Below are positions 1 through 64,000 of a stretch of 64,000 bases of DNA, piece by piece. How positions within the stretch are numbered: position 1 is the first letter of the stretch; each line of letters starts with the position of its first letter. The notes below the pieces were generated by a model, which did not search any database, was not told the DNA's origin, and saw only the letters and a list, made by a program, of their open reading frames with translations. The stretch is from Parcubacteria group bacterium (GTDB taxonomy: Bacteria; Patescibacteriota; Minisyncoccia; UBA6257; JACRHW01), in the NCBI GenBank assembly GCA_016217555.1, contig JACRHW010000017.1, positions 5,093 through 69,092 on the forward strand. The letters are read 5' to 3'. The position numbers and the translations under genes were made by a program.

Positions 1-1
1 C

Positions 2-1279
2 GAGTCGGGATTGTTAAAAATAAAAGCGACACGGGTGGGAAGAGACTCTACACTCGAACGAATGGCAGAGCTTTTACGGCAGGCATCGATGCATAAGTCT
101 CATAGCGAAAAGCTTGCCGATCGGTTTGCGGGAATTTTTCTTCCTTTTGTTATCGTATTGGGAATTGTTACCTATTGGATAACGCACAATGTTTTTATGG
201 TTGCCTCATTGTTTCTTGTAGCATGCGCGGATGATATGGCAGTTGCTATTCCGCTTGCGATGACGGCCTCACTTGGATATGCAGCAAAACGTGGGGTCAT
301 TATAAAAGGCGGAGAGTGGCTTGGTGTACTTGGAAAGATAAAGACACTTGTGCTCGATAAAACAGGGACGCTTACGTATGGAGTGTTCGCAATTCAAGCG
401 GTGGATATTGAAAAGCATATTTCTGAGGAGCGATTTTTGCGTTTGGTGGGTAGGGCCGAAAAGTTTTCTGATCATCCTGTTGGCAAGACTATTTTTCGGT
501 CTGCTCTTCAAAAAATAGGTTCTCTTCCTGATCCAGAAGAAGTTAAAGCATACAAGGGGGGTGGAGTTTGGGCGCGTGTTGATGGTGTTGAAGTGGTGAT
601 AGGAAATGAGGCGATTCTTGAAGAACGAGGCATTGTTCTTCCCCACGGCGTCAAAACAAAACTGGAGGTGAGTCGTGAACGTTTCGGAGATACGGTGGTT
701 CTTATTTTCTTTGATGGCGAGTTTGCTGGTATGATCGCTGTTGCAGATGAACCTCGCGATGAAGCAAAAAGAAGTCTCTTGGCACTTAGGGAGATGGGAA
801 TTAGGAGCATCATGTTTACAGGAGACAATGAGCATGTAGCTTCACGAATTACAAACGCGCTTGGTGTGGATTCTTTTAAAGCATCTCTTTTTCCAGAAGA
901 TAAGGTGAGGGAGGTAGAATCTCTTGCAAAACAGGGGGTTGTCGCGATGGTAGGAGATGGAATAAATGATGCCCCATCGCTTGCCAGGGCAGATGTGGGT
1001 ATTGCGATGGGGAGCATAGGTACCGCTATTACTGTTGAAGCGGCAGATGTTGTTCTTCTCTCAGACAATCTTTCTCATATTCCCGAGTTAGTTCGGTTGG
1101 GGAAGAGAACTTCATCGGTCATTAAAGGAGATATGATCATTTGGCTTGTAACAAACTGTTTTGGTTTTATTATGGTGTTTACTGGCATTTTTGGTCCTAC
1201 TTTTGCGGCGCTCTATAATTTTCTTACTGATTTTCTTCCTCTCATAAATTCTGCACGACTGTTTCGTGACAAAGTATGA
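2..1279 (+). CDS. P1B-type heavy-metal-translocating P-type ATPase, C-terminal part; 5' end lies outside the window
   Basis: The frame is open from the window edge. Motifs DKTGTLT (phosphorylation site), SDHPV (HP motif) and MVGDGINDAPSL (hinge) are present, with C-terminal TM helices. Confidence 0.8.
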   Translation, partial: ESGLLKIKATRVGRDSTLERMAELLRQASMHKSHSEKLADRFAGIFLPFVIVLGIVTYWITHNVFMVASLFLVACADDMAVAIPLAMTASLGYAAKRGVIIKGGEWLGVLGKIKTLVLDKTGTLTYGVFAIQAVDIEKHISEERFLRLVGRAEKFSDHPVGKTIFRSALQKIGSLPDPEEVKAYKGGGVWARVDGVEVVIGNEAILEERGIVLPHGVKTKLEVSRERFGDTVVLIFFDGEFAGMIAVADEPRDEAKRSLLALREMGIRSIMFTGDNEHVASRITNALGVDSFKASLFPEDKVREVESLAKQGVVAMVGDGINDAPSLARADVGIAMGSIGTAITVEAADVVLLSDNLSHIPELVRLGKRTSSVIKGDMIIWLVTNCFGFIMVFTGIFGPTFAALYNFLTDFLPLINSARLFRDKV

Positions 1280-1323
1280 TATACTATAGATATGATAGAT
1301 ATGAGTAATAATAAAAAATAATT

Positions 1324-1800
1324 ATGTCATTTTTTCAAAAATTATTTTTGTTTTCAACCCGTGTAATAATGGGGTGGATGTTTTTTTATGCGGGATATAC
1401 AAAACTTGTTGATCCAAAATGGTCGGCTGAGGGGTATATCAAGGGGGCAAAGACATTTCATGGGTTTTATCAGATGCTTTTGTCTCCATCCCTACTCCCT
1501 GCTATCAATTTTATGAACGAATGGGGGCTTACCCTTCTCGGTGTTTCTCTTGTGTTGGGTGTCGGAGTCCGACTTAGTTCTTATTGCGGGGTATTACTAT
1601 TGGCACTTTATTATCTGGCGATTCTTCAGTTCCCATATCCAAATCCCCACGCCTATATTGTAGATGAGCACATCATTTATATAAGCGCTCTTTTGTTGCT
1701 TGCAAGTATGAAGGCGGGAAGGGTGTGGGGGCTTGAGACGTGGTGTTCAAAACTTCCCATTTGTAGGCGGTTTCCTCGTTTACGCGAATGGCTTGGATAG
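1324..1800 (+). CDS. DoxX-family small membrane protein
   Basis: 158 aa with 3-4 TM helices. The N-terminal pattern RVIMGWMFFYAGYTKL is typical of DoxX/DoxD-like proteins. Confidence 0.45.
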   Translation: MSFFQKLFLFSTRVIMGWMFFYAGYTKLVDPKWSAEGYIKGAKTFHGFYQMLLSPSLLPAINFMNEWGLTLLGVSLVLGVGVRLSSYCGVLLLALYYLAILQFPYPNPHAYIVDEHIIYISALLLLASMKAGRVWGLETWCSKLPICRRFPRLREWLG

Positions 1801-1975
1801 GGGATATGTAGCAGGGAGTAATTTAAAAACCACGCGTTGCGTGGTTTTTGTGTTTTATGATTTTTTAGGTGTTATACCATCCCTAACTAACCGGTTCCCT
1901 TTCCATGTCATTCTCACTTACGTCAGGAATGACAGAGAGACAAATGGAAAGAGAATGGGTTAATTGGAAATGGTA

Positions 1976-2908
1976 TTAGTGATGGGGGAGTTTTGGAACG
2001 AGTATATACATGAAATAGATAAGCCCTCCTGTGAGGCTGAAATAGTAGACGAGCCATTTTATTCTTGTGCTTCCGGAAATGATGTGGATTGGTTTTTCTT
2101 CTTTTTTGGGTAGTGTTTCGTGTCGGGTGTACTTAAATATCATGTAAAACAGGAAGTTAAGTAAGGTGACAAGTCCAATATCAAAGTTGTTTAGCCATGT
2201 GGGTTGGTTTCCGAAGCCCATAGACATGAGAACAATCATAATACATTCGCATACTATCCCAAGGATGAGCTTTGTGCGCGGGTGTATGTTAAAATCCGAT
2301 AATACAAGGACCCAGATGAGGAGCATCGATGGTTGCTTAAGAAGAACGGTAATACCAAGAAGTGTGAGCACGCCGATCCATTTAAACCATAGACCAATAA
2401 CCTTAGTAATTCTTCCGCCGTCGAGTGGGCTGAGTGGAATAAGGTTAAAGAGGTTAAGAAAGGCGGCAACATAGCTTAGGGCGAGGAAAAAGAGGTTTGT
2501 TGTCGGATTAAGGAGATATATTCCGTATGCCCCAAGAGCGGCGAGTGACCCCAAAAGTGGGCCACCATAGCCTACGAATGCTTCATCTTCTGGATGTTCG
2601 AAGGGTGGGGTGAAGATTGCTGCACCAAGAAAGGGGATAAAAATAGGTGCCGAGGTAGGAAGTCCTTTGATTTTGAGAGCAATAACATGCCCCATTTCGT
2701 GGATAAAAAGCATAACGACGAATCCAAGCGCAAACCACCATCCCCAGATAAAAGAATAGGAAAATACTGATACTATCATCGAAAGAATAAGCCAGAGAAC
2801 CTTCGTGAACTTAAGGAATTTCAACGCCTGAAGCGCCTTGAGGAGTTTTCCACCCTTGAAGACGATTGCAATAAAGGATCCAATAGGGGATCGTTTTTCT
2901 TGCATCAT
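1976..2908 (-). CDS. Peptidase M50 / site-2 protease family membrane metalloprotease
   Basis: HEMGH zinc motif lies within a TM helix, and NLIPLSPLDGGRI is the LDG motif of S2P. The protein is polytopic. Confidence 0.65.
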   Translation of the reverse strand: MMQEKRSPIGSFIAIVFKGGKLLKALQALKFLKFTKVLWLILSMIVSVFSYSFIWGWWFALGFVVMLFIHEMGHVIALKIKGLPTSAPIFIPFLGAAIFTPPFEHPEDEAFVGYGGPLLGSLAALGAYGIYLLNPTTNLFFLALSYVAAFLNLFNLIPLSPLDGGRITKVIGLWFKWIGVLTLLGITVLLKQPSMLLIWVLVLSDFNIHPRTKLILGIVCECIMIVLMSMGFGNQPTWLNNFDIGLVTLLNFLFYMIFKYTRHETLPKKEEKPIHIISGSTRIKWLVYYFSLTGGLIYFMYILVPKLPHH

Positions 2909-3058
2909 TTTGCCTCCATTTTTGTTTTCAAGAATCTAAGATAGGTGTACATGAAATCCTATGTGTTGTCAAAAACAGGAAGTGTGTAGATTTTTCCTTG
3001 TTTCGTGTGTTTCCTTTTGGTAAGATGAAGATATTATTAACAATAAGTATAATAGTAT

Positions 3059-3832
3059 ATGGAACAAAATATTAAAAATTATTTAGGTGTTGCAGGAATC
3101 ATTGCCATTCTTGCTGTGGCATATTCTAGTTATTCATATGTTGGGTCGTATGCGAGGTCAACAGATGTGAGGAGTTTTACGGTTTCAGCTGAAGGAAAAG
3201 CGATTGTATTGCCTGACGTAGCAAAATTTTCATTTAGTGTTATTACCGAAGGCGATAAGAACGTTGCTGACCTTCAGGGAGAAAATACAAAAAAAGTGAA
3301 CGACGCAATCAATTTTGTAATAGCGAAACACGTTGATAAAAAGGATATCAAAACCACAAATTATAATGTAACTCCTCGTTATCAGTATTCAAACTGTCCG
3401 CTTATGCAAAGCTCAAAACCATGTCCACCCCCATCAATCGCTGGATATACTATTTCCCAAGACGTTGAAGTTAGGGTTCGTGATTTCAGTGCAGTAGGGG
3501 ATATTCTTTCTGGTGTCGTGAGCAAGGGGGCTAATTCCGCTTCTGGGCTCTCTTTTACCGTAGATGATCAGACAAAGTATACGAATGAAGCACGTGCCGA
3601 GGCAATCCAAAAAGCGAAAGATCAGGCGAAGAGTATTGCACAGGCGGGTGGATTTCGATTGGGTCGTTTGGTATCGATACAAGAGGCGGGAGGGCAACAA
3701 CCATATGCGTATGATTCCTATGCTCCTAGTGGAATGATGAAGAGTTTTGCGGAGGTTGCGCCATCTCCTCGTATCGAGGCTGGTTCTAATGAAATAAAAA
3801 CATCCGTAACTCTTACCTACGAGATCGAGTAA
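3059..3832 (+). CDS. SIMPL/DUF541-family (YggE-like) periplasmic protein
   Basis: N-terminal signal anchor; the core shows a SIMPL-like pattern (GYTISQDVEVRVRDFSAVGDIL ... EARAEAIQKAKDQAKSIAQAGGFRLGRLVSI). Confidence 0.55.
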   Translation: MEQNIKNYLGVAGIIAILAVAYSSYSYVGSYARSTDVRSFTVSAEGKAIVLPDVAKFSFSVITEGDKNVADLQGENTKKVNDAINFVIAKHVDKKDIKTTNYNVTPRYQYSNCPLMQSSKPCPPPSIAGYTISQDVEVRVRDFSAVGDILSGVVSKGANSASGLSFTVDDQTKYTNEARAEAIQKAKDQAKSIAQAGGFRLGRLVSIQEAGGQQPYAYDSYAPSGMMKSFAEVAPSPRIEAGSNEIKTSVTLTYEIE

Positions 3833-4052
3833 CATCTATCTATTTTACGCATAGCTTTGTCAGAAACTACGTTTTTTATTCGCTGTACTGTCTTGTACAG
3901 CTCACAAAAAGCCTCGTTTCTTTCGCGCTCTGCATCAAAATATATAGATGTTATAGTATTTCCTGAGCTCGCCTGTGGTGAGTTTATCGAATCCATCGAG
4001 GACCCACTACTATTGTCCTATAAGCTATCAGCTAACACCTAAAAGCTAAACT

Positions 4053-4493
4053 ATGTTGAAACGACTTGCATTTGGGGCCACTCAATGGGTAGGCACCCCG
4101 CTTTCCATTCTTATACACACGCTGTTTTTTGTGGGTATTTTTGGTTTACGTTTTATTGGGATTGGTATTGATAGTATTCTCCTTATTCTCACGACGCTCG
4201 TCTCTCTTGAGGCTATCTATCTCGCTATTTTTATTCAGATGACGGTTAATCGGAGCATGGAGAGTCTGGCGGAGGTAGAGGACGATATCGAGAGTATCGA
4301 GGAGGAGGTGAAAGAGCTTGGTGATGACGTCGAGGATATTTCGGAGGATGTAAAGGGGCTTGAAAAGGATATGGATAAAATCCAGGAAGATGACGATGAT
4401 GATGAGAGTGCAACAAAAATGACACTCGAAAAGATTGAGGCAGGTCTCCAAAAGCTTCTCGCCGATATTGAACATCTCAAGAGTAAGCAATAA
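4053..4493 (+). CDS. Membrane protein resembling the bacterial low-affinity iron permease (Fet4-like) family, with an acidic coiled-coil C-terminus
   Basis: Pattern LKRLAxxATQWVGTPxS...TxxxLxAIYLAIFIQ...NRSMESL. Confidence 0.35.
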   Translation: MLKRLAFGATQWVGTPLSILIHTLFFVGIFGLRFIGIGIDSILLILTTLVSLEAIYLAIFIQMTVNRSMESLAEVEDDIESIEEEVKELGDDVEDISEDVKGLEKDMDKIQEDDDDDESATKMTLEKIEAGLQKLLADIEHLKSKQ

Positions 4494-4497
4494 GGAT

Positions 4498-5100
4498 ATG
4501 GACATTACGCATTTCCTTCAGACGTTTGGATATATAGGTGTCACCAGTCTCCTTATTACAGAGACTGGTTTGCTTGTTGGGTTCTTTTTGCCAGGAGACA
4601 CCTTGTTGTTTGCGATGGGGATTCTTATTTCACAACATATTTTTAATTTTCCTACTGCATTTCTCTCGATTATTGCTGGGGCACTTATTGGAGATACACT
4701 GGGATATATTATTGGTCGCGTGGCGGGGCCAATGGTATTCGCTCGCAAGGATTCTTTGTTTTTTGATCGTACGCACATTGAGGCGACACGTGAGTTTTAT
4801 AAAAAGCATGGATCACTCGCTGCGCTTATTGGCCATTTTTTTCCTATCGTACGTACTGCAGTGCCTACTTTTGCAGGGATAGGGCGTATGCATTTCCCCC
4901 GTTTCTTTCTCTGTGATTGTGTAGGAATAATAGTATGGGCATTTTCTTTTGTCTCACTTGGCTATTATTTTGGTGCAGCCATTCCTCATCTTGATAAATA
5001 TCTCGAAAAGGTGCTTCTTGGTATCTTTTTCATCTCCCTTTTGCCGGGTATTGTGCATTTTGTAATCCACAAATCAAAACTGAAGAAGACGCAACTTTGA
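4498..5100 (+). CDS. DedA/SNARE-associated family membrane protein
   Basis: Motif GLLVGFFLPGDTLLFAMG with a polytopic profile. The ATG at 4498 avoids overlap with the upstream gene; the track's start at 4435 is less likely. Confidence 0.6.
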   Translation: MDITHFLQTFGYIGVTSLLITETGLLVGFFLPGDTLLFAMGILISQHIFNFPTAFLSIIAGALIGDTLGYIIGRVAGPMVFARKDSLFFDRTHIEATREFYKKHGSLAALIGHFFPIVRTAVPTFAGIGRMHFPRFFLCDCVGIIVWAFSFVSLGYYFGAAIPHLDKYLEKVLLGIFFISLLPGIVHFVIHKSKLKKTQL

Positions 5101-5266
5101 CACAGCGTATTCAACTAGTTTAAAATAAGGACAATATCAATTTTTACATAATTTAGAAATAAATTAATTTTTAAAATTTATAGCAGAAGCATCAAAGGGC
5201 ATAGAAAAACCAAAAGAATCTCTCGTAGAAAAGGGCTTTAGTTGGCTTCTTAAGAAATTAAAATTA

Positions 5267-7744
5267 TTGTCTGAGAGTGATCTGAAATCAGAAGAGCGTG
5301 ATAATGAAGTACGAAAAGAAGGAGTTGTTTTTCAAGAAAAATTACGCGAACGAAATGAGTATGATGAAAAGCCTGATAGGGTTTTTGTTGTTTCTCGTGG
5401 CACGTTTGGGGAGTTTGAGGGGGCTATTACCAATCCAGAAGTATCATTGAAGGTTGGCGATCCAATCTTGTTAAAGAATCAAGAGGGAACAACGGTTGAT
5501 AGGCTAGTGACAGCGGAAGATGTTGAAAAACAACGCCTGATTAATAGCAATCGAGATTATCTTGGGGCTAAGGGTGGAGATCCTTTGCTTTGGGGCAGTG
5601 TTCAGGCTGAAGCCTGTAGTAAAAGAGCAGATGACATAAGCTCTAAATTATTAGAACTCCCTTCTTACAAAGGGGCTAATGCCAAGGAGCAAGTTGAATT
5701 AAGACAGATTTTTGGAGAGACTTCATCGCATATAGATAAGATGAAAGAGGACATGAAAGCTGAAAATGTTGAGAAGATGATTTCCGAGAAAATATTTTTT
5801 GGAAATGGGTCCGAAGAGGACGTTAAGAAATATAATTCTCTTCCGGAGGATCAAAAGAAGGCATTTAGAGAAGACAAGGTTAAGGATGTATTTTCTGGAA
5901 TAGCTGCGAAAGAAGTTGGAAAAATGAAACTTTCTGAAGAAGAGGCAATCCAAAAAATGGTAATAGAAGATATGGCAAAGCAGGGGAAGAATCCTACCAA
6001 AGAGGAGGTGTTGGATATTTTGAATGCTGGTGGTGGGGCTGGGAGGGTAGAGGCATTCGCTGAATTTAAGAGGAGGCAGCTGGAAGCAACAGAAAAAGAA
6101 AATATGTTTTGTGCGAATCAAGGAGATATTAAGGCGCTTGATCAGGCCCTCAAGGATTTAAATAATCCCGAGCTCAGTAAGGATAAAATTAAAGATGTTT
6201 TGCGCAAAATTAGTGGAAATTCTTTAAATGCTGCTGTTGATATTTCTTTCGCAAGGCAGGCAAAAAGAGATGGTTTTGATCGTGTATCAACTAAAGCTGC
6301 TGACCCGGAAATAATAGTACCACCAGTTGGTACGGATGGTACTTCTTCGTCGTGGATGCCGGGTGGGTATCCTGGAGAAAGGCATACTGTATCACCACTA
6401 CCACCCGAAGGGACACCGCCTCCATCATGGACTCCTGGTGGATATCCAGGAACTCGATATGATGTAAAGCCATTACCACCAGGAGGCCCAGGCCCTGGTC
6501 CGGATGGTCCTATTGGCCCAACGGGACCCGAAACCCCCCCCATTGGACCTCGTGGGCCAGAGAGAGTGGTATTTGTGCAGGATCTAAAAAATGAATACGA
6601 CCGATTGCGCGATGTATATATTATGGATCGTCGCGCAACGCGTGGAGCTGGTTTGGAGCGTGGAATTCTTGAGAGGGATAGAGCTGATATGGAACGCGCC
6701 AAGGAGGCGTATCTTGGTGCGCAGATGAGAGCTGCCATGGAGTCGGTGAGAAGCGCTACGGCAGGGATGGAGGGTGAGGAGGCCGCAAGGGCACAGACTG
6801 AGGCGCTTACAGCAATTGGACTTGATTTGAATACGCGACTTGATGCGCAATTCCTTCAAAGTGAACGCGAGCGTGAACCAAACGGATGGTATGCAAAATT
6901 TAATCGTTTTTGGATGAGTAAGGCGGGGAGTGCCGTGAAGGTGGTTGGTGGTGTTGGTTTAACCACAATCGGAGGATTCACGGGGTTGTTGCCGCTTGTT
7001 GGTCTTGGGACCACCATGGCTGCCTCTGGAATTGGGTGGGAGGCTGGTAAGGTTTGGAGCTTGGGAAGAAAAAACTGGGGAATGAATAAAATTAGGACGC
7101 CAGAAGAAATTGAACGCATGGCGCCAGAACAGGTAGATGTGGTGCTCAATTCTCAACGTGAACTTATGCGTAGGCAGGGTCGTGTGGATCCTGAACGCGT
7201 TGCTACGATACAAGCACTTGAGGCGCGACGTGATCAAATTCTACAAGAACGCATGAGGGAGCGTGTGCAACGCATGATTCTCGAGGAGGGCGGATTGTCG
7301 TCAGAGAATATCACACGAGCAACGACAGACGCGTTAAATCTTGAAAATGGTTCATTTCTAAGAACTGGTGAGGCGACAGATGAACGTGCTAGAGCTTGGG
7401 AGATACGAAGAAGGAAGATCGCTGGTATCGCGGGTGGTATAGGTGTCGGGCTTGCAAATTTGGCGGCTCAATGGGGTGCAGCCAGCGTCAATTTTGTAAA
7501 CGATGCGGCGACGCGTACTGCGATGAGAGCCGATTATAACAAGGATGGTGTTTGGAATTGGGTGAGAAATAATGGAAAAGAATATTGGGATACTGCGAGA
7601 CAAACATGGCATTCCACTGGTGGGACTGGTGGATTCTCTGGCGCAAAAGAAGTCATTCTCAATGTTCCAAATGAGGGCTTTGCATCATACTCATACCCTA
7701 GTCATCAATACCCGGCAGGATTCACCGAGGGTGTAACATTCTAA
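5267..7744 (+). CDS. Large hypothetical protein (825 aa) with a K/E-rich N-terminal half, a collagen-like Gly/Pro tract and one hydrophobic segment
   Basis: Long ORF with coding-like composition. Contains PGGYPGxRxxVxPLPP x2 and GPGPGPDGPIGPTGPETPPIGPRGPE. No recognisable catalytic motif. Confidence 0.5.
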   Translation: MSESDLKSEERDNEVRKEGVVFQEKLRERNEYDEKPDRVFVVSRGTFGEFEGAITNPEVSLKVGDPILLKNQEGTTVDRLVTAEDVEKQRLINSNRDYLGAKGGDPLLWGSVQAEACSKRADDISSKLLELPSYKGANAKEQVELRQIFGETSSHIDKMKEDMKAENVEKMISEKIFFGNGSEEDVKKYNSLPEDQKKAFREDKVKDVFSGIAAKEVGKMKLSEEEAIQKMVIEDMAKQGKNPTKEEVLDILNAGGGAGRVEAFAEFKRRQLEATEKENMFCANQGDIKALDQALKDLNNPELSKDKIKDVLRKISGNSLNAAVDISFARQAKRDGFDRVSTKAADPEIIVPPVGTDGTSSSWMPGGYPGERHTVSPLPPEGTPPPSWTPGGYPGTRYDVKPLPPGGPGPGPDGPIGPTGPETPPIGPRGPERVVFVQDLKNEYDRLRDVYIMDRRATRGAGLERGILERDRADMERAKEAYLGAQMRAAMESVRSATAGMEGEEAARAQTEALTAIGLDLNTRLDAQFLQSEREREPNGWYAKFNRFWMSKAGSAVKVVGGVGLTTIGGFTGLLPLVGLGTTMAASGIGWEAGKVWSLGRKNWGMNKIRTPEEIERMAPEQVDVVLNSQRELMRRQGRVDPERVATIQALEARRDQILQERMRERVQRMILEEGGLSSENITRATTDALNLENGSFLRTGEATDERARAWEIRRRKIAGIAGGIGVGLANLAAQWGAASVNFVNDAATRTAMRADYNKDGVWNWVRNNGKEYWDTARQTWHSTGGTGGFSGAKEVILNVPNEGFASYSYPSHQYPAGFTEGVTF

Positions 7745-7791
7745 GATAAAAATAGTCGAATATTATTATAATTTAATTTAAACTTTTAAAT

Positions 7792-8286
7792 ATGGCACAA
7801 CTAGTATTAAAAGAACTTATTGCGCGTTATCCGGAATTAAACCAAGATTTTTTCAAGGAGCTTGAGCTTGAAAATGTTCCTGAGGAGCAGAAAACTACAC
7901 TCATGGAGGCGTATTACGAAAATGTCGGAAGTCGTTTTATGGACACGGTTCTCACAGCACACTTAACTGATGAGCAAAAGAGTACATTGAGTGAAATTTT
8001 AGATCAGGAAAATGTAGACCAGGCTCCTGTCATTGATTTCTTGAATGAAAATGTTCCTGATTGGACAGAAATTCTGCAGGTACAAATGGCGCAGGCGAAG
8101 CTTGATTTGATGAATACCACAAAGCGTATTCAGGAGATGGCAAAACAGATTGTTGAGCAGCAGGCTCCAGCACAGCCCGCAGAGGCACCAATGCCAGTAG
8201 AGCCACAGCCTGTTGCTGTAGCGCCAGAGGAACCAAAACCAGCGGCCCCAGAACAGTCAGCACAGGAGCCAACACCGCTGCAGTAA
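7792..8286 (+). CDS. Hypothetical acidic protein with a Pro/Ala-rich C-terminal tail
   Basis: 164-aa ORF immediately downstream of the 825-aa protein. No known motif. Confidence 0.4.
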   Translation: MAQLVLKELIARYPELNQDFFKELELENVPEEQKTTLMEAYYENVGSRFMDTVLTAHLTDEQKSTLSEILDQENVDQAPVIDFLNENVPDWTEILQVQMAQAKLDLMNTTKRIQEMAKQIVEQQAPAQPAEAPMPVEPQPVAVAPEEPKPAAPEQSAQEPTPLQ

Positions 8287-8441
8287 CATTATTTGATTTG
8301 AATAGACAACAAAGCCCTTTTTCTAGGGTTTTGTGTTTTTGAGCTTAAACTATGGGAGTTGAATTTCCATAGTTTTTGAATTTTGGTAATAGTTGTGATA
8401 GCATATAACAATATGACGGTAGAAGATGTACAAAAAAAATA

Positions 8442-8699
8442 GTGCCTATTCTTGAGGAACATCGTGTAACTTACGCGGCTGTTTTTGGTAGTGTTGCACG
8501 TAATGAAGATACTCCCGAGAGCGATGTTGATTTGCTTGTTTGTTTACCTAGTCTAATGGGCATGTTTTCTTATATGCGTCTTATTCATGATCTTGAAACT
8601 TGTCTTAATAGAAAGGTAGATGTGGTAACGGAACAAAGTCTTAATAAATTTGTGAAGCCATACATAAAAGCCGATCTCAAAGTAATTTATGAAGGATGA
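8442..8699 (+). CDS. Minimal nucleotidyltransferase (MntA-like antitoxin of HepT/MntA-type TA pairs)
   Basis: VFGSVARNEDTPESDVDLLV is a GS...DxD nucleotidyltransferase motif. An upstream ATG at 8413 is separated from this frame by an A8 tract. Confidence 0.6.
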   Translation: MPILEEHRVTYAAVFGSVARNEDTPESDVDLLVCLPSLMGMFSYMRLIHDLETCLNRKVDVVTEQSLNKFVKPYIKADLKVIYEG

Positions 8700-8702
8700 T
8701 AG

Positions 8703-8880
8703 GGTATATATTGAACAGATATTAGAGGCAGTTGGTAAGATAAGGCAGTTTACCGAAGGAATAAACATGGAAGGATATTGCTGGTTTTCGTGATCGAGCA
8801 ATCCATGATTATTATCAAATCTTCCCGTCCTCGCAGATCATTTGAGTAGGCAATATTATTTTTAGTACAGGGTGTTTGGG
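8703..8880 (+). pseudogene. Decayed HepT/DUF86-like toxin remnant downstream of mntA
   Basis: Two frames encode ILEAVGKIRQFTEGI... and FRDRAIHDYYQI (the DUF86 RxxxxHxY motif), separated by a stop and a frameshift. The middle of the domain is missing. Confidence 0.4.
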
Positions 8881-8885
8881 TCAAC

Positions 8886-10061
8886 CTATTTTATATTTTT
8901 TGCGATTTCTACATCTCTTATTTTGTACATTCTTTTCATTGCAATCGATTTCATTGCGCGATTTGTGGTGTAGCCTATGATGGCGAGTGCGAGGAAATAC
9001 ATCATTCCAAATAGAGTAAATGTAGGGGGTTTTTGCGCAAATAGGCTGAGAATGCTTGCCCCTACCCCCATAGAGGTTACTACGGTGAGGCTTTGTATGG
9101 AGTTGTTCGTGCTCTGTGCTTGGAGGGTTTCAAAGAGTTTTATGGCCGAGGCAACATAATTTTTAGTCATTGTCCACAAATCCTTAATATATTCTAATGT
9201 GTCGCTCAATGCCTCATAGCGGAATTGTAAGACGTTGGCAAAATGACGAAGTGATTCTTTGTTTTTAAAGATTGTTTCGCGTGTATGAATGTAGGTACCC
9301 ATTTGGTTAATGCGCGCTTCGATAAAATTGATTGTCTTATTGTAACTCTCTATTTCATTTTTGAAGGTGCCTATATCTTTTCCGCGTATTTCACCGCGTT
9401 CTTTGACCTCTGCAATTTTTTCCCAGATAAGACGATGAAGATTTAAATAACGATGTACTTGTCCTTTGAATTCGCGTATAAATATCTGCTCATTAATAAA
9501 TTGTCCTATATTTGAAAATGGTTCTGAGAGGCTGTTAATAATATAAAGAATATCTCCTCTATAGATTTCAAACGAATCTGCTTTGATTTCAAAATACTTT
9601 TTCTGATGAAAATCCTTAAGAAGTTGTTCTATATCTTCTTTTGTCGCATTGTCGAGTACCACAAAATAAGGATAAATCGTTTTTATGTTCGCCAACTCTT
9701 TTGGTACAGGTGCTCCAAGGCTAAAAATGTAGCTTAACGCGGGGGAGAGCTTTTCTTCGTAGTAGGAGGTAAGTGCCTTAATATCTTTCTCAAGTTTTGA
9801 TTCGGGGTTCTTGTTAAGGACAATCAGGCCATCTTCATAAATAGTGATTTCAATCCCTTGTTTTTCGATGAGTTTTACATATTCAAAATCTTCTATGTTC
9901 ATCTCAAGAGAGTGGATTCCGAGCGCTTTTTGAAGGGTTTTTAGTTTTTCTTTGTCCAAATCCAAAGGCGATTCCGCATCGCGAAGAAAATCATATATTT
10001 CCGAGAGGTGTAGGGTCGTTCTCTGAAACCAACCCCTAATATATATTTTTTGTATAGTCAC
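8886..10061 (-). CDS. Hypothetical protein with two C-terminal TM helices
   Basis: 391-aa ORF with a soluble N-terminal domain and a C-terminal TM pair (SLTVVTSMGVGASILSLF ... LFGMMYFLALAIIGY). No GMN motif. Confidence 0.4.
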   Translation of the reverse strand: MTIQKIYIRGWFQRTTLHLSEIYDFLRDAESPLDLDKEKLKTLQKALGIHSLEMNIEDFEYVKLIEKQGIEITIYEDGLIVLNKNPESKLEKDIKALTSYYEEKLSPALSYIFSLGAPVPKELANIKTIYPYFVVLDNATKEDIEQLLKDFHQKKYFEIKADSFEIYRGDILYIINSLSEPFSNIGQFINEQIFIREFKGQVHRYLNLHRLIWEKIAEVKERGEIRGKDIGTFKNEIESYNKTINFIEARINQMGTYIHTRETIFKNKESLRHFANVLQFRYEALSDTLEYIKDLWTMTKNYVASAIKLFETLQAQSTNNSIQSLTVVTSMGVGASILSLFAQKPPTFTLFGMMYFLALAIIGYTTNRAMKSIAMKRMYKIRDVEIAKNIK

Positions 10062-10232
10062 ACGTGTAGAGCTTTTATTATATTTACATTATACCATACT
10101 GAAAGAATGTTAATTCACAACAAATCAAAAATCTGACGATCGTCATGAATTTGATTACATAAAGATAACCAAACATGAGTGGTATGATGTATCATACCAC
10201 TCATGTTTGGAGACAGGTAGGTTTTTAAAAAT

Positions 10233-10261
10233 TTGACATCATTGTTGGGGGGGGGTATTAT
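10233..10261 (+). promoter_or_regulatory. Sigma-70-type promoter TTGACA-N17-TATTAT with a G9 homopolymer in the spacer
   Basis: TTGACA lies at 10233-10238 and TATTAT at 10256-10261. G9 lies at 10247-10255. The ATG of the downstream gene is at 10284. Confidence 0.45.
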
Positions 10262-10283
10262 AAGAAAAAAGATTTAATATTTT

Positions 10284-11264
10284 ATGAAAGAAACACCTTC
10301 TCAAGAGAAACCAATAAATGTTGTTATAGATAAAAATGGTAATGCTGTTGGTACGACCGAAGATCTAAAGAGATATACAGAGCAACGAAGAAGGGAACAA
10401 GAGGCTTCAGGATTTGCGGCGCCAGAGAACAGTAGAGAAGATAGATTGAAGGAAAAAGAAATTGCGTTCGGGGCTGGGGCAGAAAAATTTAAACAATCTG
10501 CGAGTGCGCTTTGGCGTCGCTTAAAAGGTGGTGTAAAAAGCACGTTTGATATGATTAAAAAAGTTCCTGGCAAAATATATGCACACGTAGCAGTGGGGGC
10601 AGAAGATATTGGCACGCGATGGAAAGAAGAGATGAAAACAACGCAAGATGCATGGAAACAGGATAAGGAAAATCTTGGAAAGGGGCGGAGACAAATTGGG
10701 TCATTTATAAAAAAAGATTGGGAACATACAAAGGGTGATTGGGAAAACGTGAAAACGGGTGTTGTTGAGCGAGCTAACGATGCAGGTAGATTTATGGTTG
10801 AGATAAAAGATGGTTTTGTTGATGGATATAAAAACGTGCGAGACGGTGCAATAAAAGGATGTGGACGGATTTTGGAGGGTATCCGCTCTATGGTCAGCTC
10901 AAAAGCGCTCGAAGGATTAAGCGCAACCATCGATTTTTTAAACACCAAAAGGCAGGCAATAGAAAACGCACAGGGCATATTAAAAACACAAGCTGAGAAG
11001 CAGGATTTGCCAGGTAATTTTGAGAAAATTGTGGCAATGCAGACCGTGGGGGCAGTATATGACCCAAAACAAGAGGCGTTTTTGGAAGCACTTGCAGGAG
11101 GTGATAAAAAAACGTGGGAAGATTTTCGTAATAATAAAGCCTCTCAGAGCGCCAAAGATCGTGGCGATGATAATGATGGTTTGTTTTTGGGATGGGAACA
11201 AAAAGATTTTCAGGAACTTCTTAGAAGAAAAATGCGACATATAATAGATAGTCAACGTAAGTAG
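10284..11264 (+). CDS. Hypothetical K/E/D-rich soluble protein
   Basis: 326-aa ORF with no TM helices and no known motifs. Confidence 0.45.
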   Translation: MKETPSQEKPINVVIDKNGNAVGTTEDLKRYTEQRRREQEASGFAAPENSREDRLKEKEIAFGAGAEKFKQSASALWRRLKGGVKSTFDMIKKVPGKIYAHVAVGAEDIGTRWKEEMKTTQDAWKQDKENLGKGRRQIGSFIKKDWEHTKGDWENVKTGVVERANDAGRFMVEIKDGFVDGYKNVRDGAIKGCGRILEGIRSMVSSKALEGLSATIDFLNTKRQAIENAQGILKTQAEKQDLPGNFEKIVAMQTVGAVYDPKQEAFLEALAGGDKKTWEDFRNNKASQSAKDRGDDNDGLFLGWEQKDFQELLRRKMRHIIDSQRK

Positions 11265-11274
11265 ATTTTAATTT

Positions 11275-11703
11275 ATGATTTCAAAAGAAGAATTAGTACA
11301 ACTCGTTATTGAATTAAAAGCAAAGAGGGTTCTTAATGAAGAAGAGGCTGATCAATACCTTGTTTTGGCACAAGGGGACGATATTATTGGAGTGGCGATG
11401 AATCTCTCTTTATTGCTCGATGAAAAATCAGTACAGGTAGATACGGAAATTCTTGATGTTACCTCAGAATTAGTAGACACTGCGAAAAAGATTGCAGAAG
11501 AATCAAAAGACGATGCAGTGATTAGTGAAGTCAATCGCCTTGAGGATGAATTTTCCGGTGTTTTAGAACAGCTTCAAAAAGATACAAAAGAGATGAGGGA
11601 TGATTATGCAAGTCTTGCTCCTGTTTTTGCAGAGGCTGAGGAGATAATAAGGGAGGGTGCTATCGAGGAGCAACGACAGAAAATTCAAGGTTCCGGTGCA
11701 TAA
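11275..11703 (+). CDS. Hypothetical small acidic helical protein
   Basis: 142-aa ORF immediately downstream of the 326-aa protein. Confidence 0.4.
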   Translation: MISKEELVQLVIELKAKRVLNEEEADQYLVLAQGDDIIGVAMNLSLLLDEKSVQVDTEILDVTSELVDTAKKIAEESKDDAVISEVNRLEDEFSGVLEQLQKDTKEMRDDYASLAPVFAEAEEIIREGAIEEQRQKIQGSGA

Positions 11704-11731
11704 TAACTATATTGTCGTAACTATTCTGTTG

Positions 11732-11759
11732 CAAACCTCAACAATGAGGTTTGTTTTTT
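11732..11759 (+). terminator. Rho-independent terminator
   Basis: Hairpin CAAACCTCA-ACAA-TGAGGTTTG followed by a T-run. Confidence 0.5.
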
Positions 11760-11836
11760 GATTTCCGAATTATGGGAATTCAACTTCCATAGTTTTTGAG
11801 TTTTTGGAGGAGTGTGGTAGATTTAAAAAATAAAAT

Positions 11837-13048
11837 ATGCGAGATACACAAATAGAGAATCTAATTAAAAAGGAGACACAGCGACAAAACGAAACGTTGG
11901 ATTTAATTCCCTCTGAGAATTTTGTTTCATCAGAGGTGCTTAAGGCGCTTGGCTCAGTACTTACTAATAAATATGCTGAAGGGTATTCTGGGAAGCGGTA
12001 CTATGGTGGAAATGAGTATGTCGATCAGATAGAAACATTATGTATTGATCGCGCACTCAAGGTGTTCAAGCTCTCACCTAAAAAATGGCATGTGAACGTG
12101 CAACCCTACTCTGGTTCTCCTGCAAACTTGGCAGTGTATGCTGGTCTTGTTCCACTTGGAGAAAAGATAATGGGGATGCAACTTGATATGGGAGGGCATC
12201 TTACCCATGGGCATAAGGTAAGTTTTACGGGGAGTGCGTGGAAACAGATTCCTTATGGCGTAGATCAGAAGACTGAGGTGTTGGATTATCATGCGCTCAT
12301 GGTGCTTGCCGAAGCGGAGAAGCCAAAGCTTATTGTTGTTGGATATACGGCGTATCCCCGAAAAATAGATTTTGCAAAATTTAGAGCGATTGCAGATAAA
12401 ATTGGTGCTTATCTCATGGTGGATATGTCGCACTTCTCAGGGCTTGTTGCTGGTGGCGCACTACCGAGTCCATTTAAGTATGCAGATGTAGTAACCACTA
12501 CAACACACAAGACATTGCGTGGGCCACGAGGGGCGATGATTTTTTGTAAAGCTGATCTTGCGAGGTCTATTGATCGTGCAGTGTTCCCTGGCCTTCAGGG
12601 GGGGCCTCATGTAAATCAGATTGCGGCTACTGCAGTTGCATTACTCGAAGCTGGTCAGCCAACTTTTAAATCTTATGCAAAGCAGGTGATTCTTAACGCG
12701 AAGGCACTTTCAAATGAGCTAAAGAAAATGGGTTGGAGAATTGTTTCGGGGGGGACGGATACGCATTTATTATTAGTAGATACTTTTGCACGAGGGATCC
12801 CTGGCAAGGAGGCGAGCGACTTACTACAAGAAAATGGTATAATAGTAAATAAGAACACCATTCCCTTTGATGCACGTTCTCCTATGGATCCTTCGGGGAT
12901 TCGCTTGGGAACTCCAGCGCTTACGACGCGAGGTATGAAGGAAAAAGAGATGGTGCTTATTGCACAGATGATTCACGAGGTGCTTTTAGAGAAAAAGAAC
13001 GTGTTGGCTCAAATCAAAATTCTCTGCAGAAGATTTCCAATAAAATAA
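11837..13048 (+). CDS. glyA: Serine hydroxymethyltransferase
   Basis: Full-length SHMT signature including the PLP-lysine region TTTTHKTLRGPRG and GGHLTHGH. Confidence 0.9.
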   Translation: MRDTQIENLIKKETQRQNETLDLIPSENFVSSEVLKALGSVLTNKYAEGYSGKRYYGGNEYVDQIETLCIDRALKVFKLSPKKWHVNVQPYSGSPANLAVYAGLVPLGEKIMGMQLDMGGHLTHGHKVSFTGSAWKQIPYGVDQKTEVLDYHALMVLAEAEKPKLIVVGYTAYPRKIDFAKFRAIADKIGAYLMVDMSHFSGLVAGGALPSPFKYADVVTTTTHKTLRGPRGAMIFCKADLARSIDRAVFPGLQGGPHVNQIAATAVALLEAGQPTFKSYAKQVILNAKALSNELKKMGWRIVSGGTDTHLLLVDTFARGIPGKEASDLLQENGIIVNKNTIPFDARSPMDPSGIRLGTPALTTRGMKEKEMVLIAQMIHEVLLEKKNVLAQIKILCRRFPIK

Positions 13049-13055
13049 TAGCTTA

Positions 13056-13173
13056 AGAAATCAAAACGCAAAACGCAAAATTACAGCTCAAAACTAAAAA
13101 CTATCTTACTATTTTTTAAGTTTTAATTTTTTTGGTTGTAGTTTTGCCTTTTGACTTTTAAGTTTTGAATTTC
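13056..13173. repeat. AT-rich CAAAAC-type long imperfect palindrome (family A, copy 1)
   Basis: Arms of about 45 bp (GAAATCAAAACGCAAAACGCAAAATTACAGCTCAAAACTAAAAAC ... GTTTTGCCTTTTGACTTTTAAGTTTTGAATTTC). Homologous copies lie at 14889-14988 and 37035-37136. Confidence 0.6.
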
Positions 13174-13231
13174 TACTGTGCTTAACTACAACTTTAATTC
13201 ACGGTTTCGTTTTGTGAAAGCGTCTACGATT

Positions 13232-14878
13232 ATGGATTTTAAAACCCAGCTTAGTTATGTCGTGCAAGGCGAAGTTGATGATACACAAGAAACGTGTGAG
13301 AAGTATAGTCACGACGCAAGCATATTCGAGGTAGTACCCCATACAATAGTATATCCAAAAGACAGTGTTGATATCACGCGTCTTGTTGCTTTTGTGAACC
13401 AATCTTCTCACGAGGCGCTTTCTTTGACTCCGCGTTCGGGGGGGACTGATATGGGGGGCGGGTCAATTAATGAGTCTATTATTATTGATATGACACGCCA
13501 TATCAATCGTTTAAAGCGAATAGAGAAAGGCATTGATGAAGGAAATGCGATTGTTGAGCCAGGAATGTTTTATCGTGATTTTGATAAGGAGACGCAGAAA
13601 CAGGATCTTTTTATGCCCTCATATCCTGCATCGCGTGAGATTTGCACGGTGGGGGGTATGGTGGCAAATAATTCAGGAGGCGAAAAGACGCTTGTGTATG
13701 GGCAGACAATTCGTTATGTGAATTCCTTGAAGGTAGTACTTCAGGATGGAAATGAATATGCCTTTCGTGCTGTAAATAAAGACGAGCTTGAGGGAAAGAT
13801 GCAGCTGCATACATTTGAGGGTAAGATCTATCGAGATGTATACGAACTTCTTAAAAAGAACGACGACATGATCAAGGCGGCTCGTCCGGCGGTTACTAAA
13901 AATTCTGCGGGGTATCAGATATGGGATGTATGGGATAAGGAGAAGGGCGTGTTTGATCTTACAAAACTTTTTGTAGGGTCTCAGGGGACGCTTGGTATTA
14001 TTACCGAGATTGGGTTTCGATTGGTGGCACCAAAGAAGCACTCGACGCTTCTTGTTATATTTTTGAAGAATCTCAACGAACTTCCAGAAATTATTAAGCG
14101 AGTGCTCGAGCATCATCCTGAAAGTTTTGAATCGTATGACGATCATACCCTTGGGCTTGCGATTAAGTTTTTTCCCGATGTGATGAAATTTTTTAAGGCA
14201 GGTATTTTTAGGATTGCGTTTCAGTTTCTCCCCGAAGCGTGGATGTTTTTGACAGGGGGCATGCCAAAGCTTGTGTTGATGGCAGAGTTTACGGGAGAAA
14301 CTTCGGAAGAGGTTCAAAGGAAAGCGGCCGAAGCGATAAAGAGTCTCAAGGGACTACATCTTAAGGCGCGTGTTACAAAATCGGAGGAGGAGGCGCAAAA
14401 ATATTGGGTAATTCGAAGAGAGAGCTTTAGTCTTTTGCGTAAACATATTCAAGGTAAGCACACTGCACCTTTTATTGATGACATGGTGGTGCATCCGAAG
14501 GATCTTCCCGAGTTTCTTCCTAAGCTTGAGGCGATTTTAAAACCTTACAACCTTACGTATACCATTGCGGGCCACGCAGGCGACGCAAATTTTCATATTA
14601 TCCCTCTCATGGATTTTTGTGATCCTCATATGCGTGAAATTGTGACCGAACTTTCAAAAAAGGTGTATGATCTTGTCTTTGCATTTAAGGGTTCTATGAC
14701 GGGGGAGCATAATGACGGCATGGTGCGTGGACCATTTTTACGCGATATGTATGGAGATCGAATTTATGCGATTTTCCAAGAAATCAAAACCATTTTTGAC
14801 CCTAAGAATATTTTTAATCCCCATAAAAAAACAGACGCCACCCTTGAATACTCGATGCAACATTTGAGGAAAGATTAA
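13232..14878 (+). CDS. FAD-linked oxidase (GlcD / D-lactate dehydrogenase-like; FAD_binding_4 plus FAD-oxidase C-terminal domains)
   Basis: Pattern PRSGGTDMGGGS ... GTLGIITE is typical of FAD-binding PCMH-type oxidases. The start was moved to the ATG at 13232 because the upstream track residues fall in a repeat. Confidence 0.65.
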   Translation: MDFKTQLSYVVQGEVDDTQETCEKYSHDASIFEVVPHTIVYPKDSVDITRLVAFVNQSSHEALSLTPRSGGTDMGGGSINESIIIDMTRHINRLKRIEKGIDEGNAIVEPGMFYRDFDKETQKQDLFMPSYPASREICTVGGMVANNSGGEKTLVYGQTIRYVNSLKVVLQDGNEYAFRAVNKDELEGKMQLHTFEGKIYRDVYELLKKNDDMIKAARPAVTKNSAGYQIWDVWDKEKGVFDLTKLFVGSQGTLGIITEIGFRLVAPKKHSTLLVIFLKNLNELPEIIKRVLEHHPESFESYDDHTLGLAIKFFPDVMKFFKAGIFRIAFQFLPEAWMFLTGGMPKLVLMAEFTGETSEEVQRKAAEAIKSLKGLHLKARVTKSEEEAQKYWVIRRESFSLLRKHIQGKHTAPFIDDMVVHPKDLPEFLPKLEAILKPYNLTYTIAGHAGDANFHIIPLMDFCDPHMREIVTELSKKVYDLVFAFKGSMTGEHNDGMVRGPFLRDMYGDRIYAIFQEIKTIFDPKNIFNPHKKTDATLEYSMQHLRKD

Positions 14879-14888
14879 CCTCGGTAAA

Positions 14889-14988
14889 ATAAAAACTCAA
14901 AACGCAAAAGTCAAAACTACAACTAAAAACGTAAAACTTTTGATTTTTGAGTTGAAGTTTTGTGTTTTGACCTTTACGTTTTGAATTT
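14889..14988. repeat. Family A palindrome, copy 2
   Basis: AAAACTCAAAACGCAAAAGTCAAAACTACAACTAAAAAC ... inverted arm GTTGAAGTTTTGTGTTTTGACCTTTACGTTTTGAATTT. Confidence 0.6.
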
Positions 14989-14993
14989 ATACT

Positions 14994-15248
14994 ATGTATC
15001 GTTCCTTTAAGGACATTGCTTTAAAAAAATATGGGCGTATTCTCTCGAGAAACGTAGTAACAAAGATGTGTAATCAGCTTATTTTTGATATTGTGGGGGA
15101 TGATGCGCGTATTGAACGTCATTTTGGAAATACGGTCGTAGTAAAATGCAACAATGCTTCAGCCGCCGCGTTTTTGAGGGCACGAGAGCAGGGGATATTA
15201 GGCGCAGTAAAGAAGTTGGGAATCACAACAATACATTACAGGACGTAA
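14994..15248 (+). CDS. DUF721-family (DciA-like) small protein
   Basis: Pattern IFDIVGDDARIERHFGNTVVVKCNNASAAAFLRAREQGIL matches the DUF721 layout. Confidence 0.4.
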   Translation: MYRSFKDIALKKYGRILSRNVVTKMCNQLIFDIVGDDARIERHFGNTVVVKCNNASAAAFLRAREQGILGAVKKLGITTIHYRT

Positions 15249-15384
15249 CATCTTATAGTATTATTCCTCACGTCCTTCTGTGCAACTCCCACCTTCGTTA
15301 TGTCGTTTATATGTATTGAGATTCTATTTGTTCACAGTGTAAAAATAAAACTCTCTGGGCGTTGCTAGAGAGTTGTTGACTTTT

Positions 15385-15636
15385 CTATTCGTTGAATGCG
15401 GCCATCATTGCGGCAGCTCCAGGGATGATGAGAACCGTCGCGGAGATAAAACCGGCAATACTTGCGCCAAAGATTTTCGCAAGTCCGATTGCAACACTCA
15501 GTGCTTCGACACCACCAGGTGCCTTGACTGCTTCGATGAGCTGTACGATTCCACCAATGAAACAAAGCCATACTCCTACATAGAGACCAAGAGCGATACC
15601 GCCCAAAAGCATAAGAAGTCCAAGCACTAGTTTCAT
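15385..15636 (-). CDS. Hypothetical small membrane protein (2-3 TM)
   Basis: 83-aa hydrophobic ORF. Confidence 0.3.
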   Translation of the reverse strand: MKLVLGLLMLLGGIALGLYVGVWLCFIGGIVQLIEAVKAPGGVEALSVAIGLAKIFGASIAGFISATVLIIPGAAAMMAAFNE

Positions 15637-15761
15637 AACTGCACCCTCCTGTTTGTTTTTTGTCGCTGATAGGATTACTCCTACCTAAGGGTAATTTAGA
15701 ACATTATTATTATTATGTCAATAGTTCCTATTTGGTTGGTTTGGGTTATCATGTTTGAGTA

Positions 15762-16613
15762 TTGAGTATGAAAAATGCGTATCAGAACAATAAAATAGAG
15801 GGCAAAGGAATCGCGCGGGAGATTATTGAGGAGCTAAAGAAGCGTGAGGCGCCAGAGAAGTTTTTGGCTGCGTTTTTGGTGGGCGAGGATCCTGCTTCAT
15901 TGAGTTTTTTGAAGAAAAAGGAGGAGGTGGCCGATGAGCTTGGGATAGAGTTTCGTTTGTATCAATTGGTTCCTTCTGCGGGGGTGGTTCAGGTACGCGA
16001 AGAAATTATGCGCGTGCAGGAAGAGGAGGATTGTGGTGGGGTTTTGGTACAGCTTCCTCTTGCAACGCATTTAGGCGCTCATGACATTTTAAATGCAATT
16101 GATGTTACAAAAGATGTCGATGTTTTGGGGGAGTCGGCGCGTGGGCTATTTTATAACGGTGATAGTTTAATTCTCCCTCCAGCCGTGTCTGTTGTAGAAG
16201 GAATTTGCATGCGTCAAAATAGAGAACTTGCAAAAGCTCGCGTGGTGGTCTTGGGGGTTGGGTTTTTGATTGGAAAACCGATTGCAACTTGGCTTATGGG
16301 GAGGGTAAAGGAGCTTACTGTGCTTACTCGCAAAAGTGATTTGCTTGATCCTGCGTGTGGACTTCACTCAGCTGATCTGGTAATTACTGGCACAGGAAGT
16401 TCTGGTGTTATTCAACCAAGCATGCTTAAAGAAGGTGCGGGCGTCATAGATTTTGGAACAAGTTTTGTGGAGAAAAAACTTAAAGGAGATTTAGATACTT
16501 CCTATAATGAGGTTTCAAAATTATCATTTTATACTCCCACACCAGGAGGGACGGGGCCAATATTAGTCGCGAAACTTTTCGAAAACTTTTATAAGTTAAA
16601 TGAAAAATACTAA
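15762..16613 (+). CDS. folD: Bifunctional methylenetetrahydrofolate dehydrogenase/cyclohydrolase
   Basis: FolD architecture with a Rossmann VVVLGVGFLIGKPIATWL and C-terminal TPTPGGTGP. Confidence 0.85.
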   Translation: MSMKNAYQNNKIEGKGIAREIIEELKKREAPEKFLAAFLVGEDPASLSFLKKKEEVADELGIEFRLYQLVPSAGVVQVREEIMRVQEEEDCGGVLVQLPLATHLGAHDILNAIDVTKDVDVLGESARGLFYNGDSLILPPAVSVVEGICMRQNRELAKARVVVLGVGFLIGKPIATWLMGRVKELTVLTRKSDLLDPACGLHSADLVITGTGSSGVIQPSMLKEGAGVIDFGTSFVEKKLKGDLDTSYNEVSKLSFYTPTPGGTGPILVAKLFENFYKLNEKY

Positions 16614-16703
16614 TATACGAATCCATACAAATGATACGAATGGTTACGAATACGTACGATATTCGTATTGATTTGTAGTATTAGTATCATTCGTATATTG
16701 GTA

Positions 16704-17540
16704 TGGTTAATTATGTTGTTTGATTCTCATACTCATCTACAATTTGCGGGATATGATGAAGACCGCGATGCGGTGATTGCTCGTGCAAAAGCAGTGGGTG
16801 TTTCTATGGTTAATGTGGGGACTGATGTACAGAGCTCTCTTTTTGCTCTTGAGCTGGCGAAACAGTATAAGTTTGATGGCATGTATGCAACGCTTGGCTT
16901 TCATCCCACCAACATAGAGAGACGTCACGATATTCAGGAGAAGAAGGAGGCGTATTATGAGGAGTTTGATAAAAAGCGATTTTTTGAGCTCGCAAAAGAT
17001 GACGGATTTTCCATGATTGGGGAGTGTGGACTAGATTATTTTCACATAGAAGACGAAGCGCTACGAAACAGGGAGAAGGAGATATTTTTAGATCAATTTG
17101 AGGTTGCTGTTACCTACAAAAAACCTCTTATGATTCACTGTAGGCCTAGAGTTGGCAATGATGCTTATGATGATCTTTACAAGCTTTTAAAATTAGAGGT
17201 TGGTGGATTGCCCGCGAATCCTGGAATTCTTCATTTTTTCGTGGGGGATAATGAGATAGCTAAAAAGTTTCTTGATCTTGGATTTTATCTTAGTTTTGGT
17301 GGTGCAATTACGTTTAAGAATGCAGAAGTTAATAGGGAGCGTGTGCGGTATGTGCCCCTTGATCGTATTGTGCTTGAGACGGATGCGCCCTATGTGACTC
17401 CAGAGCCTTACCGGGGAAAGCGAAACGAGCCCTTGTATGTAAAATATGTGGCAGAGATATTAGCCGGGATTAAGGGTCTCCCGCTTTCTAAGATTGAGAC
17501 GCAGACGTTTCAGAATACTAAGACTGTTTTGGGGATTTAA
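16704..17540 (+). CDS. tatD: TatD-family metal-dependent hydrolase
   Basis: MLFDSHTHLQF, GECGLDYFH and LETDAPYVTP. The ATG at 16704 is preferred over the track start. Confidence 0.8.
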   Translation, partial: WLIMLFDSHTHLQFAGYDEDRDAVIARAKAVGVSMVNVGTDVQSSLFALELAKQYKFDGMYATLGFHPTNIERRHDIQEKKEAYYEEFDKKRFFELAKDDGFSMIGECGLDYFHIEDEALRNREKEIFLDQFEVAVTYKKPLMIHCRPRVGNDAYDDLYKLLKLEVGGLPANPGILHFFVGDNEIAKKFLDLGFYLSFGGAITFKNAEVNRERVRYVPLDRIVLETDAPYVTPEPYRGKRNEPLYVKYVAEILAGIKGLPLSKIETQTFQNTKTVLGI

Positions 17541-17601
17541 GAAAACATTGCATATTTTTTATAGTTGTGGCATAGGATAGTTAGTATATCTTGAAAATGG
17601 G

Positions 17602-18273
17602 GTGTTTCTAGTGAAGAAGATTTCTAGGGGCGTTAGGGATGCTGTGTTTTATGGTGCGTGGATTCTTTTTATGTTTTTATTGCTTGGAAACTGGAATCTT
17701 TTTTATGGTGTGAGTAGGGCCTCATTTTTTCTCTTGAGTTATGTACGTACTGTGCATGTGGCTCGAGTGTCGTGTGGTGAACTCACCGTTGATATCTATC
17801 GCGAGAAGGATATTGGACTTCGGCACGAAGACGCGTTGCAAACCACGGTTGTGGATGCATATAATGAACTACCTCGGTATCTCAAAATCTACTATTCATA
17901 TTTTTCAGATTCGGAAGAACCAATGTTTAAACGAGTACCGAGTCGGGTTAAGATCGTTATCTTGAGTGAGGCTACGTATGCTCTTTATGATCAGACGCTT
18001 GCGATAGATGGAAAAGCACACAATGAGAAGAAGAAACACCAAAAACAAACCATTAATACAGATATAATAACTCTGGGAATGCATTCTGGACCCCTGAAGA
18101 CTATTTACGTAAGGGGTAGTGGTAATGAATTTGATGCTATCGAAATGGAAAACGAACGAACGGTGCGCCACGAACTCTTTCATCATTTTTATTATGCCTA
18201 TGATCTTGGTGCGGTGATCAATGAGTGGGACGCCTATGAATTTGGTGATGAGGCGCGGGTTGAGAGGCGTTAG
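17602..18273 (+). CDS. Hypothetical membrane-anchored protein with a C-terminal HExxH motif (paralogue 1)
   Basis: N-terminal TM helix; the C-terminus carries TVRHELFHHFYYAY. Confidence 0.4.
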   Translation: MFLVKKISRGVRDAVFYGAWILFMFLLLGNWNLFYGVSRASFFLLSYVRTVHVARVSCGELTVDIYREKDIGLRHEDALQTTVVDAYNELPRYLKIYYSYFSDSEEPMFKRVPSRVKIVILSEATYALYDQTLAIDGKAHNEKKKHQKQTINTDIITLGMHSGPLKTIYVRGSGNEFDAIEMENERTVRHELFHHFYYAYDLGAVINEWDAYEFGDEARVERR

Positions 18274-18286
18274 CTATAAAGCGGAT

Positions 18287-18310
18287 GCTCTACACAGGTA
18301 GAGCTTTTTT
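18287..18310 (+). terminator. Rho-independent terminator
   Basis: GCTCTAC-ACAG-GTAGAGC followed by TTTTTT. Confidence 0.5.
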
Positions 18311-18384
18311 ATTTCTTTTTTTATGGTAGGACTAAAGAAGGAGCTTGAAAAGTGAAGAGGTGAACCGACGTGGAGGATTGGGAA

Positions 18385-18975
18385 ATGTTATTGGTGGAAT
18401 GGTTTGGGATACTTTTTGCAATTGTGTGGATTGCGTGGGTGGTACGTGAGTATCTCTATGTATATAAACTTGCTTTGGTTTTTTGGGTGCAGTATTATGC
18501 GGTTACTACGTTTGCAAGAAAACGATGTGTATATGACGAGTCTGTATTAGGAGCACGTGTTTTGATATATGTAGAGGATGGTGTCGTGCTTCGCGACCTT
18601 GAATTGTTGCCACAGTGCATTGAGGAGATATATGAAGATTTTAATTTATTTGTCGTTTTCTTTAAACTTGAGGAGTTCCTCTCTGATAAAGACCCACACG
18701 ACGTAACCGCTGTTTTTTATAAAGAAAACACGTATAATATCCTTGATCGATTGTGTCATATGAATACACGTGGATTTTATCTGCCAGCTTTAAGAAAAAT
18801 GTCGCTCAGGACAAATGCAATACTTTGTGATCTTGACGGTATGCTTGGAAAAACGGTGCGCCACGAGTTTTTTCACTACTTGGTACATGCATTTTTTGTG
18901 AAGGGTGCACTTACGTATGAACAAGAGGAGGGGTGTGCGCGTGTGTTTGAGGAGTGGCGGTCGATGGCAAAATAA
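18385..18975 (+). CDS. Hypothetical membrane-anchored HExxH protein (paralogue 2)
   Basis: TVRHEFFHYLVHAFF sits at the same relative position as in the upstream gene, and the layout matches. Confidence 0.4.
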   Translation: MLLVEWFGILFAIVWIAWVVREYLYVYKLALVFWVQYYAVTTFARKRCVYDESVLGARVLIYVEDGVVLRDLELLPQCIEEIYEDFNLFVVFFKLEEFLSDKDPHDVTAVFYKENTYNILDRLCHMNTRGFYLPALRKMSLRTNAILCDLDGMLGKTVRHEFFHYLVHAFFVKGALTYEQEEGCARVFEEWRSMAK

Positions 18976-19061
18976 TTTTCATTATAATGACCCCATGTAG
19001 ATGGGGCTTTGTTTTTTCTTTGGTTTTATGACATAGTTACAATAATATCTTGAATTAAGAA

Positions 19062-19204
19062 GTGTGTATTTCGAACCATTCCGCAGACGCGAAGCTGGGT
19101 GTTGTCAACCCCGAGTGGAAACGAGTTGGGTTGACAACGGAGCGTCTGCGGGTGGAGTGAGTCGCCGCGGGAGTGACGAACGCGTGAGAAACACACATTT
19201 CGTA
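19062..19204 (-). repeat. Structured about 140-170-nt repeat element, family C copy 1 (reverse orientation relative to copies 2 and 3)
   Basis: Its reverse complement aligns with 32616-32746 and 60190-60361. It has an outer stem CCGCAGACGC/GCGTCTGCGG and an inner stem GTTGTCAACCC/GGGTTGACAAC. Confidence 0.7.
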
Positions 19205-19296
19205 ATTCAAGGAATAATATGTCTTCGAGTATTTTTTTATTTATCGTATTCATCTCCCTATTTTATATAGGTGTTCTTTCAATTTTTATCTAAGAT

Positions 19297-21804
19297 ATGC
19301 AGAAATATAACCATGAAAAAATAGAGAAGAAGTGGCAGAAGGAGTGGGCGAATGATAATTTTGCTGCCTGGCGTGTAGAGGAGGGGGGTAAGAAAAAAAA
19401 GAAGTATGTTCTTGATATGTTTCCGTATCCTTCGGGGGATGGGTTGCATGTAGGACATATTGAGGGATATACCGCTTCCGACATTGTGAGTCGTTTTTCT
19501 CGGATGAGAGGATACAATGTACTTCACCCTATGGGATGGGATGCTTTTGGGTTGCCTACTGAAAATTATGCTATCAAACACAAGGTGCACCCTGCGAAGG
19601 TAACTGAAAAAAATGTTAATAATTTTCGCGCTCAGTTACAGCGTATGGGGTTTAGCTATGATTGGTCGCGTGAGGTAAATACTACAGACCCCGAATATTA
19701 TAAATGGACACAATGGATTTTTTTAGAACTTTTTAAACGCGGGCTTGCTTATGAGGCGGAGGTACCAGTCAACTGGTGTCCCAGCTGCAAAACAGTGCTT
19801 GCAAATGAGGAGGTGATTGATGGAACGTGTGATAGGTGCCACTCCGAAGTTATTCATAAAAATTTAAAACAATGGATTCTTAAAATTACTGCTTATGCAG
19901 ATAGGCTTCTTTCTGACCTTGATGATCTCGATTGGCCAGAACGTATTAAGGAGATGCAGAGGAATTGGATTGGAAAATCTTATGGGGCGCTTATAAAATT
20001 TCCTCTAGCGAATTTCAAATTTCCGCTTTCAGTTTTTACGACCAGACCCGATACGTTATTTGGTGTAACCTATGTGGTTCTTGCTCCAGAACACATACTC
20101 ATACAAGAGTTAAAAGATTATATTACGAATTGGGATGAGATCGTGGAATACGTAGGTGTAGCACGAAATAGGAGCGAACGTGAGCGGCAAGAGAAGAAGG
20201 AAAAAACAGGAATTGAACTTAGGGGTATAAGTGTTATCAATCCTGCAAATCAAAAAGAAGTTCCCGTGTGGATTGCTGACTATGTACTTATGGGGTATGG
20301 CACAGGGGCGGTAATGGCAGTACCCGCGCACGATGAGCGTGATTTTGCTTTTGCTAAGAAATATAGACTTCCTATAACAACGGTTATCCAGCCACTTTCT
20401 TATGAATGGGATGTTACGGTAGCGGCATACACCGACGAGGGGAGAATGGTTAATTCGGGAGAGTTTGACGGATTAGGTTCGGAAGAGGCGAAAAGGGCAA
20501 TTGTTGTAAAACTTCGGGAGCAAGGTTTCGCAGAAAATACGGTAAAATATAAACTTCGTGATTGGGTGTTCTCGAGACAAAGATATTGGGGAGAACCCAT
20601 TCCGCTTGTATTTTGTGAGGCGTGTGCGGAAAGAGTGAGAAAACAGAAAACAGAAAACAGAAAACAGAATGTGAACTTGGGAGAGATATTAAACCCCGGA
20701 TGGATGGCGGTGTCGGAGGGAGATTTGCCGGTTACCTTACCAAACGTAAAAAATTATGAGCCGACGGGAAACGCGGAGTCACCACTTGCTGGGATAACAA
20801 CATGGGTGAAAACGACATGTCCAAGGTGTGGAGGGGTTGCGCGACGGGAGACAAACACAATGCCACAGTGGGCGGGATCAAGCTGGTACTACCTCGCTTA
20901 CGTTATGCGAGGGAATTCAAAATTCAAAATTCAAAATTCAAAATTGTTTCAGTACTGGTTGCCTGTCGATATGTATATCGGGGGAGCAGAACATGCGGTG
21001 TTGCACCTTCTCTATGCGCGTTTTTGGCACAAGGTGTTGTATGATGCAAAAATCGTTTCTACCAAGGAGCCTTTTTATGCATTACGAAATCAGGGTCTTA
21101 TTCTTGGTCCCGATGGGGTAAAAATGTCTAAATCACGTGGAAATGTGATTAACCCCGATGCGGTGGTAAGGGAGTATGGTGCTGATACTCTTCGTATGTT
21201 CGAGATGTTCATGGGCCCACTTGAGGATTCAAAACCATGGGATATACGTAGTATTGTTGGCGTGCGAAGATTCTTAGAGAGGGTTTGGGGGTTACAAATA
21301 AAAATTAAAGATCAAAAATTAAAGATCAAAAATGACGGTGAAGACATAAGGAGACTTATGCATCGGACAATAAAGAAGGTGACGAAAGATATCGAGGAGA
21401 TGCGTTTTAATACTGCAATTTCTGCGCTTATGGTATATGTAAACGCGCTTGGAGGACAGGAGGATATTTCAAGGGAATCTTACACAACACTTCTTGTTTT
21501 GCTTGCGCCATTTGCCCCACATATCACTGAAGAATTGTGGCAATTGATGGAAAACAAAAATTCAATTCACTTTGAAAAATGGCCTATCTATGATCCGAAA
21601 CGTATCATAGAGGAGTATGGTATTCTTGTGGTACAGGTAAATGGGAAAACAAGAGATTCCATTGAGGTGGCAAAAGGTGTTTCTGAGGAAAATGCTTTGG
21701 AAATTGCCACCAAAAGGGATCGTATTGCTTTTTGCCTTAAGGGGAAAGAAATTATACGTGTGGTGTATGTGCAGAACAAACTTATCAATATTGTAGTAAA
21801 ATAA
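19297..21804 (+). CDS. leuS: Leucyl-tRNA synthetase
   Basis: HIGH motif (HVGHIEGY), KMSKS (VKMSKSRGN) and class-I LeuRS architecture. It contains in-frame tandem-repeat insertions. Confidence 0.92.
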   Translation: MQKYNHEKIEKKWQKEWANDNFAAWRVEEGGKKKKKYVLDMFPYPSGDGLHVGHIEGYTASDIVSRFSRMRGYNVLHPMGWDAFGLPTENYAIKHKVHPAKVTEKNVNNFRAQLQRMGFSYDWSREVNTTDPEYYKWTQWIFLELFKRGLAYEAEVPVNWCPSCKTVLANEEVIDGTCDRCHSEVIHKNLKQWILKITAYADRLLSDLDDLDWPERIKEMQRNWIGKSYGALIKFPLANFKFPLSVFTTRPDTLFGVTYVVLAPEHILIQELKDYITNWDEIVEYVGVARNRSERERQEKKEKTGIELRGISVINPANQKEVPVWIADYVLMGYGTGAVMAVPAHDERDFAFAKKYRLPITTVIQPLSYEWDVTVAAYTDEGRMVNSGEFDGLGSEEAKRAIVVKLREQGFAENTVKYKLRDWVFSRQRYWGEPIPLVFCEACAERVRKQKTENRKQNVNLGEILNPGWMAVSEGDLPVTLPNVKNYEPTGNAESPLAGITTWVKTTCPRCGGVARRETNTMPQWAGSSWYYLAYVMRGNSKFKIQNSKLFQYWLPVDMYIGGAEHAVLHLLYARFWHKVLYDAKIVSTKEPFYALRNQGLILGPDGVKMSKSRGNVINPDAVVREYGADTLRMFEMFMGPLEDSKPWDIRSIVGVRRFLERVWGLQIKIKDQKLKIKNDGEDIRRLMHRTIKKVTKDIEEMRFNTAISALMVYVNALGGQEDISRESYTTLLVLLAPFAPHITEELWQLMENKNSIHFEKWPIYDPKRIIEEYGILVVQVNGKTRDSIEVAKGVSEENALEIATKRDRIAFCLKGKEIIRVVYVQNKLINIVVK

Positions 21805-21811
21805 TCGTAGT

Positions 21812-22339
21812 ATGTCTTTTGATGCTCGGGTTGTTGTGATGTTAAACAAGATGATTGTTTATTCACCGTGGTTTAGTTTTCTGTGGGTGTTTATAACCAG
21901 TTATTTTGGATATCTCCTCATCGTAGGTACGGTGGTATATTGGATTCTGCAGAAAAAGAGTGATCAGGAAGCCTATCGAAATCTTCTTTTTATTTTTTGT
22001 GTTATGGTACTTTCAACTCTTGTGTTTACTGAAGGGATTCGCTATTTTTGGTATCGTCCGAGACCCTTCCTTGCATTATCTGGTATCCATGTTCCCTATG
22101 TTCAGGCGGGATCATCATCCTTTCCCTCGGGACACACCGCGACATATTTTGCTCTCGCTTTCGCAATGTACTACTTCAACAAAAAGATAGGGGTTTGGTA
22201 TCTTGTTGGTGCGGGACTCATTGCGCTTTCGCGTATCATTCTCGGTGTTCATTATCCGAGCGATATTGTTGGGGGAATCGCTATTGCTTGGGTTTCACTG
22301 GTGATTATTAAGCATTTATTTACATATCGTTTTGAATAG
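21812..22339 (+). CDS. PAP2-family phosphatase (undecaprenyl-diphosphatase-like)
   Basis: PSGHTA ... SRIILGVHYPSDIVGG are PAP2 motifs 2 and 3. Membrane protein. Confidence 0.6.
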   Translation: MSFDARVVVMLNKMIVYSPWFSFLWVFITSYFGYLLIVGTVVYWILQKKSDQEAYRNLLFIFCVMVLSTLVFTEGIRYFWYRPRPFLALSGIHVPYVQAGSSSFPSGHTATYFALAFAMYYFNKKIGVWYLVGAGLIALSRIILGVHYPSDIVGGIAIAWVSLVIIKHLFTYRFE

Positions 22340-22353
22340 ATAAAACAAAGTCT

Positions 22354-22436
22354 TTGTATCTAGTATCTTGTATCTGGTATGTGTTCATAGGGGCAGATAA
22401 ATACTAAATACAAGATACTATATACTAACTACTAAG
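22354..22436. repeat. GTATCTAGTATCTTGTATCTGGTATG-type hairpin repeat (family D, copy 1)
   Basis: 5' module GTATCTAGTATCTTGTATCTGGTATG and inverted 3' module ATACAAGATACTATATACTAACTAC. Related copies lie at 31886-31921 and 45431-45556. Confidence 0.5.
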
Positions 22437-22441
22437 TAATT

Positions 22442-23152
22442 ATGATTACTTTTCATATTATTACTATCTTTCCTGAAGCACTTGAGGGATATTGTAATGC
22501 ATCTATATTGAAGCGTGCGCAGGTGAAAAAGCGTATCAAAATCATTCTTCATAACCTTCGTGATTTTTCGAAGGACAATCACAAATCTGTTGATGATCGT
22601 CCCTTCGGTGGAGGGCCCGGTATGGTACTCATGGTAGATCTTCTCGTGGGGGCGCTGAAGCATATCCTCAAAAAAGATTTCAAGTTAGATGCAGGAGGAA
22701 AACTTGTGGTGGATTCAACAAAATATCGTATTGTACTTTTCGACACCCGCGGAGAACCATTTACCCAAGAAATTGCCCGTTCATTTTTGCCCAACCCTAT
22801 AAGCCATAAGCTAAAAGCTAAAAGCTCTCACATTATTCTTATCTGCGGTCATTACGAAGGGGTCGATGAACGTATCAAGGAATTTTGTACAACGGATGTT
22901 ATTTCTATTGGTAATTATGTTCTTTCGGGAGGAGAGGTGCCTGCCATGGTGGTAGTAGATGCTGTTACACGCCTTATCCCTGGTGTTTTAGGAAATGAAG
23001 AATCTATTGAAGAGACAAGGGTAGTTAAGGGATATGCAGTATACACCCGCCCGCGCGACTATTCTCCCAAAAGGAACATTGTATGGAAGGTACCAGACCC
23101 TCTTTTTTCGGGAGACCCTAAAAAGATAGATGAGTGGAGAAGAGAGCATTGA
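22442..23152 (+). CDS. trmD: tRNA (guanine37-N1)-methyltransferase
   Basis: N-terminus ITIFPEALEGY... and the ICGHYEGVDERI SPOUT-knot motif. Confidence 0.85.
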   Translation: MITFHIITIFPEALEGYCNASILKRAQVKKRIKIILHNLRDFSKDNHKSVDDRPFGGGPGMVLMVDLLVGALKHILKKDFKLDAGGKLVVDSTKYRIVLFDTRGEPFTQEIARSFLPNPISHKLKAKSSHIILICGHYEGVDERIKEFCTTDVISIGNYVLSGGEVPAMVVVDAVTRLIPGVLGNEESIEETRVVKGYAVYTRPRDYSPKRNIVWKVPDPLFSGDPKKIDEWRREH

Positions 23153-23292
23153 TTTTGACTTATTTCCTGTTTTGGGATACGCTAGTAGTACTTAGTTCTT
23201 TGGAATTAGGGTAAAGGTCATAACTAGTTCCCAATGTAAAAAAAGAGAACCGTAGTTTCGTTTCGTTTTTTGAATATTGTGAGAACACAATA

Positions 23293-23481
23293 ATGTACTC
23301 CGATAATAATGGTGGTGGTCAATTCGGTGGTCCACGTCAGATGTATGACATCAAGTGCGCGGATTGCGGAAAGGACGCTCAAGTTCCTTTCGAGCCACGA
23401 GGAGATCGACCTGTGTACTGCAGAGATTGCTTTTCAAAGCATGCTCCTGCACGTCCTCCACGTCGTGATTTCCGAAGATAA
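23293..23481 (+). CDS. Small zinc-ribbon protein (CxxC-x8-VPFxP-x5-PVYCxxC)
   Basis: CADCGKDAQVPFEPRGDRPVYCRDC. The same motif recurs at the C-terminus of the 653-aa ATPase. Confidence 0.45.
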   Translation: MYSDNNGGGQFGGPRQMYDIKCADCGKDAQVPFEPRGDRPVYCRDCFSKHAPARPPRRDFRR

Positions 23482-23543
23482 TATAAAATCCCCCGAAAGG
23501 GGGATTTTATATTGTAAACCATAGTATGCCCTCCAAGTGATAT

Positions 23544-23682
23544 AGCGCTGTTCGGTAACCTCATACGTATTAGTGCCTGAGCTTGTCGAAGGCCCACCTT
23601 TCTCTAAGGAAACCCTTCGACTTCCTTCGACAAGCTCAAGACAAGTCGCTCGGGGAATACCATGTTTCCGAACAGCGTCGCT
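23544..23682. repeat. Composite palindromic repeat with AGCGCTGTTCGGTAAC terminal inverted repeats (family E, copy 1)
   Basis: Ends are AGCGCTGTTCGGTAACCTCA ... TTTCCGAACAGCG. The interior is CCTGAGCTTGTCGAAGG / CCTTCGACAAGCTCAAG hairpins. Confidence 0.6.
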
Positions 23683-23797
23683 AGATGTTATTGACAGATT
23701 TATTGTGCGTGGTATATAAAAATACAAGTTCGTTGTATACAGAGTTTCTGCTTTGGTGCGGCGGATAGAGGTAAGAAAGAGAAGGAGAGTAAAGAAC

Positions 23798-24304
23798 ATG
23801 GGAGTTCTTTTTGATTCGTTGGAGAAGAGTGCTGTAGAAACAGTGAGAGATCGAACGATTGCTTTTGGAGAGTCCTTTGAAAATCAGAGAAGAAATTTTG
23901 GAAAGGGCTATCAGGCCCAGAATGATCTTATTTTGACATCAAAGGTTGGAGTAGGGGCGTTGAAGTCGGGAGATGCTGTTGAAGTTGAAAGATGTAAGCA
24001 AAGGATGTTTCGACTCTGGGACGATATTGATAATATCATTGTTCCTCTTGATACGTGGTGGCAGTTCTCAGGAAATGCTGGACAGGAGTTTGTTGAATTT
24101 CTTGGTGTTGCAGCCCTTTGGCCTTATGTGAGCGGAGTAGCACAAGAGGTAGATCTGATTCCTTCAGTCGATGAATTGCACATGTGTCCTCAGACGTGGC
24201 TTCGTGGTCTTGGTGATGTGCCTGGAGAGCTTGGAAAAATGGTGTTGGATAGGCTTCTTGAGATGGATTTTTCAAAAATAGAATGGGGAGGGGGTGGGGT
24301 GTGA
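23798..24304 (+). CDS. Hypothetical protein
   Basis: ORF with an RBS-proximal ATG at 23798. The track start at 23753 overlaps a repeat. No known motifs. Confidence 0.3.
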   Translation: MGVLFDSLEKSAVETVRDRTIAFGESFENQRRNFGKGYQAQNDLILTSKVGVGALKSGDAVEVERCKQRMFRLWDDIDNIIVPLDTWWQFSGNAGQEFVEFLGVAALWPYVSGVAQEVDLIPSVDELHMCPQTWLRGLGDVPGELGKMVLDRLLEMDFSKIEWGGGGV

Positions 24305-24580
24305 GGAGGAGATTGTGCATCATATTCGGGATTCTTGGCATTATTTGTTTCCTAGTCAGTGTGGTTTTTGAATACCTGGGGGTTACCAACCATCATATGG
24401 TTTCTGTTCTTGCTGTTTTTTTTCTGGCTTCAGCCATGGGTATGATGGAGTAGTGTGTAAAACGCACATTTTTAACTCGCCTCTAAAATATTTGTCGCAT
24501 GGTATCTCTGTGCGACTTTTTATTTTTTCGGGATTGTAATTTTTTGAAATATTGCATAAAATTGGTAAATACGACAAAAT

Positions 24581-24653
24581 GCGCCCATAGCTCAGCTGGT
24601 AGAGCAGCTCCCTTTTAAGGAGATGGTCGTAGGTTCGAATCCTACTGGGCGCA
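24581..24653 (+). tRNA. tRNA-Lys (anticodon UUU)
   Basis: Cloverleaf GCGCCCA...TGGGCGC-A with anticodon loop CTTTTAA and T-loop GGTTCGAATCC. Confidence 0.85.
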
Positions 24654-24655
24654 CT

Positions 24656-25990
24656 ATGAACAAAAAAAATATTTCTTTATTTATTGTTATTTTATCAATT
24701 GCTGCACTTGCGGCATTTTATGATTATCCTATGGGGTGGGATAGGGGGGCGGATTATCTTACGGGTAAAATTCACCAAGCTCCTTTTGCGTGGGCGCAGA
24801 AGGTTGCTATTCCACATTTTTTGAACAAGCCCTATGTGTTGGGGTTGGATGTCGCAGGGGGTGCACACCTTGTGTATAAGGCGGATGTGTCGAAAGTTCC
24901 TTCTGGAGACCAGGCGTCTACTATGAGTGGGCTTCAAAACGTAATTGAGCGGAGGGTAAACATCTTTGGAGTAAGCGAGCCACGGGTGGAGACGCAAAAG
25001 GTGGGGGATTCGTGGCGTCTTGTGGTGGAGCTTGCGGGGGTTAAAGACGTGGGTGCTGCAATTGCGGCAATCGGAAGTACCCCCTATCTTGAGTTTCGCG
25101 AGGAGGGGGTGGAGCCGAGCACGGTGAGTGCCTCTGGCACTGTTGAAATAAATGGTACACAGGGTTTTAAGGCAACCAATCTTACGGGTAAATACCTTTC
25201 ACGTGCATCACTTGATTTTGATAAGACGACGTTTCAGCCAACAGTGCAGTTGCAGTTTAATAATGAGGGTGCAAAACTTTTCGAGGATATTACCGCACGC
25301 AATGTAAAGAAGCGGGTTGCAATAGCTATTGATGGGGTTATTATTTCAGCTCCTGTGGTGAATGAGAAGATTGTGGGTGGGCAGGCGGTGATTTCAGGAA
25401 ATTTTAGCCTTGATGAGGCAAAAAAGCTTGTTGCTAATCTGAACGCTGGTGCACTGCCTGTTCCCATCGATCTCATTTCCCAGCAGACTGTTGGTGCAAG
25501 TTTGGGGGAGAGTGCCCTACGGCATAGTGTGAAGGCGGGGTTTATTGGGCTCATTGTAGTCTTTCTTTTTATGGTTTTGTATTATCGTTCGCTTGGGTTT
25601 TTTGCTTCGCTTGCGTTACTTATCTATACCGCGCTTGTTCTTGCAATATTTAAGACAATTCCTGTTACCATTACTCTTGCGGGTGTCGCTGGTTTTGTAC
25701 TCTCTATCGGTATGGCGGTTGATGCGAACATTCTTATTTTTGAACGTGTTAAGGAGGAGAGAAAAAGAGGGAAGGGTGGCAAACAGGCTATTGAGGAGGG
25801 GTTCTTGCGAGCGTGGACATCTATTCGCGACTCGAATGTTTCAACTATTATTACGAGTCTTGTGTTATATACGTTTACCACGTCCATTGTGCAGGGATTT
25901 GCCCTCACCCTTCTCATCGGGGTACTTATAAGTATGTTTACAGCAATTACCGTAACAAGGACGATGTTGCGAATATTTTTAAAAGCATAA
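24656..25990 (+). CDS. secD: Protein translocase subunit SecD
   Basis: LGLDVAGGAHLVYKAD, a periplasmic domain and a C-terminal 6-TM bundle. The start is at 24656 because the track start overlaps the tRNA. Confidence 0.85.
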   Translation: MNKKNISLFIVILSIAALAAFYDYPMGWDRGADYLTGKIHQAPFAWAQKVAIPHFLNKPYVLGLDVAGGAHLVYKADVSKVPSGDQASTMSGLQNVIERRVNIFGVSEPRVETQKVGDSWRLVVELAGVKDVGAAIAAIGSTPYLEFREEGVEPSTVSASGTVEINGTQGFKATNLTGKYLSRASLDFDKTTFQPTVQLQFNNEGAKLFEDITARNVKKRVAIAIDGVIISAPVVNEKIVGGQAVISGNFSLDEAKKLVANLNAGALPVPIDLISQQTVGASLGESALRHSVKAGFIGLIVVFLFMVLYYRSLGFFASLALLIYTALVLAIFKTIPVTITLAGVAGFVLSIGMAVDANILIFERVKEERKRGKGGKQAIEEGFLRAWTSIRDSNVSTIITSLVLYTFTTSIVQGFALTLLIGVLISMFTAITVTRTMLRIFLKA

Positions 25991-25997
25991 TACTTCT

Positions 25998-26888
25998 ATG
26001 AACATTATTGGACACAGAAAATTATATTATAGTATCTCAGGCACTGTTATTATTATCTCCCTCGTTGCGCTTGCGTTGTGGGGGTTTAGGTCGGGGATAG
26101 ATTTTACAGGAGGGTCTTCGTGGCAGGTTCGTGCAAGTGGTATCGATGTTGTTGCGGTGACAAAACTTTTTAGCGAAAATGGAATAGAGCATGTGTTTAT
26201 TGAGCAGGGGGCTGGAGGTGAACGAACGCTTCGTTTCGAGGAGGTATCTGAGGGCAAGCACCAACAGCTTTCATCTCAACTCAAAAAAGTATATCCCGAT
26301 CTTGTCGAAGAACAGTTTTCGGTAATTGGACCTACGATCTCCGGCGAGCTTCGTCAAAAGGCAATGTTTGCTATTGTCTTTGTTTTGTTTGGTATCTCTC
26401 TTTATATAGCACTTGTTTTTCGTCAGGTTTCACGCCCACTTTCTTCTTGGGTGTATGGGATAGTAACCCTATTTACATTATTTCATGACGTAGTTGTGCC
26501 TGCGGGTGTTTTTGCCATCCTCGGGCATTTTTGGGGGGTGGAGATTGATTCAAATTTTGTAGTAGCTATGCTTGTAGTAATGGGGTTTTCTGTTCACGAC
26601 ACTATCGTTGTGTTTGATCGCGTACGCGAAAATTTGAAGCGTATTACAAGCAAGGTGTCGTTTGAAGAACTAGTAAATAAAAGTATGCTTGAGACGTTTG
26701 CGCGATCGGTGAACACGTCTCTTACGGTGGTACTTGTTCTTCTTGCTTTGCTTTTCTTCGGTGAACCTAACCTTAGATATTTCATTACGACCCTTCTTAT
26801 TGGTATTCTTACGGGAACATATTCTTCCATATTTATTGCGAGTCCTATTCTCGTTGATATTGCGCTTTTGAAGGCAAAGAGAAAATAG
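25998..26888 (+). CDS. secF: Protein translocase subunit SecF
   Basis: GIDFTGGSSWQV and a SecF TM bundle; adjacent to secD. Confidence 0.85.
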   Translation: MNIIGHRKLYYSISGTVIIISLVALALWGFRSGIDFTGGSSWQVRASGIDVVAVTKLFSENGIEHVFIEQGAGGERTLRFEEVSEGKHQQLSSQLKKVYPDLVEEQFSVIGPTISGELRQKAMFAIVFVLFGISLYIALVFRQVSRPLSSWVYGIVTLFTLFHDVVVPAGVFAILGHFWGVEIDSNFVVAMLVVMGFSVHDTIVVFDRVRENLKRITSKVSFEELVNKSMLETFARSVNTSLTVVLVLLALLFFGEPNLRYFITTLLIGILTGTYSSIFIASPILVDIALLKAKRK

Positions 26889-26891
26889 ACT

Positions 26892-27004
26892 GGCGCTGTT
26901 TTGAAACACAATATTCCCTGAGCGAAGTCGAAGGGTTTCCTTAGAGAAAGGCAGGCCTTCGACAAGCTCAGGCACTAGTAATTATGAGGTTACCGAACAG
27001 TGCC
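26892..27004. repeat. Family E composite palindromic repeat, copy 2 (reverse orientation, internally deleted)
   Basis: GGCGCTGTT ... CCTGAGCGAAGTCGAAGGGTTTCCTTAGAGAAAGGCAGGCCTTCGACAAGCTCAGGCAC ... GGTTACCGAACAGTGCC. The interior is the reverse complement of the copy-1 interior. Confidence 0.6.
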
Positions 27005-27016
27005 AAATAGACTTGA

Positions 27017-27117
27017 CCCCGTTAGAAGTAGACAAAATGTGTTAAAATCTTTAGGCTAAAAATGTGGTATCTAGATGTATTGAATCTTAAAAACGTTTTC
27101 GCTACTTCTAACGGGGT
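27017..27117. mobile_element. MITE-like element with 15-bp terminal inverted repeats CCCCGTTAGAAGTAG (family F, copy 1), flanked by TTGA/TTGA
   Basis: CCCCGTTAGAAGTAG ... CTACTTCTAACGGGG is a perfect TIR. The flanks are ACTTGA|...|TTGACTT. The second copy at 51688-51786 has TGAA flanks. Confidence 0.55.
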
Positions 27118-27190
27118 TGACTTAAAACAAAGAATATACCATAAAGAGGTAGAAACATTTTTATGGTATGCGAGGTAGTATACAAAGGGT

Positions 27191-28309
27191 TTGACTTCAA
27201 AATCACTCTGTGTTATATTATCAGCATATAACCACTCTATGCAAAATAAAACTCTTATACAATTAATTCATGATGCGTTGGGGATTTTAAACAAGAGGTC
27301 GAGGATTATCATCGAAAAAAGATACGGTTTGAAAACCGGTAATTTTGTAACTCTTGAGGCGATCGGGCAGGAGTATGGCATTACACGAGAGCGCGTGCGT
27401 CAAATCGAGGCGGCGGCCCTTACCAATCTTAAGAAGCATCGCATGCTTGATGGTCTAGAAGAGCCCATCCAAAAAACCAAAAACCATCTTGCACAATTGG
27501 GGGGTGTCTCTAGAGAGGATGTCCTTCTCGCTGCCGCAGCTCCTTATTTTGGTGTCGAGGATTCTAAAAAATTAAAAGCTTTTTATCCTTACTTCTATTT
27601 TGTTATGGAGCAGTCAGGATTGAAGCACTTGCCAGAAAGTGAGGAGTTTCACTCCGCATGGTATTTAGATACTGCATCGTTTCATCGCGCCAAGGATACT
27701 ATCCAGAAGTTCGAAGCATATCTTGAGGAGGTGGAGCGTCCTTTGGCTGCACATCTCGTTTCAGAACATATCAATCTGTTTTCAAAAAGTGGTACGGCAG
27801 TGAGTGATGAGTATTTGCAGAATCTTATTTCACTTTCAAAATTGTTTGGAAACAATGTCTTTGGGGAATTTGGGCTTGTCTCATGGAAGGAGATTGCGCC
27901 ACGTGGTGCAAGAGACAAGGCATTTCTCGTTCTCAAAAAGCATACAAAGCCACTTCATTTTCGACTTATCACACAACACATTAATGAGGCCAAATTTGCT
28001 CCCAAAAAGAGCCATCCGCTTACCGTCCACAATGAGCTTATTAAGGATAACCGATTCGTGCTCGTGGGGCGTGGGGTATATGCCTTGAAGGAGCGGGGGT
28101 ATGAGGCGGGAACAGTGCGCGATGTACTCAAAAGCCTTCTTCGTAAGAATGGTCCTCTTCCTCTCGCTTCACTTACACAATTGGTAAGCGATCAGCGCTT
28201 AGTTAAAGAAAACACGATCTTACTTAATCTTCAAAATCGTCAACACTTTTTAAAAAGTTCTGATGGGGTGTATACTGTGAAGGGCGATAGTTCAAACAAA
28301 ACAAAATAG
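27191..28309 (+). CDS. Sigma-70 region-4-like HTH protein with a 300-aa C-terminal domain of unknown function
   Basis: The N-terminus RSRIIIEKRYGLKTGNFVTLEAIGQEYGITRERVRQIEAAALTNLKKH matches the sigma-70 region 4.2 consensus. The start could alternatively be the ATG at 27239. Confidence 0.5.
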   Translation: MTSKSLCVILSAYNHSMQNKTLIQLIHDALGILNKRSRIIIEKRYGLKTGNFVTLEAIGQEYGITRERVRQIEAAALTNLKKHRMLDGLEEPIQKTKNHLAQLGGVSREDVLLAAAAPYFGVEDSKKLKAFYPYFYFVMEQSGLKHLPESEEFHSAWYLDTASFHRAKDTIQKFEAYLEEVERPLAAHLVSEHINLFSKSGTAVSDEYLQNLISLSKLFGNNVFGEFGLVSWKEIAPRGARDKAFLVLKKHTKPLHFRLITQHINEAKFAPKKSHPLTVHNELIKDNRFVLVGRGVYALKERGYEAGTVRDVLKSLLRKNGPLPLASLTQLVSDQRLVKENTILLNLQNRQHFLKSSDGVYTVKGDSSNKTK

Positions 28310-28461
28310 GATTTACGCGTTTGGCGCATTTTTTCGTCAGAAACTCCGGTACAGAACGCAGTATATTTTTAATATTGCTTATTCTGATGAATGAAACGAA
28401 TAGTTTCGTTCATCGTTTTCTCCTCGAACTGCATCCAAACGCGTAAATCCTACAAAGATTA

Positions 28462-29715
28462 ATGCTTGAGGGAATTTGGTATAGCATACTTATTGTATGG
28501 GGATATGTATGGTGGCTGGCAACGCCACTCATACTTTTTTATGTTTTTTCTGATTTGTGGATGATGTATGTGGGGTTGGAGTATTTTAAGAGTATCGAAT
28601 GGGTTACTCTTGAGGTACGTATTCCTCGTGAAATTTTAAAGACTCCAAAGTCAATGGAGCAGATTTTTAGTGGAATGCATGCCATTCAGGCTTATATTTC
28701 AAACCTAGATAAGATTTTGAAGGGTAAGTTTCAGGAGTGGGTAAGTTTTGAGATAGCAGGGACGGGGGGAGGGGTAAATTTTTATATGCACACTCCTGTT
28801 CAGTTTAGGAATCTTATTGAATCACAAATTTATGCTCAGTATCCTGATGCCGAAGTGATGCCAGTTGATGATTATACACATCTCATTTCCCACAGTATTC
28901 CAAACGAAGAGTACGATATGTGGGGGGTTGATTATGTATTTACAAAACCTAGCCCTTATCCTATCAAAACATATCCACTTTTTGAGGATATAAAAGATGA
29001 GCGTCGTGTCGACCCTCTTTCAAGCGTGATTGAAACAATGAGCCAACTCAAAAGCAATGAGATGATGTGGATTCAGTTGCTTATTAAACCCGCCCCAAAG
29101 GAGTTTAAAGAGGAATCAGATGCAATTATTGATAAGCTTGTGGGTAAGGTGCCAAAGCCCAAGAAGGGTTCCTTTACGGCGTTCGTAGATGGGCTTCTCG
29201 AGTTTACATGGAATCTTGCAAAAGGGCTTGTTGAGTATCCAGAGTGGAAATCTCAGGCTGAGGCGCCAAAAGATGCTGATGCCGCAAAACTTACTCCGGG
29301 TAAAAAAGAAGTACTCGAGGCAGTAGAACACAAGGCATCTCACTTGGCATTTCAGACGGGGCTTCGATTGATCTATATCGATAAGAGGGATAGTTTTACG
29401 CGTGTGAATGTTGCGGCTTTGAGTGGAGGGTTTAAGATTTTTAATACTTCAAATATGAATTCCTTTATGCCAGATTTAATCACTATGCCAAATTCTCGAG
29501 GATGGTTTTGGTTGTTCAAGAAGCAGAAAGAATATATGATGAAGAGGAGTATTGTCGAAGCGTATCGATTGCGCTTGTTTCCCAAGGGAAGCATGGTAAT
29601 GTCGAGTGAAGAGCTTGCAACGATATATCATTATCCTAACTTAAACGTGGCCGCTCCATTTTTACGACGGCTTGAAACAAAGAAGGGGCAACCGCCACCT
29701 AATTTACCCATCTAA
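28462..29715 (+). CDS. Hypothetical membrane-anchored protein (two N-terminal TM helices plus a 350-aa soluble domain)
   Basis: 417-aa ORF immediately upstream of the coupling-ATPase-like gene. Confidence 0.45.
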   Translation: MLEGIWYSILIVWGYVWWLATPLILFYVFSDLWMMYVGLEYFKSIEWVTLEVRIPREILKTPKSMEQIFSGMHAIQAYISNLDKILKGKFQEWVSFEIAGTGGGVNFYMHTPVQFRNLIESQIYAQYPDAEVMPVDDYTHLISHSIPNEEYDMWGVDYVFTKPSPYPIKTYPLFEDIKDERRVDPLSSVIETMSQLKSNEMMWIQLLIKPAPKEFKEESDAIIDKLVGKVPKPKKGSFTAFVDGLLEFTWNLAKGLVEYPEWKSQAEAPKDADAAKLTPGKKEVLEAVEHKASHLAFQTGLRLIYIDKRDSFTRVNVAALSGGFKIFNTSNMNSFMPDLITMPNSRGWFWLFKKQKEYMMKRSIVEAYRLRLFPKGSMVMSSEELATIYHYPNLNVAAPFLRRLETKKGQPPPNLPI

Positions 29716-29922
29716 CGAGGGGTTAGGTTTTAGTGTGTTAGGTTCCAAGGGCTAGAAATATCATGATCGTGCCTCGTTTCCTAATAAATCCCGTTAAAGG
29801 TAGAAAAAATAGTTAGTATATATTATTATTCATGTGTTAAAAACTATGCAACTATCTAAAACAGTCGTTTGTACCTACCCCTAACGGGATAAACTAATTC
29901 CTAAAAGCTAGAAGCTAATACA

Positions 29923-31884
29923 ATGTCTGACGCACAATTTGATCTCGCTATTGGGGAGACGAACTTTCGCAACCAACGCGTGAGATTTGGTATTCGCCAA
30001 GACGATCGTAGGCGTCATACATATGTAATAGGTAAAAGCGGTATGGGAAAGAGCGTACTCCTTGAAAATATGGCCATCCAGGATATGGAGGCGGGGCGTG
30101 GTCTCGCATTTATTGATCCTCATGGAGATACCGCTGAGAAGCTTTTGGATTTTGTCCCAAAGTCTCGTATTAACGACGTTATTTACTTTGATCCTTCGGT
30201 GCTTGATCATGCAATCGCCCTTAACCCCATGGAAAATGTATCTATTGATCGGCGTCATCTTGTGGCATCGGGGCTTATGAGCGTGTTTAAGAAAATATGG
30301 CCTGATGTGTGGTCTGCGAGAATGGAATATATTTTGAATAATTGCCTCATGGCGCTTCTTGAGATTCCCGATGCAACACTTCTTGGTGTCATGCGTCTTC
30401 TAAACGACAAGGATTATAGAAAATATGTTATCGATCAGCTTACTGATCCTCTCGTGCGAGATTTTTGGACGAAGGAGTTTGCGCGTTATAAAGACCAGTT
30501 TCAGACGGAGGCAATTGCGCCTATTCAAAATAAGATTGGTCAGCTTACCATGAATCCTCTTATCCGTAATATTATTGGACAACCCAAATCGACCATTGAT
30601 ATTCGAAAAATAATGGATGAAGGAAAGATTTTTTTGGTAAATCTCTCTCGTGGGAGAATTGGAGAGGATAATAGCAGCATCCTTGGTTCTTTGCTCGCCA
30701 CAAAACTTCAGCTCGCAGCTATGAGTAGGATTGATATTCCACGCGAGGAGGACAGAAGAGATTTTTATTTGTATATTGATGAGTTTCAACATTTTGCGAC
30801 GCCGTCATTTGCTGCCATTCTTGCCGAGGCGCGCAAGTTTCATCTCAATCTCATCGTAGCTAATCAATACATGACTCAGATGGATGAGACGGTGCGAGAC
30901 GCCATAGTAGGAAACGTAGGGACTATGATGGTGTTTCGCATTGGTGCAGACGACGCCGAGTTTTTTGAAAAGGAGATGTTCCCTGTATTTCTTATGACTG
31001 ATTTGGTAAATCTTCCTCGTGCCCAAGTTATTATGAAGCTTATGATTGACGGGGCAACTTCTCCGCCTTTTTCCGCAGTGACACTTCCTCCGGCATCAAA
31101 ACCAGAGGTCAGTTTTCGTGATGAGATTTTGAAGGTTACCTACTCCACTTATTCTATTGCTCGTGAACGCGTAGATGAGATTATAAATGAATGGTTGAGT
31201 ACTAATTTTGTTTCTGACAAAGATGGTGGTGTCGATGGCGTCATTCCAGGAGGTGTAGCTCCCCGCGAAGGTGTTGGGGCAAGTCAAGACGTGGGTGTAC
31301 AACCTCAGCGTGAGATGTTTAACGCGGTGTGTTGGAATTGTACCGCAGAGACGCAGATTCCTTTTCAGCCCGATCCAAAGTGTGCAGTATATTGCAAAAA
31401 CTGTCTTAAACTTATTCAAGCCGGGAAGATTCTTCCACCGACGCGTCCAAGAGGTGGAGCACCTCTTCCGTCACAAGTACAACAGCAAAGCGCACCTCCT
31501 ATGCCGCCGTCACCACTACAAGCACAACAACCCGTCGTGAAACGGCAAGATGTTTCGTCTGTTCGCCAAGAAACTCCAATAGTAAAGGAATCACAGCAAG
31601 CACCTCGCCCACAATATGTTTCCGGGCAACATATGTCTTCCCAACCTCAAGCGCCGCAGTCTTCTGGGTCATCAGAGCAACCACCTATGCAACAATCGCA
31701 ACAAAACATTTCTTCGAGGTCACAACCTCTACAGGTACAACATTCATCTGCGACATCGTATCTCGACACTATGCTTAAGCAAGCTCCACCTCGCGAGGCG
31801 CGCAAGTTTGCTCCCCCAAAAAAGGAGGTAAATCTCGACGAGCTCAAAAAAGCGATTGAGGAATCTTTGAAGTCTGTGAAGTGA
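29923..31884 (+). CDS. VirD4/TraG/TraD-like (type IV coupling protein family) P-loop ATPase with a Q/P/S-rich tail and a C-terminal zinc ribbon
   Basis: Walker A is HTYVIGKSGMGKS. The TraG-D_C-like Walker B region is FYLYIDEFQHF...AEARKFHLNLIVANQ. The zinc ribbon is CWNCTAETQIPFQPDPKCAVYCKNC. Confidence 0.55.
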   Translation: MSDAQFDLAIGETNFRNQRVRFGIRQDDRRRHTYVIGKSGMGKSVLLENMAIQDMEAGRGLAFIDPHGDTAEKLLDFVPKSRINDVIYFDPSVLDHAIALNPMENVSIDRRHLVASGLMSVFKKIWPDVWSARMEYILNNCLMALLEIPDATLLGVMRLLNDKDYRKYVIDQLTDPLVRDFWTKEFARYKDQFQTEAIAPIQNKIGQLTMNPLIRNIIGQPKSTIDIRKIMDEGKIFLVNLSRGRIGEDNSSILGSLLATKLQLAAMSRIDIPREEDRRDFYLYIDEFQHFATPSFAAILAEARKFHLNLIVANQYMTQMDETVRDAIVGNVGTMMVFRIGADDAEFFEKEMFPVFLMTDLVNLPRAQVIMKLMIDGATSPPFSAVTLPPASKPEVSFRDEILKVTYSTYSIARERVDEIINEWLSTNFVSDKDGGVDGVIPGGVAPREGVGASQDVGVQPQREMFNAVCWNCTAETQIPFQPDPKCAVYCKNCLKLIQAGKILPPTRPRGGAPLPSQVQQQSAPPMPPSPLQAQQPVVKRQDVSSVRQETPIVKESQQAPRPQYVSGQHMSSQPQAPQSSGSSEQPPMQQSQQNISSRSQPLQVQHSSATSYLDTMLKQAPPREARKFAPPKKEVNLDELKKAIEESLKSVK

Positions 31885-31885
31885 C

Positions 31886-31921
31886 CTTGTATTTAGTATA
31901 TCGTATCTTGTATAGTGTATG
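31886..31921. repeat. Family D repeat fragment (copy 2)
   Basis: CCTTGTATTTAGTATATCGTATCTTGTATAGTGTATG. Confidence 0.4.
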
Positions 31922-31954
31922 AATCCGCCGCAGGCGGATTATATCAGATACTAT

Positions 31955-32524
31955 ATGTTAACTATCAACGATCTTGAACCAAAATTAGTTGTGTCAATCG
32001 AGGGTGATCCCTATCAAATTCTCGAGGTGTCTCATCAGCACATTGGTCGCGGAGGATCAAACGTGCAGACGCGCATTAAAAACTTGAGAACAGGTGCTGT
32101 TTTGAGTAGAAATTTTAAACCTGCCGATAAATTCGAAGAGGTAGAAGTAGAGAAAAAACCAGTGAAGTTTTTGTATATGAATAAGGGGGAGTACTGGTTT
32201 TGTGAGGAGGATAAGCCTGCCAACCGATTTACCTTAGCGTCGGAGGCGTTGGGGGAGAGTGCTATTTTTTTAAAACCGAATACTCCAGTCGAGGCCATTA
32301 TGGCGGACGAGAAGCTTCTTAACATTGAACTTCCTGTCAAGATGGATCTTAAGGTTGTTGAAGCTCCACCAAGTATCCGTGGCAATACTGCTCAGGGGGG
32401 GACAAAAATCGTAAAACTCGAAACAGGGGCCGAGGTAGCCGTACCTCTTTTTATCAACGAGGGAGACACTGTGCGTGTAAATACGCAAACGAAACTCTAC
32501 GTAGAAAGAGTCGAGAAATTCTAA
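31955..32524 (+). CDS. efp: Elongation factor P
   Basis: Start MLTINDLEPK; contains QHIGRGGSNVQTRIKNLRTG (loop region with the conserved K/R). The track start at 31919 lies in a palindromic repeat. Confidence 0.85.
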   Translation: MLTINDLEPKLVVSIEGDPYQILEVSHQHIGRGGSNVQTRIKNLRTGAVLSRNFKPADKFEEVEVEKKPVKFLYMNKGEYWFCEEDKPANRFTLASEALGESAIFLKPNTPVEAIMADEKLLNIELPVKMDLKVVEAPPSIRGNTAQGGTKIVKLETGAEVAVPLFINEGDTVRVNTQTKLYVERVEKF

Positions 32525-32525
32525 T

Positions 32526-32600
32526 ATTCCTTGAGCGAGGTCGAAGGGCTATTATACTTGTTTGTCATTCCCGCGCAGGCGGGAATCCAGTGTAAATAAA
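32526..32600. repeat. Fragment of palindromic repeat modules (GTCGAAGGG... plus the GTCATTCCCGCGCAGGCGGGAATCCAG hairpin)
   Basis: ATTCCCGC-GCAG-GCGGGAAT is a perfect hairpin, related to the family E interiors. Confidence 0.5.
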
Positions 32601-32615
32601 TCGCATCCTATATAT

Positions 32616-32746
32616 TTCTCACCCATTCGCCACTCCAGCGTGCGGCTCACTCATCCACAGACGCTTCGTTGTCAACCCAACTCATTCTGATTCGGAGTTG
32701 ACAACACCCTGCTCCGCGTCTGCGGAATGGTTCGAAATACATGTGT
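32616..32746 (+). repeat. Family C structured element, copy 2
   Basis: CTCACTCATCCACAGACGCTTCGTTGTCAACCC ... GGAGTTGACAACACCCTGCTCCGCGTCTGCGGAATGGTTCGAAATAC. Confidence 0.7.
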
Positions 32747-32805
32747 TGTGATTCAGAAAATTTTATACGTATCAGCTCACAAGACTGAGTGGAAAAATAA
32801 GATAG

Positions 32806-32866
32806 TGCCTGAGCTTGTCGAAGGCCTACCATAAGGAAACCCTTCGACTTCGCTCAGGGACTATAG
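32806..32866. repeat. CCTGAGCTTGTCGAAGG / CCTTCGACTTCGCTCAGG hairpin module (family E interior type)
   Basis: GTGCCTGAGCTTGTCGAAGGCCTACCATAAGGAAACCCTTCGACTTCGCTCAGGGAC. Confidence 0.5.
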
Positions 32867-32975
32867 ATAAAGACTAACTTACTCAGAGTTGTGAGCTGAT
32901 ACTTTTACACCTATTGACTAAACTACACCGTTTGTGGTATTTTTGTTTTAGCACATAGAAAAAGGAGGTAGTGAG

Positions 32976-33752
32976 ATGAAAACACGGCAGCGTGTATTTT
33001 GTGGGGAGATGCGCAGTAAAGCGCGGTTGGAGCATGGTCTTATTGAGATTCTTGAAAGTTATCAGGGAGAATTAGGGCACGTATCTGTCTTTTGTGTTCC
33101 GGTGAGGGTTAATCGAAGAGGCGTTGACATTGCCACGTGTATTTCAGGTCAAAGGGGGATAACCCCAAAGGATCTTGAGATATGTCTTGTTTCCGAAGAG
33201 GAAGATGATTTTATCGTTAATGGACAAAAAATTACGAAACCGGAAGGCTGGGGGCTTGTGGGTGGTGGTGTGGACATTGTCGATATTTTGAATGATGGTG
33301 GTGAAAAGGAACGCCCGCTTCCAAAAGAAAAGAAAAATGCCATTGTTCGTGAACTACTGAACAAAGCTACCACCGACGAACTTCTTGTGATTATTGAAAG
33401 TGCACTCTATCGAGAAGTTCGTGAAGAGGCTGGTCTCACTGTTGATCCTTTCTGGGGATTGTTCAAGATTGATCCGAAGGAAAATGATGATGGAACGGTG
33501 AATATTGTTGTTACTGTGCTTTGCGAAGTACTTAGTATGTCTGACGAGAGGGATGAGGAGGAGATTCGGGAAAAGCGTTTTTTCCTCACGGAACATATTG
33601 TTGAGGCAATCAAGACCGCACCGATTGTTCCAGGAAAACCGCGCTGGATGTATACTTCGCATGCAAGACGGCTTAGAAAGATTTTAACTTTTTTCGGAAG
33701 GGATTTTGAGGGTGTAATAACCGCCCTTCAACACATGTTTGGTAAATATTAA
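32976..33752 (+). CDS. NUDIX-family hydrolase (with an N-terminal extension)
   Basis: Nudix box ESALYREVREEAGLTV (Gx5Ex7REVxEExG). Confidence 0.5.
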   Translation: MKTRQRVFCGEMRSKARLEHGLIEILESYQGELGHVSVFCVPVRVNRRGVDIATCISGQRGITPKDLEICLVSEEEDDFIVNGQKITKPEGWGLVGGGVDIVDILNDGGEKERPLPKEKKNAIVRELLNKATTDELLVIIESALYREVREEAGLTVDPFWGLFKIDPKENDDGTVNIVVTVLCEVLSMSDERDEEEIREKRFFLTEHIVEAIKTAPIVPGKPRWMYTSHARRLRKILTFFGRDFEGVITALQHMFGKY

Positions 33753-33773
33753 CATAAAAAATACCCCCACCGA

Positions 33774-33799
33774 TTGGGGGATTTTATTTAAGTGGGGAT
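33774..33799 (+). terminator. Rho-independent terminator
   Basis: CCCCCACC-GATT-GGGGG followed by ATTTTATTT. Confidence 0.5.
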
Positions 33800-34215
33800 T
33801 TATAAGATTGAATGTATTGTACAATTTATGGACAAAGAGAACTCCGTGTGCTATTTTTACTTCAGCTCATTTTCGGAACACAAACGTACTCAACTTCCCG
33901 AAGAGGTGAATACCTTTTTCCGGTGAGGGAAGATCTCTCCAATTATTGCCTTGTTTTTGAAAGAGGAAAATGCTCGTGAGTGTTTCGACGCAAATGATCT
34001 TAAGCCTTGTGACGCGCGCTGGAAATTGCAGACACAGGAAGTCTTAGAAACAATTGGTTCCGATCACTCGGTCTTCATTCCTGCCAAGCCCCCCTTCGCA
34101 ATTTCATTTTAATATAATTTGTCGCCAAACCAATGGCGGCTTTTTCTTACTCCACGGACTCCTGCCCGCAGTTTTCGAGGGGTAATAAAAAACCGCCCTA
34201 TGGCGATTTTCTGTG

Positions 34216-34779
34216 TTAACTCCCAAGTTTCACAAAAACAAATGGTTTTCGAACCCCAGTAGAAAACCTTTGTGCGGCCTCAAGTGCAATGTGTACCCTC
34301 CTTTTTAAATTTCTATCTTTCTGGGATGTATACAAAGAACCTTTGGCCGCGTCGGATCCGCAACCCACTGCACCGAATGGATCCATTGGTTCCTCGACCT
34401 GATAATCATTATAAATAACAAAAATCCTTCCAAGAAGTCCTATAATAAATGTACCTCCGCTTTCCCGTCCTTTTTCTCGTTCAGCCCAACCACCTTTTTT
34501 AAAACATTTTCTTAAACTAAAAATAAACTTCTTAACCATGAATCCGTAAAGATCTTTTCTCGCCCTTGCATCAACCTTTGGAAGCGTTAGTTCATACTGA
34601 ATTAATTCACCCATTCTAAAACTTGTCGTAAAGCCAAAGACCCATTTTGTTTTATCCAAACCAGTTCTCTGAAAAACTTTTCTATCTTTTCGAATTGTTA
34701 AATCGGAACCTCCGACACCTGCAGAATCTCCCCCCATCACAATATTTTCTCCGTCTGTCGCTATCGCAATGCATGTCAT
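34216..34779 (-). CDS. HslV/proteasome-beta-type Ntn-hydrolase peptidase (orphan; no HslU nearby)
   Basis: Thr immediately follows the initiator Met (MTCIAIATDGENIVMGGDSAGVGG), with GAVGCGSDAAKGSLY later. About 187 aa, which is HslV size. Confidence 0.5.
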   Translation of the reverse strand: MTCIAIATDGENIVMGGDSAGVGGSDLTIRKDRKVFQRTGLDKTKWVFGFTTSFRMGELIQYELTLPKVDARARKDLYGFMVKKFIFSLRKCFKKGGWAEREKGRESGGTFIIGLLGRIFVIYNDYQVEEPMDPFGAVGCGSDAAKGSLYTSQKDRNLKRRVHIALEAAQRFSTGVRKPFVFVKLGS

Positions 34780-34927
34780 TTGTCCGAACCTCCTAATGGA
34801 TTTTAAACGAACTATACATAAATTAACATGGATAGTTTGTATTGTCTACAAAACTCGGTTCGAACCATTCAAATCGCTAGTGTATTCAAGACAAAAGAGG
34901 CATTTCTGCCTCTTGAGTCTGCCAGAG

Positions 34928-35000
34928 TGGACCGGAGCGGACTCGAACCGCTTACCTCGTCATTGCAAATGACGCGTTCTACCAGGTGAACTACCGGCCC
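34928..35000 (-). tRNA. tRNA-Ala (anticodon UGC)
   Basis: Reverse complement GGGCCGGTAGTTCACCTGGTAGAACGCGTCATTTGCAATGACG...GGTTCGAGTCC...CCGGTCCA. Carries the G3:U70 identity pair. No encoded CCA. Confidence 0.85.
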
Positions 35001-35144
35001 GATTGTCTCTTATTAGATTATAGTATATCCGACATTTTTGAAATACGCTAGAGTGTGCGGAGTGTGAGGACAAGATAGACGTAATTCGATCAATCTGTTT
35101 AACTGAGGATAGGATATTGATAATGTAATAAAGGAGGTGATCGT

Positions 35145-35648
35145 GTGGTATTTTTAAAACGACTTGGCTATATCTTTTTTCTTGGAATTGCAACGTTTGT
35201 GCTTATTGGCGCATCGGTTGGGTTTATGACGTTTGCTTTGCGAACACCACTCATGCTTCTTGAGCTTGTAAGTCCCATCAAAAATGGTATGTTTCTTGTG
35301 TTTCTGGCTCTTGTCGTTCTTTTTTTGGCAGGCATGGGGATGGACTTAGCATTTCGGCACGGGTTTTCGTTTGGAAACAAGAGCATGCTTAACCAAACTC
35401 CTGCTTTGACTTCAGATGGAAGTGTCGTATTTGTGATGGGCGAGGAGGTTGCTTCGGATGGTCGGGTGTATGTAAAGGTACTGATGCCCATTGCGCACCC
35501 TATTCCGGGATTTCTCAAGATCATCCCAAGAGAGAAGATTATGTTACTTAATAATCCACCCACAGAAATGATTAAGGTAATTATGTCGAATGGTGTTATT
35601 CAACTTGGTGGGCTTGAGATCAAGGAAGTTGAAAAAAAAGAAGAATAG
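35145..35648 (+). CDS. Hypothetical membrane protein
   Basis: 167 aa with 2-3 TM helices and a soluble C-terminus. Confidence 0.3.
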   Translation: MVFLKRLGYIFFLGIATFVLIGASVGFMTFALRTPLMLLELVSPIKNGMFLVFLALVVLFLAGMGMDLAFRHGFSFGNKSMLNQTPALTSDGSVVFVMGEEVASDGRVYVKVLMPIAHPIPGFLKIIPREKIMLLNNPPTEMIKVIMSNGVIQLGGLEIKEVEKKEE

Positions 35649-35732
35649 TGTAACAAAAACAGCTTATCATAGCTGTTTTTTATATTGTGGAAGGGACGTT
35701 TTTTTTATATACTCAAGACATAATGTAAACAT

Positions 35733-37034
35733 ATGGTTAAAAAATCAATTTTGTTTTTATTAGGTTTTATTATCATATTTTTAGTAGTGTTTGGTGTCGT
35801 AAAGAAATATCATATTTTTTCACGGTTTGTATCTCTACGTGGTTCGTCGTTGTCTGAACTGTCTTTTGAGGATGCATTAAAACAGGGTTTTCAGAAGAAA
35901 ATTCAGAGAGAGGTCCTCCTTGCCACAACATCAGACAAAATAACACTAGAAAGGAAGGAGGAATATGTTGCCGTAGTAGACTACGAACAGAGAGTAATTC
36001 GTGCCATAGAGAAGTCGTCGCCTGCGGTAGTGAGTGTGATTATCTCTAAAGATGTGCCAGTACTCGAGCAGTATTACGCAACCCCTCTTAATAACGATCC
36101 ACTTTTCCAAGATTTTTTTGGGGGACAAGTACAGATTCCTCAGGTGCGTCAAGGGGGGGTAGAGCGTAAGGAGGTGGGAGGGGGCTCGGGGTTTATTATT
36201 TCTTCCGATGGTCTTATCGTGACTAATAAACACGTTGTTTCTGATCCGAATGCTTCGTATATTATATTGCTTAATGATGGGAAGAGATTTCCTGCAAAGG
36301 TGCTTGCGAAAGATGCACAGCAGGATATGGCAGTTCTTAAAATAGAGGCAAGTGGGCTTCCTACTCTTTCGTTGGGAGATTCTGATACGGTGAGAATCGG
36401 GCAAACGGCAATTGCAATCGGAAATTCATTGGGTGAATTCCGGAATACTGCTTCTACCGGAATAATTTCCGGATTGGCGCGTACTATTACCGCAGGAGGG
36501 GGTGGTATCGTGGAGACACTTCAGGGAGTTATTCAGACTGATGCGGCAATCAATCAGGGGAATTCGGGTGGGCCACTTCTTAATCTTCGTGGTGAGGTAA
36601 TTGGTGTTAATGCGGCAATAGCTCAGGGTGCTCAGAGTGTTGGATTTGCCATTCCTATCAACAAAGTAAAACGTGCTATTGAGGATGTGAAAGCTACCGG
36701 AAAGATCTCCGCTCCCTACCTTGGAATACGGTATGTTATTCTTGATGAGATAGTACAAAAAAAAGAGGGGCTAGGTGTTTCTTATGGTGCTTTCGTCCGT
36801 AGTGGTGAGAAGGGTGGCGTAGCCATTGTTCCCAATTCTCCTGCAAAGAAGGCGGGTATTAAAGAAAGGGATATTATACTCGAGGTTAATGGCAAGAAAG
36901 TGACCAAGGACGTTCCCTTGACCGATATAGTAAGCCAGTATAAGGTAGGGGATACGTTGACGCTTAAGGTCTTGCGTGGGAGCGAGACGATTGAAGTTAA
37001 AATAACCCTAGAACAAAGACCAACAAATCTTTAA
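35733..37034 (+). CDS. htrA: HtrA/DegP-family serine protease (trypsin domain plus PDZ)
   Basis: Catalytic triad context TNKHVV ... D ... GNSGGPLLN, with a C-terminal PDZ-like region. Confidence 0.85.
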   Translation: MVKKSILFLLGFIIIFLVVFGVVKKYHIFSRFVSLRGSSLSELSFEDALKQGFQKKIQREVLLATTSDKITLERKEEYVAVVDYEQRVIRAIEKSSPAVVSVIISKDVPVLEQYYATPLNNDPLFQDFFGGQVQIPQVRQGGVERKEVGGGSGFIISSDGLIVTNKHVVSDPNASYIILLNDGKRFPAKVLAKDAQQDMAVLKIEASGLPTLSLGDSDTVRIGQTAIAIGNSLGEFRNTASTGIISGLARTITAGGGGIVETLQGVIQTDAAINQGNSGGPLLNLRGEVIGVNAAIAQGAQSVGFAIPINKVKRAIEDVKATGKISAPYLGIRYVILDEIVQKKEGLGVSYGAFVRSGEKGGVAIVPNSPAKKAGIKERDIILEVNGKKVTKDVPLTDIVSQYKVGDTLTLKVLRGSETIEVKITLEQRPTNL

Positions 37035-37136
37035 CTCAAAAATCAAAATGCAAAACTACAACTAAAAACTGAACGAACCAGCAAAAAAGTTTTATGGTTT
37101 TTAGTTGAAGTTTTGACTTTTGATTTTTAATTTTTT
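37035..37136. repeat. Family A palindrome, copy 3
   Basis: CTCAAAAATCAAAATGCAAAACTACAACTAAAAAC ... GGTTTTTAGTTGAAGTTTTGACTTTTGATTTTTAATTTT. Confidence 0.6.
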
Positions 37137-37141
37137 ACACC

Positions 37142-39754
37142 ATGTTTGCCCCATTTAATCGTTTTACATTGAAGGCTCAGGAGGCGATTCAGGCGGCGCA
37201 GGATCTTGCTCTTGAGCGGAATAATGCTGAGCTTAAATCACTCCATCTTTTGGTTGCCCTCCTTGATCAGGAGGAGTCTTTGGTATTTGTTGGGCTTGCA
37301 AAGTTGGGGGTAAATTTGAATTCATTGCGTGCCGCAGTTGAAGTCGAACTCAATCGCCTTCCTCGCGTCGCAGGAGGTGCGCAAAAGGCCCAGCTTTATA
37401 TTTCACAGGAGATGATGCAGATCCTCGAGATTGCGTCTCGAGAGGCGGCTAAAATGAAAGATGAGTTTATCTCGTGTGAACATCTCTTTCTTGGTGTGCT
37501 TGAGGTCGCATCAAGGAGTCGTGAGGTGTTGAAGAATTTTGGAATAAATTATGCAGAGTTTGTAAAAACCCTCCTTGATGTAAGGGGGGGTATGCAGGTG
37601 AACGACGAAACACCAGAGACGAAGTTTAAGACACTTGAAAAATACGCAATCAATCTTACTCAGCTTGCGCGTGAGGGGAAACTTGATCCCACTATTGGGA
37701 GGGACAATGAGCTGAGGCGATTAATACAAATTCTTTCGCGCAGGACAAAGAACAATCCTATTTTAATTGGTGAGCCAGGGGTGGGAAAGACGGCGATTGT
37801 TGAGGGGTTAGCGCAGCGCATTATATCGCAGGATGTACCTGATTTGCTTCAGGGAAAGGAGGTGATTTCACTTGATCTGGGGGCGCTTATTGCTGGTACT
37901 AAGTTTAGAGGTGAGTTTGAGGACCGTCTGAAGGCGTTTATCAAAGAACTTCAAAAGCAGCAGGGGAGGTACATTCTTTTTATCGATGAAATTCATATGA
38001 TTGTAGGGGCTGGTGCTGCAGAGGGGGCGGTTGATGCAGCAAATCTATTAAAATCTCCCCTTGCACGAGGAGAGCTACGTGCCATTGGAGCGACAACGCT
38101 CAAGGAGTATCAGCGACATATCGAGAAAGATGCGGCGCTCGAGCGTAGATTTCAACCTATTCTTGTGGAGGAGCCAAGTATCGAGGATAGTATCGCTATC
38201 CTCCGCGGTCTTAAAATTAAATATGAAATGCATCATGGTGTCAAAATTTCTGATGGTGCTATTGTCGCGGCGGTAAATTTAGGAAGTCGTTATATTTCTA
38301 ATCGCTTTTTGCCCGACAAGGCGGTTGATCTTATAGACGAAGCTTCATCAAGTGTAAAGATTGAGATGGGGTCTATGCCAGTAGAACTTGAGAAGGGTTC
38401 TCGCCTTATTACTCGGCTCGAGATAGAAAAAGAATCGCTTAAGAAAGAGTTGTCGATGGTAAGTAAGAAGCGTCTTCACGAGATAGAGATCGAGCTTACA
38501 AAACTCCATGGAGAAAAGGATGGCTTGATGGGGCAATGGAAAAGCGAAAAAGATGCAATAGAAAAGGTGAACGTATTGCACCGCTCTATTGACGAATTTA
38601 AGCAAGATGCCGAGCGCTACGAACGGGAGGGTGATCTTGAAAAGGTTGCCGAGCTTGTGTATGGAAAAATTCCGCATGCAGAGAAAACACTGACGAATCT
38701 CGAAAGAAAAACAGCAAAAGCACAGCAAAGTTTCCAATTTGTAAAGGAAAAAGTTACCGAGGAGGAGATCGCAAAGGTGGTTTCGCGATGGACGGGCATC
38801 CCTGTTCACAAAATGCTTGAGGGCGAATCTGAAAAACTAAGAACGATGGAGGAGGTGCTGCATAGGCGGGTGGTGGGGCAGGAGGAGGCGGTTACCGCCG
38901 TTTCCCGGGCTATTAAGAGAAGTCGTCTTGGACTTTCTGACGAAAATAAACCGATCGGCTCCTTCTTGTTTTTGGGGCCTACAGGAGTGGGAAAGACAGA
39001 GCTTGCAAAAACGCTTGCTGATTTTATGTTTAATGATGAAAATGCAATTATTCGTCTTGATATGTCTGAGTATATGGAACAGCATTCTATTGCGAAGCTT
39101 ATCGGTTCTCCTCCGGGATATGTCGGATATGATGAGGCGGGGCAACTTACTGAAATCGTAAAACACAGGCCATACTCTCTTATTCTTTTTGATGAAATCG
39201 AAAAGGCACATCCCGAGGTCTTTCATATTCTTCTTCAGGTTCTCGATAATGGGCGCCTTACCGATTCGAAAGGGAGAATGGTGAATTTCAAGAATACGAT
39301 TATTATTATGACCTCAAATATTGGAGGGGAGTTTATCCAGGAGGGAAATCTTGGATTTGCAATGGGAGATAGGTCGGTGGGAGAGGTAAATACCAAAATT
39401 AGAATTCAAGATGCGCTTAAGGGCTATTTCCGCCCCGAATTTCTTAATAGAATCGACGAAATTGTGATTTTTAATGCTTTGCGTGAAGAGGATTTGGAAA
39501 AAATTATTGATCTACAATTAACACAAGTGAGAGAGCGTCTTGCTAAAAAGAATATCGTTTTAAAGATAGACGAAAAAGCACGGAAATATCTTGTCGAGCA
39601 TGGCTATGATCGCGATTTTGGAGCGCGCCCCCTGAAGCGTCTTATACAAAAGCTTGTCGTAGATGCTGTTGCTCAAAAGCTTATTTCCGGAGAACTTAAG
39701 GAGGGCAGGGTGAATGTATCGATGAGGGGACAGGAACTTGTCTTTAGCCGGTAA
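37142..39754 (+). CDS. clpB: ATP-dependent chaperone ClpB
   Basis: Two AAA+ modules (GEPGVGKT and GPTGVGKT), a long coiled-coil M-domain between them and a Clp N-domain. 870 aa. Confidence 0.9.
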
Positions 39755-39822
39755 CATTCATCATCGCCTTGTCATTCTGAAGCGTCATCCGTCAACTGGT
39801 GGAGAAGAATCTCCCGATATCT

Positions 39823-39936
39823 TACCCCACCCGAGACCAAAGCTCATCTCCAAAGGGGAGACCGTTACAACCCCCCTATTATAGCGATAACACCTGACTC
39901 CCCCTTGAGGATGATCATTTGGTCTCGGGTGGGGTA
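39823..39936. mobile_element. MITE-like element with perfect 19-bp terminal inverted repeats TACCCCACCCGAGACCAAA (family G)
   Basis: TACCCCACCCGAGACCAAA (39823-39841) and TTTGGTCTCGGGTGGGGTA (39918-39936) flank a 76-nt interior that has its own hairpin. Confidence 0.5.
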
Positions 39937-39964
39937 CTTGAATGAGGCTTTATGAATTATTTAT

Positions 39965-40747
39965 ATGAAATTTCTTAGACGATATTACAATGAGCTTTTT
40001 TCTTTGTGCGTTTTTTCCCCCCTGGTGATACTTGGGATGCGGTCTGGTGTGGTTGGGGGGATAGGTATTGCGGGTTTTCTTACGTTTTTTGCGGCAATAA
40101 TATTCCGGAATAACTATATTACCGCTTTTTCCGTGTTGTTGCTCATACCCTTTTTGGTATTTGGAGATGTGAGTTCTTTTTTTGGAATCGGACCGACAGC
40201 CTTCGGCTCCCTTATTTCTTTAGTATTTTACCTCTTTTGTTCCTCTTTTTTACACAAAAAAAATTGGATATGGATGTGGTATATTCCGGTATGGCTTTTT
40301 GGTTTTGAGCTCTTAGGTAGTATTTCGTTTGATATATTGAAAGATAGTACTATTTTTGTTGCATTTTTCAGTCTCACACACCTTTTTCTTGCTTTATCTG
40401 TTCCGCGAATCCGTCAGCCGGCGGAGGGAATCCAGAAAACATCGATGTTACCACTGGATCCCCACCTTCGTGGGGATGACACCATTACTGTGGATAAGCC
40501 CGTCCTACTTCGTTTTTTTGCTTTTCTTTTTTCCACACTTTTGTTTGAGCTTTTTTGGGTCATACGGGTACTTCCTTTAGGAGTTTTTTTGGGTTCTCTG
40601 TTTATTGTGGTTTTCTTTTATTTCATTACCCACCTCTATCGTGGTTATATTTTAGAAAAGCCCATTCAGTATTATATTCGTCCTAGCGCGTTTACTTTTC
40701 TTTTATTGCTTGCTATCCTGATAACTGCAATTAAAACTCCTTTTTAA
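39965..40747 (+). CDS. Hypothetical polytopic membrane protein with an in-frame palindromic-repeat insertion
   Basis: About 8 TM helices. A hydrophilic loop ...RIRQPAEGIQKTSMLPLDPHLRGDDTIT... is encoded by GGGAATCCAG ... CTGGATCCCCACCTTCGTGGGGATGACA, a repeat module also present intergenically at 63640-63705. Confidence 0.45.
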   Translation: MKFLRRYYNELFSLCVFSPLVILGMRSGVVGGIGIAGFLTFFAAIIFRNNYITAFSVLLLIPFLVFGDVSSFFGIGPTAFGSLISLVFYLFCSSFLHKKNWIWMWYIPVWLFGFELLGSISFDILKDSTIFVAFFSLTHLFLALSVPRIRQPAEGIQKTSMLPLDPHLRGDDTITVDKPVLLRFFAFLFSTLLFELFWVIRVLPLGVFLGSLFIVVFFYFITHLYRGYILEKPIQYYIRPSAFTFLLLLAILITAIKTPF

Positions 40748-40751
40748 TAGT

Positions 40752-42728
40752 ATGCGTACACTTGTAAAAATCTTTCTTTTTCTTTCTATTTTTTCTTTAA
40801 TAATTTTTTCTACCGATTTATTTTTTCCCTATATTACGGGTAAGATTTTTGCATTTCGTTTTTTCATTGAATTTGCTTTTATCGCATGGATTCTTGATCT
40901 TTTTTTGCGAAAAACGTTACGGTTCCGTTTTTCCGAGCCAATAGTGAAGGCTCTTCTCATTTTTTCCGGCTCCCTAATTGTTTCTGCCTTTTTTGGAGTA
41001 AATCCTTCGTTTAGTTTTTGGTCTGATTTTGAACGTAGCGAGGGACTATTCTCCTTTTTTCATTATCTCGCGTTCTTTATTATGCTTCTTGATGTGTTTG
41101 TCATGGATGATTACTATCGTTTAATTAAAGCATTTCTTATTATTTCTCCTTTTATTGCCTATTATCAGTTTTCTAATTATGTAAATATTGAAAAACATGC
41201 TTTTGGAAGAATTAATGGACTTCTTGGAAATCCTTCCTATGTGGCAACATTTCTTCTTTTTGTTTTTGGTCTTGGTTTTTATCTTGTTCTTAAAAATAGA
41301 GAACTGTTTCGCTCAACAAAAGACGTCTTTGTGTTGTTTGAGAACTGGCTTTGGTGTTTAATTTTATTGATTGACATTCCTGCCTTTTTCTTTACACAAA
41401 CACGTGGAGCATATGTGGGCGTTTTTGTGGCATTGGTTGTTTATCTTATTATGCTTGGGCGATATGGGGTGGCAAAGGAAAAAAAGATGGCCCGGTACAG
41501 TCTTCTTTTTCTGAGCATTTTTATCGTTTTGGGCAGTGTGCTTATCTTAAAAACAAATGTACTCCCATCGAATTTAAAAGATCCGGGAAGTTTGGTTTCT
41601 CGTTTTTCTACATGGAAGGCCGCTTTGCGTGGATTTCTTGATCGTCCTTTGCTCGGATATGGTCCCGAAAATTTTAACATTGCTTTTGATAGACACTATG
41701 ACCCAGTCCATTCGGGACTAGAGACGTGGTTTGATCATGCACACAATCTTCCCGTTGAGCTTCTTGCGGTGACAGGCGTTGTCGGTTTTCTTGCGTATTT
41801 ATATATTTTTTATATTTTTTTTCGCTATTACTTCTCGATTATCCTTAAAAAACGTCCTATCTATGAAGCGGCTCTTTTCCTTGCAATCCCTGTAGCATAT
41901 TTCATTCAAAATCTTGCCCTATTTGATTCTCTTACCTCTTATGTTTTATTTTTTACATTTCTCGCCTTGGCACGCACCATCGTACTAAGGGAAACCAATA
42001 CATATAGTACCAATATAGTGTATTTTGGACGACCATTATTTATTGGGTTGTGTTGCATCATTCTTTTTTTTGCCCCCCTTTTTGGGATATATTCAAACAT
42101 ATTTGCACTACAAAAAAACATGCGCCTTCTCGCCACATTTTTACCACCACAACAATCGTTTTCTCCGAGCGCAAAAGTAAATGTATATAAGCAACTGTTT
42201 GATTTGCCGGGTTTTGTGGGGAGACGTGAGATTTCTACCGCTCTTGCAAAAGATATATTCGATTGGTCTTCTTCTCGTAATCTTAGTAAGTTTTCCAGAG
42301 AAGATTTTGATGCTTTGAATGAAGGAATAAATATGAGTGAAGAATATCTAACACATGACCCTTCTCATATTCGCAATTATTATTTGTTGGGATATGCTTA
42401 TTCATCAATTGGGGGTTATTTTAAAGACAGAAAGGCTCTGATTCGCGGAGAGGATATCCTCAAAAGAGCAGATAAGTTGAGTCCTGGTAGAATAGAATTT
42501 CTTGAAGTTCTGATTAAAAATCTTGGCGCGCAGAAGAAATATGACGAAGCTCTTAAGTATTCTTTAGAAATTATACGATTGCGCCCCGATATGGAGGCGG
42601 GTCACCGATTCGCCGGAGTCTTTTATCAAAAGATAGGAGAGACAAAGAAGGGGAAAGAAGAGCTTGGCAAAGCATTATTGATTAATCCATCTTCAACCGC
42701 ATCCATATTTTTAGAAGAGAACAAGTAG
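40752..42728 (+). CDS. O-antigen-ligase-like (Wzy_C) membrane protein with C-terminal TPR repeats, paralogue 1
   Basis: TQTRGAYVGVF ... WFDHAHNLPVELL is a Wzy_C/O-antigen ligase signature. The C-terminal 200 aa are TPR-like. 658 aa. Confidence 0.55.
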   Translation: MRTLVKIFLFLSIFSLIIFSTDLFFPYITGKIFAFRFFIEFAFIAWILDLFLRKTLRFRFSEPIVKALLIFSGSLIVSAFFGVNPSFSFWSDFERSEGLFSFFHYLAFFIMLLDVFVMDDYYRLIKAFLIISPFIAYYQFSNYVNIEKHAFGRINGLLGNPSYVATFLLFVFGLGFYLVLKNRELFRSTKDVFVLFENWLWCLILLIDIPAFFFTQTRGAYVGVFVALVVYLIMLGRYGVAKEKKMARYSLLFLSIFIVLGSVLILKTNVLPSNLKDPGSLVSRFSTWKAALRGFLDRPLLGYGPENFNIAFDRHYDPVHSGLETWFDHAHNLPVELLAVTGVVGFLAYLYIFYIFFRYYFSIILKKRPIYEAALFLAIPVAYFIQNLALFDSLTSYVLFFTFLALARTIVLRETNTYSTNIVYFGRPLFIGLCCIILFFAPLFGIYSNIFALQKNMRLLATFLPPQQSFSPSAKVNVYKQLFDLPGFVGRREISTALAKDIFDWSSSRNLSKFSREDFDALNEGINMSEEYLTHDPSHIRNYYLLGYAYSSIGGYFKDRKALIRGEDILKRADKLSPGRIEFLEVLIKNLGAQKKYDEALKYSLEIIRLRPDMEAGHRFAGVFYQKIGETKKGKEELGKALLINPSSTASIFLEENK

Positions 42729-42776
42729 CGTGTTCAGGAGGCCAATAATTACAATCAAAACTTTTTTTAAAATTCC

Positions 42777-44753
42777 ATGCGTGTTCTTGTAAAAATCTTT
42801 CTTTTTCTTTCTATTTTTTCTTTAACGTTTTTTTTAGCTGACTATTATTTCCCCTATATTGTCAGCAAGGTATTTCCTTTTCGATTGTTTATCGAGCTTG
42901 CGACAATCTCGTGGCTCATCAATCTCTATTGGTTTCGTATAATACGTTTTAAGTTTTCTGAACCTATTGTAAAGGCTGTTCTTGTTTTTTCTGGGGCACT
43001 TCTTGCCTCCACTCTTTTTGGGGTGAACCCACTCTTTAGTTTTTGGTCTAATTTTGAACGGAGCGAGGGGCTTTTTTCTTTCTTGCATTATTTAGCATTT
43101 TTCATCCTCCTCATTGATGTATTTTCTGAAGATGACTACTATCGTCTTATTAAGTTTCTTCTTCTCCTCTCCCCGCTTATTTCTTATTATGGGTTTTCGA
43201 GTTTTCGGGATGCTAATACTTATCAGTATGGAAGAGTGTTTGGGGTTTTTGGAAATCCCTCATACCTTGCGGCATTTCTTATTTTTGTGTTTGGGTTTGG
43301 TGTGTTGTTGATTTTGAGAAATATAGAATTTGCTAAAGTTTTGAAGGATCCCTTGTTGATTGTCGAAAATATACTTTGGATAGTTCTTTTGTTGGGAGAT
43401 GTTCCAGCATTCATTCTTACACAGACAAGAGGTGCTTACATTGGACTTTTGGTTGGCGTGCTTGTTTTTCTTATCTTTCTTTTGCGGCAGGGAAAGGGGG
43501 TTCAGAAAAAATATGCTGTCGGAGGTCTCATTGTACTTCTTTCTCTTGTTGCGCTTGCGGGGTTTGTCATTTTAAAAACCAAAATAGCTCCGGCGAATCT
43601 TAAGGATCCATCCACACTTGTCTTTCGTTTTGCTACGTGGGGTTCAGCATGGAAATCATTTCTCGACCATCCTCTTTTCGGGTATGGTATGGAAAATTTT
43701 TCAGTTGGATTTGATAAGCACTATAACCCAATCCATTCGGGTGTTGAAGTCTGGTTTGATCACGCCCACAGTGTGATATTTGATGCACTTGCAAGCACGG
43801 GTCTCTTGGGACTTATTTCCTATATTGCTATTTTTGTAGTACTATTTCGTTTCTATCTTCCCGTGATCACAAAACGACGCCCGGTGTTGGAGGCTGGTGT
43901 ATTCTTTGCCCTTCCTATTGCATATTTTGTCCAAAACCTTGTTTTGTTTGATACCCTTTCTTCCTATATCCTTTTCTTTCTCTTTCTTGGTGTGGTGCGT
44001 TCAGTGTTTTTGAAGGAGACAAGCAAGAATAAAGAGAAAACTTTTTTTGCGGCACACCCCATACTACTAAGTTTTGTAGTGGTGATGCTTGTTATTGCTG
44101 TAGTTTTTGGTATTTATGCGAACTTTGTTGCTTATCAAAAAAATAGGGAGTTAAGGACCGCCTACACTCTTTCTCGCCAATCCCAACTTCCTCGTGGAGT
44201 GGAGGAGTATCGAGGATTACTTGATATGCCAGGATATTTAGGAAGAAGGGAGGTGATTAAGGATTTTGCCGCTTATTTGTATGAGTGGTCCGCAAAATCT
44301 GATTTGCGGTCTCTTTCCAAAGAGGATGGTGGTGCCCTGGGTGGGGGCTTGAGGACAGTAAACGATTTTCTTGACAAGGAAGATCCTCAATACCTTAATG
44401 GATATTATCTTTTTGCGAATACCTATAACGTGATTGCATTTAAATTGGGTGATGCTACCGTGTTTCAAAAGACGGAATCTACCCTAAAAGAAATGAATAC
44501 AAAGAGCCCAAATCGCATAGAAATAATCAATTTGCTTGCAGATAATCTTATTGCACAGAGAAAGTATGACGAGGCGCTTAGTTATGCGCTTCAAATTACA
44601 ACACTGCGTCCTGACATGGAGGTGGGGCATAGGCTTGTTGGGTTTGTATACAATAAGATAGGGAGGCGTGACGAAGCTAAAAAAAAGGGGGAGGAGGCTT
44701 TACGTATCAATCCAAGCTCTACCGCCGCAGAATATCTTAAAAAAATACGTTAA
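42777..44753 (+). CDS. O-antigen-ligase-like (Wzy_C) plus TPR membrane protein, paralogue 2
   Basis: Same length (658 aa) and architecture; TQTRGAYIGLLVG ... WFDHAHSVIFDAL. The 5' 50 nt are nearly identical to paralogue 1. Confidence 0.55.
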   Translation: MRVLVKIFLFLSIFSLTFFLADYYFPYIVSKVFPFRLFIELATISWLINLYWFRIIRFKFSEPIVKAVLVFSGALLASTLFGVNPLFSFWSNFERSEGLFSFLHYLAFFILLIDVFSEDDYYRLIKFLLLLSPLISYYGFSSFRDANTYQYGRVFGVFGNPSYLAAFLIFVFGFGVLLILRNIEFAKVLKDPLLIVENILWIVLLLGDVPAFILTQTRGAYIGLLVGVLVFLIFLLRQGKGVQKKYAVGGLIVLLSLVALAGFVILKTKIAPANLKDPSTLVFRFATWGSAWKSFLDHPLFGYGMENFSVGFDKHYNPIHSGVEVWFDHAHSVIFDALASTGLLGLISYIAIFVVLFRFYLPVITKRRPVLEAGVFFALPIAYFVQNLVLFDTLSSYILFFLFLGVVRSVFLKETSKNKEKTFFAAHPILLSFVVVMLVIAVVFGIYANFVAYQKNRELRTAYTLSRQSQLPRGVEEYRGLLDMPGYLGRREVIKDFAAYLYEWSAKSDLRSLSKEDGGALGGGLRTVNDFLDKEDPQYLNGYYLFANTYNVIAFKLGDATVFQKTESTLKEMNTKSPNRIEIINLLADNLIAQRKYDEALSYALQITTLRPDMEVGHRLVGFVYNKIGRRDEAKKKGEEALRINPSSTAAEYLKKIR

Positions 44754-44791
44754 TTATAGTATTGCCTGAGCTTGTCGAAGGCTTACCATTT

Positions 44792-45445
44792 ATGGAAGAT
44801 TTTTCTCAGATATTTCAGACTATCGTTCGTGCGCTTTACATGGTTGCAGGGGGTATTTCTGATGTTTCTTATAAGGAACATTTTAAGTCTGAAATTTTTC
44901 TTTTTGTAGAGGCATATTTTAGACGCGATGTGGAATTGTTTAAAGAACGTGGTTTTATTCTCGATTTCTTTTTGAAGACGGCTATGGATTTGCAGTTTAC
45001 GGCAGAAGAAAATTATATTGTTTTGCACAGGGAAATAAAATCCTTTACAGACAAGTTTGTGGCACATGCAAACGACAAACTTCTTGTTTCCGGTATTCTC
45101 GATTTCCGGAAACTGTTTCCGGAAAAACCAATGCCTGAAGGAGGAGAGGCGGAAGGGGTGGGAAGCCGTTTTGGGATCAATCTCCCTATCCGTGCACCAA
45201 AGATGCGATCGTTTTCTGGTAACAGGATTGTCGGGCTTACGGAACGTCAGCAGTCTATTCTGGAACTTCTCTGTGAAAAAGAAAGTATTCCGCTTATGGA
45301 TGTCCTTGCTCGTTTTCCGGAAATGAATGAGAAGACTATTCGGAATGATCTTCGACTATTGTGTGAGAAGGGGTATGTAAACCATATAGGAAGTGGCGGG
45401 CGGGGAAGTAGATACCAGTTTGTACGTGAAGTATCTAGTATTTAG
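44792..45445 (+). CDS. Hypothetical protein with a C-terminal winged-helix/DeoR-like HTH
   Basis: RQQSILELLCEKESIPLMDVLARFPEMNEKTIRNDLRLLCEKGYV. The start was moved to the ATG at 44792 because the track start lies in a repeat. Confidence 0.4.
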   Translation: MEDFSQIFQTIVRALYMVAGGISDVSYKEHFKSEIFLFVEAYFRRDVELFKERGFILDFFLKTAMDLQFTAEENYIVLHREIKSFTDKFVAHANDKLLVSGILDFRKLFPEKPMPEGGEAEGVGSRFGINLPIRAPKMRSFSGNRIVGLTERQQSILELLCEKESIPLMDVLARFPEMNEKTIRNDLRLLCEKGYVNHIGSGGRGSRYQFVREVSSI

Positions 45446-45556
45446 TATCGTGTATCTGGTATGACCAACCAATAAGAAAGAATTAATAGTAAGGAAAATC
45501 AAAGAATGTGCTTGTGGGGTATACTAACTACAAGATACTGGATACAAAATACACAT
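45431..45556. repeat. Family D repeat, copy 3
   Basis: GTATCTAGTATTTAGTATCGTGTATCTGGTATG ... GGTATACTAACTACAAGATACTGGATAC. Confidence 0.5.
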
Positions 45557-46088
45557 TCTGTAACGTAATTTCTTATCGATTCGTTATAATTAACAAGGAA
45601 CACAGTGTTTTTTATTAGTTTTCCACAGTGAGATCTATTGCAAGGGGGTTGCTTTTTTTGCTAAAATAGAGTATACTAAGCAGGACTCAAGGAATGTAGG
45701 AAAACACTAGGTTTTTTCGCCAAACGGGCGGGCTTTTAGGGAGCGTTTTTCTTTTCACACCTGTTTTATCGCAATGTTGTGATACAATAGGTGTGAAAAG
45801 AAAAGGGACGTAACGATTGCAGTAGATAGACAGGAGGTGATGGACTGTTATTTGAAAACTGAATAAGGGCTAGATAAAAAATGGTAGCGCCTGAGCTTGT
45901 CGAAGGCTTACCAAATTAATTCTTTTTTTCTCGATGTAATGAGTCGTAATCAAGGTCGGTGATTCGTTTAACACGAATCATGCTCTCGGCTCTTCTAGAA
46001 ATGTGTATGTAAACAAATAATTAAGCGATTTGTTTTGTGGCGTCGAACCACAAAGGAATCGCGTAACAAAAATTAAATACAAAAAATT

Positions 46089-49000
46089 ATGGGTAATTCC
46101 AAATTTAAAAAAGTTGCGACGAAAGTTGTTGCAGTAAGCCTTTCGCTTACTACCGCAATTTGGCTTTCTGGCGCGGCTATGGCGCTTCCTTTGGCAGCGA
46201 AAGCGGCCACTGTTGATGAGCTCATGGCACAAATCACTGCACTTCAAGCGCAGGTTGCTAGTATGCAGGCTCCAGTAGCTTCAAGTGCGTATTCTTACAC
46301 ACGCAATCTTACGGTGGGATCGCGTGGAGCTGACGTAACAGCTCTTCAGGATACATTAATCTCTGGTGGATATCTCAAAGTATCTGCAACAGGATACTTT
46401 GGTGCTTTGACTAAGGTAGCTGTAAAGGCGTGGCAGGCAGCAGCCGGACTTCCTTCAACAGGATATTTCGGTCCTATGTCTCGCGCAAAGGTAGCAACCG
46501 TTGGTGGAACACCTACCTCAGGTACAACACCAACACCAGGCATAACACCTACCCCAGGTACAACACCAGTTCCAACTGGCACTGGCTTGGCCGTAGCAGT
46601 TGACGCATCAAATCCGGCAGCGGGTAGTTTTCCAGCTGGTGGAAGTCAGATTCCATTCTTGAAATTGAAGTTCACAGCAGGTTCAGCGGATACAACCGTA
46701 ACTGCAATGAATGTATATCGTGGAGGACTCTCTAGCGATAACGATATCTCGAATGTTTATTTGATGGATGGTTCATCGGTTTTGGCAACCAATCTTGGTT
46801 TGTCGAGCGGAAAAGCTTATTTCTCTCTCGCAACTGGATTATTTACAGTTAAGGCGGGAACAAGCAGGGTTGTTACTGTTGCTGCAGATATTTCTGCAAC
46901 AAACACAGCATCTCATGCTTATACATTTGGTGTAAATTCAGCAGCTGATATTACTCCATCTGCGGGTGTTACAGGTACATTCCCAATGACGGGTAATACC
47001 ATGACAGCCGTTTCAGTAACAAATCCGGGACTTGCAACACTTACAGTTGCCAGCGTTTCAACAGGTGGTTCTGTAAACGCAGGAACAACTGGTTTCTTAG
47101 CTGGCCAATTCTCTCTACAGTCCGCAAATAGTGCAGTAAGTGTAAAATCTGTTAAGTTGACAGATGTAGGAACCAATACTCATTCATCAGATATCTCAAA
47201 CATCAAATTGATGAACGGAGGAACACAGGTGGGTGCAACCATTGTGAATGCAAATTCAGATGGTACGGTTGTGTTTAATCTTTCAAGCAATCCTCTACGG
47301 GTTGCATCAGGTCAGACAATTAACCTTTCTGTATATGCTGATGTTGTAGGAGGTGTTAATCGAACACTTCGCTTCACAGTTCAGCACTCTTATGATGTTA
47401 CCGCTACCGACATGACATATAATGTTGGTGCTGGTCTTCTTGGAACATATCCAGTACAGGCTTCTTCTGTAAGTATCAGCTCTGGCTCTTTGGTGGTTAG
47501 CAAGAACGCAGCTTCTCCAACAAACTATATTGCTCGTGGTGCAACCAATGCAACATTGGCAAAGTTTGACTTTAATGCTTCTGGTGAAGCAGTGAGGATT
47601 ACTGCTATTACCTATCAGGTTGGTACTTATAGTGCTAATCAAGAAAATGCAGTATGGAATAACTTGAAGCTCGTTGATGATCAGGGTGTTCAAATTGGAA
47701 CAACCGCTACAGCCGTTTCTTCTGATAGCGTTTCCACAACACAACACTCAACGGCCCTTACTGGCTTGAACTACATTATTCCTGCAAATACAACTCGTTC
47801 GCTTTCTATTGTTCTTGATACTGTATCAACATACGCAGGAAGCATGACAGGAAGTATTACTTCAATAACAGCTCAGGGTTACACCTCGCTTACAGCTATT
47901 CCAAATCCTGGTCCAGATACTTCAACACACGCAGGGAATGCTCTTAGCGCATCTTCAAATCCATTCGTTGCTTCACTTAACAATGGTGTAGGTGCAATTA
48001 GTAGTGTTTCTGGTGCACAAGGTATCAAAATAGGATCTTTTGCCTTGGCAGCAGGTGCAGCAGAAGGAGTAAATGTTACAAGTCTTACCGTGAAAACCGG
48101 TTCGGCCGTTTCATCTCAATATCGTAACTTGAAAGTTATGGTGGGCAGTACTCAGCTAGGTAATACGAACTCAACGCTTACTGATAGTACTGAGTATTCA
48201 GTTTCAGCTTCTAATATCATGATCCCAGTAGGTGGACAGATTGTTGTAGATGTCTATGCTGACACCGTTTCTGGTGCAACATCGTCAGCTGCAGCCGTTC
48301 TTCTTTCTGGTGGTTCAGCAAATGGTGCTTCAACCAACACAACGAGGACTCTTACTAATTCTAGCGGCACAAAGCTTACGAGCTCTGTTACTGTAACTGG
48401 TCAGGTTGATACTATAACAGCATCAGGGAATCTTACAGACGCGTTAGCTCCCTCACCTGTAGTGTCCCAACAAGTTGCTATGGGTGTAACAGGCGTGGTT
48501 CTTGGAACGTTCAAACTTTCTGAGACAACCAATAGCGAGTCAATTGATGTTACGAGCATTGTTGTAAATTCAACTTCAACATCTGCCAACGACATCAAGA
48601 ACCTTAGGCTTATGAATGGAACAACTCCAGTTGGTTCATCTGTGGCAGGTCTTCCTGGTTCAGGTGCACAAGCAACTACCTTTACGATACCTATCGATCC
48701 TGTCACTGGTCACTCTGTCTTTATTGTTCCTCAGAATAACTATGTAACTTTGAGTGTTGTTGCTGATACTAATGATGCAACAGGTGGTGCCGCTTCTAAT
48801 GACACCATAACAGTTGGTCTTGGTGCAGTTACTGGTCAAGGACATTCCTCGGCAGCACCTGCAAATGCAACACCTACAAGCGTAGACAGTTCCGCAACCT
48901 TTACTCTTCATCGCGCAACAATGAGTGTTGCCGTTGCTTCCGGAAGTTATGTGGATAACAGCATTACGGACAACAAGATCGTGGCAAAGTTTAGCTTTAC

Positions 49001-49379
49001 TAATTCAGGGAATTATGATGCTACTATCGCTACATCTTCTATCCAACAGGTTGGTGCAGCGGTAACATCGACTGGTGTTACCTTCACCTTCTTTGATGGA
49101 GACACGAATGCTTCAATCGCAACAACTGGTGCAGTTACAGCAAGCACTTCTGCTGCTGTAGTAACATTTAGTACTGCGGTAACGGTTGCGAAGAATACAA
49201 CGAAGACTATTATAGTGAAAGCGAATCTTTCTACTGCAAGTTATACCTATAGCAATCCAGCTAAGTCATATGCAGTCAATCTTACGGGTTTTGCCTGGGG
49301 AGATGGCTCAGTGACAGGTATTTCTCCTGACACAAGCAAGATTACTTTCCCAATTTCTGGTCCTTCAATGTCCCTGTAA
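46089..49379 (+). CDS. Large secreted surface protein: signal peptide, PG_binding_1-like peptidoglycan-binding domain, Thr/Pro linker, then about 8 degenerate 100-120-aa S/T/G/V-rich beta-type repeats (S-layer/adhesin-like)
   Basis: Signal peptide MGNSKFKKVATKVVAVSLSLTTAIWLSGAAMALPLAAKA. PG-binding domain RGADVTALQDTLISGGYL...GYFGALTKVAVKAWQAAAGLPSTGYFGP. Linker TPTSGTTPTPGITPTPGTTPVP. Recurring blocks (D/N)I(S/K)N(I/V/L)xLM(N/D)G(S/T). Confidence 0.6.
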   Translation: MGNSKFKKVATKVVAVSLSLTTAIWLSGAAMALPLAAKAATVDELMAQITALQAQVASMQAPVASSAYSYTRNLTVGSRGADVTALQDTLISGGYLKVSATGYFGALTKVAVKAWQAAAGLPSTGYFGPMSRAKVATVGGTPTSGTTPTPGITPTPGTTPVPTGTGLAVAVDASNPAAGSFPAGGSQIPFLKLKFTAGSADTTVTAMNVYRGGLSSDNDISNVYLMDGSSVLATNLGLSSGKAYFSLATGLFTVKAGTSRVVTVAADISATNTASHAYTFGVNSAADITPSAGVTGTFPMTGNTMTAVSVTNPGLATLTVASVSTGGSVNAGTTGFLAGQFSLQSANSAVSVKSVKLTDVGTNTHSSDISNIKLMNGGTQVGATIVNANSDGTVVFNLSSNPLRVASGQTINLSVYADVVGGVNRTLRFTVQHSYDVTATDMTYNVGAGLLGTYPVQASSVSISSGSLVVSKNAASPTNYIARGATNATLAKFDFNASGEAVRITAITYQVGTYSANQENAVWNNLKLVDDQGVQIGTTATAVSSDSVSTTQHSTALTGLNYIIPANTTRSLSIVLDTVSTYAGSMTGSITSITAQGYTSLTAIPNPGPDTSTHAGNALSASSNPFVASLNNGVGAISSVSGAQGIKIGSFALAAGAAEGVNVTSLTVKTGSAVSSQYRNLKVMVGSTQLGNTNSTLTDSTEYSVSASNIMIPVGGQIVVDVYADTVSGATSSAAAVLLSGGSANGASTNTTRTLTNSSGTKLTSSVTVTGQVDTITASGNLTDALAPSPVVSQQVAMGVTGVVLGTFKLSETTNSESIDVTSIVVNSTSTSANDIKNLRLMNGTTPVGSSVAGLPGSGAQATTFTIPIDPVTGHSVFIVPQNNYVTLSVVADTNDATGGAASNDTITVGLGAVTGQGHSSAAPANATPTSVDSSATFTLHRATMSVAVASGSYVDNSITDNKIVAKFSFTNSGNYDATIATSSIQQVGAAVTSTGVTFTFFDGDTNASIATTGAVTASTSAAVVTFSTAVTVAKNTTKTIIVKANLSTASYTYSNPAKSYAVNLTGFAWGDGSVTGISPDTSKITFPISGPSMSL

Positions 49380-49407
49380 TCAGTTTCTCGATAGCACACA
49401 ATCGTTT

Positions 49408-49438
49408 AAAAACCCCTCTTTTTGAGGGGTTTTTAATT
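49408..49438 (+). terminator. Rho-independent terminator
   Basis: AAAACCCCTC-TTTT-TGAGGGGTTTT followed by AATTTT. Confidence 0.55.
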
Positions 49439-49502
49439 TTGTCTTCTTCCGTGTCATAAAAAAGTTGCGTAGGAAAATGTTTTATGTTAGTATCTCTACT
49501 AT

Positions 49503-49736
49503 ATGAAAAAGACTATTCACCCAGAGTATTTTGAGGCACATGTCTCTTGTGCGTGTGGAAACACATTTACGGTAGGTTCTACGCAGAAGGAGATACGTAC
49601 CGAAATTTGTGATAAATGCCATCCTTTTTATATTGGAAAGGAGCGCTTGCTTGATGTCGCAGGACAGGTTGAGAAATTTAAATCAAGGGCGGGGAAGGCG
49701 GTAACGAGAAAAAAGAAAACAGTAAGTAGAAAATAG
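49503..49736 (+). CDS. rpmE: 50S ribosomal protein L31
   Basis: [17 protein letters not shown]...[10 protein letters not shown] is the L31 zinc-ribbon signature. Confidence 0.85.
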
Positions 49737-49739
49737 AAC

Positions 49740-50498
49740 ATGAACAACACAAATACAACAATACCAACACCATCTGTTCCCGTTTCTGGGGAGGGGGTTT
49801 TAGATGTCCATACACGAGAGATGATGAAGGCGGGGGTGCATTATGGACATCGTACTTCACGAACACATCCCAAAATGAAGCCTTTTGTCGCTGGCGTCAA
49901 AAACAACATTGAGATTATTGATCTCGAGGCGACGCGTGATCAGCTAGAGAAGGCAATGACCTTTTTAAAAAGTTTGCCTAAGGATGCGCTTATTCTTTTT
50001 GTAGGGACCCTTCCTCCCTCTCAATCAATTGTACGTGAAATTGCTACGGAGCTTGGATGTCTTTCGGTGACAGAGCGTTGGCTGGGCGGGCTTCTTACCA
50101 ATTTCAAAATGGTATCAGGAAGAATCAAGAATATGATCGATCTCAAAAAGAAAAGATTGGCAGGAGAGTTTGAAAAATATACTAAAAAGGAACAACAGGG
50201 TATCAATCATGAAATTCAACGCGCAGAACGAGTTTTTAGTGGACATGACGCACTTATTCGTATTCCTGATGCATTAATCGTGGTAGGTGTAACCCCCCAC
50301 ATGACAGCTATTAACGAAGCGCGTATTAAAAATGTTCCTATTATTGCTCTTGTTGACACCGATGCAAGTCCTGTTCTTATCGATTATCCTATCGCAGCAA
50401 ACGACAATGCTCGTTCAAGTATTGCATACATCTTATCTCGACTTGCTACTGCTATCAAGGAAACACGTGGTACTACTACGCAGGAAGTATCTTCATAA
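49740..50498 (+). CDS. rpsB: 30S ribosomal protein S2
   Basis: MMKAGVHYGHRTSRTHPKMKPFVAGVKNNIEIIDL matches the S2 N-terminus, and synteny with tsf supports it. Confidence 0.9.
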   Translation: MNNTNTTIPTPSVPVSGEGVLDVHTREMMKAGVHYGHRTSRTHPKMKPFVAGVKNNIEIIDLEATRDQLEKAMTFLKSLPKDALILFVGTLPPSQSIVREIATELGCLSVTERWLGGLLTNFKMVSGRIKNMIDLKKKRLAGEFEKYTKKEQQGINHEIQRAERVFSGHDALIRIPDALIVVGVTPHMTAINEARIKNVPIIALVDTDASPVLIDYPIAANDNARSSIAYILSRLATAIKETRGTTTQEVSS

Positions 50499-50529
50499 TC
50501 TGGTATAATCAGACTATAAAATTTAATTC

Positions 50530-51114
50530 ATGGAAAACTACGATCTTATTAAAAAACTTCGTGAGGCAACAGGCGTCTCTCTTATGGAGTGCAAAAATGC
50601 ACTTGAGGAAATGGGGGGTGATTTTGATAAAGCATTCGAGTTGATGAGAAAGAAGGGGATTGCCAAAGCAGAGAAGAAGGCAGAGCGAGCCACAGGGGTA
50701 GGAAGAATAGAGGCGTATGTTCACGCAGGTAATCGTGTGGGAGTGCTTCTTGATATTCGTTGTGAGACAGATTTTGTCGCTCGAAATGAAGTATTTATAG
50801 AGTTGGCGCACGAGGTTGCCATGCAGATAGCAGCACTTTCTCCAAGGTACGTGAATAGTGATGAGGTTCCTGCGGAGGTTATTGCAAGTGAGCGCGCTAT
50901 ATTTGAGGCAAGTATGGCAGACCAAAAGAAACCAAAAGAAATGCTCGATAAAATTATCGATGGTAAACTTGCAAAACGTTTTGAGGAGATGTGTCTTTTA
51001 GATCAGCCTTTTATTAAGGATCAGACGATGAAGGTGCGCGATATTATTAAAAATTATATTTCAAAGTTGGGTGAAAATATCGTGGTGGCACGCTTCACCC
51101 GTTTTGAGGCATAA
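50530..51114 (+). CDS. tsf: Elongation factor Ts (short form)
   Basis: LIKKLREATGVSLMECKNALEE (UBA-like N-terminus) plus a dimerisation core; lies downstream of rpsB. Confidence 0.85.
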   Translation: MENYDLIKKLREATGVSLMECKNALEEMGGDFDKAFELMRKKGIAKAEKKAERATGVGRIEAYVHAGNRVGVLLDIRCETDFVARNEVFIELAHEVAMQIAALSPRYVNSDEVPAEVIASERAIFEASMADQKKPKEMLDKIIDGKLAKRFEEMCLLDQPFIKDQTMKVRDIIKNYISKLGENIVVARFTRFEA

Positions 51115-51119
51115 TCTTC

Positions 51120-51476
51120 ATGTACGCGTTTTTCCCTTATTTCGGTATTTTCCTTGGGTTGGGTTTGGTGCTTTACGTAGTGATTAAAAATATCCCTGCA
51201 ACAGGAGACGAAGAGCTGATGCTTCTTTATGAGCGGTTTTCTATTCGGCGCTATGTTTCACATGCTACTATAGAGAAAATAGATGGATATGCTGCAGTGT
51301 ATTCAGAGAAGGTGTTAAGAAAGACGAGGGTATTTCTTCTTAAGGCAGAACGTTCTGTTTCAGGCGCTCTTCACCACATGAAAGAAATTGCCCACAGAAC
51401 TTCTCATGCAAAGAAGAATAGTATCGTAAGTTCGGTTGCAGAAGAGAAGAAAGAAGACGAGAAGTCTGCCAAGTAG
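51120..51476 (+). CDS. Hypothetical small membrane protein
   Basis: 118 aa with one N-terminal TM helix and a K/E-rich tail. Confidence 0.3.
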   Translation: MYAFFPYFGIFLGLGLVLYVVIKNIPATGDEELMLLYERFSIRRYVSHATIEKIDGYAAVYSEKVLRKTRVFLLKAERSVSGALHHMKEIAHRTSHAKKNSIVSSVAEEKKEDEKSAK

Positions 51477-51580
51477 TGCCACCTTAGCTCAGCTGGCAGA
51501 GCAACACTTTTGCTCCGATATTGTATAAAATCATAAATTTTGTACAATATCGAGAGTCCTCGATTTTATAAAAAAAATTT

Positions 51581-51654
51581 GCCAGAGTAGCTCAGCTGGC
51601 AGAGCAACACTTTTGTAAAGTGAAGGTCGCGAGTTCGAATCTCGCCTCTGGCTC
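51581..51654 (+). tRNA. tRNA-Thr (anticodon UGU)
   Basis: GCCAGAG...CTCTGGC-T acceptor stem, anticodon loop TTTGTAA and T-loop GTTCGAATC. Confidence 0.8.
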
Positions 51655-51687
51655 ACGCAAATTTTTATAAAATCGGGATAAAGTGAA

Positions 51688-51786
51688 CCCCGTTAGAAGT
51701 AGGTAAAAACATTTGTTGTTCGTCTCGTGTATATCATAGATGGTACAATAATGTAGAAAAATTGTTTTTGTATACTTCTAACGGGG
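51688..51786. mobile_element. Family F MITE-like element, copy 2, inserted into the 3' half of the split tRNA (TGAA duplication)
   Basis: CCCCGTTAGAAGTAG ... CTACTTCTAACGGGG. The flanks are AAGTGAA| and |TGAAGGTC. Confidence 0.55.
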
Positions 51787-51827
51787 TGAAGGTCCTCGGT
51801 TCGAATCCGAGAGGTGGCTCAGGTATT

Positions 51828-51910
51828 GGGTGCGTCGCATAGCGGCAATTGCATGTGGCTGTAAACCACACGTCCTCGTGACTACGGGGGTTCGAGTCCC
51901 TCCGCACCCA
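51828..51910 (+). tRNA. tRNA-Tyr (anticodon GUA)
   Basis: GGGTGCG...CGCACCC-A acceptor stem, a 3-bp D-stem, anticodon loop CTGTAAA and a long variable arm (type II). Confidence 0.8.
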
Positions 51911-51926
51911 CTTAATGGTGTATAAG

Positions 51927-51957
51927 AAAAGCGCCATTGTGTGGGCGCTTTTTGTTT
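51927..51957. terminator. Bidirectional Rho-independent terminator
   Basis: GCGCC-ATTGTGTG-GGCGC followed by TTTTTGTTTTT, between the tRNA cluster (+) and the patatin-like gene (-). Confidence 0.5.
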
Positions 51958-52821
51958 TTAGATTTGTTGGAGGGCTTGAATGGTGAGTTTGTATCCTTGA
52001 TCGATAGAGTCTGAAATCTCTCCTTTTGAGAAATTGACGACGGTAAGATTCTGATACGTCTTGATCGGCTTAATGATGAGGATTTTCTTTCTGCCCACGA
52101 TCATTTCAAGCATGCGTAAACTTTTCTTTAGATTGTCAAAATAGATATAGTTGGATCCCCCCAGAGACTTCCAGCTTCCGGCAGGCATAAGGATGGGCCT
52201 TAATGCAGGCGTAAAGGGGTCTATTTGATGTTCTGGGTCAATTACAATGATGAGGTCAAGCATCTTTTTTATATCTTCTAGGGCTTCGGGGATCCATACA
52301 AAACCATCACAATAATCCATACCATTTATATGAACAGGAGGCATAATACCCGGAATACTTGCAGAAGCAAGAATTAATTTAATCAGGTACTTTTCGTTAT
52401 TACCTTGTGTCTTTAAACTTTTTGAAGAGAATAATTCTGCTTCATTGGTATTAAGATTTCGGGCTATTATGTCTAGGCGGGCATGAGAGGCAATGATTTT
52501 TCCTGCATCTATTTTTTTGATCAGTTCTTCAACGCGTTTATTGGGTTTATTTCTTCCTGCCTGGTTTAAGATAATGGTAAGTAAATCAAATAACTGACCA
52601 ACCCCCATCCGTTCTACATCTTGCCAAACACGTATTAGGGGATCGGCTGTAAAGTCATCTGAAATAAATTTTGCACCGTTGAATGTTCCTCCTGATACGA
52701 CTTGTAGGTAGGGGATATTTTCCTTTGGAATGTATTCTGTGATTGCTTTAAGGGCACCCGCCTGGAAGGCACATTTACAACCTCCGCTGGGCAGTATAAT
52801 TCCGACTTTTTGATGTTTCAT
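51958..52821 (-). CDS. Patatin-like phospholipase family protein
   Basis: N-terminus ILPSGGCKCAFQAGAL (Gly-rich oxyanion motif) and VVSGGTFNG (GxSxG-like). Confidence 0.45.
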   Translation of the reverse strand: MKHQKVGIILPSGGCKCAFQAGALKAITEYIPKENIPYLQVVSGGTFNGAKFISDDFTADPLIRVWQDVERMGVGQLFDLLTIILNQAGRNKPNKRVEELIKKIDAGKIIASHARLDIIARNLNTNEAELFSSKSLKTQGNNEKYLIKLILASASIPGIMPPVHINGMDYCDGFVWIPEALEDIKKMLDLIIVIDPEHQIDPFTPALRPILMPAGSWKSLGGSNYIYFDNLKKSLRMLEMIVGRKKILIIKPIKTYQNLTVVNFSKGEISDSIDQGYKLTIQALQQI

Positions 52822-52957
52822 AGTTTTTCCTCCTTATTGTGTCAAAGTGCACACCTTACTACTATCTAGCGCGAATGAGCCTTTCTGTAAACCCATACAC
52901 TCTACTCTTCTCTTTTTTCTAAAACTTTGATAAAGTAAGTCTTAGTGTATAGATATC

Positions 52958-53029
52958 GCCGGACTAGCTCATTGGTAGAGCGCATCCCTGAAGAGGATGG
53001 CGTACCCAGTTCGATTCTGGGGTCCGGCA
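52958..53029 (+). tRNA. tRNA-Phe (anticodon GAA)
   Basis: GCCGGAC...GTCCGGC-A acceptor stem, anticodon loop CTGAAGA and T-loop GTTCGATTC. Confidence 0.85.
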
Positions 53030-53094
53030 CAATAGAGCTCTATCTTCTAAAGAATAAGCTTTGCTACGGGCTTATTTTTTGTTATCATGAAAAT

Positions 53095-53679
53095 ATGATT
53101 AATAAAGAAAAGCTTTTTGAATTATATACGCATGAAGGTAAATCAATGCAAGAAATTGCAATACTTTTGGGTTGCTCTGTTCACACTGTGGTTTATTGGA
53201 TGCAAAAGTATGATATTAAAAGGCGTTCTATAAGTGAGGCGGTATATAGAAAATGTAATCCAGGCGGAGATCCTTTTGAATTTGTTTTTCCAACCAATCA
53301 AGAAGAAGCACAATTATTTGGTTTAGGGATTGGTCTTTATTGGGGAGAGGGAACAAAAGCAAACGAGAGTTCTGTCCGTTTAGCCAATACCAATCCCGAG
53401 CTAATTAAGAAATTTATAGAGTTTCTTATTACATTTTTTAATATTAAAAAAGGTGATCTTAGGTTTGGCTTACAGATTTTTACAGATATTGATCCTAAAA
53501 AAGCTATGGACTTTTGGATAAAAAAGCTTACAATAAACAGGGATCAATTTTATAAGACGATTATTACGAAATCTGGTTCACTGGGTACTTATAGAAAGAA
53601 AAGTGAATACGGAGTGATTAGTGTTATGTATCACAATACTAAGATGAGAAATGTGTTAGTTGGTCTTTTGCCAATGTAG
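53095..53679 (+). CDS. HTH protein with a LAGLIDADG-like motif (candidate free-standing homing-endonuclease-like gene)
   Basis: N-terminal HTH KSMQEIAILLGCSVHTVVYWM, then LFGLGIGLYWGEGTK, which resembles the LAGLIDADG / GxxxGEGS motif. The stop overlaps the next tRNA. Confidence 0.35.
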   Translation: MINKEKLFELYTHEGKSMQEIAILLGCSVHTVVYWMQKYDIKRRSISEAVYRKCNPGGDPFEFVFPTNQEEAQLFGLGIGLYWGEGTKANESSVRLANTNPELIKKFIEFLITFFNIKKGDLRFGLQIFTDIDPKKAMDFWIKKLTINRDQFYKTIITKSGSLGTYRKKSEYGVISVMYHNTKMRNVLVGLLPM

Positions 53680-53742
53680 CTCAGCTGGTAGAGCAACTCC
53701 ATGGTAAGGAGTAGGTCCGCGGTCCGAATCCGCGCATTGGCT
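53670..53742 (+). tRNA. tRNA-Thr (anticodon GGU)
   Basis: GCCAATG...CATTGGC-T acceptor stem and anticodon loop ATGGTAA. Confidence 0.85.
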
Positions 53743-53813
53743 CTGGTCTGGTTTTCTTGAAAAGCTTGTTACTTTTTTGGAAGTGTGATATATATGTTTA
53801 TTACCTTATAATT

Positions 53814-53984
53814 ATGGCAACATCAAAATTTACTGCGAATTTGTTACGTCTTAAATGTACCGGCTGTGCCCGGATGAATTATTATACCCGCAAGAACAAA
53901 AAGACTGTTGAGCGCAAGCTTGATCTCAAAAAATATTGCAAGTGGTGTAAGATGAGGAAGTCTCACAAAGAAGTAAAGAAGTAA
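53814..53984 (+). CDS. rpmG: 50S ribosomal protein L33
   Basis: KCTGCARMNYYTRKNKKTVERKLDLKKYCKWCKMRKSHKE is the L33 signature. Confidence 0.8.
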   Translation: MATSKFTANLLRLKCTGCARMNYYTRKNKKTVERKLDLKKYCKWCKMRKSHKEVKK

Positions 53985-54063
53985 TAGGATAGTTTTTCTT
54001 GAATTTCGGATACAATAAGTTACAATTGAAACACATCCCAAGAGATGTGTTTCTTTTAATAAT

Positions 54064-54134
54064 GGGGCTATAGTTCAATGGTAGAATGTTGGTCTCCAAA
54101 ACCAATGATCAAGGTTCGAATCCTTGTGGCCCCG
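54064..54134 (+). tRNA. tRNA-Trp (anticodon CCA)
   Basis: GGGGCTA...TGGCCCC-G acceptor stem, anticodon loop CTCCAAA and T-loop GGTTCGAATCC. Confidence 0.85.
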
Positions 54135-54307
54135 CAGTGAACGAAGTGAGCAAGGGGCCAAGCACGCCAACTGCTTGGCGTGCGTCAAGGATTCGAAAGC
54201 CGGAGCATGTCCCGAGTTTGTTGAGGGACGCGAGGCGGGGTCGACGGGCTTCCGAAGGAAGAACCGGTGACCGCATCTTTGTGGCGACTGAGTATATAAA
54301 AAATATT

Positions 54308-54868
54308 ATGGATGAAATACAGCAGAGAAATATAATCCTCTACGGAGTTCCCGGTTCTGGTAAAACATCTCTTGGGCAGGCGCTAAGTGAAGAGCTAAAA
54401 CTTTTTTATATAGAGGCGGATGAAATAAGAAAAATTGGTAAACAAAATCGGTCTTTAGAAACCGATCCGTTTTTCTTTTTGCCTACCACAGAAGCGTATC
54501 AGGCTATTGGAGAATGTACTGGTGAAAATATAATAAAAGGGTTGTTTGGTGTGCGCGGTGCTTATAGGGATTTGGTTCATCGAGAGGTTATTTCGCATGA
54601 AGAACCATGTATTATTGAGGCTGCTTTCCTTGATCCCATCTTCTTAAAAAACGAGGGGTTAGAAATATTGGTTGTTGTATCTTCGGAGGAAAAACATCGA
54701 CAGCAGTTTTTTACACATCGCACAGAAGATGCTCTCACCGAGAGGCAGTTTAAGAACGCAAGAATTATTCAAGATTTTTTAATCAGGGAAGCAGGGCAAG
54801 TAGATACCACTATTCTCGAAAATGACGGTGATATAAAATCCTTGGTTGAAAAATTAAAAAAGTTGTGA
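54308..54868 (+). CDS. Hypothetical P-loop NTPase/kinase-like protein
   Basis: Walker A ILYGVPGSGKTS; about 186 aa. The track ORF extends upstream over the tRNA and is not believed. Confidence 0.4.
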   Translation: MDEIQQRNIILYGVPGSGKTSLGQALSEELKLFYIEADEIRKIGKQNRSLETDPFFFLPTTEAYQAIGECTGENIIKGLFGVRGAYRDLVHREVISHEEPCIIEAAFLDPIFLKNEGLEILVVVSSEEKHRQQFFTHRTEDALTERQFKNARIIQDFLIREAGQVDTTILENDGDIKSLVEKLKKL

Positions 54869-54910
54869 CCGCATTTGGGTGGACTTGGAAAAGTTTAAAT
54901 ATTTTAGTTT

Positions 54911-55516
54911 ATGATAACGGCAATTATTTTTGATTTTTGGGAAACCCTTGGCACCAAGAATGTCGGTATTTCAAAGTCGCTACAGCAGCAATTTGATATT
55001 CCTAAGGGTGACGATTTTTCTGAAAAATATGAAAAGGCGGTGCAGTTGCACCCATGGGAAAATGAGGAACAAATGGCGAGGAATTTTCTTCTTGAATTTG
55101 GTGTAGACCAGATTGGAGAAAATATACAATTTGTAACTGAACTTTTCAAAAAAGGGGTGGATAATGCAAGTCTATTTGATGGCATTAAGGACCTTCTCGT
55201 TTCTTTGAAGGAAAAAGGTTTTAGATTAGGACTTCTTTCCAATACCACTATTTTTGAATCCACAGTTCTTAAAAACCTACAGATTGCTGATTTATTTGAT
55301 GCAGTTGTATTTTCTTGGCATAAAGGAAACCTGAAGCCGTCATTGGAATCTTTTGAGCATATTCTTTCTGAACTCAAGCTGTCAAAAGACCAGGTGATTT
55401 TTATTGATGATACCAAAAAGAATATCTCTGCTGCTGAACAGTATGGAATACGGTCCATTAGGTTCGAATCGGTTTTACAGCTTTTGGAAGAGTTGAAAAA
55501 AATAGGGATTTTATAA
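54911..55516 (+). CDS. HAD-superfamily hydrolase
   Basis: Motif I IIFDFWETLG (DxW variant), LLSNTT and IFIDDTKKN. Confidence 0.5.
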   Translation: MITAIIFDFWETLGTKNVGISKSLQQQFDIPKGDDFSEKYEKAVQLHPWENEEQMARNFLLEFGVDQIGENIQFVTELFKKGVDNASLFDGIKDLLVSLKEKGFRLGLLSNTTIFESTVLKNLQIADLFDAVVFSWHKGNLKPSLESFEHILSELKLSKDQVIFIDDTKKNISAAEQYGIRSIRFESVLQLLEELKKIGIL

Positions 55517-55539
55517 TATCTAAACAAAGGAATTATTAA

Positions 55540-55565
55540 TAAAACCCCTGTGTGGGGTTTTTGGT
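55540..55565. terminator. Bidirectional Rho-independent terminator
   Basis: AAAACCCC-TGTGT-GGGGTTTT lies between convergent genes. Confidence 0.5.
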
Positions 55566-55569
55566 TTAA

Positions 55570-55821
55570 TTATCGGCATCCTTGGTGGTTTTCGCCATGT
55601 TCTTTGAGAAAGTCTTGGCGGAACTGTTCTATTACGCCGGGGCGTAGCTTTTTTGTTACTATATAAAGGTCTTCTAGTGTTTTCCAATCATCTTGACCTG
55701 AAGGAACAAGTTCTCCTTTTTCATCGATTGTGTCGGTTGTGTATTTCTTAAGGGCTTCGAGCACTTCTTCATCGGGAATAGTTTCATTTTCAATGAGCTT
55801 TTTGATATCTTGAACTTTCAT
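55570..55821 (-). CDS. Hypothetical small acidic protein
   Basis: 83-aa ORF. Confidence 0.3.
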   Translation of the reverse strand: MKVQDIKKLIENETIPDEEVLEALKKYTTDTIDEKGELVPSGQDDWKTLEDLYIVTKKLRPGVIEQFRQDFLKEHGENHQGCR

Positions 55822-55943
55822 TTTTTATCCCCCTATTAGTAGACAGTGTATTTATACAGTATCCATGAAGTTGATATTTGTCAAAGAAGGAAGCTTGAGA
55901 GTTCTTTGTTTTTTTGAATCTGTTACTATATAGCTATAAATAT

Positions 55944-57029
55944 ATGAACAGAGAAGGATTACAAAAAATAAATAATAAAGTTGTTTCTTCTGGTGATGTT
56001 GTGCCCGACAACGATGGGAGGGATTTTTTGTGGAATAATGTAGATTCTACTTTCAGCGAAAGAATTCGAGAGGTAAGAACATTTGATGAACTTATTGCTG
56101 CAATAGTAGAATCTCGCTTCTCGGTTAAAAATGAACACAAGGGAAATGATCACCCAGAGCATTTGATAAAACGTATTGAAATGGCGCGATTGTTTCATTA
56201 TGTAGAGATTATCCCTCCTGGCCTTGAATTACGAAAAAAAGTTGCAACGTGGATGAAGCAGGATGGTATTGTACTCGAGGATCATGTTTCGCTCGACGCA
56301 TATAAAAATTATCTCGCGCATAAACTATCTATTCTCACCACTGCCCTAAGTGATGAGGAGCTTGGAACTATTGCACAAAAAATTTCACCTGATATTTTTG
56401 CAACAATTGATACGCCCCTTGAGCGCACCATGCTTCTTTTGAATGCTCTTGCTGGGGTACAGACAAGATTTTCTTGTGCGGGACACGTTAGGGATTTGAA
56501 GAGTGACCTCGGTCTTTACTCTGGTTATATTTCGATTAATGGAATGCCCGATGAATTAGTGAAGCAAATTAAAGCCATTTTTTCTGATAAGAATTTTTTT
56601 GTTGAATGGGAGTCTGGTAATGTTTTGCGTTTTTATCAAATTCCTAATGAAACATATTGTAAAGAAAAGGGCTACCCATCTACAGAGGAAGTTTTACTTT
56701 TGGGAAAACACAAGATTGAGGCATTATTTGGTGGGGAAGTATTTTCATGGTGGCCTCTAAATGCTCAAGAACTCTTTTCATCTCATTATAGCTTTCGTGT
56801 TGAGCTACAAAAGATGTTACAACATTTTATGGAGACGAAAAAAATTGCTCAGAGTGAATACAAGGCTCTTTTTGATGTCACTGATGATTTGGAGCCAGGA
56901 AAGTTAATAAGAGGGGTTTATGGGGATTATTTTCATAGTCATGAAGCAGAAGCGGCAAGGGACAGATATATTAAAAAGCTTGAGGAGGTGCTTATACGTT
57001 ATCGTGAAAGTCTTACAAATGCTTTATAG
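55944..57029 (+). CDS. Hypothetical protein
   Basis: About 360-aa ORF starting at the ATG at 55944. No recognised motifs. Confidence 0.35.
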   Translation: MNREGLQKINNKVVSSGDVVPDNDGRDFLWNNVDSTFSERIREVRTFDELIAAIVESRFSVKNEHKGNDHPEHLIKRIEMARLFHYVEIIPPGLELRKKVATWMKQDGIVLEDHVSLDAYKNYLAHKLSILTTALSDEELGTIAQKISPDIFATIDTPLERTMLLLNALAGVQTRFSCAGHVRDLKSDLGLYSGYISINGMPDELVKQIKAIFSDKNFFVEWESGNVLRFYQIPNETYCKEKGYPSTEEVLLLGKHKIEALFGGEVFSWWPLNAQELFSSHYSFRVELQKMLQHFMETKKIAQSEYKALFDVTDDLEPGKLIRGVYGDYFHSHEAEAARDRYIKKLEEVLIRYRESLTNAL

Positions 57030-57120
57030 CATTATCCCCAGTATTTACTCGCAATATTGTATTATTGGGTTGGGGGAGGTATCGTAGGAAATACAGTACC
57101 TTGAAAAGGAGGGGATAAGA

Positions 57121-57522
57121 ATGCCGACGGGAGAGTTTCTGTTTTCTGACTTTTTGAAACACTTTTTGGAATATGCAGGAGATGAGAATGGGGTAATAAG
57201 TTTTTCGCCTCCCAACGCACGTCCTTGGCATCTATTTTTGTGGCATACGCGTTCTCTTTTTCTTGATGCGCATCTTCCTTATGGTTATTTCGGTGGTTTT
57301 TCTTTTGATAAGGGTACTCCTGAATCGATGGATGTTATGAGGGCAATGGAGGCGTTACGGTGGGTATTCCATGTGCGTCATCCCGATTGGCGAATTGTTC
57401 TTTATCCAAAGATGTACCGAGAACCTATCTCATCTCATTTTCCTAAGGACCCTACGCTTACTCGTTCTCTCGAGATTGCTTATGCGGTCGCAATAAGAAC
57501 AGATGGATTTCTTGAGCTTTAG
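57121..57522 (+). CDS. Hypothetical protein
   Basis: 133-aa ORF. Confidence 0.3.
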   Translation: MPTGEFLFSDFLKHFLEYAGDENGVISFSPPNARPWHLFLWHTRSLFLDAHLPYGYFGGFSFDKGTPESMDVMRAMEALRWVFHVRHPDWRIVLYPKMYREPISSHFPKDPTLTRSLEIAYAVAIRTDGFLEL

Positions 57523-57633
57523 AAATATAATAATCAACGACTCACACGAGTCGTTTGCTTTTATTCTTACTATGTGATATAATGTACAGTGATCGGAATA
57601 GATCATTGAAAATAGAGAAAGAGGTGATAATGA

Positions 57634-58251
57634 GTGCATAGGATCAAGTGTGTTTTATTTGATTGGGACGGGACACTACAGCGTGGTTCTCTCGTAAAGT
57701 ATTACGGATATTTAGTGCTTGGTGTTTTTTTGAGCAGGAGGATGAAGCAATTTGTTTTCGAATGTATCGAGCTTGTCGATTCTTTTTTTGCGCGACCACA
57801 TCTTGTTCTGTCTGAATTTGAGTTGTGGAAGTTAAAGAAGAAGTATCACATTGGTATTGTGACCAATAGAAGCAAGATGTTTATGGAGACGATGCTGAAA
57901 CGAGCTGAAATTAAAGAAGGTTTTTTTGAGGTGATTGGTGCAACGCGTGGGCTTTGGAACACGTGGGATAATGCTTCTCGAGGGTGGATTTTAATCGATC
58001 CAAAGCCTTCATTGTTTTTGTCTCAATTTCCTTTTCTCGCTTTTTTGAAGAAGCATAAGATAGATTTGTCAGAAATTCTTTTTGTGGGGGATGATGTGAG
58101 TGACTATCTGTCTGTGAAGGGAACGCAGGTTTATTTCGCAGGGATCGCCTGTACCGAGGCACAAAAGAAAAGTTTTCTTAATGCAGGACTTTCTCAGGAA
58201 TACATTTTCGAAAATCTTAAGGACGCACTTTCCTATTTTGGTATTTGTTAG
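57634..58251 (+). CDS. HAD-superfamily phosphatase-like protein
   Basis: Motif I VLFDWDGTL; VGDDVSDY is motif IV. Confidence 0.5.
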   Translation: MHRIKCVLFDWDGTLQRGSLVKYYGYLVLGVFLSRRMKQFVFECIELVDSFFARPHLVLSEFELWKLKKKYHIGIVTNRSKMFMETMLKRAEIKEGFFEVIGATRGLWNTWDNASRGWILIDPKPSLFLSQFPFLAFLKKHKIDLSEILFVGDDVSDYLSVKGTQVYFAGIACTEAQKKSFLNAGLSQEYIFENLKDALSYFGIC

Positions 58252-58299
58252 GTAACAATAAAAACCGCTTGCATGGGCGGTCTTTTTTTTATCATGTCC

Positions 58300-58686
58300 T
58301 TATGCTAAGAAGAATCTTTTTAGAAAGGATACCTTTGGTGCAAAGATAAGCCATGCGATGACAAAGCTTCCAAGGGCAGCGATGAGCACGATGCCTGCCA
58401 TGAGGTCTTTGATGGCACCTACTTTATCATTATCTTCGGGGTAGAGGAGGTCAAGGAGGCGTTCTACAATACTATTAATAAGTTCAAGGACAAGTACGGA
58501 GAAAATCATGACCCATACCACCGCGCGTTCCGTACGAGAAAGGGGAAAGAAGGACATCGCAATGACACTTAAGACTGCAGCAAAGCCAATGATGCGAAAT
58601 GAAATCTCTTCCCGGAGAGCGATACCCAGGCCTTTAATAGATGCCTTAAGATTTTTTTGTATACTTCTTTTGTGGTTTGCGTGCAT
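58300..58686 (-). CDS. dgkA: Diacylglycerol/undecaprenol kinase (DgkA family)
   Basis: Three TM helices, LELINSIVE and a C-terminal GIVLIAALGSF; a 128-aa prokaryotic DAGK. Confidence 0.65.
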   Translation of the reverse strand: MHANHKRSIQKNLKASIKGLGIALREEISFRIIGFAAVLSVIAMSFFPLSRTERAVVWVMIFSVLVLELINSIVERLLDLLYPEDNDKVGAIKDLMAGIVLIAALGSFVIAWLIFAPKVSFLKRFFLA

Positions 58687-58732
58687 ATATAAAGAAGGTT
58701 AGAATATCTGTGGTTATTATACTTCAATTATT

Positions 58733-60169
58733 TTGATTATGAAAGATCCTCTTATTGCATTAAGCTACGACGATGTGCTTCTTGTGCCTCGTTTTTCGCG
58801 TATTCGTTCGAGAAGAGAGCCGGTACTTAAAACACGATTTACAAAAAACATTGCACTTAATATCCCTATTGTGAGCGCTAATATGGATACCGTGACAGAG
58901 TCAAAGATGGCGATTGCGCTGGCGAGGTTTGGAGGCATTGGCGTAATACATCGTTTTCTCTCCATTGAGCGTGAAGTAGAAGAGGTTTCAAGAGTAAAGC
59001 GTGCAGAGGCATATGTGATCGATGACCCCTATACTGTTTCTTCTGAGATACTTCTCAAGGATGCAAAGCAGAGGATGTATACATTAGGAGCTGCGTTGTT
59101 GGTAATTGATGAGCATAGAAAACTTATTGGTATTCTTACTCACAGAGACGTAGAGTTTGTTGATAGTACTACCTTGCGTGTATCTGATGTAATGACGAAG
59201 GAGTTAATTACTGCATCACCTAAGATTTCTTTGGATGGGGCTAAAGAAGTATTTATGAAACAAAAAATAGAAAAACTCCCTCTTGTTGATGCGAAGGGAA
59301 TTTTGAAAGGGCTTATTACCAAAAAGGACATTCTTGCACGTATTCGGTATCCAGAAGCTGCAAAGGATAAGAAGGGAAGATTGCTTGTGGGTGCTGCTGT
59401 GGGGGTTGTGGGGGATTATAAAGAACGTACCAAGGCGCTCATCGAGGCTGGTGTAGACGTAATTGTAATCGATATCGCACATGGGCATTCGATCATGATG
59501 AAGGAAGCGATGGCGAGCATTAAAAAAATAACAGGAGAACACGTTGATATTATTGCGGGAAATGTTGCGACGAGAGATGGGATGCGCGACTTGGTGAGGT
59601 GGGGCGCTGATGCGGTAAAGGTGGGGATTGGCCCTGGGGCGGCATGTACTACACGTATTATGACGGGTGTTGGAGTACCTCAGTTTTCTGCGGTATATGA
59701 GTGTGCAGGAGAAGCTAAGAAACTTCGTGTCCCTGTAATTGCAGATGGGGGGGTTAAAAATTCTGGTGATGTGACGAAAGCGCTTGCCGCAGGTGCCGAG
59801 ACGGTGATGATAGGAAGTATGTTTGCCGGTACGGATGAAAGTCCGGGGCAGGAGATCGTAAAAAACGGGGCGCGGTATAAACTCTATCGTGGCATGGCAT
59901 CGATTGGTGCAAACGTCGCCAAAACAAATATCTCCGGATTACAAAAAGGTGTTAACTATGAACGTATTACACCAGAGGGGGTGGAGGCAGTAGTGCCCTA
60001 TAAGGGTAAGATTGACGCGACCATTTCGTTGCTTCTTGGGGGGCTTCGGTCGGGGATGAGTTACTTGGGTGCAAAGACTATTCCCGAGATGTCAAAGAAT
60101 GCTGAATTTATACAAATTACACAGGCGGGACTTAGAGAGAGTAATAGCCATGATATTGATGTGAAATAA
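58733..60169 (+). CDS. guaB: IMP dehydrogenase family protein (tandem CBS domains inserted in a TIM barrel)
   Basis: N-terminus [13 protein letters not shown], catalytic loop [11 protein letters not shown] (Cys), a CBS pair, and C-terminus [12 protein letters not shown]. Confidence 0.75.
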
Positions 60170-60189
60170 TTATTTTTGTAAATTATGAT

Positions 60190-60361
60190 TTACGAAACCT
60201 CTCTTCCTCACACGTTCGGATACCTAGCGGTATCCTCACTCATCCGCAAGCGCTTCGTTGTCAACCCAACTCTCCGCCATCCGCCAACTGGCTGAGGCGG
60301 ATCGGGGTTGACAACACCCTGCTTCTCACTTGCGGAATGGTTTGGAAGAGATGTTTCGTAA
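60190..60361 (+). repeat. Family C structured element, copy 3 (full length, with 19-bp TIRs TTACGAAACCTCTCTTCC / GGAAGAGATGTTTCGTAA)
   Basis: The core CTCACTCATCCGCAAGCGCTTCGTTGTCAACCC...GGGGTTGACAACACCCTGCTTCTCACTTGCGGAATGGTTTGG is shared with copies 1 and 2. The loop carries an extra CCGCC/GGCGG hairpin. Confidence 0.7.
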
Positions 60362-60471
60362 GTCATCACTATAAAAGTACAATATACTTTTTAAGTCAAG
60401 TTCACTAATTATATAAAAGAGGTACACTGGGGCTAGTTACTTTGAAAAAAGAAAAAGGGAGTGTGACTGTC

Positions 60472-62607
60472 ATGGAAAAGAAGAGGAAGGTTATTCCGAA
60501 GAAAGTTCCATTGAAGAAAAAGGTACAAGAAATCGAGAGTGATGTGCAGGTGAAACACGTTGATACTACCTATGAGTGGAGATTTGCTGCTATTTCTCAG
60601 CTCAATTTTCCCGAACTGAGTCGTGACTATTTGCCAGCCTTGCTTAAGGAAGTCGTTGTTGAGAGAAAGGTACAAACAGTGATTCTTGCGGGTGGTGTTC
60701 TTTCGGGGAGATTTTTGGAGAATCTTTTGAAGAGTGAGATTGCAGAAAATGGAATTAAGGGAAGCGAAGAGAAGGCAGAATATCGTGCAGAGTTTGCTGA
60801 TTATTGGGCGAGACAGTTGAGCGCCTTTTTGCCTGTACTTGGCGATGGTATTAACTACCATGTTATTACTTCTCCAACGATTGCTTATGATACAACGAAT
60901 GAGAAAGGTATTGGAAGGCAAATCCTTTCGCGTTTGTATGAAATTAGAGATGAAAAAGAAAAAGACATTCGGTTGTATCTTGATGACGCGGAACCGCGTG
61001 TGCCCGTTCAGTGGCCAAAGCCTACGGAGATTCGTGTTCTTGTTCCCCAGCATAAGCCTTGGTATTCGAAACTTGTGTCCAACCTCCTTCAGCGTCTCGT
61101 AAATCCATTTGTGGCACGAACATTTTCTGATCGACCCGCATTGATTCTTGCTGGATGCACAGGGTCGGGTGTTAACATTCCTGCCTACAAGGGTATTCCT
61201 GCTATTTCAGTTCCTGCGTTTTATAAGATTAACAAGGTACGTTCGACGGAGAGTATGGTGGGATGTATTGTTGTTACAATGCGTCAAAAGAAGGGGCGCA
61301 CTACGTATAATGTAGACACGTTTGATTTTCGTCCCTTTGTGGGTGCTGAGCGTCAGTCACTTATTCCCGAGGATATGCCTCCGGAAAAAAAGCGTGTGTT
61401 GTGGCATTTGAGCCAAAACAGCCAGGGGTTCGATACTCTTCATAGTCGTTTGTATGGGTTTCGTGCTGATACAAAGACGCCAGAGAAGATTGCTGAGGAG
61501 AAGGCTCAACTGCAAAAACACCTTGATGCACTTATTGCCAGAAATTATGTAGTGTTCAAGCCGGAGATTAATCGCTATGAGCTCTCCAAGAATCTCAAAT
61601 ATGATGTGAAGGGTAGCCTCGCAACTTCATTGGAACGAGCCAAGCGTATTCGTGTGGTAGCATATGCCTGTCTCCATGTGGGGGCACTTAAGACCTTGTA
61701 TGCGACGTTTGAGCATGATATTCCCACCGTTGCTGAAGATGCAGATGCACTTGTTGATTGTGGTGACACTATTCAGGGGCTTGCTCACAACTTTGAATAT
61801 AATGGTGAATTGGTTCCCACGCTTAATACGTATGATAAGCAGAGTTTGAAGGCGGCACAAATCCATGCAAATGTTCTCCTTCAAATTTTTGACAGAAGGT
61901 TTGCAAAATATGCATCCGAGAAAAAAAATCTTGAAGAATACGTTGAGAAATGCTTGATCAAATTCATTTATTGTCTTGGTAATCACGATACGTGGTTGCA
62001 TTACAGTAAGTTGGGGTTGCCACTGTGGGATTTTCATCGAGAGATAGCATCGCTTCTTATTGCTGGTGTTATGCAACGTGTTCCTGAAATGCCCTACGAG
62101 GTATTGAGCCGTCTCGTTAATGAGAAGATTGTGCGTGTTGGTGAGAAGGAGCTTGTTGAAATTAATGGCGTTGGTATTGGTGTTACTCATCCTCACAAGG
62201 GCGGAGCAGAGACAAAAAGTGCACGTATTCAGCAGGTCATTGAGAGTCACGTTGCGAAGAAACATCCTCTTGAGGTTGTGCTTGAGCTTGTAGGAAATTT
62301 CCATACTGCCGCAGCAATCCACTGTACGTTGTTCAATAAAACATACGTTGGTGTTATGCTCGGTGCCATGCTTTCTGATACTCAATTTGAACACAAGATC
62401 AACAAGGTTGTTGACCATGGCCCTGTTGTAGTAACAGTATGGGTTGATCCACGAACGGGTCACCTGTTGCGCGATGAAATAGAGTTCTTTGACGATATGG
62501 TTCATCCCATTGACCGGCGCGTTGTTGAGGCCGATAAGCTTACTGAATCAACTGTTGTGGATATCGCAAAGCGTCTTACTCGCTATGGTGTCATTCCCTT
62601 GAGATAA
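60472..62607 (+). CDS. Hypothetical protein with a C-terminal metallophosphoesterase-like domain
   Basis: ALVDCGDTIQG (GDxxDxG-like), IYCLGNHDTW (GNHD) and GVTHPHKG (GHxH-like). The N-terminal half is unknown. Confidence 0.4.
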   Translation: MEKKRKVIPKKVPLKKKVQEIESDVQVKHVDTTYEWRFAAISQLNFPELSRDYLPALLKEVVVERKVQTVILAGGVLSGRFLENLLKSEIAENGIKGSEEKAEYRAEFADYWARQLSAFLPVLGDGINYHVITSPTIAYDTTNEKGIGRQILSRLYEIRDEKEKDIRLYLDDAEPRVPVQWPKPTEIRVLVPQHKPWYSKLVSNLLQRLVNPFVARTFSDRPALILAGCTGSGVNIPAYKGIPAISVPAFYKINKVRSTESMVGCIVVTMRQKKGRTTYNVDTFDFRPFVGAERQSLIPEDMPPEKKRVLWHLSQNSQGFDTLHSRLYGFRADTKTPEKIAEEKAQLQKHLDALIARNYVVFKPEINRYELSKNLKYDVKGSLATSLERAKRIRVVAYACLHVGALKTLYATFEHDIPTVAEDADALVDCGDTIQGLAHNFEYNGELVPTLNTYDKQSLKAAQIHANVLLQIFDRRFAKYASEKKNLEEYVEKCLIKFIYCLGNHDTWLHYSKLGLPLWDFHREIASLLIAGVMQRVPEMPYEVLSRLVNEKIVRVGEKELVEINGVGIGVTHPHKGGAETKSARIQQVIESHVAKKHPLEVVLELVGNFHTAAAIHCTLFNKTYVGVMLGAMLSDTQFEHKINKVVDHGPVVVTVWVDPRTGHLLRDEIEFFDDMVHPIDRRVVEADKLTESTVVDIAKRLTRYGVIPLR

Positions 62608-62713
62608 AATAGTATAGTTGCCCGCCCTCGTGCGGGTTTTTCTTTTCTCGACTTTGTATGTGTTTTCTGTTATTTTTAACACAGTTCATTGTTAATATGA
62701 GGGGGAGAATGGT

Positions 62714-63568
62714 ATGCGACTAGATAGTTTTGAGAGTAAGTTAAAGAGTTTGGGAGAAAATCCTGAAAAAAGTTTGTTGATGGAGATCGCTTCTGATATT
62801 GGAGATGAATTACCTCGAAATAGGTGGGAAGTAGTACGAGAGGCGAGGTCTTTAATGGCGGCGTGTAGGGAGCATCTTGGTGATAGTGAGGAGGCATGGC
62901 TTGCTAGGGGATATTTGATGGCGTTGTGTAATGTATGTGCTTCTTTTGAGGCTTATGAAAGAGATCAAAAAGTGATTAAGACATACAAGCCGATTCTCTT
63001 CGTCGATTTTGACGGCACCTTGTGCCACGACAGATTTTGGAGGAGCATGCCTCCAAACGAGCAGAATGCAATTCAGAAATGGCTATTTCAGGAAAACAAA
63101 GATTTGGTTCGCATGTGGATGGTTGGTGGTTGTACAAGCGAAGAGATAAATCATTGTATTGCTGATCAGCTCAACATTCCTTTTGAGAGACTTTGGGAGG
63201 TGTTTGTGCGAGATTGTAAAAGTATGGTTGTCTCTTCTTCTGTTCTCGAAAATCTTGTACTACTGAGGTCACGATTTGAGCTCGTACTCCTTACTGATAA
63301 TATGGATTGTTTTACCCGGTTTGCAGTACCAGCCCTTAATTTGTGGAAGTATTTTGATAGGATTATAAATTCGTATAACGAAAGGATGTCAAAACGAGAA
63401 CTACTTCTTTGTCTTATTCCCGAGTCTTTAAGAAAATTAAGTATCATCATCGATGATTCCCACGGTATATGTGAGTTATTTGAACAATTGGGTGGCGTAT
63501 CTTGTTTGGTTACAGCTGGACAAGACATCGATTATCATATCGACATATTATTGCGTAGGGATAGGTAA
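62714..63568 (+). CDS. Hypothetical HAD-like protein
   Basis: ILFVDFDGTLC (DxDGT motif I). Confidence 0.35.
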   Translation: MRLDSFESKLKSLGENPEKSLLMEIASDIGDELPRNRWEVVREARSLMAACREHLGDSEEAWLARGYLMALCNVCASFEAYERDQKVIKTYKPILFVDFDGTLCHDRFWRSMPPNEQNAIQKWLFQENKDLVRMWMVGGCTSEEINHCIADQLNIPFERLWEVFVRDCKSMVVSSSVLENLVLLRSRFELVLLTDNMDCFTRFAVPALNLWKYFDRIINSYNERMSKRELLLCLIPESLRKLSIIIDDSHGICELFEQLGGVSCLVTAGQDIDYHIDILLRRDR

Positions 63569-63613
63569 AAATACAGAAGGGAGCTTAGCGGCTCTCTTTT
63601 TTTGCATTGCATC

Positions 63614-63735
63614 TAGCGCTGTTCGATAACCTCGCATTTGTCATTCCCGCGTAGGCGAGAATCCAGGTTTTTTCATACTCTGGATCCCCGGGTCAAGCCC
63701 GAGGATGACAGAATTGTGGAGTTATCAAACAGCGC
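63614..63735. repeat. Family E composite palindromic repeat, copy 3 (same TIRs, different interior hairpins)
   Basis: Ends AGCGCTGTTCGATAACCTC ... GTTATCAAACAGCGCC. Interior GTCATTCCCGCGTAGGCGAGAATCCAGG and CTGGATCCCCGGGTCAAGCCCGAGGATGACA. Confidence 0.6.
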
Positions 63736-63846
63736 CCGCCCTTAAGTATTGACAAATCCACAAAAACTGGTATTCTCAACCCAGTACACGATGCTAGTTT
63801 CTATTAATGAAAAAGCATCAAAAAACAAGAAAAAGGAGAACCAACA

Positions 63847-64000
63847 ATGAGTAACGAACGGTTGATGCTCGATGTTGGACAAGCCAATGAGTTGAAACTC
63901 GCCTTTCGGCGAGGCAACTGGACAAACAAGGAGATCAAGGTTCTTTTGGAAGGCGATATGCTTACTCGAGTGCGAGAGGTAATACTTGGTCGTTCAGAAA
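63847..64000 (+). CDS. 5' part of a hypothetical CDS that runs off the window edge
   Basis: AAAAGGAGAA RBS followed by ATG (MSNERLMLDVGQANELKLAFRRGNWTNKEIKVL...); open to the end of the window. Confidence 0.25.
   Translation, partial: MSNERLMLDVGQANELKLAFRRGNWTNKEIKVLLEGDMLTRVREVILGRSE

Follow-up and report, generated by a model that had tools for sequence, protein, structure and literature searches.

Nine of the 17 bases that separate the -35 and -10 hexamers of a sigma-70-type promoter in an uncultured groundwater Parcubacterium form one G run, and in our judgement the chances are about even that this G9 tract acts as a heritable, reversible expression dial of a two-gene ORFan cassette. 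We infer promoter activity of the site, slippage of the tract often enough to be useful, and a dependence of expression on tract length. The switch is backed by its exact anatomy, the rarity of the tract, its location in strain-specific accessory DNA and class-level recurrence; counting against it are the G9 length found in both assemblies and the soluble products, which are unlike those of classical phase-variable surface genes. Coordinates refer to the window, i.e., the whole 64-kb stretch of DNA that was analysed.

A near-consensus promoter with a G9 spacer

The promoter region comprises the following elements:

10220-10232, + strand: A/T-rich stretch GGTTTTTAAAAAT directly 5' of the -35 hexamer, UP element-like (function predicted from sequence)
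10233-10238, + strand: -35 hexamer TTGACA, 6/6 (sequence, consensus scan)
10239-10255, + strand: 17-nt spacer TCATTGTTGGGGGGGGG (sequence, consensus scan)
10247-10255, + strand: G9 homopolymer adjoining the -10 hexamer, the proposed slippage site (sequence, run counts)
10256-10261, + strand: -10 hexamer TATTAT, 5/6, preceded by GGG and so without a TG extended -10 motif
10268-10270, + strand: predicted transcription start, an A run 7-9 nt after the -10 hexamer

Both hexamers, the 17-nt spacer with its G9 tract and their coordinates were exactly as described in the first-pass annotation of this DNA. In a consensus scan, the TTGACA-17 nt-TATTAT site scored 11/12, the top score within positions 8000-13000. 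Four sites scoring at least 11/12 were found in the whole window vs. 2.1 in shuffles and, since three of them (at 5097, 10233 and 23691) are placed immediately 5' of + strand genes, the canonical sigma-70 consensus seems to apply in this Parcubacterium. Promoter-like matches as a whole were not enriched over shuffles in the scan of the window. Matches of at least 11/12 occurred approximately twice per 128 kb of shuffled sequence (both strands), so that about 0.004 are expected in the 222-bp gap. The ATG of the 326-aa ORF is at 10284, and the -10 hexamer ends 22 nt upstream; near-consensus hexamers spaced within the 16-18 nt range of sigma-70-type promoters are thus found just 5' of a same-strand ORF.

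Unlike the G9 promoter, those of neighbouring genes are of the TGnTAnnnT type with poor -35 elements. Because of its perfect -35 hexamer and the lack of a TG extended -10 motif, the G9 promoter should depend on -35/-10 spacing. In our view, the TTGACA/TATTAT site is very probably a real, strong promoter.

The predicted leader of the 326-aa gene is approximately 15 nt long and has no Shine-Dalgarno sequence. As around two thirds of the window ORFs are also without a Shine-Dalgarno-like sequence, and several have short leaders, its lack is normal here, and the pattern suggests that mRNAs with short leaders, or with none, are widespread in this genome. A TGnTAnnnT extended -10 element was observed just 13-37 nt from the start codon in several genes, e.g., glyA, the divergent 391-aa gene described below and the gene at 50530.

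The G9 tract is the longest G/C run in the window and its sole intergenic G/C run of at least 6 nt, the 19 other G runs of at least 6 nt all being located within genes, where they encode glycine. Between 0.007 (independent bases) and 0.016 (first-order Markov) G/C runs of at least 9 nt are expected in the 10.5 kb of intergenic DNA, which agrees with the initial description of the tract as highly unusual. The GC content given at that stage, 45%, had to be corrected to 41.6% for the window and 38% for intergenic DNA. With regard to what is expected of a contingency locus, the run exceeds the minimum of about 7-8 nt for slippage and is positioned between -35 and -10, so that its length sets their spacing.

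Two ORFan genes downstream of the promoter

Two genes and a terminator-like structure follow the promoter:

10284-11264, + strand: gene for a K-, E- and G-rich basic protein of 326 aa (NCBI HZA35_02855), ORFan
11275-11703, + strand: gene for a 142-aa acidic protein (HZA35_02860), ORFan
11731-11754, + strand: hairpin resembling an intrinsic terminator, with TTTTTT directly 3' of it; the two-gene transcript probably ends here

The 326-aa product is hydrophilic (K 11.7%, E 8.9%, pI 9.25) and identical to the NCBI entry 'MAG: hypothetical protein HZA35_02855 [Parcubacteria group bacterium]', and the 142-aa product has a pI of 4.18. Composition and pI are therefore in line with the earlier reading of a K/E-rich protein followed by a small acidic one. 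Codon usage in both ORFs was similar to that of other window genes and frame preference was clear, indicating that both are real genes. The 142-aa gene begins 10 nt past the end of the 326-aa gene and is probably co-transcribed with it; both genes, with the terminator-like hairpin, look like one transcription unit of 1.5 kb.

A word-indexed search of 5.8 billion proteins for homologues of the 326-aa and 142-aa proteins returned only the queries themselves. In an exhaustive HMMER search of 1.84 billion representatives, the 326-aa protein had one marginal match (E 3.5e-4), in which it aligned with W-periodic repeats in a tape-measure-like protein of 981 aa. PHROGs gave weak matches to helical repeats (phrog_17020, 1.5e-5; tape measure, 2e-4). 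Pfam, NCBIfam, PADLOC and IMG/VR gave nothing useful for the cassette proteins. The single-sequence AF2 model of the 326-aa protein was all-helical and of low confidence (pLDDT 45).

No signal peptide or transmembrane segment was predicted in either product. Both thus appear to be soluble ORFans, and the likeness to fimbrial and surface-protein genes that had been suggested for this locus was not supported. A surface, host-interaction or restriction-modification product, typical of contingency loci although not obligatory, was recognised in neither ORFan, as neither matched a family.

A strain-specific cassette between a CorA-like gene and glyA

The promoter and both ORFans are part of a cassette inserted between a conserved CorA-like gene and glyA. 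The cassette, its ends and the genes on the CorA-like side are as follows:

8442-8699: nucleotidyltransferase gene (Pfam NTP_transf_2/Polbeta; PADLOC PDC-S09)
8689 to ~8860: decayed DUF86-type HEPN gene, reading MKDDRVYIEQILEAVGKI..., then a frameshift or deletion, then ...KDIAGFRDRAIHDYYQI
8886-10061, - strand: conserved 391-aa Patescibacteria membrane protein with CorA-like fold, a divergent neighbour that is context rather than part of the switch
~10087-10095, - strand: own TGGTATAAT promoter of the 391-aa gene
10169-10210, no strand: perfect 20+20-nt palindrome with a 2-nt centre, the 3' end of which coincides with the left cassette junction (fold, L009 alignment)
10212-11792, + strand: strain-specific cassette of ~1.58 kb with promoter, two ORFan genes, terminator and terminal hairpin (alignment with relatives)
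11768-11795, no strand: hairpin at the right cassette end, with a second copy at 8347-8375

The window was compared with L009 (JACRHX010000042.1; 91%), a relative from the same groundwater study, and with L002/L003 (89%) and L004-L008 (87%). The L009 alignment was collinear up to 10211, a part that includes the beginning of the 391-aa gene, the TGGTATAAT promoter of this gene and two palindromes, and resumed at ~11793, at the glyA promoter module TTTTTGAGTTTTTG..TGTGGTAGATT. In L002/L003 and L004-L008, glyA is directly divergent from the CorA-like gene, with 72 bp between them. The cassette is accordingly found in one strain and is absent at the same site in all three closest relatives compared. 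It encodes only the two ORFans, with no Pfam match, and neither a recombinase or transposase nor recognised attachment sites were found in it.

The hairpins at both cassette ends (10169-10210 and 11768-11795) belong to no known family. The left palindrome, located 23 nt 5' of the -35 hexamer, has a DNA fold of -22.4 kcal/mol (z = -6.3), and an imperfect version of it is present in L009. It could possibly serve as an operator or a recombination site, or lie between the divergent promoters as an insulator or a terminator. A second, imperfect palindrome was observed at 10123-10156. When the intergenic region was searched for known RNA families, only meaningless hairpin matches to miRNA models were obtained. 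A 9-nt complementarity between the spacer and the terminator was judged to be due to chance.

A 46-nt direct repeat with 80% identity was also observed (8348-8393 and 11768-11813), in which the hairpin AAyTATGGGAnTTnAAyTTCCATAG stands 5' of the glyA promoter module TTTTTGAnTTTT..TGTGnTAG. The two copies are located 5' of the nucleotidyltransferase gene and 5' of glyA, respectively, and the hairpin part is missing in the relatives L009 and L002. In L009, approximately 180 bp of extra DNA (~5615-5800), including an inverted repeat of its own (GTTGTCAATCC...GGATTGACAAC), separate the glyA promoter module from the glyA start. The intergenic site between the CorA-like gene and glyA measured 72 bp, 386 bp and 1,775 bp in the three lineages compared; given the 72-bp form, the extra DNA of L009 and the cassette of the window, it differs in all three.

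The 391-aa protein belongs to a large family: more than 2,800 members with ~60% identity occur throughout Patescibacteria, and identity is ~53% in gut Bacilli MAGs. The window's member had no Pfam match. Its alignment-based model (pLDDT 78) matched CorA-type Mg2+ channels in fold (Foldseek probability ~1, E 5e-5), with TSMGVG at the place of the GMN motif of CorA. The NCBI annotation of this protein is shorter (357 aa), whereas a start at the GTG at 10061 is supported by homologues. Beyond this gene, on the side away from the cassette, the toxin-antitoxin-like pair represents a second insertion, at a site that measures 51 bp in relatives.

Two further repeats were observed elsewhere in the window. 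The second-longest G/C homopolymer, a C8 run at 6534-6541, is located within the proline- and glycine-rich middle of an 825-aa ORF (5267-7744), where a one-base slip would truncate the protein; this run was dropped as a candidate frameshift switch, the neighbouring gene in L002 not being orthologous. A long, near-perfect inverted repeat (TACCCCACCCGAGACCAAAGCTCATC ... GATGATCATTTGGTCTCGGGTGGGGTA, 39823-39936) encloses C6-TATTAT within a 210-bp gap 5' of the gene at 39965, and Rfam gave only generic hairpin matches to miRNA models for it.

Poly-G spacers in related loci

We collected 1.48 Mb of DNA that surrounds homologues of the 391-aa gene in metagenomes and in genomes representative of their species, and recorded G/C runs of at least 8 nt as lying in a promoter spacer when they were found between -35-like and -10-like hexamers 14-21 nt apart. 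The 1.48 Mb contained 18 such runs, eight of which (nine with L087) were inside -35/-10 spacers, compared with 0.34% of random positions (binomial 7e-16, uncorrected for orthology). Orthologous sites are not independent, yet at least three to five separate origins remain. The putative promoters were the following:

L010, 4146-4176, - strand: TTGACA-10 nt-G9-TAGAAT, 19-nt spacer, OFF-like
L054, 4159-4187 and 5453-5482: TTGACC-G9-8 nt-TATTAT, 17-nt spacer; in the second copy 7 nt, 16-nt spacer
L058, 97-126: TTGACC-G10-7 nt-TATTAT, 17-nt spacer
L066, 5509-5536: G8, 16-nt spacer
L067, 5099-5128: TTGACA-9 nt-G9-TATTAT, 18-nt spacer, layout as in the window
L074, 5382-5411: TTGACC-G10-7 nt-TATTAT, 17-nt spacer
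L087, ~5329-5358: TTGACCC-G9

L010 has 29% GC and a 65% homologue of the 391-aa protein, and is Patescibacteria-like though labelled Gammaproteobacteria by the depositor. Its promoter is approximately 90 nt 5' of a 324-aa K/E-rich ORF; no homology was found between this ORF and the 326-aa protein of the window.

The other six loci come from gut 'uncultured Bacilli/Mycoplasma' MAGs of 22-32% GC. Here, TTGAC(A/C/T)-N16-18-TATTAT promoters with G8-G10 would drive a GNAT / CorA-like / ABC-transporter operon, the CorA-like member of which is a homologue of the window's 391-aa gene. In sister species with the same promoter, the G run is interrupted, AGGGGATGGAG (L051, L052), or missing (L060), indicating that the tract is evolutionarily labile and not needed for promoter function. 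A G tract that comes and goes in evolution, as these alignments suggest, is the behaviour of simple-sequence contingency loci, and the gut operon looks like a phase-variable operon of an uncultured gut lineage.

Tract length in the window and in Giovannonibacteria

A G9 tract with identical flanks was present in the window and in a Logan contig of SRR12113407 (L001), two assemblies of one sample, which report the majority state only; no length variant was seen between them. Look-ups of the cassette proteins retrieved this Logan contig and no other. A pattern with the exact flanks and a free gap of 4-16 nt matched nothing in JGI metagenome contigs, and a search for strain variants by way of the 391-aa, glyA and DUF5663 products gave no record. 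The start of the Logan contig, at window position 10092, was considered as a sign of excision and rejected: a 37-nt stretch common to the co-occurring L009 ends exactly k-1 (30 nt) beyond this position, which therefore represents an assembly-graph branch.

A comparable tract was found to vary at a different locus and in a different genus, in Giovannonibacteria, beside reverse-transcriptase and bAvd-like genes next to a 391-aa homologue. The contigs L013 and L100 were 99.77% identical over 8,782 bp, and their sole two indels, 19 nt apart, were G10 vs. G9 (4394-4403 in L013, corresponding to 2395-2403 in L100) and A2 vs. A3. Ten assemblies from different samples, two of them the same public records as L013 and L100, carried an identical 391-aa homologue, and nine spanned the tract (~894 in L169-L177). 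Seven of these nine had G10/A2, one had G9/A3, where the extra A offsets the missing G, and one had G9/A2, with other flanking bases alike. This pattern is as a slippage hotspot would give, and sequencing or assembly error at homopolymers may contribute to it.

Discussion

Runs such as G9 are known to be prone to slippage, and contingency loci usually sit in strain-specific accessory DNA. During replication, the spacer would gain or lose single bases by slipped-strand mispairing. The state found in the assembly, with its optimal 17-nt spacer, would be ON; G8 or G10 (16 or 18 nt) would lower transcription, and a two-base change would bring it near to silencing. Promoters with a 17-nt spacer are usually weakened, not silenced, by a change of one base, and since such a change would give 16 or 18 nt here, the dial would probably be graded rather than strictly on/off. 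Expression of the cassette would thereby be tuned stochastically within the population, in a heritable and reversible manner, like that of porA in Neisseria meningitidis.

This proposal has to be weighed against a fixed, constitutive strong promoter in which the G run is incidental, either a leftover of cassette creation or insertion or a product of drift, and changes length too rarely to matter. We regard such a promoter as tenable, if doubtful. It would account for the optimal 17-nt spacing in both assemblies and for products that do not resemble surface antigens, and the gut Bacilli orthologues, in which the overall spacer stays within 16-18 nt even though the number of Gs differs (e.g., G9 plus 8 nt, G10 plus 7 nt), fit selection on the ON length. 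It leaves unexplained, however, why a run of at least 9 nt occurs where merely 0.007-0.016 are expected in intergenic DNA and why long G runs are strongly concentrated in the promoter spacers of related genomes; as a sister promoter does without the tract (L060), only mutability obviously explains this recurrence. The polymorphism of a comparable tract among near-identical Giovannonibacteria assemblies also speaks against a fixed length.

We consider it improbable that the G run is instead a sequence-specific or structural element, such as a regulator site or a rigid G/C block setting the rate of promoter opening. The tract does adjoin a hexamer, the -10 in the window and L067 and the -35 in L054, L058 and L074, and the conserved palindrome 23 nt 5' of the -35 suggests regulated divergent promoters. 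Nevertheless, the tract occupies different places in the spacers of different promoters, which speaks against a fixed contact, the sequence is unrelated in L060 and interrupted in L051 and L052, and neither cassette gene codes for a candidate binding protein. A hexamer match due to chance, or a homopolymer made by sequencing or assembly, would be in keeping with the lack of overall enrichment of promoter-like matches over shuffles and with the error-proneness of Illumina at long G runs. We think this highly improbable, as the 11/12 site combines ideal spacing, the right strand and the right distance to a 326-aa ORF of window-like codon usage where only ~0.004 matches are expected in the 222-bp gap. 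Besides, the independent Logan assembly of the same sample reproduced G9 and its flanks, and sequencer poly-G artefacts are found at read and contig ends rather than in the contig interior.

The phase-variable switch proposed in the first-pass annotation therefore stands in part: spacer anatomy, the poly-G spacers of related genomes and the G9/G10 variation at another Patescibacteria locus speak for it, while the supposed likeness to surface genes is not supported.

CPR/Patescibacteria are ultra-small, many of them are episymbiotic, and they have very few recognisable regulators. Our literature searches turned up no account of phase variation based on repeats in CPR/Patescibacteria. We put forward, as a tentative idea that is possible rather than probable, that these bacteria use simple-sequence contingency promoters and that poly-G spacers have evolved repeatedly and independently as a device of very small genomes, with the CorA-like operon of the gut Mollicutes-like Bacilli as one instance. 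If the switch works, CPR would share a bet-hedging device with host-adapted pathogens, and the ORFan pair would be singled out as a function worth switching, e.g., in host attachment, immunity or phage conflict. The concentration of long G runs in promoter spacers of reduced genomes is a wider pattern seen beyond this locus.

Comparison with known systems

In Mycoplasma hyorhinis vlp, a poly-A tract lies in the promoter spacer, and in Bordetella pertussis fim2/fim3, a poly-C tract is found upstream of the -10. In both cases, the genome is small or host-adapted, and a homopolymer in or beside the promoter core makes expression ON/OFF or graded. These tracts control surface lipoproteins or fimbriae, and the one in Bordetella spaces an activator site, not the -35.

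The gut-MAG promoters resemble that of the window in having TTGAC(A/C/T), G8-10 in a 16-18-nt spacer and TATTAT, with the same layout in L067. They belong to another phylum and to other genes; theirs would drive the 391-aa homologue, whereas the window's points away from the 391-aa gene.

In hifA/hifB of Haemophilus influenzae, the number of TA repeats sets the -35/-10 spacing and hence transcription (PMC3899988). The window's promoter is similarly placed in a divergent intergenic region with a repeat in the spacer. It differs in that the repeat is a mononucleotide run, rather than a dinucleotide controlling both divergent genes, and in that the divergent CorA-like gene has its own promoter ~150 nt away.

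In porA of Neisseria meningitidis, a poly-G tract occupies the -35/-10 spacer, and the gain or loss of one G alters transcript level (PMC3899988). The site described here likewise has poly-G inside the -35/-10 spacer of a sigma-70 promoter. In contrast to porA, it belongs to an uncultured Parcubacterium, precedes a gene for a soluble ORFan rather than for an outer-membrane porin, and has a tract that adjoins the -10. By its anatomy, the window site is a porA-type promoter-spacer homopolymer and a candidate switch.

Follow-up and report, generated by a model that had tools for sequence, protein, structure and literature searches.

The cyanobacterial STRR sequences, which consist of heptanucleotide repeats, were reportedly described by Mazel et al. 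in 1990, and the very small dispersed repeats of cyanobacteria, termed SDRs, are said to have been described by Elhai et al. in 2008. More generally, no long SSR class is reported to be more abundant in many prokaryotes than the heptanucleotide repeats, for which slippage linked to the polymerase footprint has been offered as a hypothesis (Mrazek et al. 2007, as summarised in PMC4692102 and PMC4679880). A specific heptamer, TAACTGA, forms direct repeats in marine Beggiatoaceae, Cyanobacteria and Bacteroidetes, where two to six copies lie mostly just upstream of start codons and a few copies inside ORFs, with a patchy phylogenetic distribution that suggests horizontal spread (MacGregor 2015, PMC4679880). 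The IVP ORFs associated with 23S rRNA also occur in rRNA insertions of CPR bacteria (bioRxiv 10.1101/2024.02.27.582315). The heptanucleotide excess in bacteria has been known since 2007 without an accepted cause, and the leuS locus described here provides a tractable handle on it; since its arrays stand at fixed, alignable positions of a universal gene, a phylogeny can show where they were born, rewritten and lost to decay.

The window analyzed here is a 64-kb stretch of a Parcubacteria (CPR) contig, which like most of the relatives compared with it is a MAG contig. Its leuS ORF encodes a full-length bacterial LeuRS, scoring 1061 bits against TIGR00396 leuS_bact (cut-off 548) in a profile search; a 100% identical database protein, for which PF00133, PF13603, PF08264 and PF09334 are on record, carries the name leucine--tRNA ligase, Parcubacteria group bacterium. 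Residues 1-835 align end to end with the T. thermophilus LeuRS 1H3N except for the leucine-specific domain, which the window enzyme lacks altogether. The HIGH motif is invariant as HVGH across a 15-sequence alignment, and the KMSKS motif is seen in LeuRS alignments. Three tandem arrays, each a 100% match by TRF and by a separate exact scan, lie inside this ORF (Table 1). They are the three longest perfect tandem repeats in the window at periods 4 to 20, and their matched runs of 25, 25 and 20 compare with a longest run averaging 10.6 and never exceeding 13 when the window was simulated 100 times under a third-order Markov model. Being head-to-tail 7-nt units in at least three copies and beyond chance length, all three are heptanucleotide SSRs; the half-units of seg3 agree at five of seven positions, which makes it a heptamer array with alternating units, and a pure (AAAAATT)n at its site would carry an in-frame TAA.

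Table 1. Repeat arrays, hairpins and host gene in the 64-kb window.
Feature	Position	Strand	Description
leuS CDS	19297..21804	+	ORF, 835 aa; host of three arrays
seg1 array	20638..20669	+	(AGAAAAC)x4.6, 32 nt, five AGAA cores; encodes RKQKTENRKQN, residues ~448-458 of LeuRS; TRF and exact scan
seg2 array	20914..20945	+	(AATTCAA)x4.6, 32 nt; encodes NSKFKIQNSKL, residues ~540-550 of LeuRS; TRF and exact scan
seg3 array	21300..21333	+	(AAAAATTAAAGATC)x2.4 = (AAAAATT AAAGATC)x2.4, 34 nt, five AAARAT cores; encodes IKIKDQKLKIK, residues ~668-679 of LeuRS; TRF and exact scan
trmD in-frame array	22797..22826	+	(CTAWAAG)x4.3; encodes ...ISHKLKAKSS...; TRF, TrmD profile assignment
Intergenic array, trmD partner	4018..4050	+	33 nt, CTAAAAG family; ends 2 nt before ATG at 4053
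Intergenic array, seg1 partner	49707..49738	+	32 nt, AGAAAAN; abuts rpsB start codon at 49740
Intergenic hairpin	13062..13172	.	Two heptamer-array arms, (CAAAACN)n and (NGTTTTG)n
Intergenic hairpin	14892..14960	.	Heptamer-array arms, AAAACNC family; fold z = -3.4
Intergenic hairpin	22356..22435	.	Between PAP2 gene and trmD; arms (GTATCTN)n and (NNNATAC)n; fold z = -4.4
Array directly upstream of efp	31888..31922	+	(GTATNNN)x5
Array	45430..45464	+	(GTATNNN)x5; 89% identical to 22356 array

The initial annotation of this DNA had recognized three tandem arrays within an intact leuS ORF and had pointed out that the unit lengths are not multiples of three, and on both counts it was right; the peptides that it quoted are likewise all present in the ORF translation. 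Its coordinates, given as (AAAACAG)x4 at 20640-20667, AATTCAA x4.7 at 20914-20946 and a 14-mer x2.5 at 21301-21335, were off by 1-4 bases with an arbitrary unit phase, and the revised extents are those of Table 1. When the arrays are mapped through the 1H3N alignment they fall in variable surface segments, as had been proposed, but the suggested location in the editing or leucine-specific domain applies to none of the three. Nor are they insertions in general: seg1 alone occupies one, a 25-aa clade-specific insertion that directly follows the first CxxC (CEAC) of the ZN-2 knuckle and is absent from T. thermophilus LeuRS, while seg2 takes the place of a loop that is equally long in that enzyme and seg3 lies in a linker shorter than its T. 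thermophilus counterpart. An AlphaFold2 model computed from the 15-sequence alignment was poor (mean pLDDT 61.8, pTM 0.42), and its rendering of the three segments as coil or low-confidence regions may be taken as a weak hint.

Comparison across related leuS genes indicates that these arrays belong to a much larger set. The density of perfect period-7 arrays is 35.6 per 100 kb across 91 leuS genes of the clade, compared with 3.9 in the flanks (1 Mb) and 0.83 in other bacteria (1.45 Mb); the clade sample was collected through a leuS motif, the control loci came from a LeuRS profile search of genome contigs (mostly non-CPR bacteria among the matches listed), and nearly all sequences compared are metagenome assemblies; periods other than 7 are near zero throughout this comparison. 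The earlier impression that such repeats are unusual for a LeuRS is borne out, with a perfect array in one of the 80 control leuS genes listed, that one also from CPR. In the clade the array positions form about eight clusters of LeuRS residues (236-240, 270-277, 365-374, 447-457, 537-545, 667-681, 719-727 and 755). The sites had been thought lineage-specific, a view that orthologue alignment overturns, as dozens of related LeuRS genes hold heptamer arrays built of different units at these sites; the description of the repeats as recent fits the present sequence of each array, which is young, but not the sites, which are old. Thus the units AATTCAA, GATTCCA, AATTCCC, AATTCGA and ATTTCCA found at the seg2 site are each perfect within their own lineage, the seg1 site carries a decayed or different array in close relatives, and the seg3 site is hypervariable. 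At site 272 the loop measures 24 aa in 63 of 71 genes and keeps a single register while the unit varies by lineage. The units form one family: 59 of 71 array units match AAATTCA at five or more of seven positions, and most fit the consensus AAAWTYC. Identical units make up 12% of within-gene pairs versus 2.3% of between-gene pairs (permutation p = 0.0008).

The size of the arrays is equally constrained. TRF array lengths have their mode at 30-33 nt whether the arrays lie in leuS, in another coding sequence or in non-coding DNA, the mode corresponding to five cores at 7-nt spacing (typically 33 nt, or 11 codons), and no perfect array of the clade exceeds 34 nt. Array boundaries are consistent, with AATYC at the start and AATYC at the end, and seg2 is identical to the canonical module AATTC(AAAATTC)4 except at its final base. 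The arrays are real and non-random, and they constitute a family with a quantised modal length and hot-spot sites. They show an orientation bias because the reverse complement of AAATTCA contains TGA. A polarity with a sharp 5' and a decayed 3' end seemed visible in all 10 of the arrays measuring 26-27 nt, but it was not significant over 54 partly homogeneous arrays (p = 0.07) and the claim was dropped.

The occurrence of the repeats at recurrent protein sites raises the question of whether the peptides themselves are the selected entity, as lysine-rich, heptad-like LeuRS loops that contact, for example, tRNA or the ribosome and whose DNA periodicity stems from duplication of a 7-aa motif. The peptides are indeed basic and hydrophilic, and those at site 272 combine constant length with a conserved L-x-x-x-I-x-N pattern. 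However, the period is 7 nt and not 21, and each residue of the 7-aa unit is read from another frame of one heptamer, a pattern beyond the reach of protein-level selection; a complete change of peptide separates close relatives at one site; the same modules are present in the unrelated TrmD, MetRS, TatD, PglX and phage-like ORFs as well as in non-coding DNA; and the RNA of the arrays is unstructured. We regard functional peptides as a very improbable explanation, and mere coincidence of codon usage is excluded, the repeats being DNA-level events. The RNA folds of the three leuS arrays have z-scores of +1.4, +0.7 and -0.5, the arrays stand solo with no stem-forming inverted arms, and an Rfam scan of the window returned seven tRNAs elsewhere and no known RNA family at the arrays, which rules out an RNA structure or known RNA family there. 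The presence of arrays in LeuRS, MetRS, ProRS and TrmD had also suggested mimicry of an anticodon loop, an idea abandoned because of the copies in TatD, PglX, phage-like ORFs and non-coding DNA; the tRNA-related genes among the hosts are just neighbors of leuS.

Turnover of the arrays is fast and concerted, each being homogeneous within a lineage and different between lineages. The loci L127 and L128 have leuS genes that are 96.4% identical and flanks that are 98.6% identical, and at one site L127 has (AAATTCC)4.4 and L128 (GGAAGTT)n, a difference that recurs in every unit at three of seven positions (A>G, C>G, C>G) with an apparent flip of orientation. A mechanism of the DGR type is unsupported, as these substitutions are not adenine-specific and no template copy with flanks was found. 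Overall, mean array identity is 73.5% where flanks are 92.7% identical, and the changes in leuS are mostly equal-length replacements: 73 orthologous array pairs differ by 0, 1, 3, 6, 8 or 9 nt and never by 7 or 14, the one 71-nt outlier being a poorly projected non-coding pair. Whole-unit copy-number variation is thus absent from these pairs, most of which are coding, so that the test is weak for non-coding arrays. The risk of frameshift through single-unit slippage, which the initial annotation had stressed, accordingly carries little weight for arrays of 32-34 nt with five cores and about 11 codons.

The main rival explanation holds that these are ordinary heptanucleotide microsatellites that arose in place by replication slippage, with no mobile or templated system involved. 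Under slippage only frame-preserving states would survive in an essential gene, a seed of 1.6 units plus three units giving 4.6, and repeated contraction and re-expansion by three units would homogenise the arrays. Over-representation of this class in prokaryotes is well known, 28 nt plus microhomology yields 30-34 nt in agreement with the observed lengths, and TRF arrays of ~44-66 nt in leuS could be intermediates with three additional units. Unit-level variants also separate close relatives, as in L126 and L166, which differ by single-unit or single-base changes; some such differences are explicable by ordinary slippage or mutation and count against wholesale rewriting. Slippage nevertheless sits poorly with the 30-33-nt mode of non-coding arrays, which are free of frame constraint, with the absence of 7- or 14-nt differences, with the change in every unit between L127 and L128, with identical AT-rich modules inside genes of 57-65% GC, with units common to unlinked loci of one genome and with the consistent module boundaries. 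On balance we consider it an unlikely account of the arrays.

The same pair comparison bears on the possibility of a contingency locus, in which slippage by a unit would turn LeuRS expression on or off or exchange one isoform for another. Coding arrays with a unit that is not a multiple of three are the classical architecture of phase variation, but the host here is an essential housekeeping gene present in a single copy, the frame is kept in every orthologue of sufficient length for a judgement, variants of plus or minus one unit are missing from all 73 pairs and the copy number is only ~4.6, leaving phase variation with next to no credibility. Equally hard to credit is an assembly or sequencing artefact in the form of collapsed or spurious repeats. 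The window and most relatives are MAG contigs, and De Bruijn assemblers can collapse tandem repeats; yet in-frame arrays occur in full-length ORFs assembled independently (NCBI, JGI, ENA, Logan), collapse would yield lengths near the largest k of the assembler rather than 33 nt and would rarely keep the frame, and like arrays exist in finished plasmids of cultured cyanobacteria, such as the AATCCCC x4.6 array of Planktothrix.

The leuS arrays have partners elsewhere in the window, where TRF detects 10 period-7 arrays of at least 25 nt. In the same register, seg1 is 84% identical to the intergenic array at 49707 over 32 nt and the trmD array 87% identical to that at 4018 over 30 nt, while seg2 matches both the right arm (13142) of the 13062 hairpin, to whose sequence its reverse complement is 83% identical, and the 14892 hairpin array (81%). 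These identities of 81-87% compare with a null 99th percentile of 80%. Stem-forming inverted arms are present in the intergenic elements at 13062, 14892 and 22356, and the first of these, folded as 13055-13178, reaches -31.1 kcal/mol (z = -5.1). In the related locus L082 the 22356 hairpin is kept with point changes and the trmD orthologue holds a different array, (CAAAATA)x4.3. Searches with two IVP profiles, one made from 3 sequences and the other from 10, found no IVP gene (PF05635) in the window, and no RT was seen among its annotated ORFs.

Modules of this family extend well beyond the clade. In contigs of 57-65% GC the 33-nt modules stand out as sharp AT-rich islands, in frame, inside ORFs; one that is identical to the canonical form of seg2 sits in a 57% GC ORF of L180, and identical 33-nt modules recur in unrelated contigs. 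The PglX module lies in an 18-aa insertion missing from all eight aligned PglX homologues. On inspection, neither a target-site duplication nor a terminal inverted repeat was evident at the modules. IMG/VR arrays exceeding 34 nt measure 35-48 nt, with one of 94 nt, which makes the 33-nt size a mode and not a rule. Inverted heptamer arrays also bracket 11 of 11 Avd-like '23S rRNA IVP' genes examined, three from loci of this study and eight from plasmids of four phyla, and several of the arms compared (L009, L104, L171 and L172) have AAAATCY units of the same family as the leuS arrays; heptamer arms of the AAAATCY type are a feature of the IVP cassette defined here and not in the literature. Since the window has no IVP gene and ~1.2 Mb of CPR sequence contained a single one, a pseudogene, the IVP link is correlative and could reflect a shared tendency and not a shared mechanism.

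Taken together, the evidence makes it probable that a dispersed family of heptamer modules has left the leuS arrays as in-frame passenger copies, rewritten whole at the DNA level and filtered by selection. The module would comprise five short cores at 7-nt spacing with the consensus AAAWTYC, typically 33 nt or 11 codons in length, made and renewed as an entire array by a process other than gradual point mutation, selection on the peptide or slippage by one unit; array-to-array conversion and templated re-synthesis with a 7-nt register are candidates. Selection would then purge every gene-breaking copy, so that the survivors in LeuRS would be the stop-free, frame-preserving and hydrophilic ones (rich in K, N, Q, S and I) in about eight permissive loops, encoding peptides that are presumably without a function themselves. 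In non-coding DNA the modules are found as inverted pairs that fold into hairpins, and the cassettes with inverted pairs around the Avd-like 'four-helix-bundle / 23S rRNA IVP' genes may represent a fuller form of the element family. From these patterns we infer how rewriting proceeds, that IVP may have a causal role and that the peptides are neutral; no donor template or writing enzyme for the arrays was identified. For the nine-fold excess in leuS over neighboring genes the model offers only many permissive loops plus the persistence of target arrays.

A bolder version, which we put forward tentatively as possible but doubtful, is that the arrays are the footprint of an uncharacterised cross-phylum system in which a frame-neutral, five-core, 33-nt module is written as a unit and the array-bracketed IVP gene is the fuller form. 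Writing might proceed by templated conversion or by oligonucleotide-like incorporation at existing arrays, and CPR cells, being poor in repair, would allow this to happen efficiently. The only PDB entry for an IVP homologue, 2RLD, has five chains, so a pentamer might bind in the register set by the five cores with their 7-nt spacing. If such a system is real it would explain the long-noted heptanucleotide excess in bacteria, and if the IVP link is causal it would provide both a role for a large and very common orphan protein family and a mutational process by which essential proteins, in CPR bacteria and in others, have their surface loops remodeled. Whatever their origin, array segments will mislead protein alignments, phylogenies and structure predictions of CPR bacteria and will give spurious 'low-complexity' ORFs.

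Set against the systems described previously, the leuS arrays share several features with heptanucleotide SSR/STRR repeats: few tandem 7-nt units, an over-represented period, dispersal and a frequent position directly upstream of start codons, and an AATTCAA array also lies upstream of jamI in Lyngbya. Numerous loci dominated by period 7, another trait of that class, are seen in the 10 arrays of the window and in the rates for clade, flanks and controls. The known cases, in contrast, are described as intergenic with variable copy number, whereas the leuS arrays are in frame at conserved sites of an essential gene and have a five-core 33-nt mode, a cross-phylum consensus unit and whole-array replacement far faster than the flanks diverge. 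TAACTGA repeats resemble them in being a specific repeated heptamer with patchy spread and some ORF copies, but the unit is another one, and the stop codons in its forward orientation mean that it is hardly ever part of a coding sequence; we found no mention in PMC4679880 of housekeeping-gene hot spots, a size mode or an IVP association for TAACTGA. Phase-variable contingency loci also have coding SSRs with units that are not multiples of three, yet leuS is essential, its arrays invariably keep the frame and polymorphism in unit number was not seen. The 23S rRNA IVS/IVP elements (PF05635, Avd-like) have an inverted-repeat stem around a small ORF, with arms that are heptamer arrays in all loci examined and that we did not find described as such in the literature searched; the leuS arrays, by comparison, are solo, unstructured and translated. 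With SDR, MITE and REP-like elements (REPINs, PMC3116915) they share a size below 100 nt, dispersal, presence or absence between relatives, occasional placement in genes and, often, hairpins, and dispersed copies with conserved sequence and boundaries are found as partners in the same register and identical 33-nt modules; the heptamer module differs in being internally periodic and in being replaced at a fixed site with little length change, where those elements insert at new sites. Searches of the literature for CPR/Parcubacteria heptamer repeats, for IVP with heptamers and for the array and peptide sequences yielded no account of the phenomenon, and a fast-turnover repeat family of this form, present across many bacterial phyla, appears to be previously undescribed. 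The data point away from plain slippage and towards a discrete five-core module that spreads, is rewritten whole, tolerates translation and brackets each of the Avd-like IVP genes inspected.

The initial annotation had reported three short tandem repeats within leuS, and this observation is confirmed: all three arrays are present, one to four bases from the coordinates it gave, and the peptides it quoted are found in the translation of the ORF. In the 64-kb window no other perfect tandem repeat with a period from 4 to 20 is as long: the runs are 25, 25 and 20, against a longest run that averaged 10.6 and reached 13 at most in 100 simulations (third-order Markov model of the window). The 14-mer of the third array consists of alternating heptamers, AAAAATT and AAAGATC, alike at 5/7 positions; AAAAATT units alone would give rise to an in-frame TAA. 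The host ORF codes for a genuine bacterial LeuRS, scoring 1061 bits against TIGR00396 (cut-off 548), and an identical protein has been recorded for a Parcubacteria-group MAG. An assembly artefact is an unlikely source of the arrays. Upstream of leuS lie adjacent ORFs of 223 aa (17602-18273) and 201 aa (18370-18975), for which no family match was found; both translations end in a similar TVRHE(L/F)FHH motif, so the two may be paralogues, putatively metallopeptidase-like, and L084, one of the fetched loci, has counterparts in the same position.

Coordinates of the heptamer arrays and associated features; L numbers denote fetched loci, all other positions refer to the window
Feature	Unit	Position	Strand	Description
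First leuS array	(AGAAAAC)x4.6	20638-20669	+	perfect tandem array; cores 5 x AGAA
Second leuS array	(AATTCAA)x4.6	20914-20945	+	perfect tandem array; cores 5 x AATT(C)
Third leuS array	(AAAAATTAAAGATC)x2.4	21300-21333	+	perfect tandem array; cores 5 x AAARAT
leuS ORF		19297-21804	+	835 aa; host of the three arrays
In-frame trmD array	(CTAWAAG)x4.3	22797-22826		partner of 4018-4050
Intergenic array		4018-4050		ends 2 nt 5' of ATG at 4053
Intergenic array	(AGAAAAN)	49707-49738		32 nt; directly adjoins rpsB start codon
GTAT family	(GTATNNN)x5	22356-22383, 31888-31922, 45430-45464		dispersed in window
Intergenic hairpin		13055-13178		z = -5.1; arms are heptamer arrays
Intergenic hairpin		14885-14965		z = -3.4; arms are heptamer arrays
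Intergenic hairpin		22350-22441		z = -4.4; arms are heptamer arrays
Arrays at one codon position, 575-aa protein		L127:16676-16706; L128:15603-15635; L161:13881-13911		
IVP loci with array arms		L009:20700-21150; L001:12400-12970; L104:15120-15570; L171-L178		L171-L178 are plasmids

The interpretation first offered, of insertions into the editing and leucine-specific regions, is borne out in part. Alignment of the window LeuRS with the T. thermophilus enzyme (1H3N) places all three arrays outside those regions, and the leucine-specific domain (T. thermophilus residues 583-636; window residue 607 or thereabouts) is missing altogether, as it is across the clade. The first array lies in a net insertion, 25 residues long, that directly follows the first CxxC of the ZN-2 knuckle. 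The other two do not: the loop of the second, which precedes the W-x-P-V-D motif, equals T. thermophilus DPHNDRLPFDPEKA in length, and the third occupies a linker, shorter than its T. thermophilus counterpart, that opens the anticodon-binding domain. An AF2 model of the protein was too poor to contribute much. The ZN-2 insertion (window residues 445-469) is found clade-wide in LeuRS and holds a conserved GExLNPGW, and C-terminal NUDIX fusions (PF00293) occur in some relatives.

The repeats would have appeared coincidental had orthologues carried the same peptides without DNA repeats; different peptides instead occur at the same places, coded by perfect heptamer arrays, and protein-level selection on the array peptides is unlikely. 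In the DNA of ten relatives (57-83% identity), the second site holds GATTCCA x4.9, AATTCCC x4.6, AATTCGA x4.7 or ATTTCCA x4.3, and in one of the ten a decayed array of unchanged length. A metagenome scan using a clade-specific motif contributed 80 further loci. The resulting 91 leuS genes hold 79 perfect period-7 arrays, spread over 42 of the genes, a density of 35.6 per 100 kb, compared with 3.9 in 1 Mb of flanks and 0.83 in 1.45 Mb surrounding leuS in other bacteria; other periods are close to zero. The leuS arrays form about eight clusters (window residues 236-240, 270-277, 365-374, 447-457, 537-545, 667-681, 719-727 and 755). At site 272 the loop is of fixed length (24 aa in 63/71 genes) and its units, AGAATCT, AAATCTC, AAAATTT or AAAAGAT by lineage, keep a single register.

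To judge from comparison of close relatives, the arrays turn over as wholes and at a far higher rate than the sequence around them. The L127 and L128 loci have leuS genes 96.4% identical, and in a neighboring 575-aa protein the 70-nt flanks of an array are 98.6% identical, yet the array is (AAATTCC)4.4 in L127 and (GGAAGTT)n in L128, the same three positions differing in every unit and the L128 unit resembling the reverse complement of that in L127. The more distant L161 (84% leuS identity) has exactly the L127 array. At the third leuS site, genomes with flanks 89-96% identical show five or more unrelated states. Across 73 orthologous array pairs, flanks averaging 99.2%, 92.7% and 89.4% correspond to arrays averaging 96.6%, 73.5% and 64.2%, respectively. 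Lengths are equal in 49 pairs and otherwise differ by 3, 6 or 9 nt, in a few cases by 1 or 8 nt, and in a single outlier, a poorly projected non-coding pair, by 71 nt; none of the 73 pairs differs by 7 or 14 nt, and phase variation through the arrays is unlikely. The main rival explanation, classical slippage in ±3-unit steps, accounts for the arithmetic of array length and for some unit-level variants, but leaves unexplained both the lack of ±7-nt variants and the way all units change almost at once between genomes that are nearly identical; we regard it as possible but rather doubtful.

Unit composition and size point to a single family. AAATTCA is matched at five or more of seven positions, in the best rotation, by 59/71 non-redundant units, whose coding-strand bias is due to stop codons, as the AAATTCA reverse complement contains TGA. 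The characteristic array comprises five cores, short constant motifs at 7-nt spacing: perfect arrays in the clade never exceed 34 nt and peak at 32-34 nt, and TRF arrays in leuS, mismatches allowed, have a mode of 30-33 nt (59/122 within 29-34 nt). Other coding sequences show this mode as well, and so does non-coding DNA, where slippage leaves it unexplained. So, too, does slippage fail to explain the sharing of units between loci. Identical units occur in 12% of site pairs within one leuS versus 2.3% between genes (permutation p = 0.0008), as with AGAATCA at three sites in L100 and AATCTCA at two in L104. Similarity comparison found an intergenic partner for each coding array of the window (null 95th percentile 73%, 99th 80%): the rpsB-adjoining array for the first (84% over 32 nt, register shared), hairpin arms at 13142 (83%) and 14892 (81%) for the second, and the array at 4018 for that of trmD (87% over 30 nt, register shared). 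The orthologous trmD of L082 bears (CAAAATA)x4.3 instead (L082:10593-10622), and the rpsB-adjoining array sits where the ribosome-binding site is expected. The GTAT arrays, 77-89% identical to one another, combine a constant 4-nt core with three variable bases per unit, each array lying at a gene end or just before the next gene (efp, trmD).

Non-coding heptamer arrays of the window form inverted pairs with strong folds, whereas in the same comparison RNA at the leuS arrays is unstructured. The three hairpins lie just past gene ends and look like IVP cassettes without the ORF. IVP genes (PF05635, an Avd-like 'four helix bundle' family named after 23S rRNA intervening sequences; the sole PDB homologue, 2RLD, is an entry with five chains) came to attention in a control locus, between (GATTTTG)4.6 and (CAAAATC)4.6. 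Only three homologues occur in 2.7 Mb of fetched loci, and these, like eight further genes on plasmids of Chloroflexota, five cyanobacterial genera, Bacteroidota and Spirochaetota, all have inverted heptamer-array arms (11/11 examined, six phyla), including finished plasmids of Nostoc, Planktothrix, Gloeocapsa, Pseudanabaena, Chlorohelix, Bernardetia and Treponema. AAAATCY units are common to several IVP arms and CPR arrays.

The five-core module, typically 33 nt, also extends beyond the clade. Exact IMG/VR scans recovered 21 loci with (AAATTCA)3.9 and 13 with (AAATCCA)3.9, on contigs of 22-65% GC, with a perfect length mode of 33 nt (10/34 loci); longer arrays, of 35-48 nt and in one case 94 nt, also occur. 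In ORFs of 57-65% GC the module is a sharp AT-rich island of the form AATYC(AAAATYC)4, and in a BREX PglX methyltransferase it lies within an 18-residue insertion missing from 8/8 aligned homologues, one of them 87% identical. Such identical AT-rich arrays in GC-rich genes are not readily reconciled with local slippage, which leaves them unexplained. About seven segments of a 1107-aa stop-to-stop ORF on an IMG/VR contig of 63% GC (L207:10078-13398, - strand) are heptamer-coded, with both orientations represented; these AT-rich islands in a GC-rich gene include IQNPKSKIQN, RVKSEELRVKSEE, ISNLQFPIS and ILDFGFPILD.

On balance, we favor the joint reading that the arrays are DNA-level constructs of one dispersed family, rewritten as whole arrays. 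Making and renewal would act on entire five-core arrays, probably by array-to-array conversion or templated re-synthesis, a mechanism we infer, and possibly tied to IVP cassettes. LeuRS would keep the arrays because they contain no stop codons, encode hydrophilic peptides, preserve the frame and are restricted to permissive loops, their peptides being presumptive passengers.

Elsewhere in the window, adjacent 658-aa O-antigen-ligase-like (Wzy_C) genes (40752-42728 and 42777-44753) look like a tandem duplication, and both contain the short repeat TCTTTCTTTT (40771 and 42796). An 18-nt repeat (AACACCTACCCCAGGTAC, x3.3, 46508-46567), in frame in a 1096-aa protein with a peptidoglycan-binding domain, is of the ordinary codon-multiple kind, unlike the heptamer arrays. 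Five tRNA genes form a loose cluster at 51581-54134 (51581, 51828, 52958, 53670 and 54064), with two more at 24581 and 34928.

The searchable literature yielded nothing on an association of IVP with heptamer arrays, in-frame arrays in CPR synthetases or the 33-nt module. Conserved in-frame hot spots within an essential gene, the five-core 33-nt module, rapid and concerted array replacement, and arrays at all IVP genes of the sample examined are apparently undescribed, and the leuS arrays belong, as a variant, with the known heptanucleotide repeats of prokaryotes.

Follow-up and report, generated by a model that had tools for sequence, protein, structure and literature searches.

A family of small hairpin elements with 4-bp target-site duplications, probably non-autonomous DNA transposons, in a Parcubacteria-group genome and other CPR lineages

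The window analyzed here, a stretch of 64,000 nucleotides from a metagenome-assembled genome (MAG) of the Parcubacteria group (contig JACRHW010000017.1), contains three copies of a hairpin element, designated family F, that are 99 to 101 bp in size (Table 1). As an earlier note on this DNA had proposed, the family F copies are best explained as a non-autonomous cut-and-paste DNA transposon (MITE), a reading to which we give a probability of about 0.85. The elements are small and gene-less, have inverted termini, are flanked by a duplication of fixed length, and occur in multiple copies that are polymorphic among relatives, which are four of the properties by which MITEs are recognized. The mobility of the window elements is demonstrated by empty sites and by presence or absence among relatives. 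Each element is a gene-less hairpin of about 100 bp with terminal inverted repeats of about 15 bp, the tips of which would be bound by a transposase encoded elsewhere. This enzyme, presumably of the DDE type and acting in trans, would cut its target with a 4-bp stagger at T-N-N-A, and repair would then give the 4-bp duplication. No earlier description of the family was found in the literature searched by sequence and by topic.

Table 1. Coordinates of family F copies, their target-site duplications and associated features in the window
Feature	Position	Length	Strand	Description
Family F copy 1	27017-27116	100 bp	.	Perfect 15-bp inverted termini CCCCGTTAGAAGTAG / CTACTTCTAACGGGG
Copy 1 target-site duplication, TTGA	left 27013-27016, right 27117-27120		.	
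Family F copy 2	51688-51786	99 bp	.	In the 3' half of the tRNA-Thr(UGU) gene
Copy 2 target-site duplication, TGAA	left 51684-51687 (+), right 51787-51790			Left repeat is tRNA positions 41-44
Family F copy 3, diverged	29789-29889	101 bp	.	Termini TCCCGTTAAAGGTAG...CTACCCCTAACGGGA
Copy 3 target-site duplication, TAAA	29785-29788 and 29890-29893			
VirD4/TraG-like ATPase gene	29923-31884			Downstream of copy 3
Disrupted resident tRNA-Thr(UGU), 5' half	51478-51512		+	Positions 1-35, by comparison with intact genes in L059 and L063
Insert in the anticodon	51513-51678	166 bp		
Complete tRNA-Thr(UGU) within the insert	51581-51654			
Disrupted tRNA-Thr, positions 36-44	51679-51687		+	TAAAGTGAA, between the two insertions
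Disrupted tRNA-Thr, 3' part	51791-51821		+	Variable loop, T arm, acceptor 3' strand

The earlier note had described two copies with perfect termini. Copy 1 does match at 15 of 15 positions, whereas the inverted repeat of copy 2, the right terminus of which is ATACTTCTAACGGGG, matches at 14 of 15, and the count of copies is three. Copy 1 starts where it had been placed but ends one base short of the 27117 given for it. The TTGA and TGAA repeats reported around copies 1 and 2 are present on both sides, and the interiors of these copies are as dissimilar as had been claimed, with 66% identity in either orientation, approximately the level of most other interior pairs compared. The copy 1 interior is 73 to 77% identical to those of copies in other genomes (L209, L013, and L026). 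In copy 3, each arm carries one change relative to the AGAGGTAG-type stem. When the window was searched with the terminal 15-mer, allowing up to 3 mismatches, 6 matches were obtained against 0.88 expected, and 0 of 100 shuffles gave 6. Folded as single-stranded DNA, all three copies form long hairpins, with z-scores of -4.8 (copy 1), -6.6 (copy 2), and -2.6 (copy 3). No open reading frame (ORF) of at least 90 amino acids from start to stop lies within any window copy, and neither a terminator-like site at these copies nor a terminator-like tail after them was seen.

One protein encoded in the window matches HZA35_03035, from a MAG of the Parcubacteria group, at 100% identity. Copy 1 has secF on one side and, on the other, a gene for a protein with sigma-70 region 4 and HARE-HTH domains; the promoter-like sequence of the latter gene, TTGACT-17-TATATT, lies downstream of the copy. 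Copy 3 is 33 bp upstream of a gene encoding a VirD4/TraG-like ATPase. None of the three copies abuts a start codon, and they are of a plain, unspecialized type relative to the start-codon lineages described below. The window also holds other repeated sequences. The approximately 120 bp directly upstream of copy 1 (26891-27010) are missing from the sister genome L209 and contain another inverted-repeat element, CCTGAGCGAAGTCGAAGG ... CCTTCGACAAGCTCAGG, an 18-mer of which recurs at 32530-32547 and 32841-32858 (3 matches against 0.02 expected). Two neighboring 658-amino-acid paralogues with an O-antigen-ligase (Wzy_C) domain are encoded at 40752-44753, with an AT skew of -0.35 to -0.23.

At the site of copy 2, relatives read AAAG-TGAA-GGTCC, compared with AAAG-TGAA-[C...G]-TGAA-GGTCC in the window, so the duplication is 4 bp long and the terminal C..G pair is part of the element. 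An exact empty site for copy 3, CTAA-TAAA-CTAA, is present in the sister MAG L209 (JACRHX01), in which the gene adjoining the copy is 86% identical. Copy 1 is found at the identical site in L209 and is missing from L210 and L211 among the four syntenic relatives compared; the genes adjoining the site are 79% (L210) and 73% (L211) identical. Copies 2 and 3 arrived once the lineage had separated from its nearest sampled relatives, and copy 1 is older. The copy 1 orthologues differ by a paired change in the stem, with AGAAGTAG/CTACTTCT in the window and AGAGGTAG/CTACCTCT in L209, which is a compensatory change. The earlier note had tied mobility to duplications at other copies and to variable loci, and the comparison spoke for it, with duplications at other copies of the family and empty sites in relatives.

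The tabulation of flanking 4-mers that had been suggested as a check gave a perfect 4-bp duplication for 52 of 103 non-redundant elements and 3 of 4 matching positions for 20 more, with 0 of 103 in a shifted control. A perfect duplication was also found for 47 of the 57 elements of an independent metagenome sample. The flanking 4-mers match left and right and are varied (TGAA, TGGA, TGAG, TGTA, TCCA, TTGA, TAAA, and TAAG), and the target 4-mer is present once in the empty sites of copies 2 and 3 and of an insertion in rpsB. The first base of the duplication is T and the last is A in 99 of 104 cases (T-N-N-A). TGAA, TCCA, and TCAA dominate, and TTAA accounts for 2 of the 52 perfect duplications. 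The terminal pair of the 103 non-redundant elements is T..A in 60 and C..G in 32. Parsing the duplication as 5 or 6 bp was ruled out by the GTGAA found downstream of C..G-ended copies at ATGAA (loci L007, L039, and L242), and likewise by the copy 2 empty site, which assigns the terminal C..G to the element.

Exact paired 13-mers of the termini were found at 57 loci in a set of species-representative genomes, nearly all of them CPR MAGs, with binning and labels that are uncertain for most. The lineages bearing the exact paired repeat are Saccharibacteria, Yanofskybacteria, the Parcubacteria group, Moraniibacteria, Kaiserbacteria, Staskawiczbacteria, and Zambryskiibacteria. The labels of a few records place them outside the CPR; of these, L057 at least, on which homologues of the window's own CPR genes are present, is probably mis-binned. 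Paired tips also occur in 24 virus-like contigs of IMG/VR, some of which have capsid- and portal-like ORFs. A separate scan of viral contigs with a single 14-mer gave solitary matches with no inverted partner, and these are probably due to chance. In a relaxed search, the tip YCCCGTTAGA...TCTAACGGGR was invariant across the family, stem positions 10 to 15 covaried between lineages, the length of the element ranged from 39 to 190 bp, and the interiors were unrelated from lineage to lineage. Insertions are nested or in tandem in places (L055 and L256), with up to 7 copies within 8 kb in L055. In L256 (3294-3527), two long-type elements stand in tandem with only TGAA between them, the second having gone, in unchanged orientation, into the start-codon-like site that the first had rebuilt. 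Rfam matched only tRNAs in the window and in 8 element-bearing loci and gave no family for the elements.

Some further elements were noted in the viral and metagenomic contigs. Five related phage-like contigs in IMG/VR (L196, L197, L198, L200, and L201) have an identical 93-bp element in the same place (for example, 3782-3874 in L198), with tips ACCCGTTAGAACG...CGTTCTAACGGGT and without a flanking duplication; it contains GGGAGG followed by ATG, and the reading frame exits through the right arm. Four metagenome contigs (L215, L220, L246, and L269) each end within a family F element, and these elements therefore appear to break short-read assemblies.

The tRNA-Thr(UGU) gene that harbors copy 2 is interrupted twice in the window. 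In L059, L063, and L064, the gene is uninterrupted and lies directly after the same small gene adjoining EF-Ts. The intact orthologues in L059 and L063 place copy 2 after tRNA position 44, which bears out the interruption of the gene that had been read from the window. L058, a contig that matches the window's small gene by EF-Ts, breaks off where the split tRNA-Thr begins, some 210 bp short of copy 2. The second interruption, the 166-bp insert, falls between anticodon positions 35 and 36 and has no target duplication. It contains a 44-bp hairpin followed by a complete tRNA-Thr(UGU), the acceptor and T stems of which differ from those of the resident gene and which is bracketed by inverted repeats of about 17 bp, TCCTCGATTTTATAAAAA / TTTTTATAAAATCGGGA. 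This insert resembles a small element that breaks a tRNA gene while providing a replacement. We infer that it preceded copy 2, in which case the later insertion of copy 2 would have been harmless, since the gene would already have been dead.

Other tRNA genes in related genomes are also associated with inserts. In the sister genome (L016, JACRHX010000029, 5680-5905), a lone family F left end interrupts a tRNA-Glu(UUC) gene at TTCA in the anticodon loop; the 5' half of the gene is there, and the 3' half is absent from the 8-kb locus. Directly after this left end comes a complete tRNA-Ala(CGC), and its 3' end, TCCA, serves as the duplicated target for a further full family F copy. Downstream of tRNA-Tyr in L059 (4340-4570) and L063 (715-800) are small inserts of about 50 to 190 bp that are delimited by a further copy of the 3' end of tRNA-Tyr (ATTCCCTCTCTGCCCACC) and that look like footprints of a tRNA-gene-integrating element.

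Sister lineages of the family, comprising a long type of about 110 bp and a mini type of 45 to 80 bp, are found mostly at start codons. With ORF starts assigned mechanically, 36 of 58 exact-repeat copies lie directly against a long ORF, the start codon of which begins with the last base of the element, and all 36 align in one orientation. The subterminal motif CCCTAACGGG, a copy of the 3' tip, is at the gene-distal end in all of its bearers, which make up most of the 36. Judged by their N termini, the abutted genes presumably include secY, dnaN, dnaE, dnaB, rpsB, rplB, rpsR, rplS, and mreB, and several of the N termini look, in our estimation, typical of their families. Elements are likewise located at start codons in 51 of the 103 cases of the other sample, with none antisense. 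The independent metagenome sample, which was picked solely by the 24-nt left end and comprises 57 complete elements, gave the same picture: the distal junction forms ATG or GTG in 53 of 57, with an ORF of at least 50 amino acids in 44 of these, the A of the old start codon is kept upstream in 47, and none of the 57 is antisense to a gene. In the sense of the element, the duplications in this sample are TGAA, TGGA, TGAG, and TGTA and never TTCA or TCCA.

The start codon is rebuilt as ATG from the last base of the element and the duplicated TG. At the three loci mentioned above where C..G-ended copies occupy ATGAA, the downstream start becomes GTG, and the first base of the rebuilt codon is thus supplied by the element. 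In rpsB (L021, duplication TGGA), the element lies directly after the A of ATG, and the empty site in three relatives reads TTGATT-N17-TATTAT-N10-ATG, a near-leaderless promoter arrangement. Six mini-elements in contigs of the virus collection contain AAGGAGGT just within the gene-side tip, so arranged that a Shine-Dalgarno sequence is followed by 11 nt, the rebuilt ATG, and ORFs of 73 to 640 amino acids; capsid- or portal-like ORFs are present on 4 of these 6 contigs. We consider the chances evenly balanced that the long and mini lineages are transposons with the start codon as a safe harbor, that is, mobile 5'-untranslated-region (5'-UTR)/translation-start cassettes that have spread across the CPR and phages. 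Such elements would integrate between A and TGRA in a single fixed orientation, their last base and the duplicated TG would restore ATG (or GTG with C..G ends), and some would bring a Shine-Dalgarno sequence of their own. With the start codon rebuilt, essential genes (rpsB, secY, dnaN, dnaE, dnaB, and rplB) would stay expressed. Either the machinery reads the asymmetric ATGRA or selection removes all other insertions to leave the one-orientation pattern.

Several routes by which an element might influence the abutted gene were considered. Neither read-through nor translational coupling that starts at the old start codon is accepted, as the reading frame from the old ATG into the element mostly stops inside it, usually 40 to 90 nt before the rebuilt ATG. 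A sense-strand promoter within the element found no support, the mean of a simple consensus score being 7.9 for the sense strand and 7.7 for the antisense strand; as a -10 box, the repeat (TACTTC-N7-A) would itself be poor. An antisense terminator as the cause of the orientation bias had weak support, a hairpin with a U tract being present in 16 of 36 cases in antisense versus 8 of 36 in sense. The interior folding energy is -15.9 kcal/mol in sense versus -13.3 kcal/mol in antisense, with G-U counts alike on both strands. With the 5' arm removed, accessibility of the start region is slightly higher in sense than in antisense (0.454 versus 0.392; p = 0.006). Long-type copies have no Shine-Dalgarno sequence. 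Many of the native upstream regions of these genes are also without an obvious one and have a -10 box 5 to 12 nt from the ATG, so that these hosts may normally initiate translation without a Shine-Dalgarno sequence.

Some features of the family are unusual for a MITE and invite other explanations. Identical termini of 13 to 15 bp recur across CPR lineages, which we take to be deeply diverged; covariation in the stem is seen more typically in a hairpin under selection than in a pair of transposase-binding ends that evolve independently; and a DDE element would not usually insert in so strict an orientation as is found in some lineages. A hairpin mobilized as single-stranded DNA by an HUH/Y1 enzyme, as in REP/RAYT-like elements or derivatives of an IS200/IS605 palindrome, would accommodate the covariation, seen both between lineages and in one orthologous pair, as well as the strict orientation relative to an asymmetric target, the GTAG within the repeat, and the failure to find a parent insertion sequence with matching ends in the loci searched. 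IS200/IS605 and REP elements do not duplicate their targets, however, whereas family F has true and varied 4-mer duplications that are each present once in empty sites, and GTAG is unconserved in other lineages of the family; we therefore regard this explanation as unlikely. It is quite unlikely that the elements are mobile 5'-UTR/translation-start cassettes or RNA-processing sites that are kept for a benefit to expression of the abutted gene. The abundance of start-codon sites (44 to 53 of the 57 and 51 of the 103 elements) without any antisense case, the position of AAGGAGGT exactly 11 nt ahead of the rebuilt ATG in mini-elements, and the small gain in sense accessibility would fit such a role, but the three window copies are away from start codons, the promoter signal is not sense specific, the Shine-Dalgarno sequence is missing from long-type copies, and the short frame from the old start codon usually terminates within the element. 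A preference for ATGRA targets combined with purifying selection could yield an equal pattern, and the benefit is hypothetical.

A vertically inherited, immobile hairpin serving as a conserved structured RNA, terminator, or regulatory element is very unlikely, in spite of the strong hairpins, the tip conserved over CPR lineages, and the many copies in the 5' regions of genes in sense orientation. Empty sites in close relatives, in which the target is single-copy, contradict it, and the unrelated interiors without an Rfam match, the lack of a terminator-like tail at the window copies, the copy within a tRNA gene, and the similar interior folding energies on the two strands argue against it as well. 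Copy 2 does form a hairpin inside a tRNA gene, as would a tRNA-Thr intron that is removed from the RNA, yet an intron is hardly credible when the gene is also split in its anticodon by an insert bearing a whole replacement tRNA-Thr, tRNA positions 41 to 44 are duplicated around the copy, elements of the same type occur in intergenic DNA, and orthologous tRNA-Thr genes are uninterrupted. A non-autonomous cut-and-paste transposon remains the reading that we prefer for the family.

Searches for the enzyme and for a parent element were made in the window and in the collected loci. No transposase domain was detected in the 50 window ORFs with Pfam, or with NCBIfam in 10 of those left unassigned, and none of the window ORFs scanned had an integrase domain. 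This agrees with the earlier view that a cognate transposase is not present in the window, although several hypothetical proteins are without a domain assignment and the absence is for that reason not fully proven. When 380 ORFs from the loci were clustered all against all, no multicopy transposase-like cluster emerged, and paired tips 0.5 to 4 kb apart yielded no real case in any of the loci. An autonomous element with family F termini was found neither in the 57 genome, 24 viral, and 74 metagenome loci nor in the window, and one with family F tips was likewise absent among approximately 130 loci; the insertion sequence with the same inverted repeats that the earlier note had suggested looking for thus did not appear in the loci searched. 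Six metagenome matches without a right end are explained by contig ends or mutated right repeats.

The termini and the target of family F offer some hints of its relationships. The 4-bp duplication of the form T...A and the CCC...GGG termini are like those of IS1380 and piggyBac. IS1380 elements, as catalogued in ISfinder, have repeats of about 15 bp that start with CC and a duplication of 4 to 5 bp. The piggyBac elements have CCC tips and a TTAA target that is rarely replaced by variants such as TAAA or TCAA, and IS1380 serves as their prokaryotic outgroup (PMC10813416). Unlike piggyBac proper, family F has a T-N-N-A target and few TTAA duplications (2/52), and unlike both groups it has one variable self-complementary pair, C..G or T..A, before the CCC tip. 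A possible kinship with IS1380 or piggyBac-like enzymes is suggested by the CCC tips and the 4-bp T..A duplication.

Family F also shares features with several known groups of small repeats. Like the Correia/nemis elements of Neisseria, ERIC, and the Rickettsia palindromic elements, it is small, gene-less, and multicopy, with hairpin-forming terminal inverted repeats and target-site duplications, and copies lie beside or within genes, including RNA genes, and are cotranscribed with their neighbors. Correia elements have a TA duplication and 26-bp repeats. Family F differs from these groups in its termini and target, in covering many CPR lineages rather than one genus, and in having sister lineages inserted exactly on start codons in one orientation, and we know of no such exact start-codon habit in the Correia/nemis, ERIC, or Rickettsia palindromic families. 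Conserved hairpin repeats with a covarying stem and fixed orientation, dispersed in the genome with no transposase between the ends, are likewise typical of REP/BIME elements with RAYT and of IS200/IS605 palindromes, but REP/RAYT and IS200/IS605 derivatives are excluded because the varied duplications were verified against empty sites. Integron attC sites, which are imperfect palindromes of 57 to 141 bp with variable centers, resemble the family in lying just upstream of genes, and GTTAGAA and TTCTAAC each agree with the corresponding attC core, GTTRRRY or RYYYAAC, at 6 of 7 positions. In family F, however, the cores stand in reverse order (GTTAGAA ... TTCTAAC versus 5'-RYYYAAC ... GTTRRRY-3'), and the family has duplications, shows no integrase or cassette array, and is located in tRNA genes and at the start codons of core genes; attC identity is excluded because core order and context differ.

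CPR/Patescibacteria genomes are small and streamlined. The tips shared by Saccharibacteria, lineages of the Parcubacteria group, and virus-like contigs point to an unrecognized active mobilizing enzyme and also to gene flow between lineages. For genome annotation, the practical consequence is that family F elements can mislead gene callers at start codons. In the window, one copy marks a disrupted tRNA-Thr gene, now replaced. If true, insertion into the start codons of essential genes with rebuilding of the codon would be an unusual means by which mobile DNA avoids harm to its host, and it may also supply regulatory variation.

Follow-up and report, generated by a model that had tools for sequence, protein, structure and literature searches.

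What does an orphan coupling ATPase do in Patescibacteria, and with which partners does it work? These bacteria are tiny, host-attached or host-dependent, account for a large share of bacterial diversity and possess an essential type IV secretion system (T4SS). VirD4-type coupling proteins (T4CPs) were found in 2,918 of 3,035 Patescibacteria assemblies, 148 of 5,713 being located near virB4, and relaxases are nearly absent (PMC12102498). A 2025 survey counted some two VirD4-like orphans in each genome and suggested exaptation. We analysed a stretch of 64,000 nucleotides from a Parcubacteria group bacterium (the window), in which such an ATPase gene, g3, follows two other genes, g1 and g2; unlike the orphan coupling proteins, these partners have no description that we found in the literature. 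The initial annotation had proposed a three-gene module here, and its three ORFs (27191–28309, 28462–29715 and 29923–31884 in the ORF list, all on the same strand, +) and their motifs are borne out. The features are as follows.

24656–26888, + strand: secD-secF, the conserved upstream neighbour (from synteny, for context)
27016–27117, strandless: dispersed inverted-repeat element of ~100 nt, copy 1, not a module boundary
27191–27219, + strand: promoter-like site 5′ of g1, TTGACT-17-TATATT plus TG extension (best scan match, 10 of 12 positions; a consensus match only)
27239–28309, + strand: g1, predicted DNA-binding protein of 356 aa (ORF and domain matches)
27275–27436, + strand: sigma-70 region 4 of g1 (Sigma70_r4 Pfam match)
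27914–28090, + strand: HARE-HTH of g1, one of the winged-helix domains after region 4 (Pfam, model)
28307–28452, + strand: structured element of 146 nt in the g1-g2 spacer, lineage-specific
28462–29715, + strand: g2, DUF8128 membrane protein of 417 aa (ORF, Pfam of homologues, fold search)
28474–28578, + strand: hydrophobic N-terminus of g2, aa 5–39 (hydrophobicity)
28594–29643, + strand: VirB4-N-terminal-domain-like domain of g2, aa ~45–394 (predicted fold)
29788–29890, strandless: dispersed inverted-repeat element of ~100 nt, copy 2, inside the g2-g3 spacer
29923–31242, + strand: g3 core, VirD4/TrwB-type ATPase without a transmembrane domain (Pfam, PDB profile search, hhalign)
31309–31407, + strand: zinc ribbon of g3, CxxC-x17-CxxC, aa 463–495 (profile matches)
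31408–31818, + strand: Q/P/S-rich disordered linker of g3, hypervariable between genomes (composition)
31819–31884, + strand: conserved C-terminal short motif of g3, KKEVNLDELKKAIEESLKSVK, with the stop codon (motif scan)

The 653-aa product of g3 carries a Walker A motif (GKSGMGKS, nt 30031–30054) and a Walker B motif (YLYIDEF, nt 30766–30786), and the stretches YLYIDEFQHF and KFHLNLIVANQ are present as the initial annotation had claimed; the Walker and catalytic residues are invariant in the family alignment. An HMM search against Pfam, proposed earlier as a check, returned TrwB_AAD_bind (E 1.2e-8), DUF87 (marginal, 24.1 bits where 23.2 is the cut-off) and a weak TraG-D_C match, and no FtsK_SpoIIIE match. 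The g3 family profile searched against the PDB found TrwB (E 2.7e-8), DotL (E 2.8e-5) and HerA, the last only at E 0.05, and no FtsK or VirB4 chains. As aligned by hhalign, g3 pairs with TrwB at 93.9% probability over 264 columns, while its alignment with TrwK is confined to the P-loop. As to the all-alpha domain that coupling proteins carry between Walker A and Walker B, the TrwB_AAD_bind profile is matched over positions 12–310 of 387 and the hhalign alignment spans TrwB residues 118–393, the middle aligning poorly. Profile search and hhalign together group g3 with the VirD4/TrwB coupling proteins, and on the same scores its assignment to FtsK, HerA or VirB4 was rejected. Judged from its sequence, g3 belongs to the VirD4/TrwB family of P-loop ATPases and is subject to strong purifying selection. 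The protein has no N-terminal hydrophobic segment, as had been noted before. At its C-terminal side, the predicted C4 zinc ribbon is recovered by zf_Tbcl_2 (E 3.4e-11) and TIGR04272 (E 7.5e-12), and is found in 25 of 67 species loci and in 105 of the 120 nearest clusters. The Q/P/S-rich tail that follows is likewise real (residues 497–653: Q 17%, P 15%, S 14%); across the 67 loci it ranges from 45 to 302 aa and differs in composition. Specifically, the tail is closed by [VI][DN]xxx[LV][RK]xx[LI]xx[SA][LM] in at least 44 of the 67 loci and by an alternative motif in 10, and the terminal motif is also visible in the consensus of the family alignment.

Next, we used the gene neighbourhood to ask whether this ATPase belongs to a dedicated system. 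The order g1, g2, g3 is kept in ~75 of 78 testable species loci of Patescibacteria and also in four independent metagenomic contigs. The middle gene is present in at least 571 species genomes of the group, and its family comprises 3,547 clusters at 50% identity. Across the loci, identity is 56–64% for the g3 core and 31–48% for g1 and g2. The g1-g2 spacer of relatives measures 3–71 nt; g2 and g3 are separated by 3–12 nt or overlap by 4 nt, which suggests that the two are co-translated. The neighbourhood survey that the initial annotation had called for thus reveals strong co-conservation of the three genes. That annotation had allowed that the ATPase might group with FtsK/HerA and that its neighbours might not be co-conserved; we found instead a VirD4/TrwB grouping and co-conserved neighbours, so a dedicated system exists. 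Nearly all sampled lineages have the module, which is highly conserved and has no relaxase. It lies among housekeeping genes (secDF, efp, mnmA and trmD), not in a conjugative transfer operon. On the same strand upstream, SecF is found in 46 and SecD in 43 of 83 related loci, and the full order secD-secF-g1-g2-g3 is also seen in the loci L001, L004 and L087. The listed start of SecD in the window, 24623, overlaps a tRNA-Lys gene (24581–24654).

The earlier suggestion that the locus might be a remnant of an integrative element, decayed and bounded by repeats, can be judged against these data. A T4CP-like gene without a T4SS, with repeats on its left flank, is what such a remnant would leave. The left-hand repeats are indeed real, but they are dispersed: the ~100-nt inverted-repeat element has three copies in the window (27016–27117, 29788–29890 and 51689–51785), so that one lies inside the module and another 20 kb away. 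At 31886, where the right-hand boundary had been placed, only a single weak match of 17 nt lies in the 34 nt that separate g3 from efp. Relatives hold g1, g2 and g3 without these repeat elements. The 146-nt element of the g1-g2 spacer is bordered by terminal inverted repeats of 18 nt, which are perfect, and has an internal terminator-like hairpin at 28385–28415; its RNA fold reaches −57.4 kcal/mol (z = −8.1). None of the three genes is damaged, the motifs of the ATPase do not vary, and even where identity is only 33–48% between genomes the triad has the same genes around it. Its GC content resembles that of the surroundings, and among the ORFs scanned no integrase family was detected. Scanning ~23 larger ORFs against Pfam recovered no relaxase, VirB or pilin families, and among ORFs of 150 aa or more in the 64 kb a P-loop is present, besides g3, only in ClpB and one 260-aa ORF, in line with the earlier statement that VirB4, relaxase and pilus genes are not adjacent. 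The conserved synteny with secD-secF, the spread over hundreds of species genomes and the unremarkable GC content contradict the remnant explanation, which we consider barely credible. Together, g1-g2-g3 looks like a chromosomal core machine rather than a relic of a mobile element.

The partner encoded by g2 bears on how a coupling protein without a membrane domain could be anchored. Its N-terminus is hydrophobic over 35 residues (~aa 5–39), in agreement with the earlier description, and its C-terminal end is a conserved tail, KKGxPPxNLPI. The protein had been called novel, yet homologues bear Pfam PF26449 (DUF8128) and are already classified. It had also been credited with a large extracytoplasmic domain, which our analysis does not support; the structure prediction suggested as a check argues for a fold like that of the N-terminal domain of VirB4, which is cytoplasmic, a likeness that the first reading had overlooked. 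Foldseek TM-scores for this VirB4-like fold are only 0.33–0.40, and this counts against the motor reading set out below. The assignment is to the N-terminal domain of VirB4 because no ATPase-only chains are among the structural matches, and we infer from the model that the soluble domain of g2 adopts this fold. No sequence similarity to VirB4 was detected with Pfam, NCBIfam (including CagE_TrbE_VirB and TIGR00929) or a PDB profile search, and hhalign of g2 against TrwK gives 0.2%. The protein has no P-loop; the ATPase of the module is a separate, VirD4-type protein.

The first gene almost certainly starts at ATG 27239 and encodes 356 aa, rather than starting at TTG 27191, because this TTG belongs to the first hexamer of the promoter-like site; the identical NCBI protein also has 356 aa. 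The sigma-70 region 4 named in the initial annotation stands (Sigma70_r4, E 3.9e-13), but it is not the only recognisable part, since a HARE-HTH is matched (E 5.5e-6) and several winged helices can be seen in the model. Region 4 is 39–40% identical to that of sigma-A, and its recognition helix, TRERxRQIE, is of the primary-sigma type with RER.RQ.E invariant; the winged helices downstream resemble RNA polymerase delta. Two class assignments were rejected: g1 is not a sigma-70 family sigma factor, as region 2 has no match and only region 4 is present, the rest being winged helices; nor is it an RNA polymerase delta subunit, which would combine an N-terminal HARE-HTH with a long acidic tail.

With sigma-like and delta-like domains, g1 could act on RNA polymerase and merely regulate the operon. 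On that account g2 and g3 would be a membrane motor for protein or other non-DNA substrates, and g1 only an operon transcription factor or RNA-polymerase-binding factor, a chimera of sigma region 4 and delta-like parts competing at −35 elements or the beta flap; g1 would then be tied to g2-g3 by regulation, not by mechanism. The likeness of region 4 to the primary sigma, the RNAP-delta-like HARE-HTH, the promoter-like site directly 5′ of g1 and the same-strand secDF synteny in 46 or more of the 83 loci are all consistent with it, and effector proteins are the cargo that many coupling proteins of the VirD4 and DotL kind recruit. However, a dedicated regulator kept with its targets at 31–45% identity over hundreds of species would be unusual, the frequent zinc ribbon of g3 is assumed to be consistent with nucleic-acid binding, the secDF adjacency may be merely inherited synteny, and candidate protein substrates or chaperones are not linked. 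We therefore regard this account as unlikely.

Database matches to defence genes point in yet another direction, towards an anti-phage module made of a mad8 (MADS)/HerA-related ATPase and an MzaA-like sigma sensor. PADLOC assigns g3 to mad8 (E 7.8e-16), with weak HerA matches, and g1 to MzaA (E 7.4e-10, region 4 only), which is also the top NCBIfam match for g1. The MzaA match, however, covers only a generic region 4 and, at 66 bits, falls short of the cut-off of 800. MADS is an eight-gene operon, and the other seven mad genes are absent from the window, as are the Mza partners and any methylase or nuclease. Moreover, the triad is fixed in position, near-universal and very highly conserved, the opposite of the pattern of defence islands, so a defence function seems very improbable.

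We propose that the module, fixed in the chromosome, encodes a T4CP motor made of two partners and equipped with a DNA-recognition subunit of its own, a reading to which we give a probability of roughly 0.4. Here g2 would supply in trans the membrane anchor and assembly platform that g3 is missing and would hold a hexamer of g3 against the membrane on its cytoplasmic side. In the inner-membrane complex of T4SSs, the VirB4 N-terminal domain contacts VirB3, VirB8 and the neighbouring VirB4; hence g2 would most likely dock the motor onto the chromosomal T4SS of the lineage, encoded elsewhere. Since its recognition helix is sigma-identical, g1 would bind DNA probably at TTGACA-like sites and may pass the DNA or nucleoprotein substrate to the motor. 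The zinc ribbon of g3 and the terminal motif of its flexible tail would probably capture g1, much as F TraD binds TraM via its C-terminal tail, and ATP hydrolysis would then drive the substrate towards the membrane channel. Classical conjugation is not implied, because no relaxase is linked. Besides the low TM-scores and the missing sequence similarity of g2 to VirB4, further observations count against a T4SS-docking motor: there are no T4SS genes within the 64 kb, and in S. epibionticum the t4cp homologue, a candidate counterpart of g3, is not essential whereas the T4SS is, for which exaptation was suggested (PMC12102498).

The same window without any T4SS gene fits a stand-alone, T4SS-independent DNA translocase, by analogy with FtsK or Streptomyces TraB. 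In such a machine g2 would anchor the hexamer and g1 would be the sequence-reading winged helix (as in FtsK-gamma or the TraB wHTH), and the job could be to pump dsDNA for segregation or clearance at division, or to carry DNA across the envelope in either direction. FtsK forms the sister family of the T4CPs, and TraB works with no relaxase and no T4SS. The housekeeping setting, the very highly conserved core and the co-conserved HTH/winged-helix subunit favour this possibility, as does, weakly, a comEC gene ~5 kb further downstream, present at 9 of the 83 loci. On the other hand, g3 matches TrwB and DotL and not FtsK, the VirB4-N-terminal-domain-like partner points to the T4SS world, and a sigma-type reader of −35 elements would find sites chromosome-wide rather than polar guide sequences. 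Furthermore, ftsK is reportedly mentioned for Saccharibacteria strain TM7x. The small fraction of T4CPs near virB4 (148 of 5,713) and the exaptation raised by the authors of that count (PMC12102498) again speak for independence from a T4SS. On balance, we consider a stand-alone translocase rather unlikely.

A more far-reaching reading can be imagined. Patescibacteria are reported to acquire host RNA and to form T4SS-like tubes at the host interface (bioRxiv 10.64898/2026.06.21.733656). The triad might be the nucleic-acid-handling motor of the host-feeding apparatus, a T4CP repurposed through an anchor that mimics the VirB4 N-terminus; host-derived nucleic acid would be pulled inward, or nucleic acid pushed outward, via the essential chromosomal T4SS or pilus, with the sigma-4/winged-helix protein and the zinc ribbon as nucleic-acid grips. 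We consider this distinctly improbable as it stands; if true, the module would be a machine at the core of epibiotic life that defines the lineage, rather than something left over from conjugation. In any case, one orphan coupling protein is now placed in a fixed three-gene operon with a testable role for each partner: the predicted fold of g2 is the first structural assignment for DUF8128, and g1 is proposed as a DNA reader built from a primary-sigma region 4 and winged helices. The orphan ATPase becomes a defined candidate complex that bears on what Patescibacteria move across their envelope.

The comparison with known systems places the module between several of them. FtsK/SpoIIIE and Streptomyces TraB join a membrane-anchored ATPase of the same superfamily to a sequence-reading winged helix and need no relaxase or pilus; the module may combine the same elements, but g3 has its affinity to TrwB/DotL, and anchor and DNA reader are separate polypeptides. 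In R388, TrwB/VirD4 has a nucleotide-binding domain homologous to that of g3, and an accessory gene likewise lies upstream of the ATPase, trwA adjoining trwB in the R388 record of the TrwA-TrwB-TrwC system. TrwA binds DNA as a ribbon-helix-helix protein, in contrast to the sigma-4 and winged helices of g1; g3 differs from TrwB in having no N-terminal membrane domain and in carrying a zinc ribbon and disordered tail at its C-terminus, and its locus has no linked relaxase or oriT. With VirB4 (TrwK), g2 shares the predicted N-terminal fold and a short membrane segment before it, an arrangement reminiscent of VirB3-VirB4 fusions, but g2 lacks an ATPase domain and its sequence shows no detectable similarity. 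TrsD of Gram-positive and Patescibacteria T4SSs, common in Patescibacteria, stands alone as a protein with remote homology to the N-terminus of VirB4; 1,664 of its 2,272 homologues adjoin virB4 (PMC12102498). In contrast, g2 adjoins a VirD4-type ATPase, far from any virB4. A subclass of T4CPs is already recognised in which a membrane domain is missing and a membrane protein acts as partner, as in pIP501, where the gene of the soluble VirD4-family ATPase TraJ adjoins that of TraI, a membrane protein thought to tether it (PMC7434980). On sequence evidence the same arrangement applies to g3, which stands beside g2 in ~75 of 78 loci. TraI, however, is small and belongs to a plasmid tra operon, whereas g2 has 417 aa and is VirB4-N-terminal-domain-like, and g1-g2-g3 is chromosomal, phylum-wide and relaxase-free, with a third, sigma-4/winged-helix partner.

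The locus consists of three open reading frames on the same strand, encoding a DNA-binding protein (g1), a membrane protein (g2) and a coupling ATPase (g3), together termed the triad, with the EF-P gene following g3.

27191-28309 (+), open reading frame of g1 as listed, containing the 356-aa protein
28462-29715 (+), g2, 417-aa DUF8128 membrane protein
29923-31884 (+), g3, 653-aa ATPase of the VirD4/TrwB coupling-protein (T4CP) type
31919-32524, efp (EF-P), downstream of g3, named from its translation

The start of g1 is most likely the ATG at 27239, because the TTG at 27191 belongs to a promoter-like site, TTGACT-17-TATATT, as part of its first hexamer, and because the NCBI protein is 356 aa long; the exact g1 and g3 proteins are both present in NCBI under a 'Parcubacteria group bacterium' MAG. 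The upstream neighbours are a tRNA-Lys gene followed by the SecD and SecF open reading frames. As listed, the SecD frame starts at 24623 and overlaps tRNA-Lys (24581-24654); the ATG at 24656 is probably its true start. SecD, SecF and EF-P were named from translations, and the SecD/F and EF-P Pfam domains are equally placed in relatives. LeuRS, TrmD, HtrA, ClpB, SHMT and IMPDH are encoded further out in the window. The neighbours of the triad are housekeeping genes, and the GC content across the region is unremarkable.

The triad is conserved across Patescibacteria. A word-indexed search with g2 returned 1,370 homologues, all assigned to PF26449 (DUF8128) in precomputed tables, unlike the Pfam scan of g2 itself, which did not report this family. 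A profile search of 1.84 billion representatives found 3,547 g2 clusters at 50% identity, 1,147 of them scoring E ≤ 1e-30, and g2 was found in at least 571 genomes when each species was represented by a single genome. The named genomes are Patescibacteria, including Azam-, Lipton-, Yanofsky-, Wolfe-, Moran-, Magasanik-, Sung-, Terry- and Niyogibacteria; cluster names in the family read 'Patescibacteria' or 'Parcubacteria' only, and some MAG contig labels ('Saccharibacteria', 'Bdellovibrionales', 'Bathyarchaeia') are probably unreliable. As determined by tblastn on 83 non-redundant loci, g1 lies directly upstream and g3 directly downstream of g2 wherever the contig permits, the exceptions being three genomes (L008, L034 and L072) in which g3 is not adjacent. 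These three retain g1-g2, followed by NusA-like, unknown or other genes, and their ATPase may have been relocated or lost. Additionally, the same order occurs in four independently retrieved metagenomic contigs. The neighbours of the ATPase, whose lack of co-conservation, together with a grouping of the ATPase with FtsK/HerA, would have spoken against a dedicated system according to the initial annotation, are therefore conserved together with it. In relatives, g2 and g3 are separated by 3-12 nt or overlap by 4 nt. In 43-46 of the 83 loci, secD-secF lies upstream in the same orientation, and the downstream side is variable, with efp (in either orientation), mnmA or trmD. About 5 kb downstream, 9/83 loci, including L001 and L004, have a same-strand comEC gene (DUF4131 and Competence domains), usually after mnmA; this association is weak and may be a matter of synteny alone.

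The window spacers, 152 nt between g1 and g2 and 207 nt between g2 and g3, are expanded by small inverted-repeat elements. The repeats and other features of the window are as follows.

27016-27117, 29788-29890 and 51689-51785, dispersed ~100-nt element, terminal inverted repeats CCCGTTAGAAGTAG ... CTACTTCTAACGGG
28307-28452, 146-nt element of the g1-g2 spacer, with a perfect 18-nt inverted repeat at its ends
26916-26935 (+), 32529-32548 (+) and 32840-32859 (-), REP-like motif CCCTGAGCGAAGTCGAAGGG, three copies observed against 0 expected by chance
40752-42728 and 42777-44753, tandem 658-aa paralogues, each with Wzy_C (O-antigen ligase-like), the second with an additional C-terminal TPR
46089-49379, 1,096-aa open reading frame with PG_binding_1 as its sole domain
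5267-7744 and 60442-62607, large open reading frames of 825 and 721 aa, with no P-loop and no Pfam match at E ≤ 1e-4

Each copy of the ~100-nt element is closely followed by a gene (g1, g3 and tRNA-Tyr, respectively), and the element is missing from the g2-g3 spacer of relatives; it looks like a MITE or a promoter-cassette-like repeat of the source genome. The 146-nt element, present once in the window and absent from relatives, has a predicted RNA fold of -57.4 kcal/mol (z = -8.1). Inside it, a hairpin at 28385-28415 resembles a terminator and precedes TTTT. The element may represent a palindromic insertion or, alternatively, act as an attenuator separating g1 from g2-g3. The two downstream REP-like copies are inverted and flank about 330 nt beyond efp, where spurious open reading frames read 'LRQAQAL...' and 'PELVEGL...'. 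The suggestion that the locus is a remnant of an integrative or mobile element is poorly supported and was rejected, since synteny is conserved over the loci compared, all three genes remain intact and the repeats are of a dispersed kind.

The motifs first noted in g3, namely the Walker A, YLYIDEFQHF, KFHLNLIVANQ, the C4 zinc ribbon and the Q/P/S-rich tail, were all found in its sequence.

30031 (+), Walker A of g3, GKSGMGKS, a sequence motif
aa 463-495 of g3, zinc ribbon CxxC-x17-CxxC (zf_Tbcl_2 E 3.4e-11, TIGR04272 E 7.5e-12)

In Pfam, g3 matches TrwB_AAD_bind, DUF87 and, weakly, TraG-D_C, and its homologues also score T4SS-DNA_transf. A family profile of 40 sequences, run against all PDB sequences, retrieved TrwB, the R388 VirD4 protein (E 2.7e-8), and DotL (2.8e-5); HerA scored no better than 0.05, and FtsK and VirB4 chains were absent. 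By hhalign, g3 aligns with R388 TrwB over 264 columns at 93.9% probability, and with TrwK, the R388 VirB4, through the P-loop alone. The profile search and the TrwB alignment rule out by sequence a housekeeping translocase of the FtsK/HerA kind, and the TrwK alignment rules out that g3 is the C-terminal domain of a split VirB4. No membrane segment was found in g3, in agreement with the earlier view that it lacks N-terminal TM helices. Identity between genomes is 56-64% for the g3 core, versus 33-48% for g2 and 31-48% for g1, and Walker A, Walker B and many more positions are invariant; homology, core identity and the invariant Walker residues indicate strong constraint and a probably active enzyme. 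Past about residue 425, g3 is hypervariable, its tails ranging from 45 to 302 aa. Of the 67 species loci, 25 have the zinc ribbon, as do 105 of the 120 nearest clusters. At least 44 of the 67 loci end in [VI][DN]xxx[LV][RK]xx[LI]xx[SA][LM], which reads KEVNLDELKKAIEESL in the window, and 10/67 end in [ILV][KR]xG[EDQ]x[ILV]x[FL]. A flexible linker with a conserved end peptide looks like a docking tail, and the two end motifs suggest two alternative docking partners across lineages.

In g2, 35 hydrophobic N-terminal residues (aa 5-39), among them an invariant WW and P, precede a domain of about 350 aa. Its AlphaFold2 model, built with 47 homologues (pLDDT 82.8, pTM 0.77), gave 13 TrwK chains as the top Foldseek matches (E 6e-6 to 4e-4), with modest TM-scores of 0.33-0.40. 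What is matched is probably the N-terminal domain of VirB4 and not its ATPase domain, because TrwB, FtsK, HerA and ATPase-only VirB4 chains are absent among the fold matches and one matching TrwK chain comprises only 457 residues. No DUF8128-VirB4 signal was detected at the sequence level (profile against PDB sequences, Pfam on 47 members, hhalign against TrwK); given this and the modest TM-scores, the likeness is a fold similarity and not proven homology. Within the R388 apparatus, the VirB4 N-terminal domain is cytoplasmic, and cryo-EM work reportedly places it in contact with VirB3, VirB8 and the adjacent VirB4. The large extracytoplasmic domain initially assigned to g2 is therefore unlikely. 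The conserved, low-confidence peptide KKGxPPxNLPI at the C-terminal end of g2 is another candidate docking motif.

The third member, g1, matches Sigma70_r4 (E 3.9e-13) and HARE-HTH (E 5.5e-6), and its structure model is confident (pLDDT 90.8). Specifically, its recognition helix is TRERVRQIE, in which R-E-R-x-R-Q-x-E is invariant across 46 homologues. We take these residues to be those with which sigma-70 reads the -35 hexamer, which makes a TTGACA-like specificity plausible. A merely regulatory or RNAP-directed g1 is the second rival to our preferred model, in which g1 would deliver DNA or nucleoprotein. By Pfam, NCBIfam and composition, g1 lacks both sigma region 2 and the acidic tail of delta, and its net charge is +14; it is not a sigma factor, nor is it a delta subunit.

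In the preferred model, g2 would tether and organise a g3 hexamer at the membrane and dock it to the chromosomal T4SS of the lineage, since g2 resembles the VirB4 part that builds the inner-membrane complex, while the zinc ribbon and terminal motif of g3 would capture what g1 delivers. Its main rival is a translocase resembling FtsK or TraB that would work independently of a T4SS. Among 3,035 Patescibacteria assemblies, VirD4-type T4CPs occur in 2,918 (5,713 genes, only 148 near virB4) and VirB4 in 2,417, relaxases are almost missing (109 genes), and the t4cp of S. epibionticum is not essential and may be exapted (PMC12102498). These data are consistent with the preferred model, not decisive; the prevalences of 96% for T4CP and 80% for VirB4 do not separate the models, because two paralogues, each detected with a probability of 0.8, give 0.96. 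A defence system is poorly supported and was rejected, PADLOC matches being domain-level only.

Orphan T4CPs of Patescibacteria have already been reported (PMC12102498). In the literature searched, no paper mentions DUF8128, an existing Pfam family, nor is there a description of the triad, the VirB4-like DUF8128 fold or the sigma-4/HARE-HTH partner, or anything relevant on HARE-HTH together with sigma; VirD4, VirB4, FtsK and 'coupling protein' are all absent from the main text of the Cell 2023 Tn-seq paper. Among known systems, T4CPs without their own membrane domain can work with a separate membrane protein, as in TraJ/TraI of pIP501 (PMC7434980), and the anatomy of the triad fits this recognised but rare split arrangement. 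Like TraJ/TraI, the triad pairs a soluble coupling protein with a separate membrane protein; it differs in that the partner g2 has a VirB4-N-terminal-like fold, in being chromosomal, phylum-wide and without a linked relaxase, and in having the sigma-4/winged-helix protein g1 as a constant third member.
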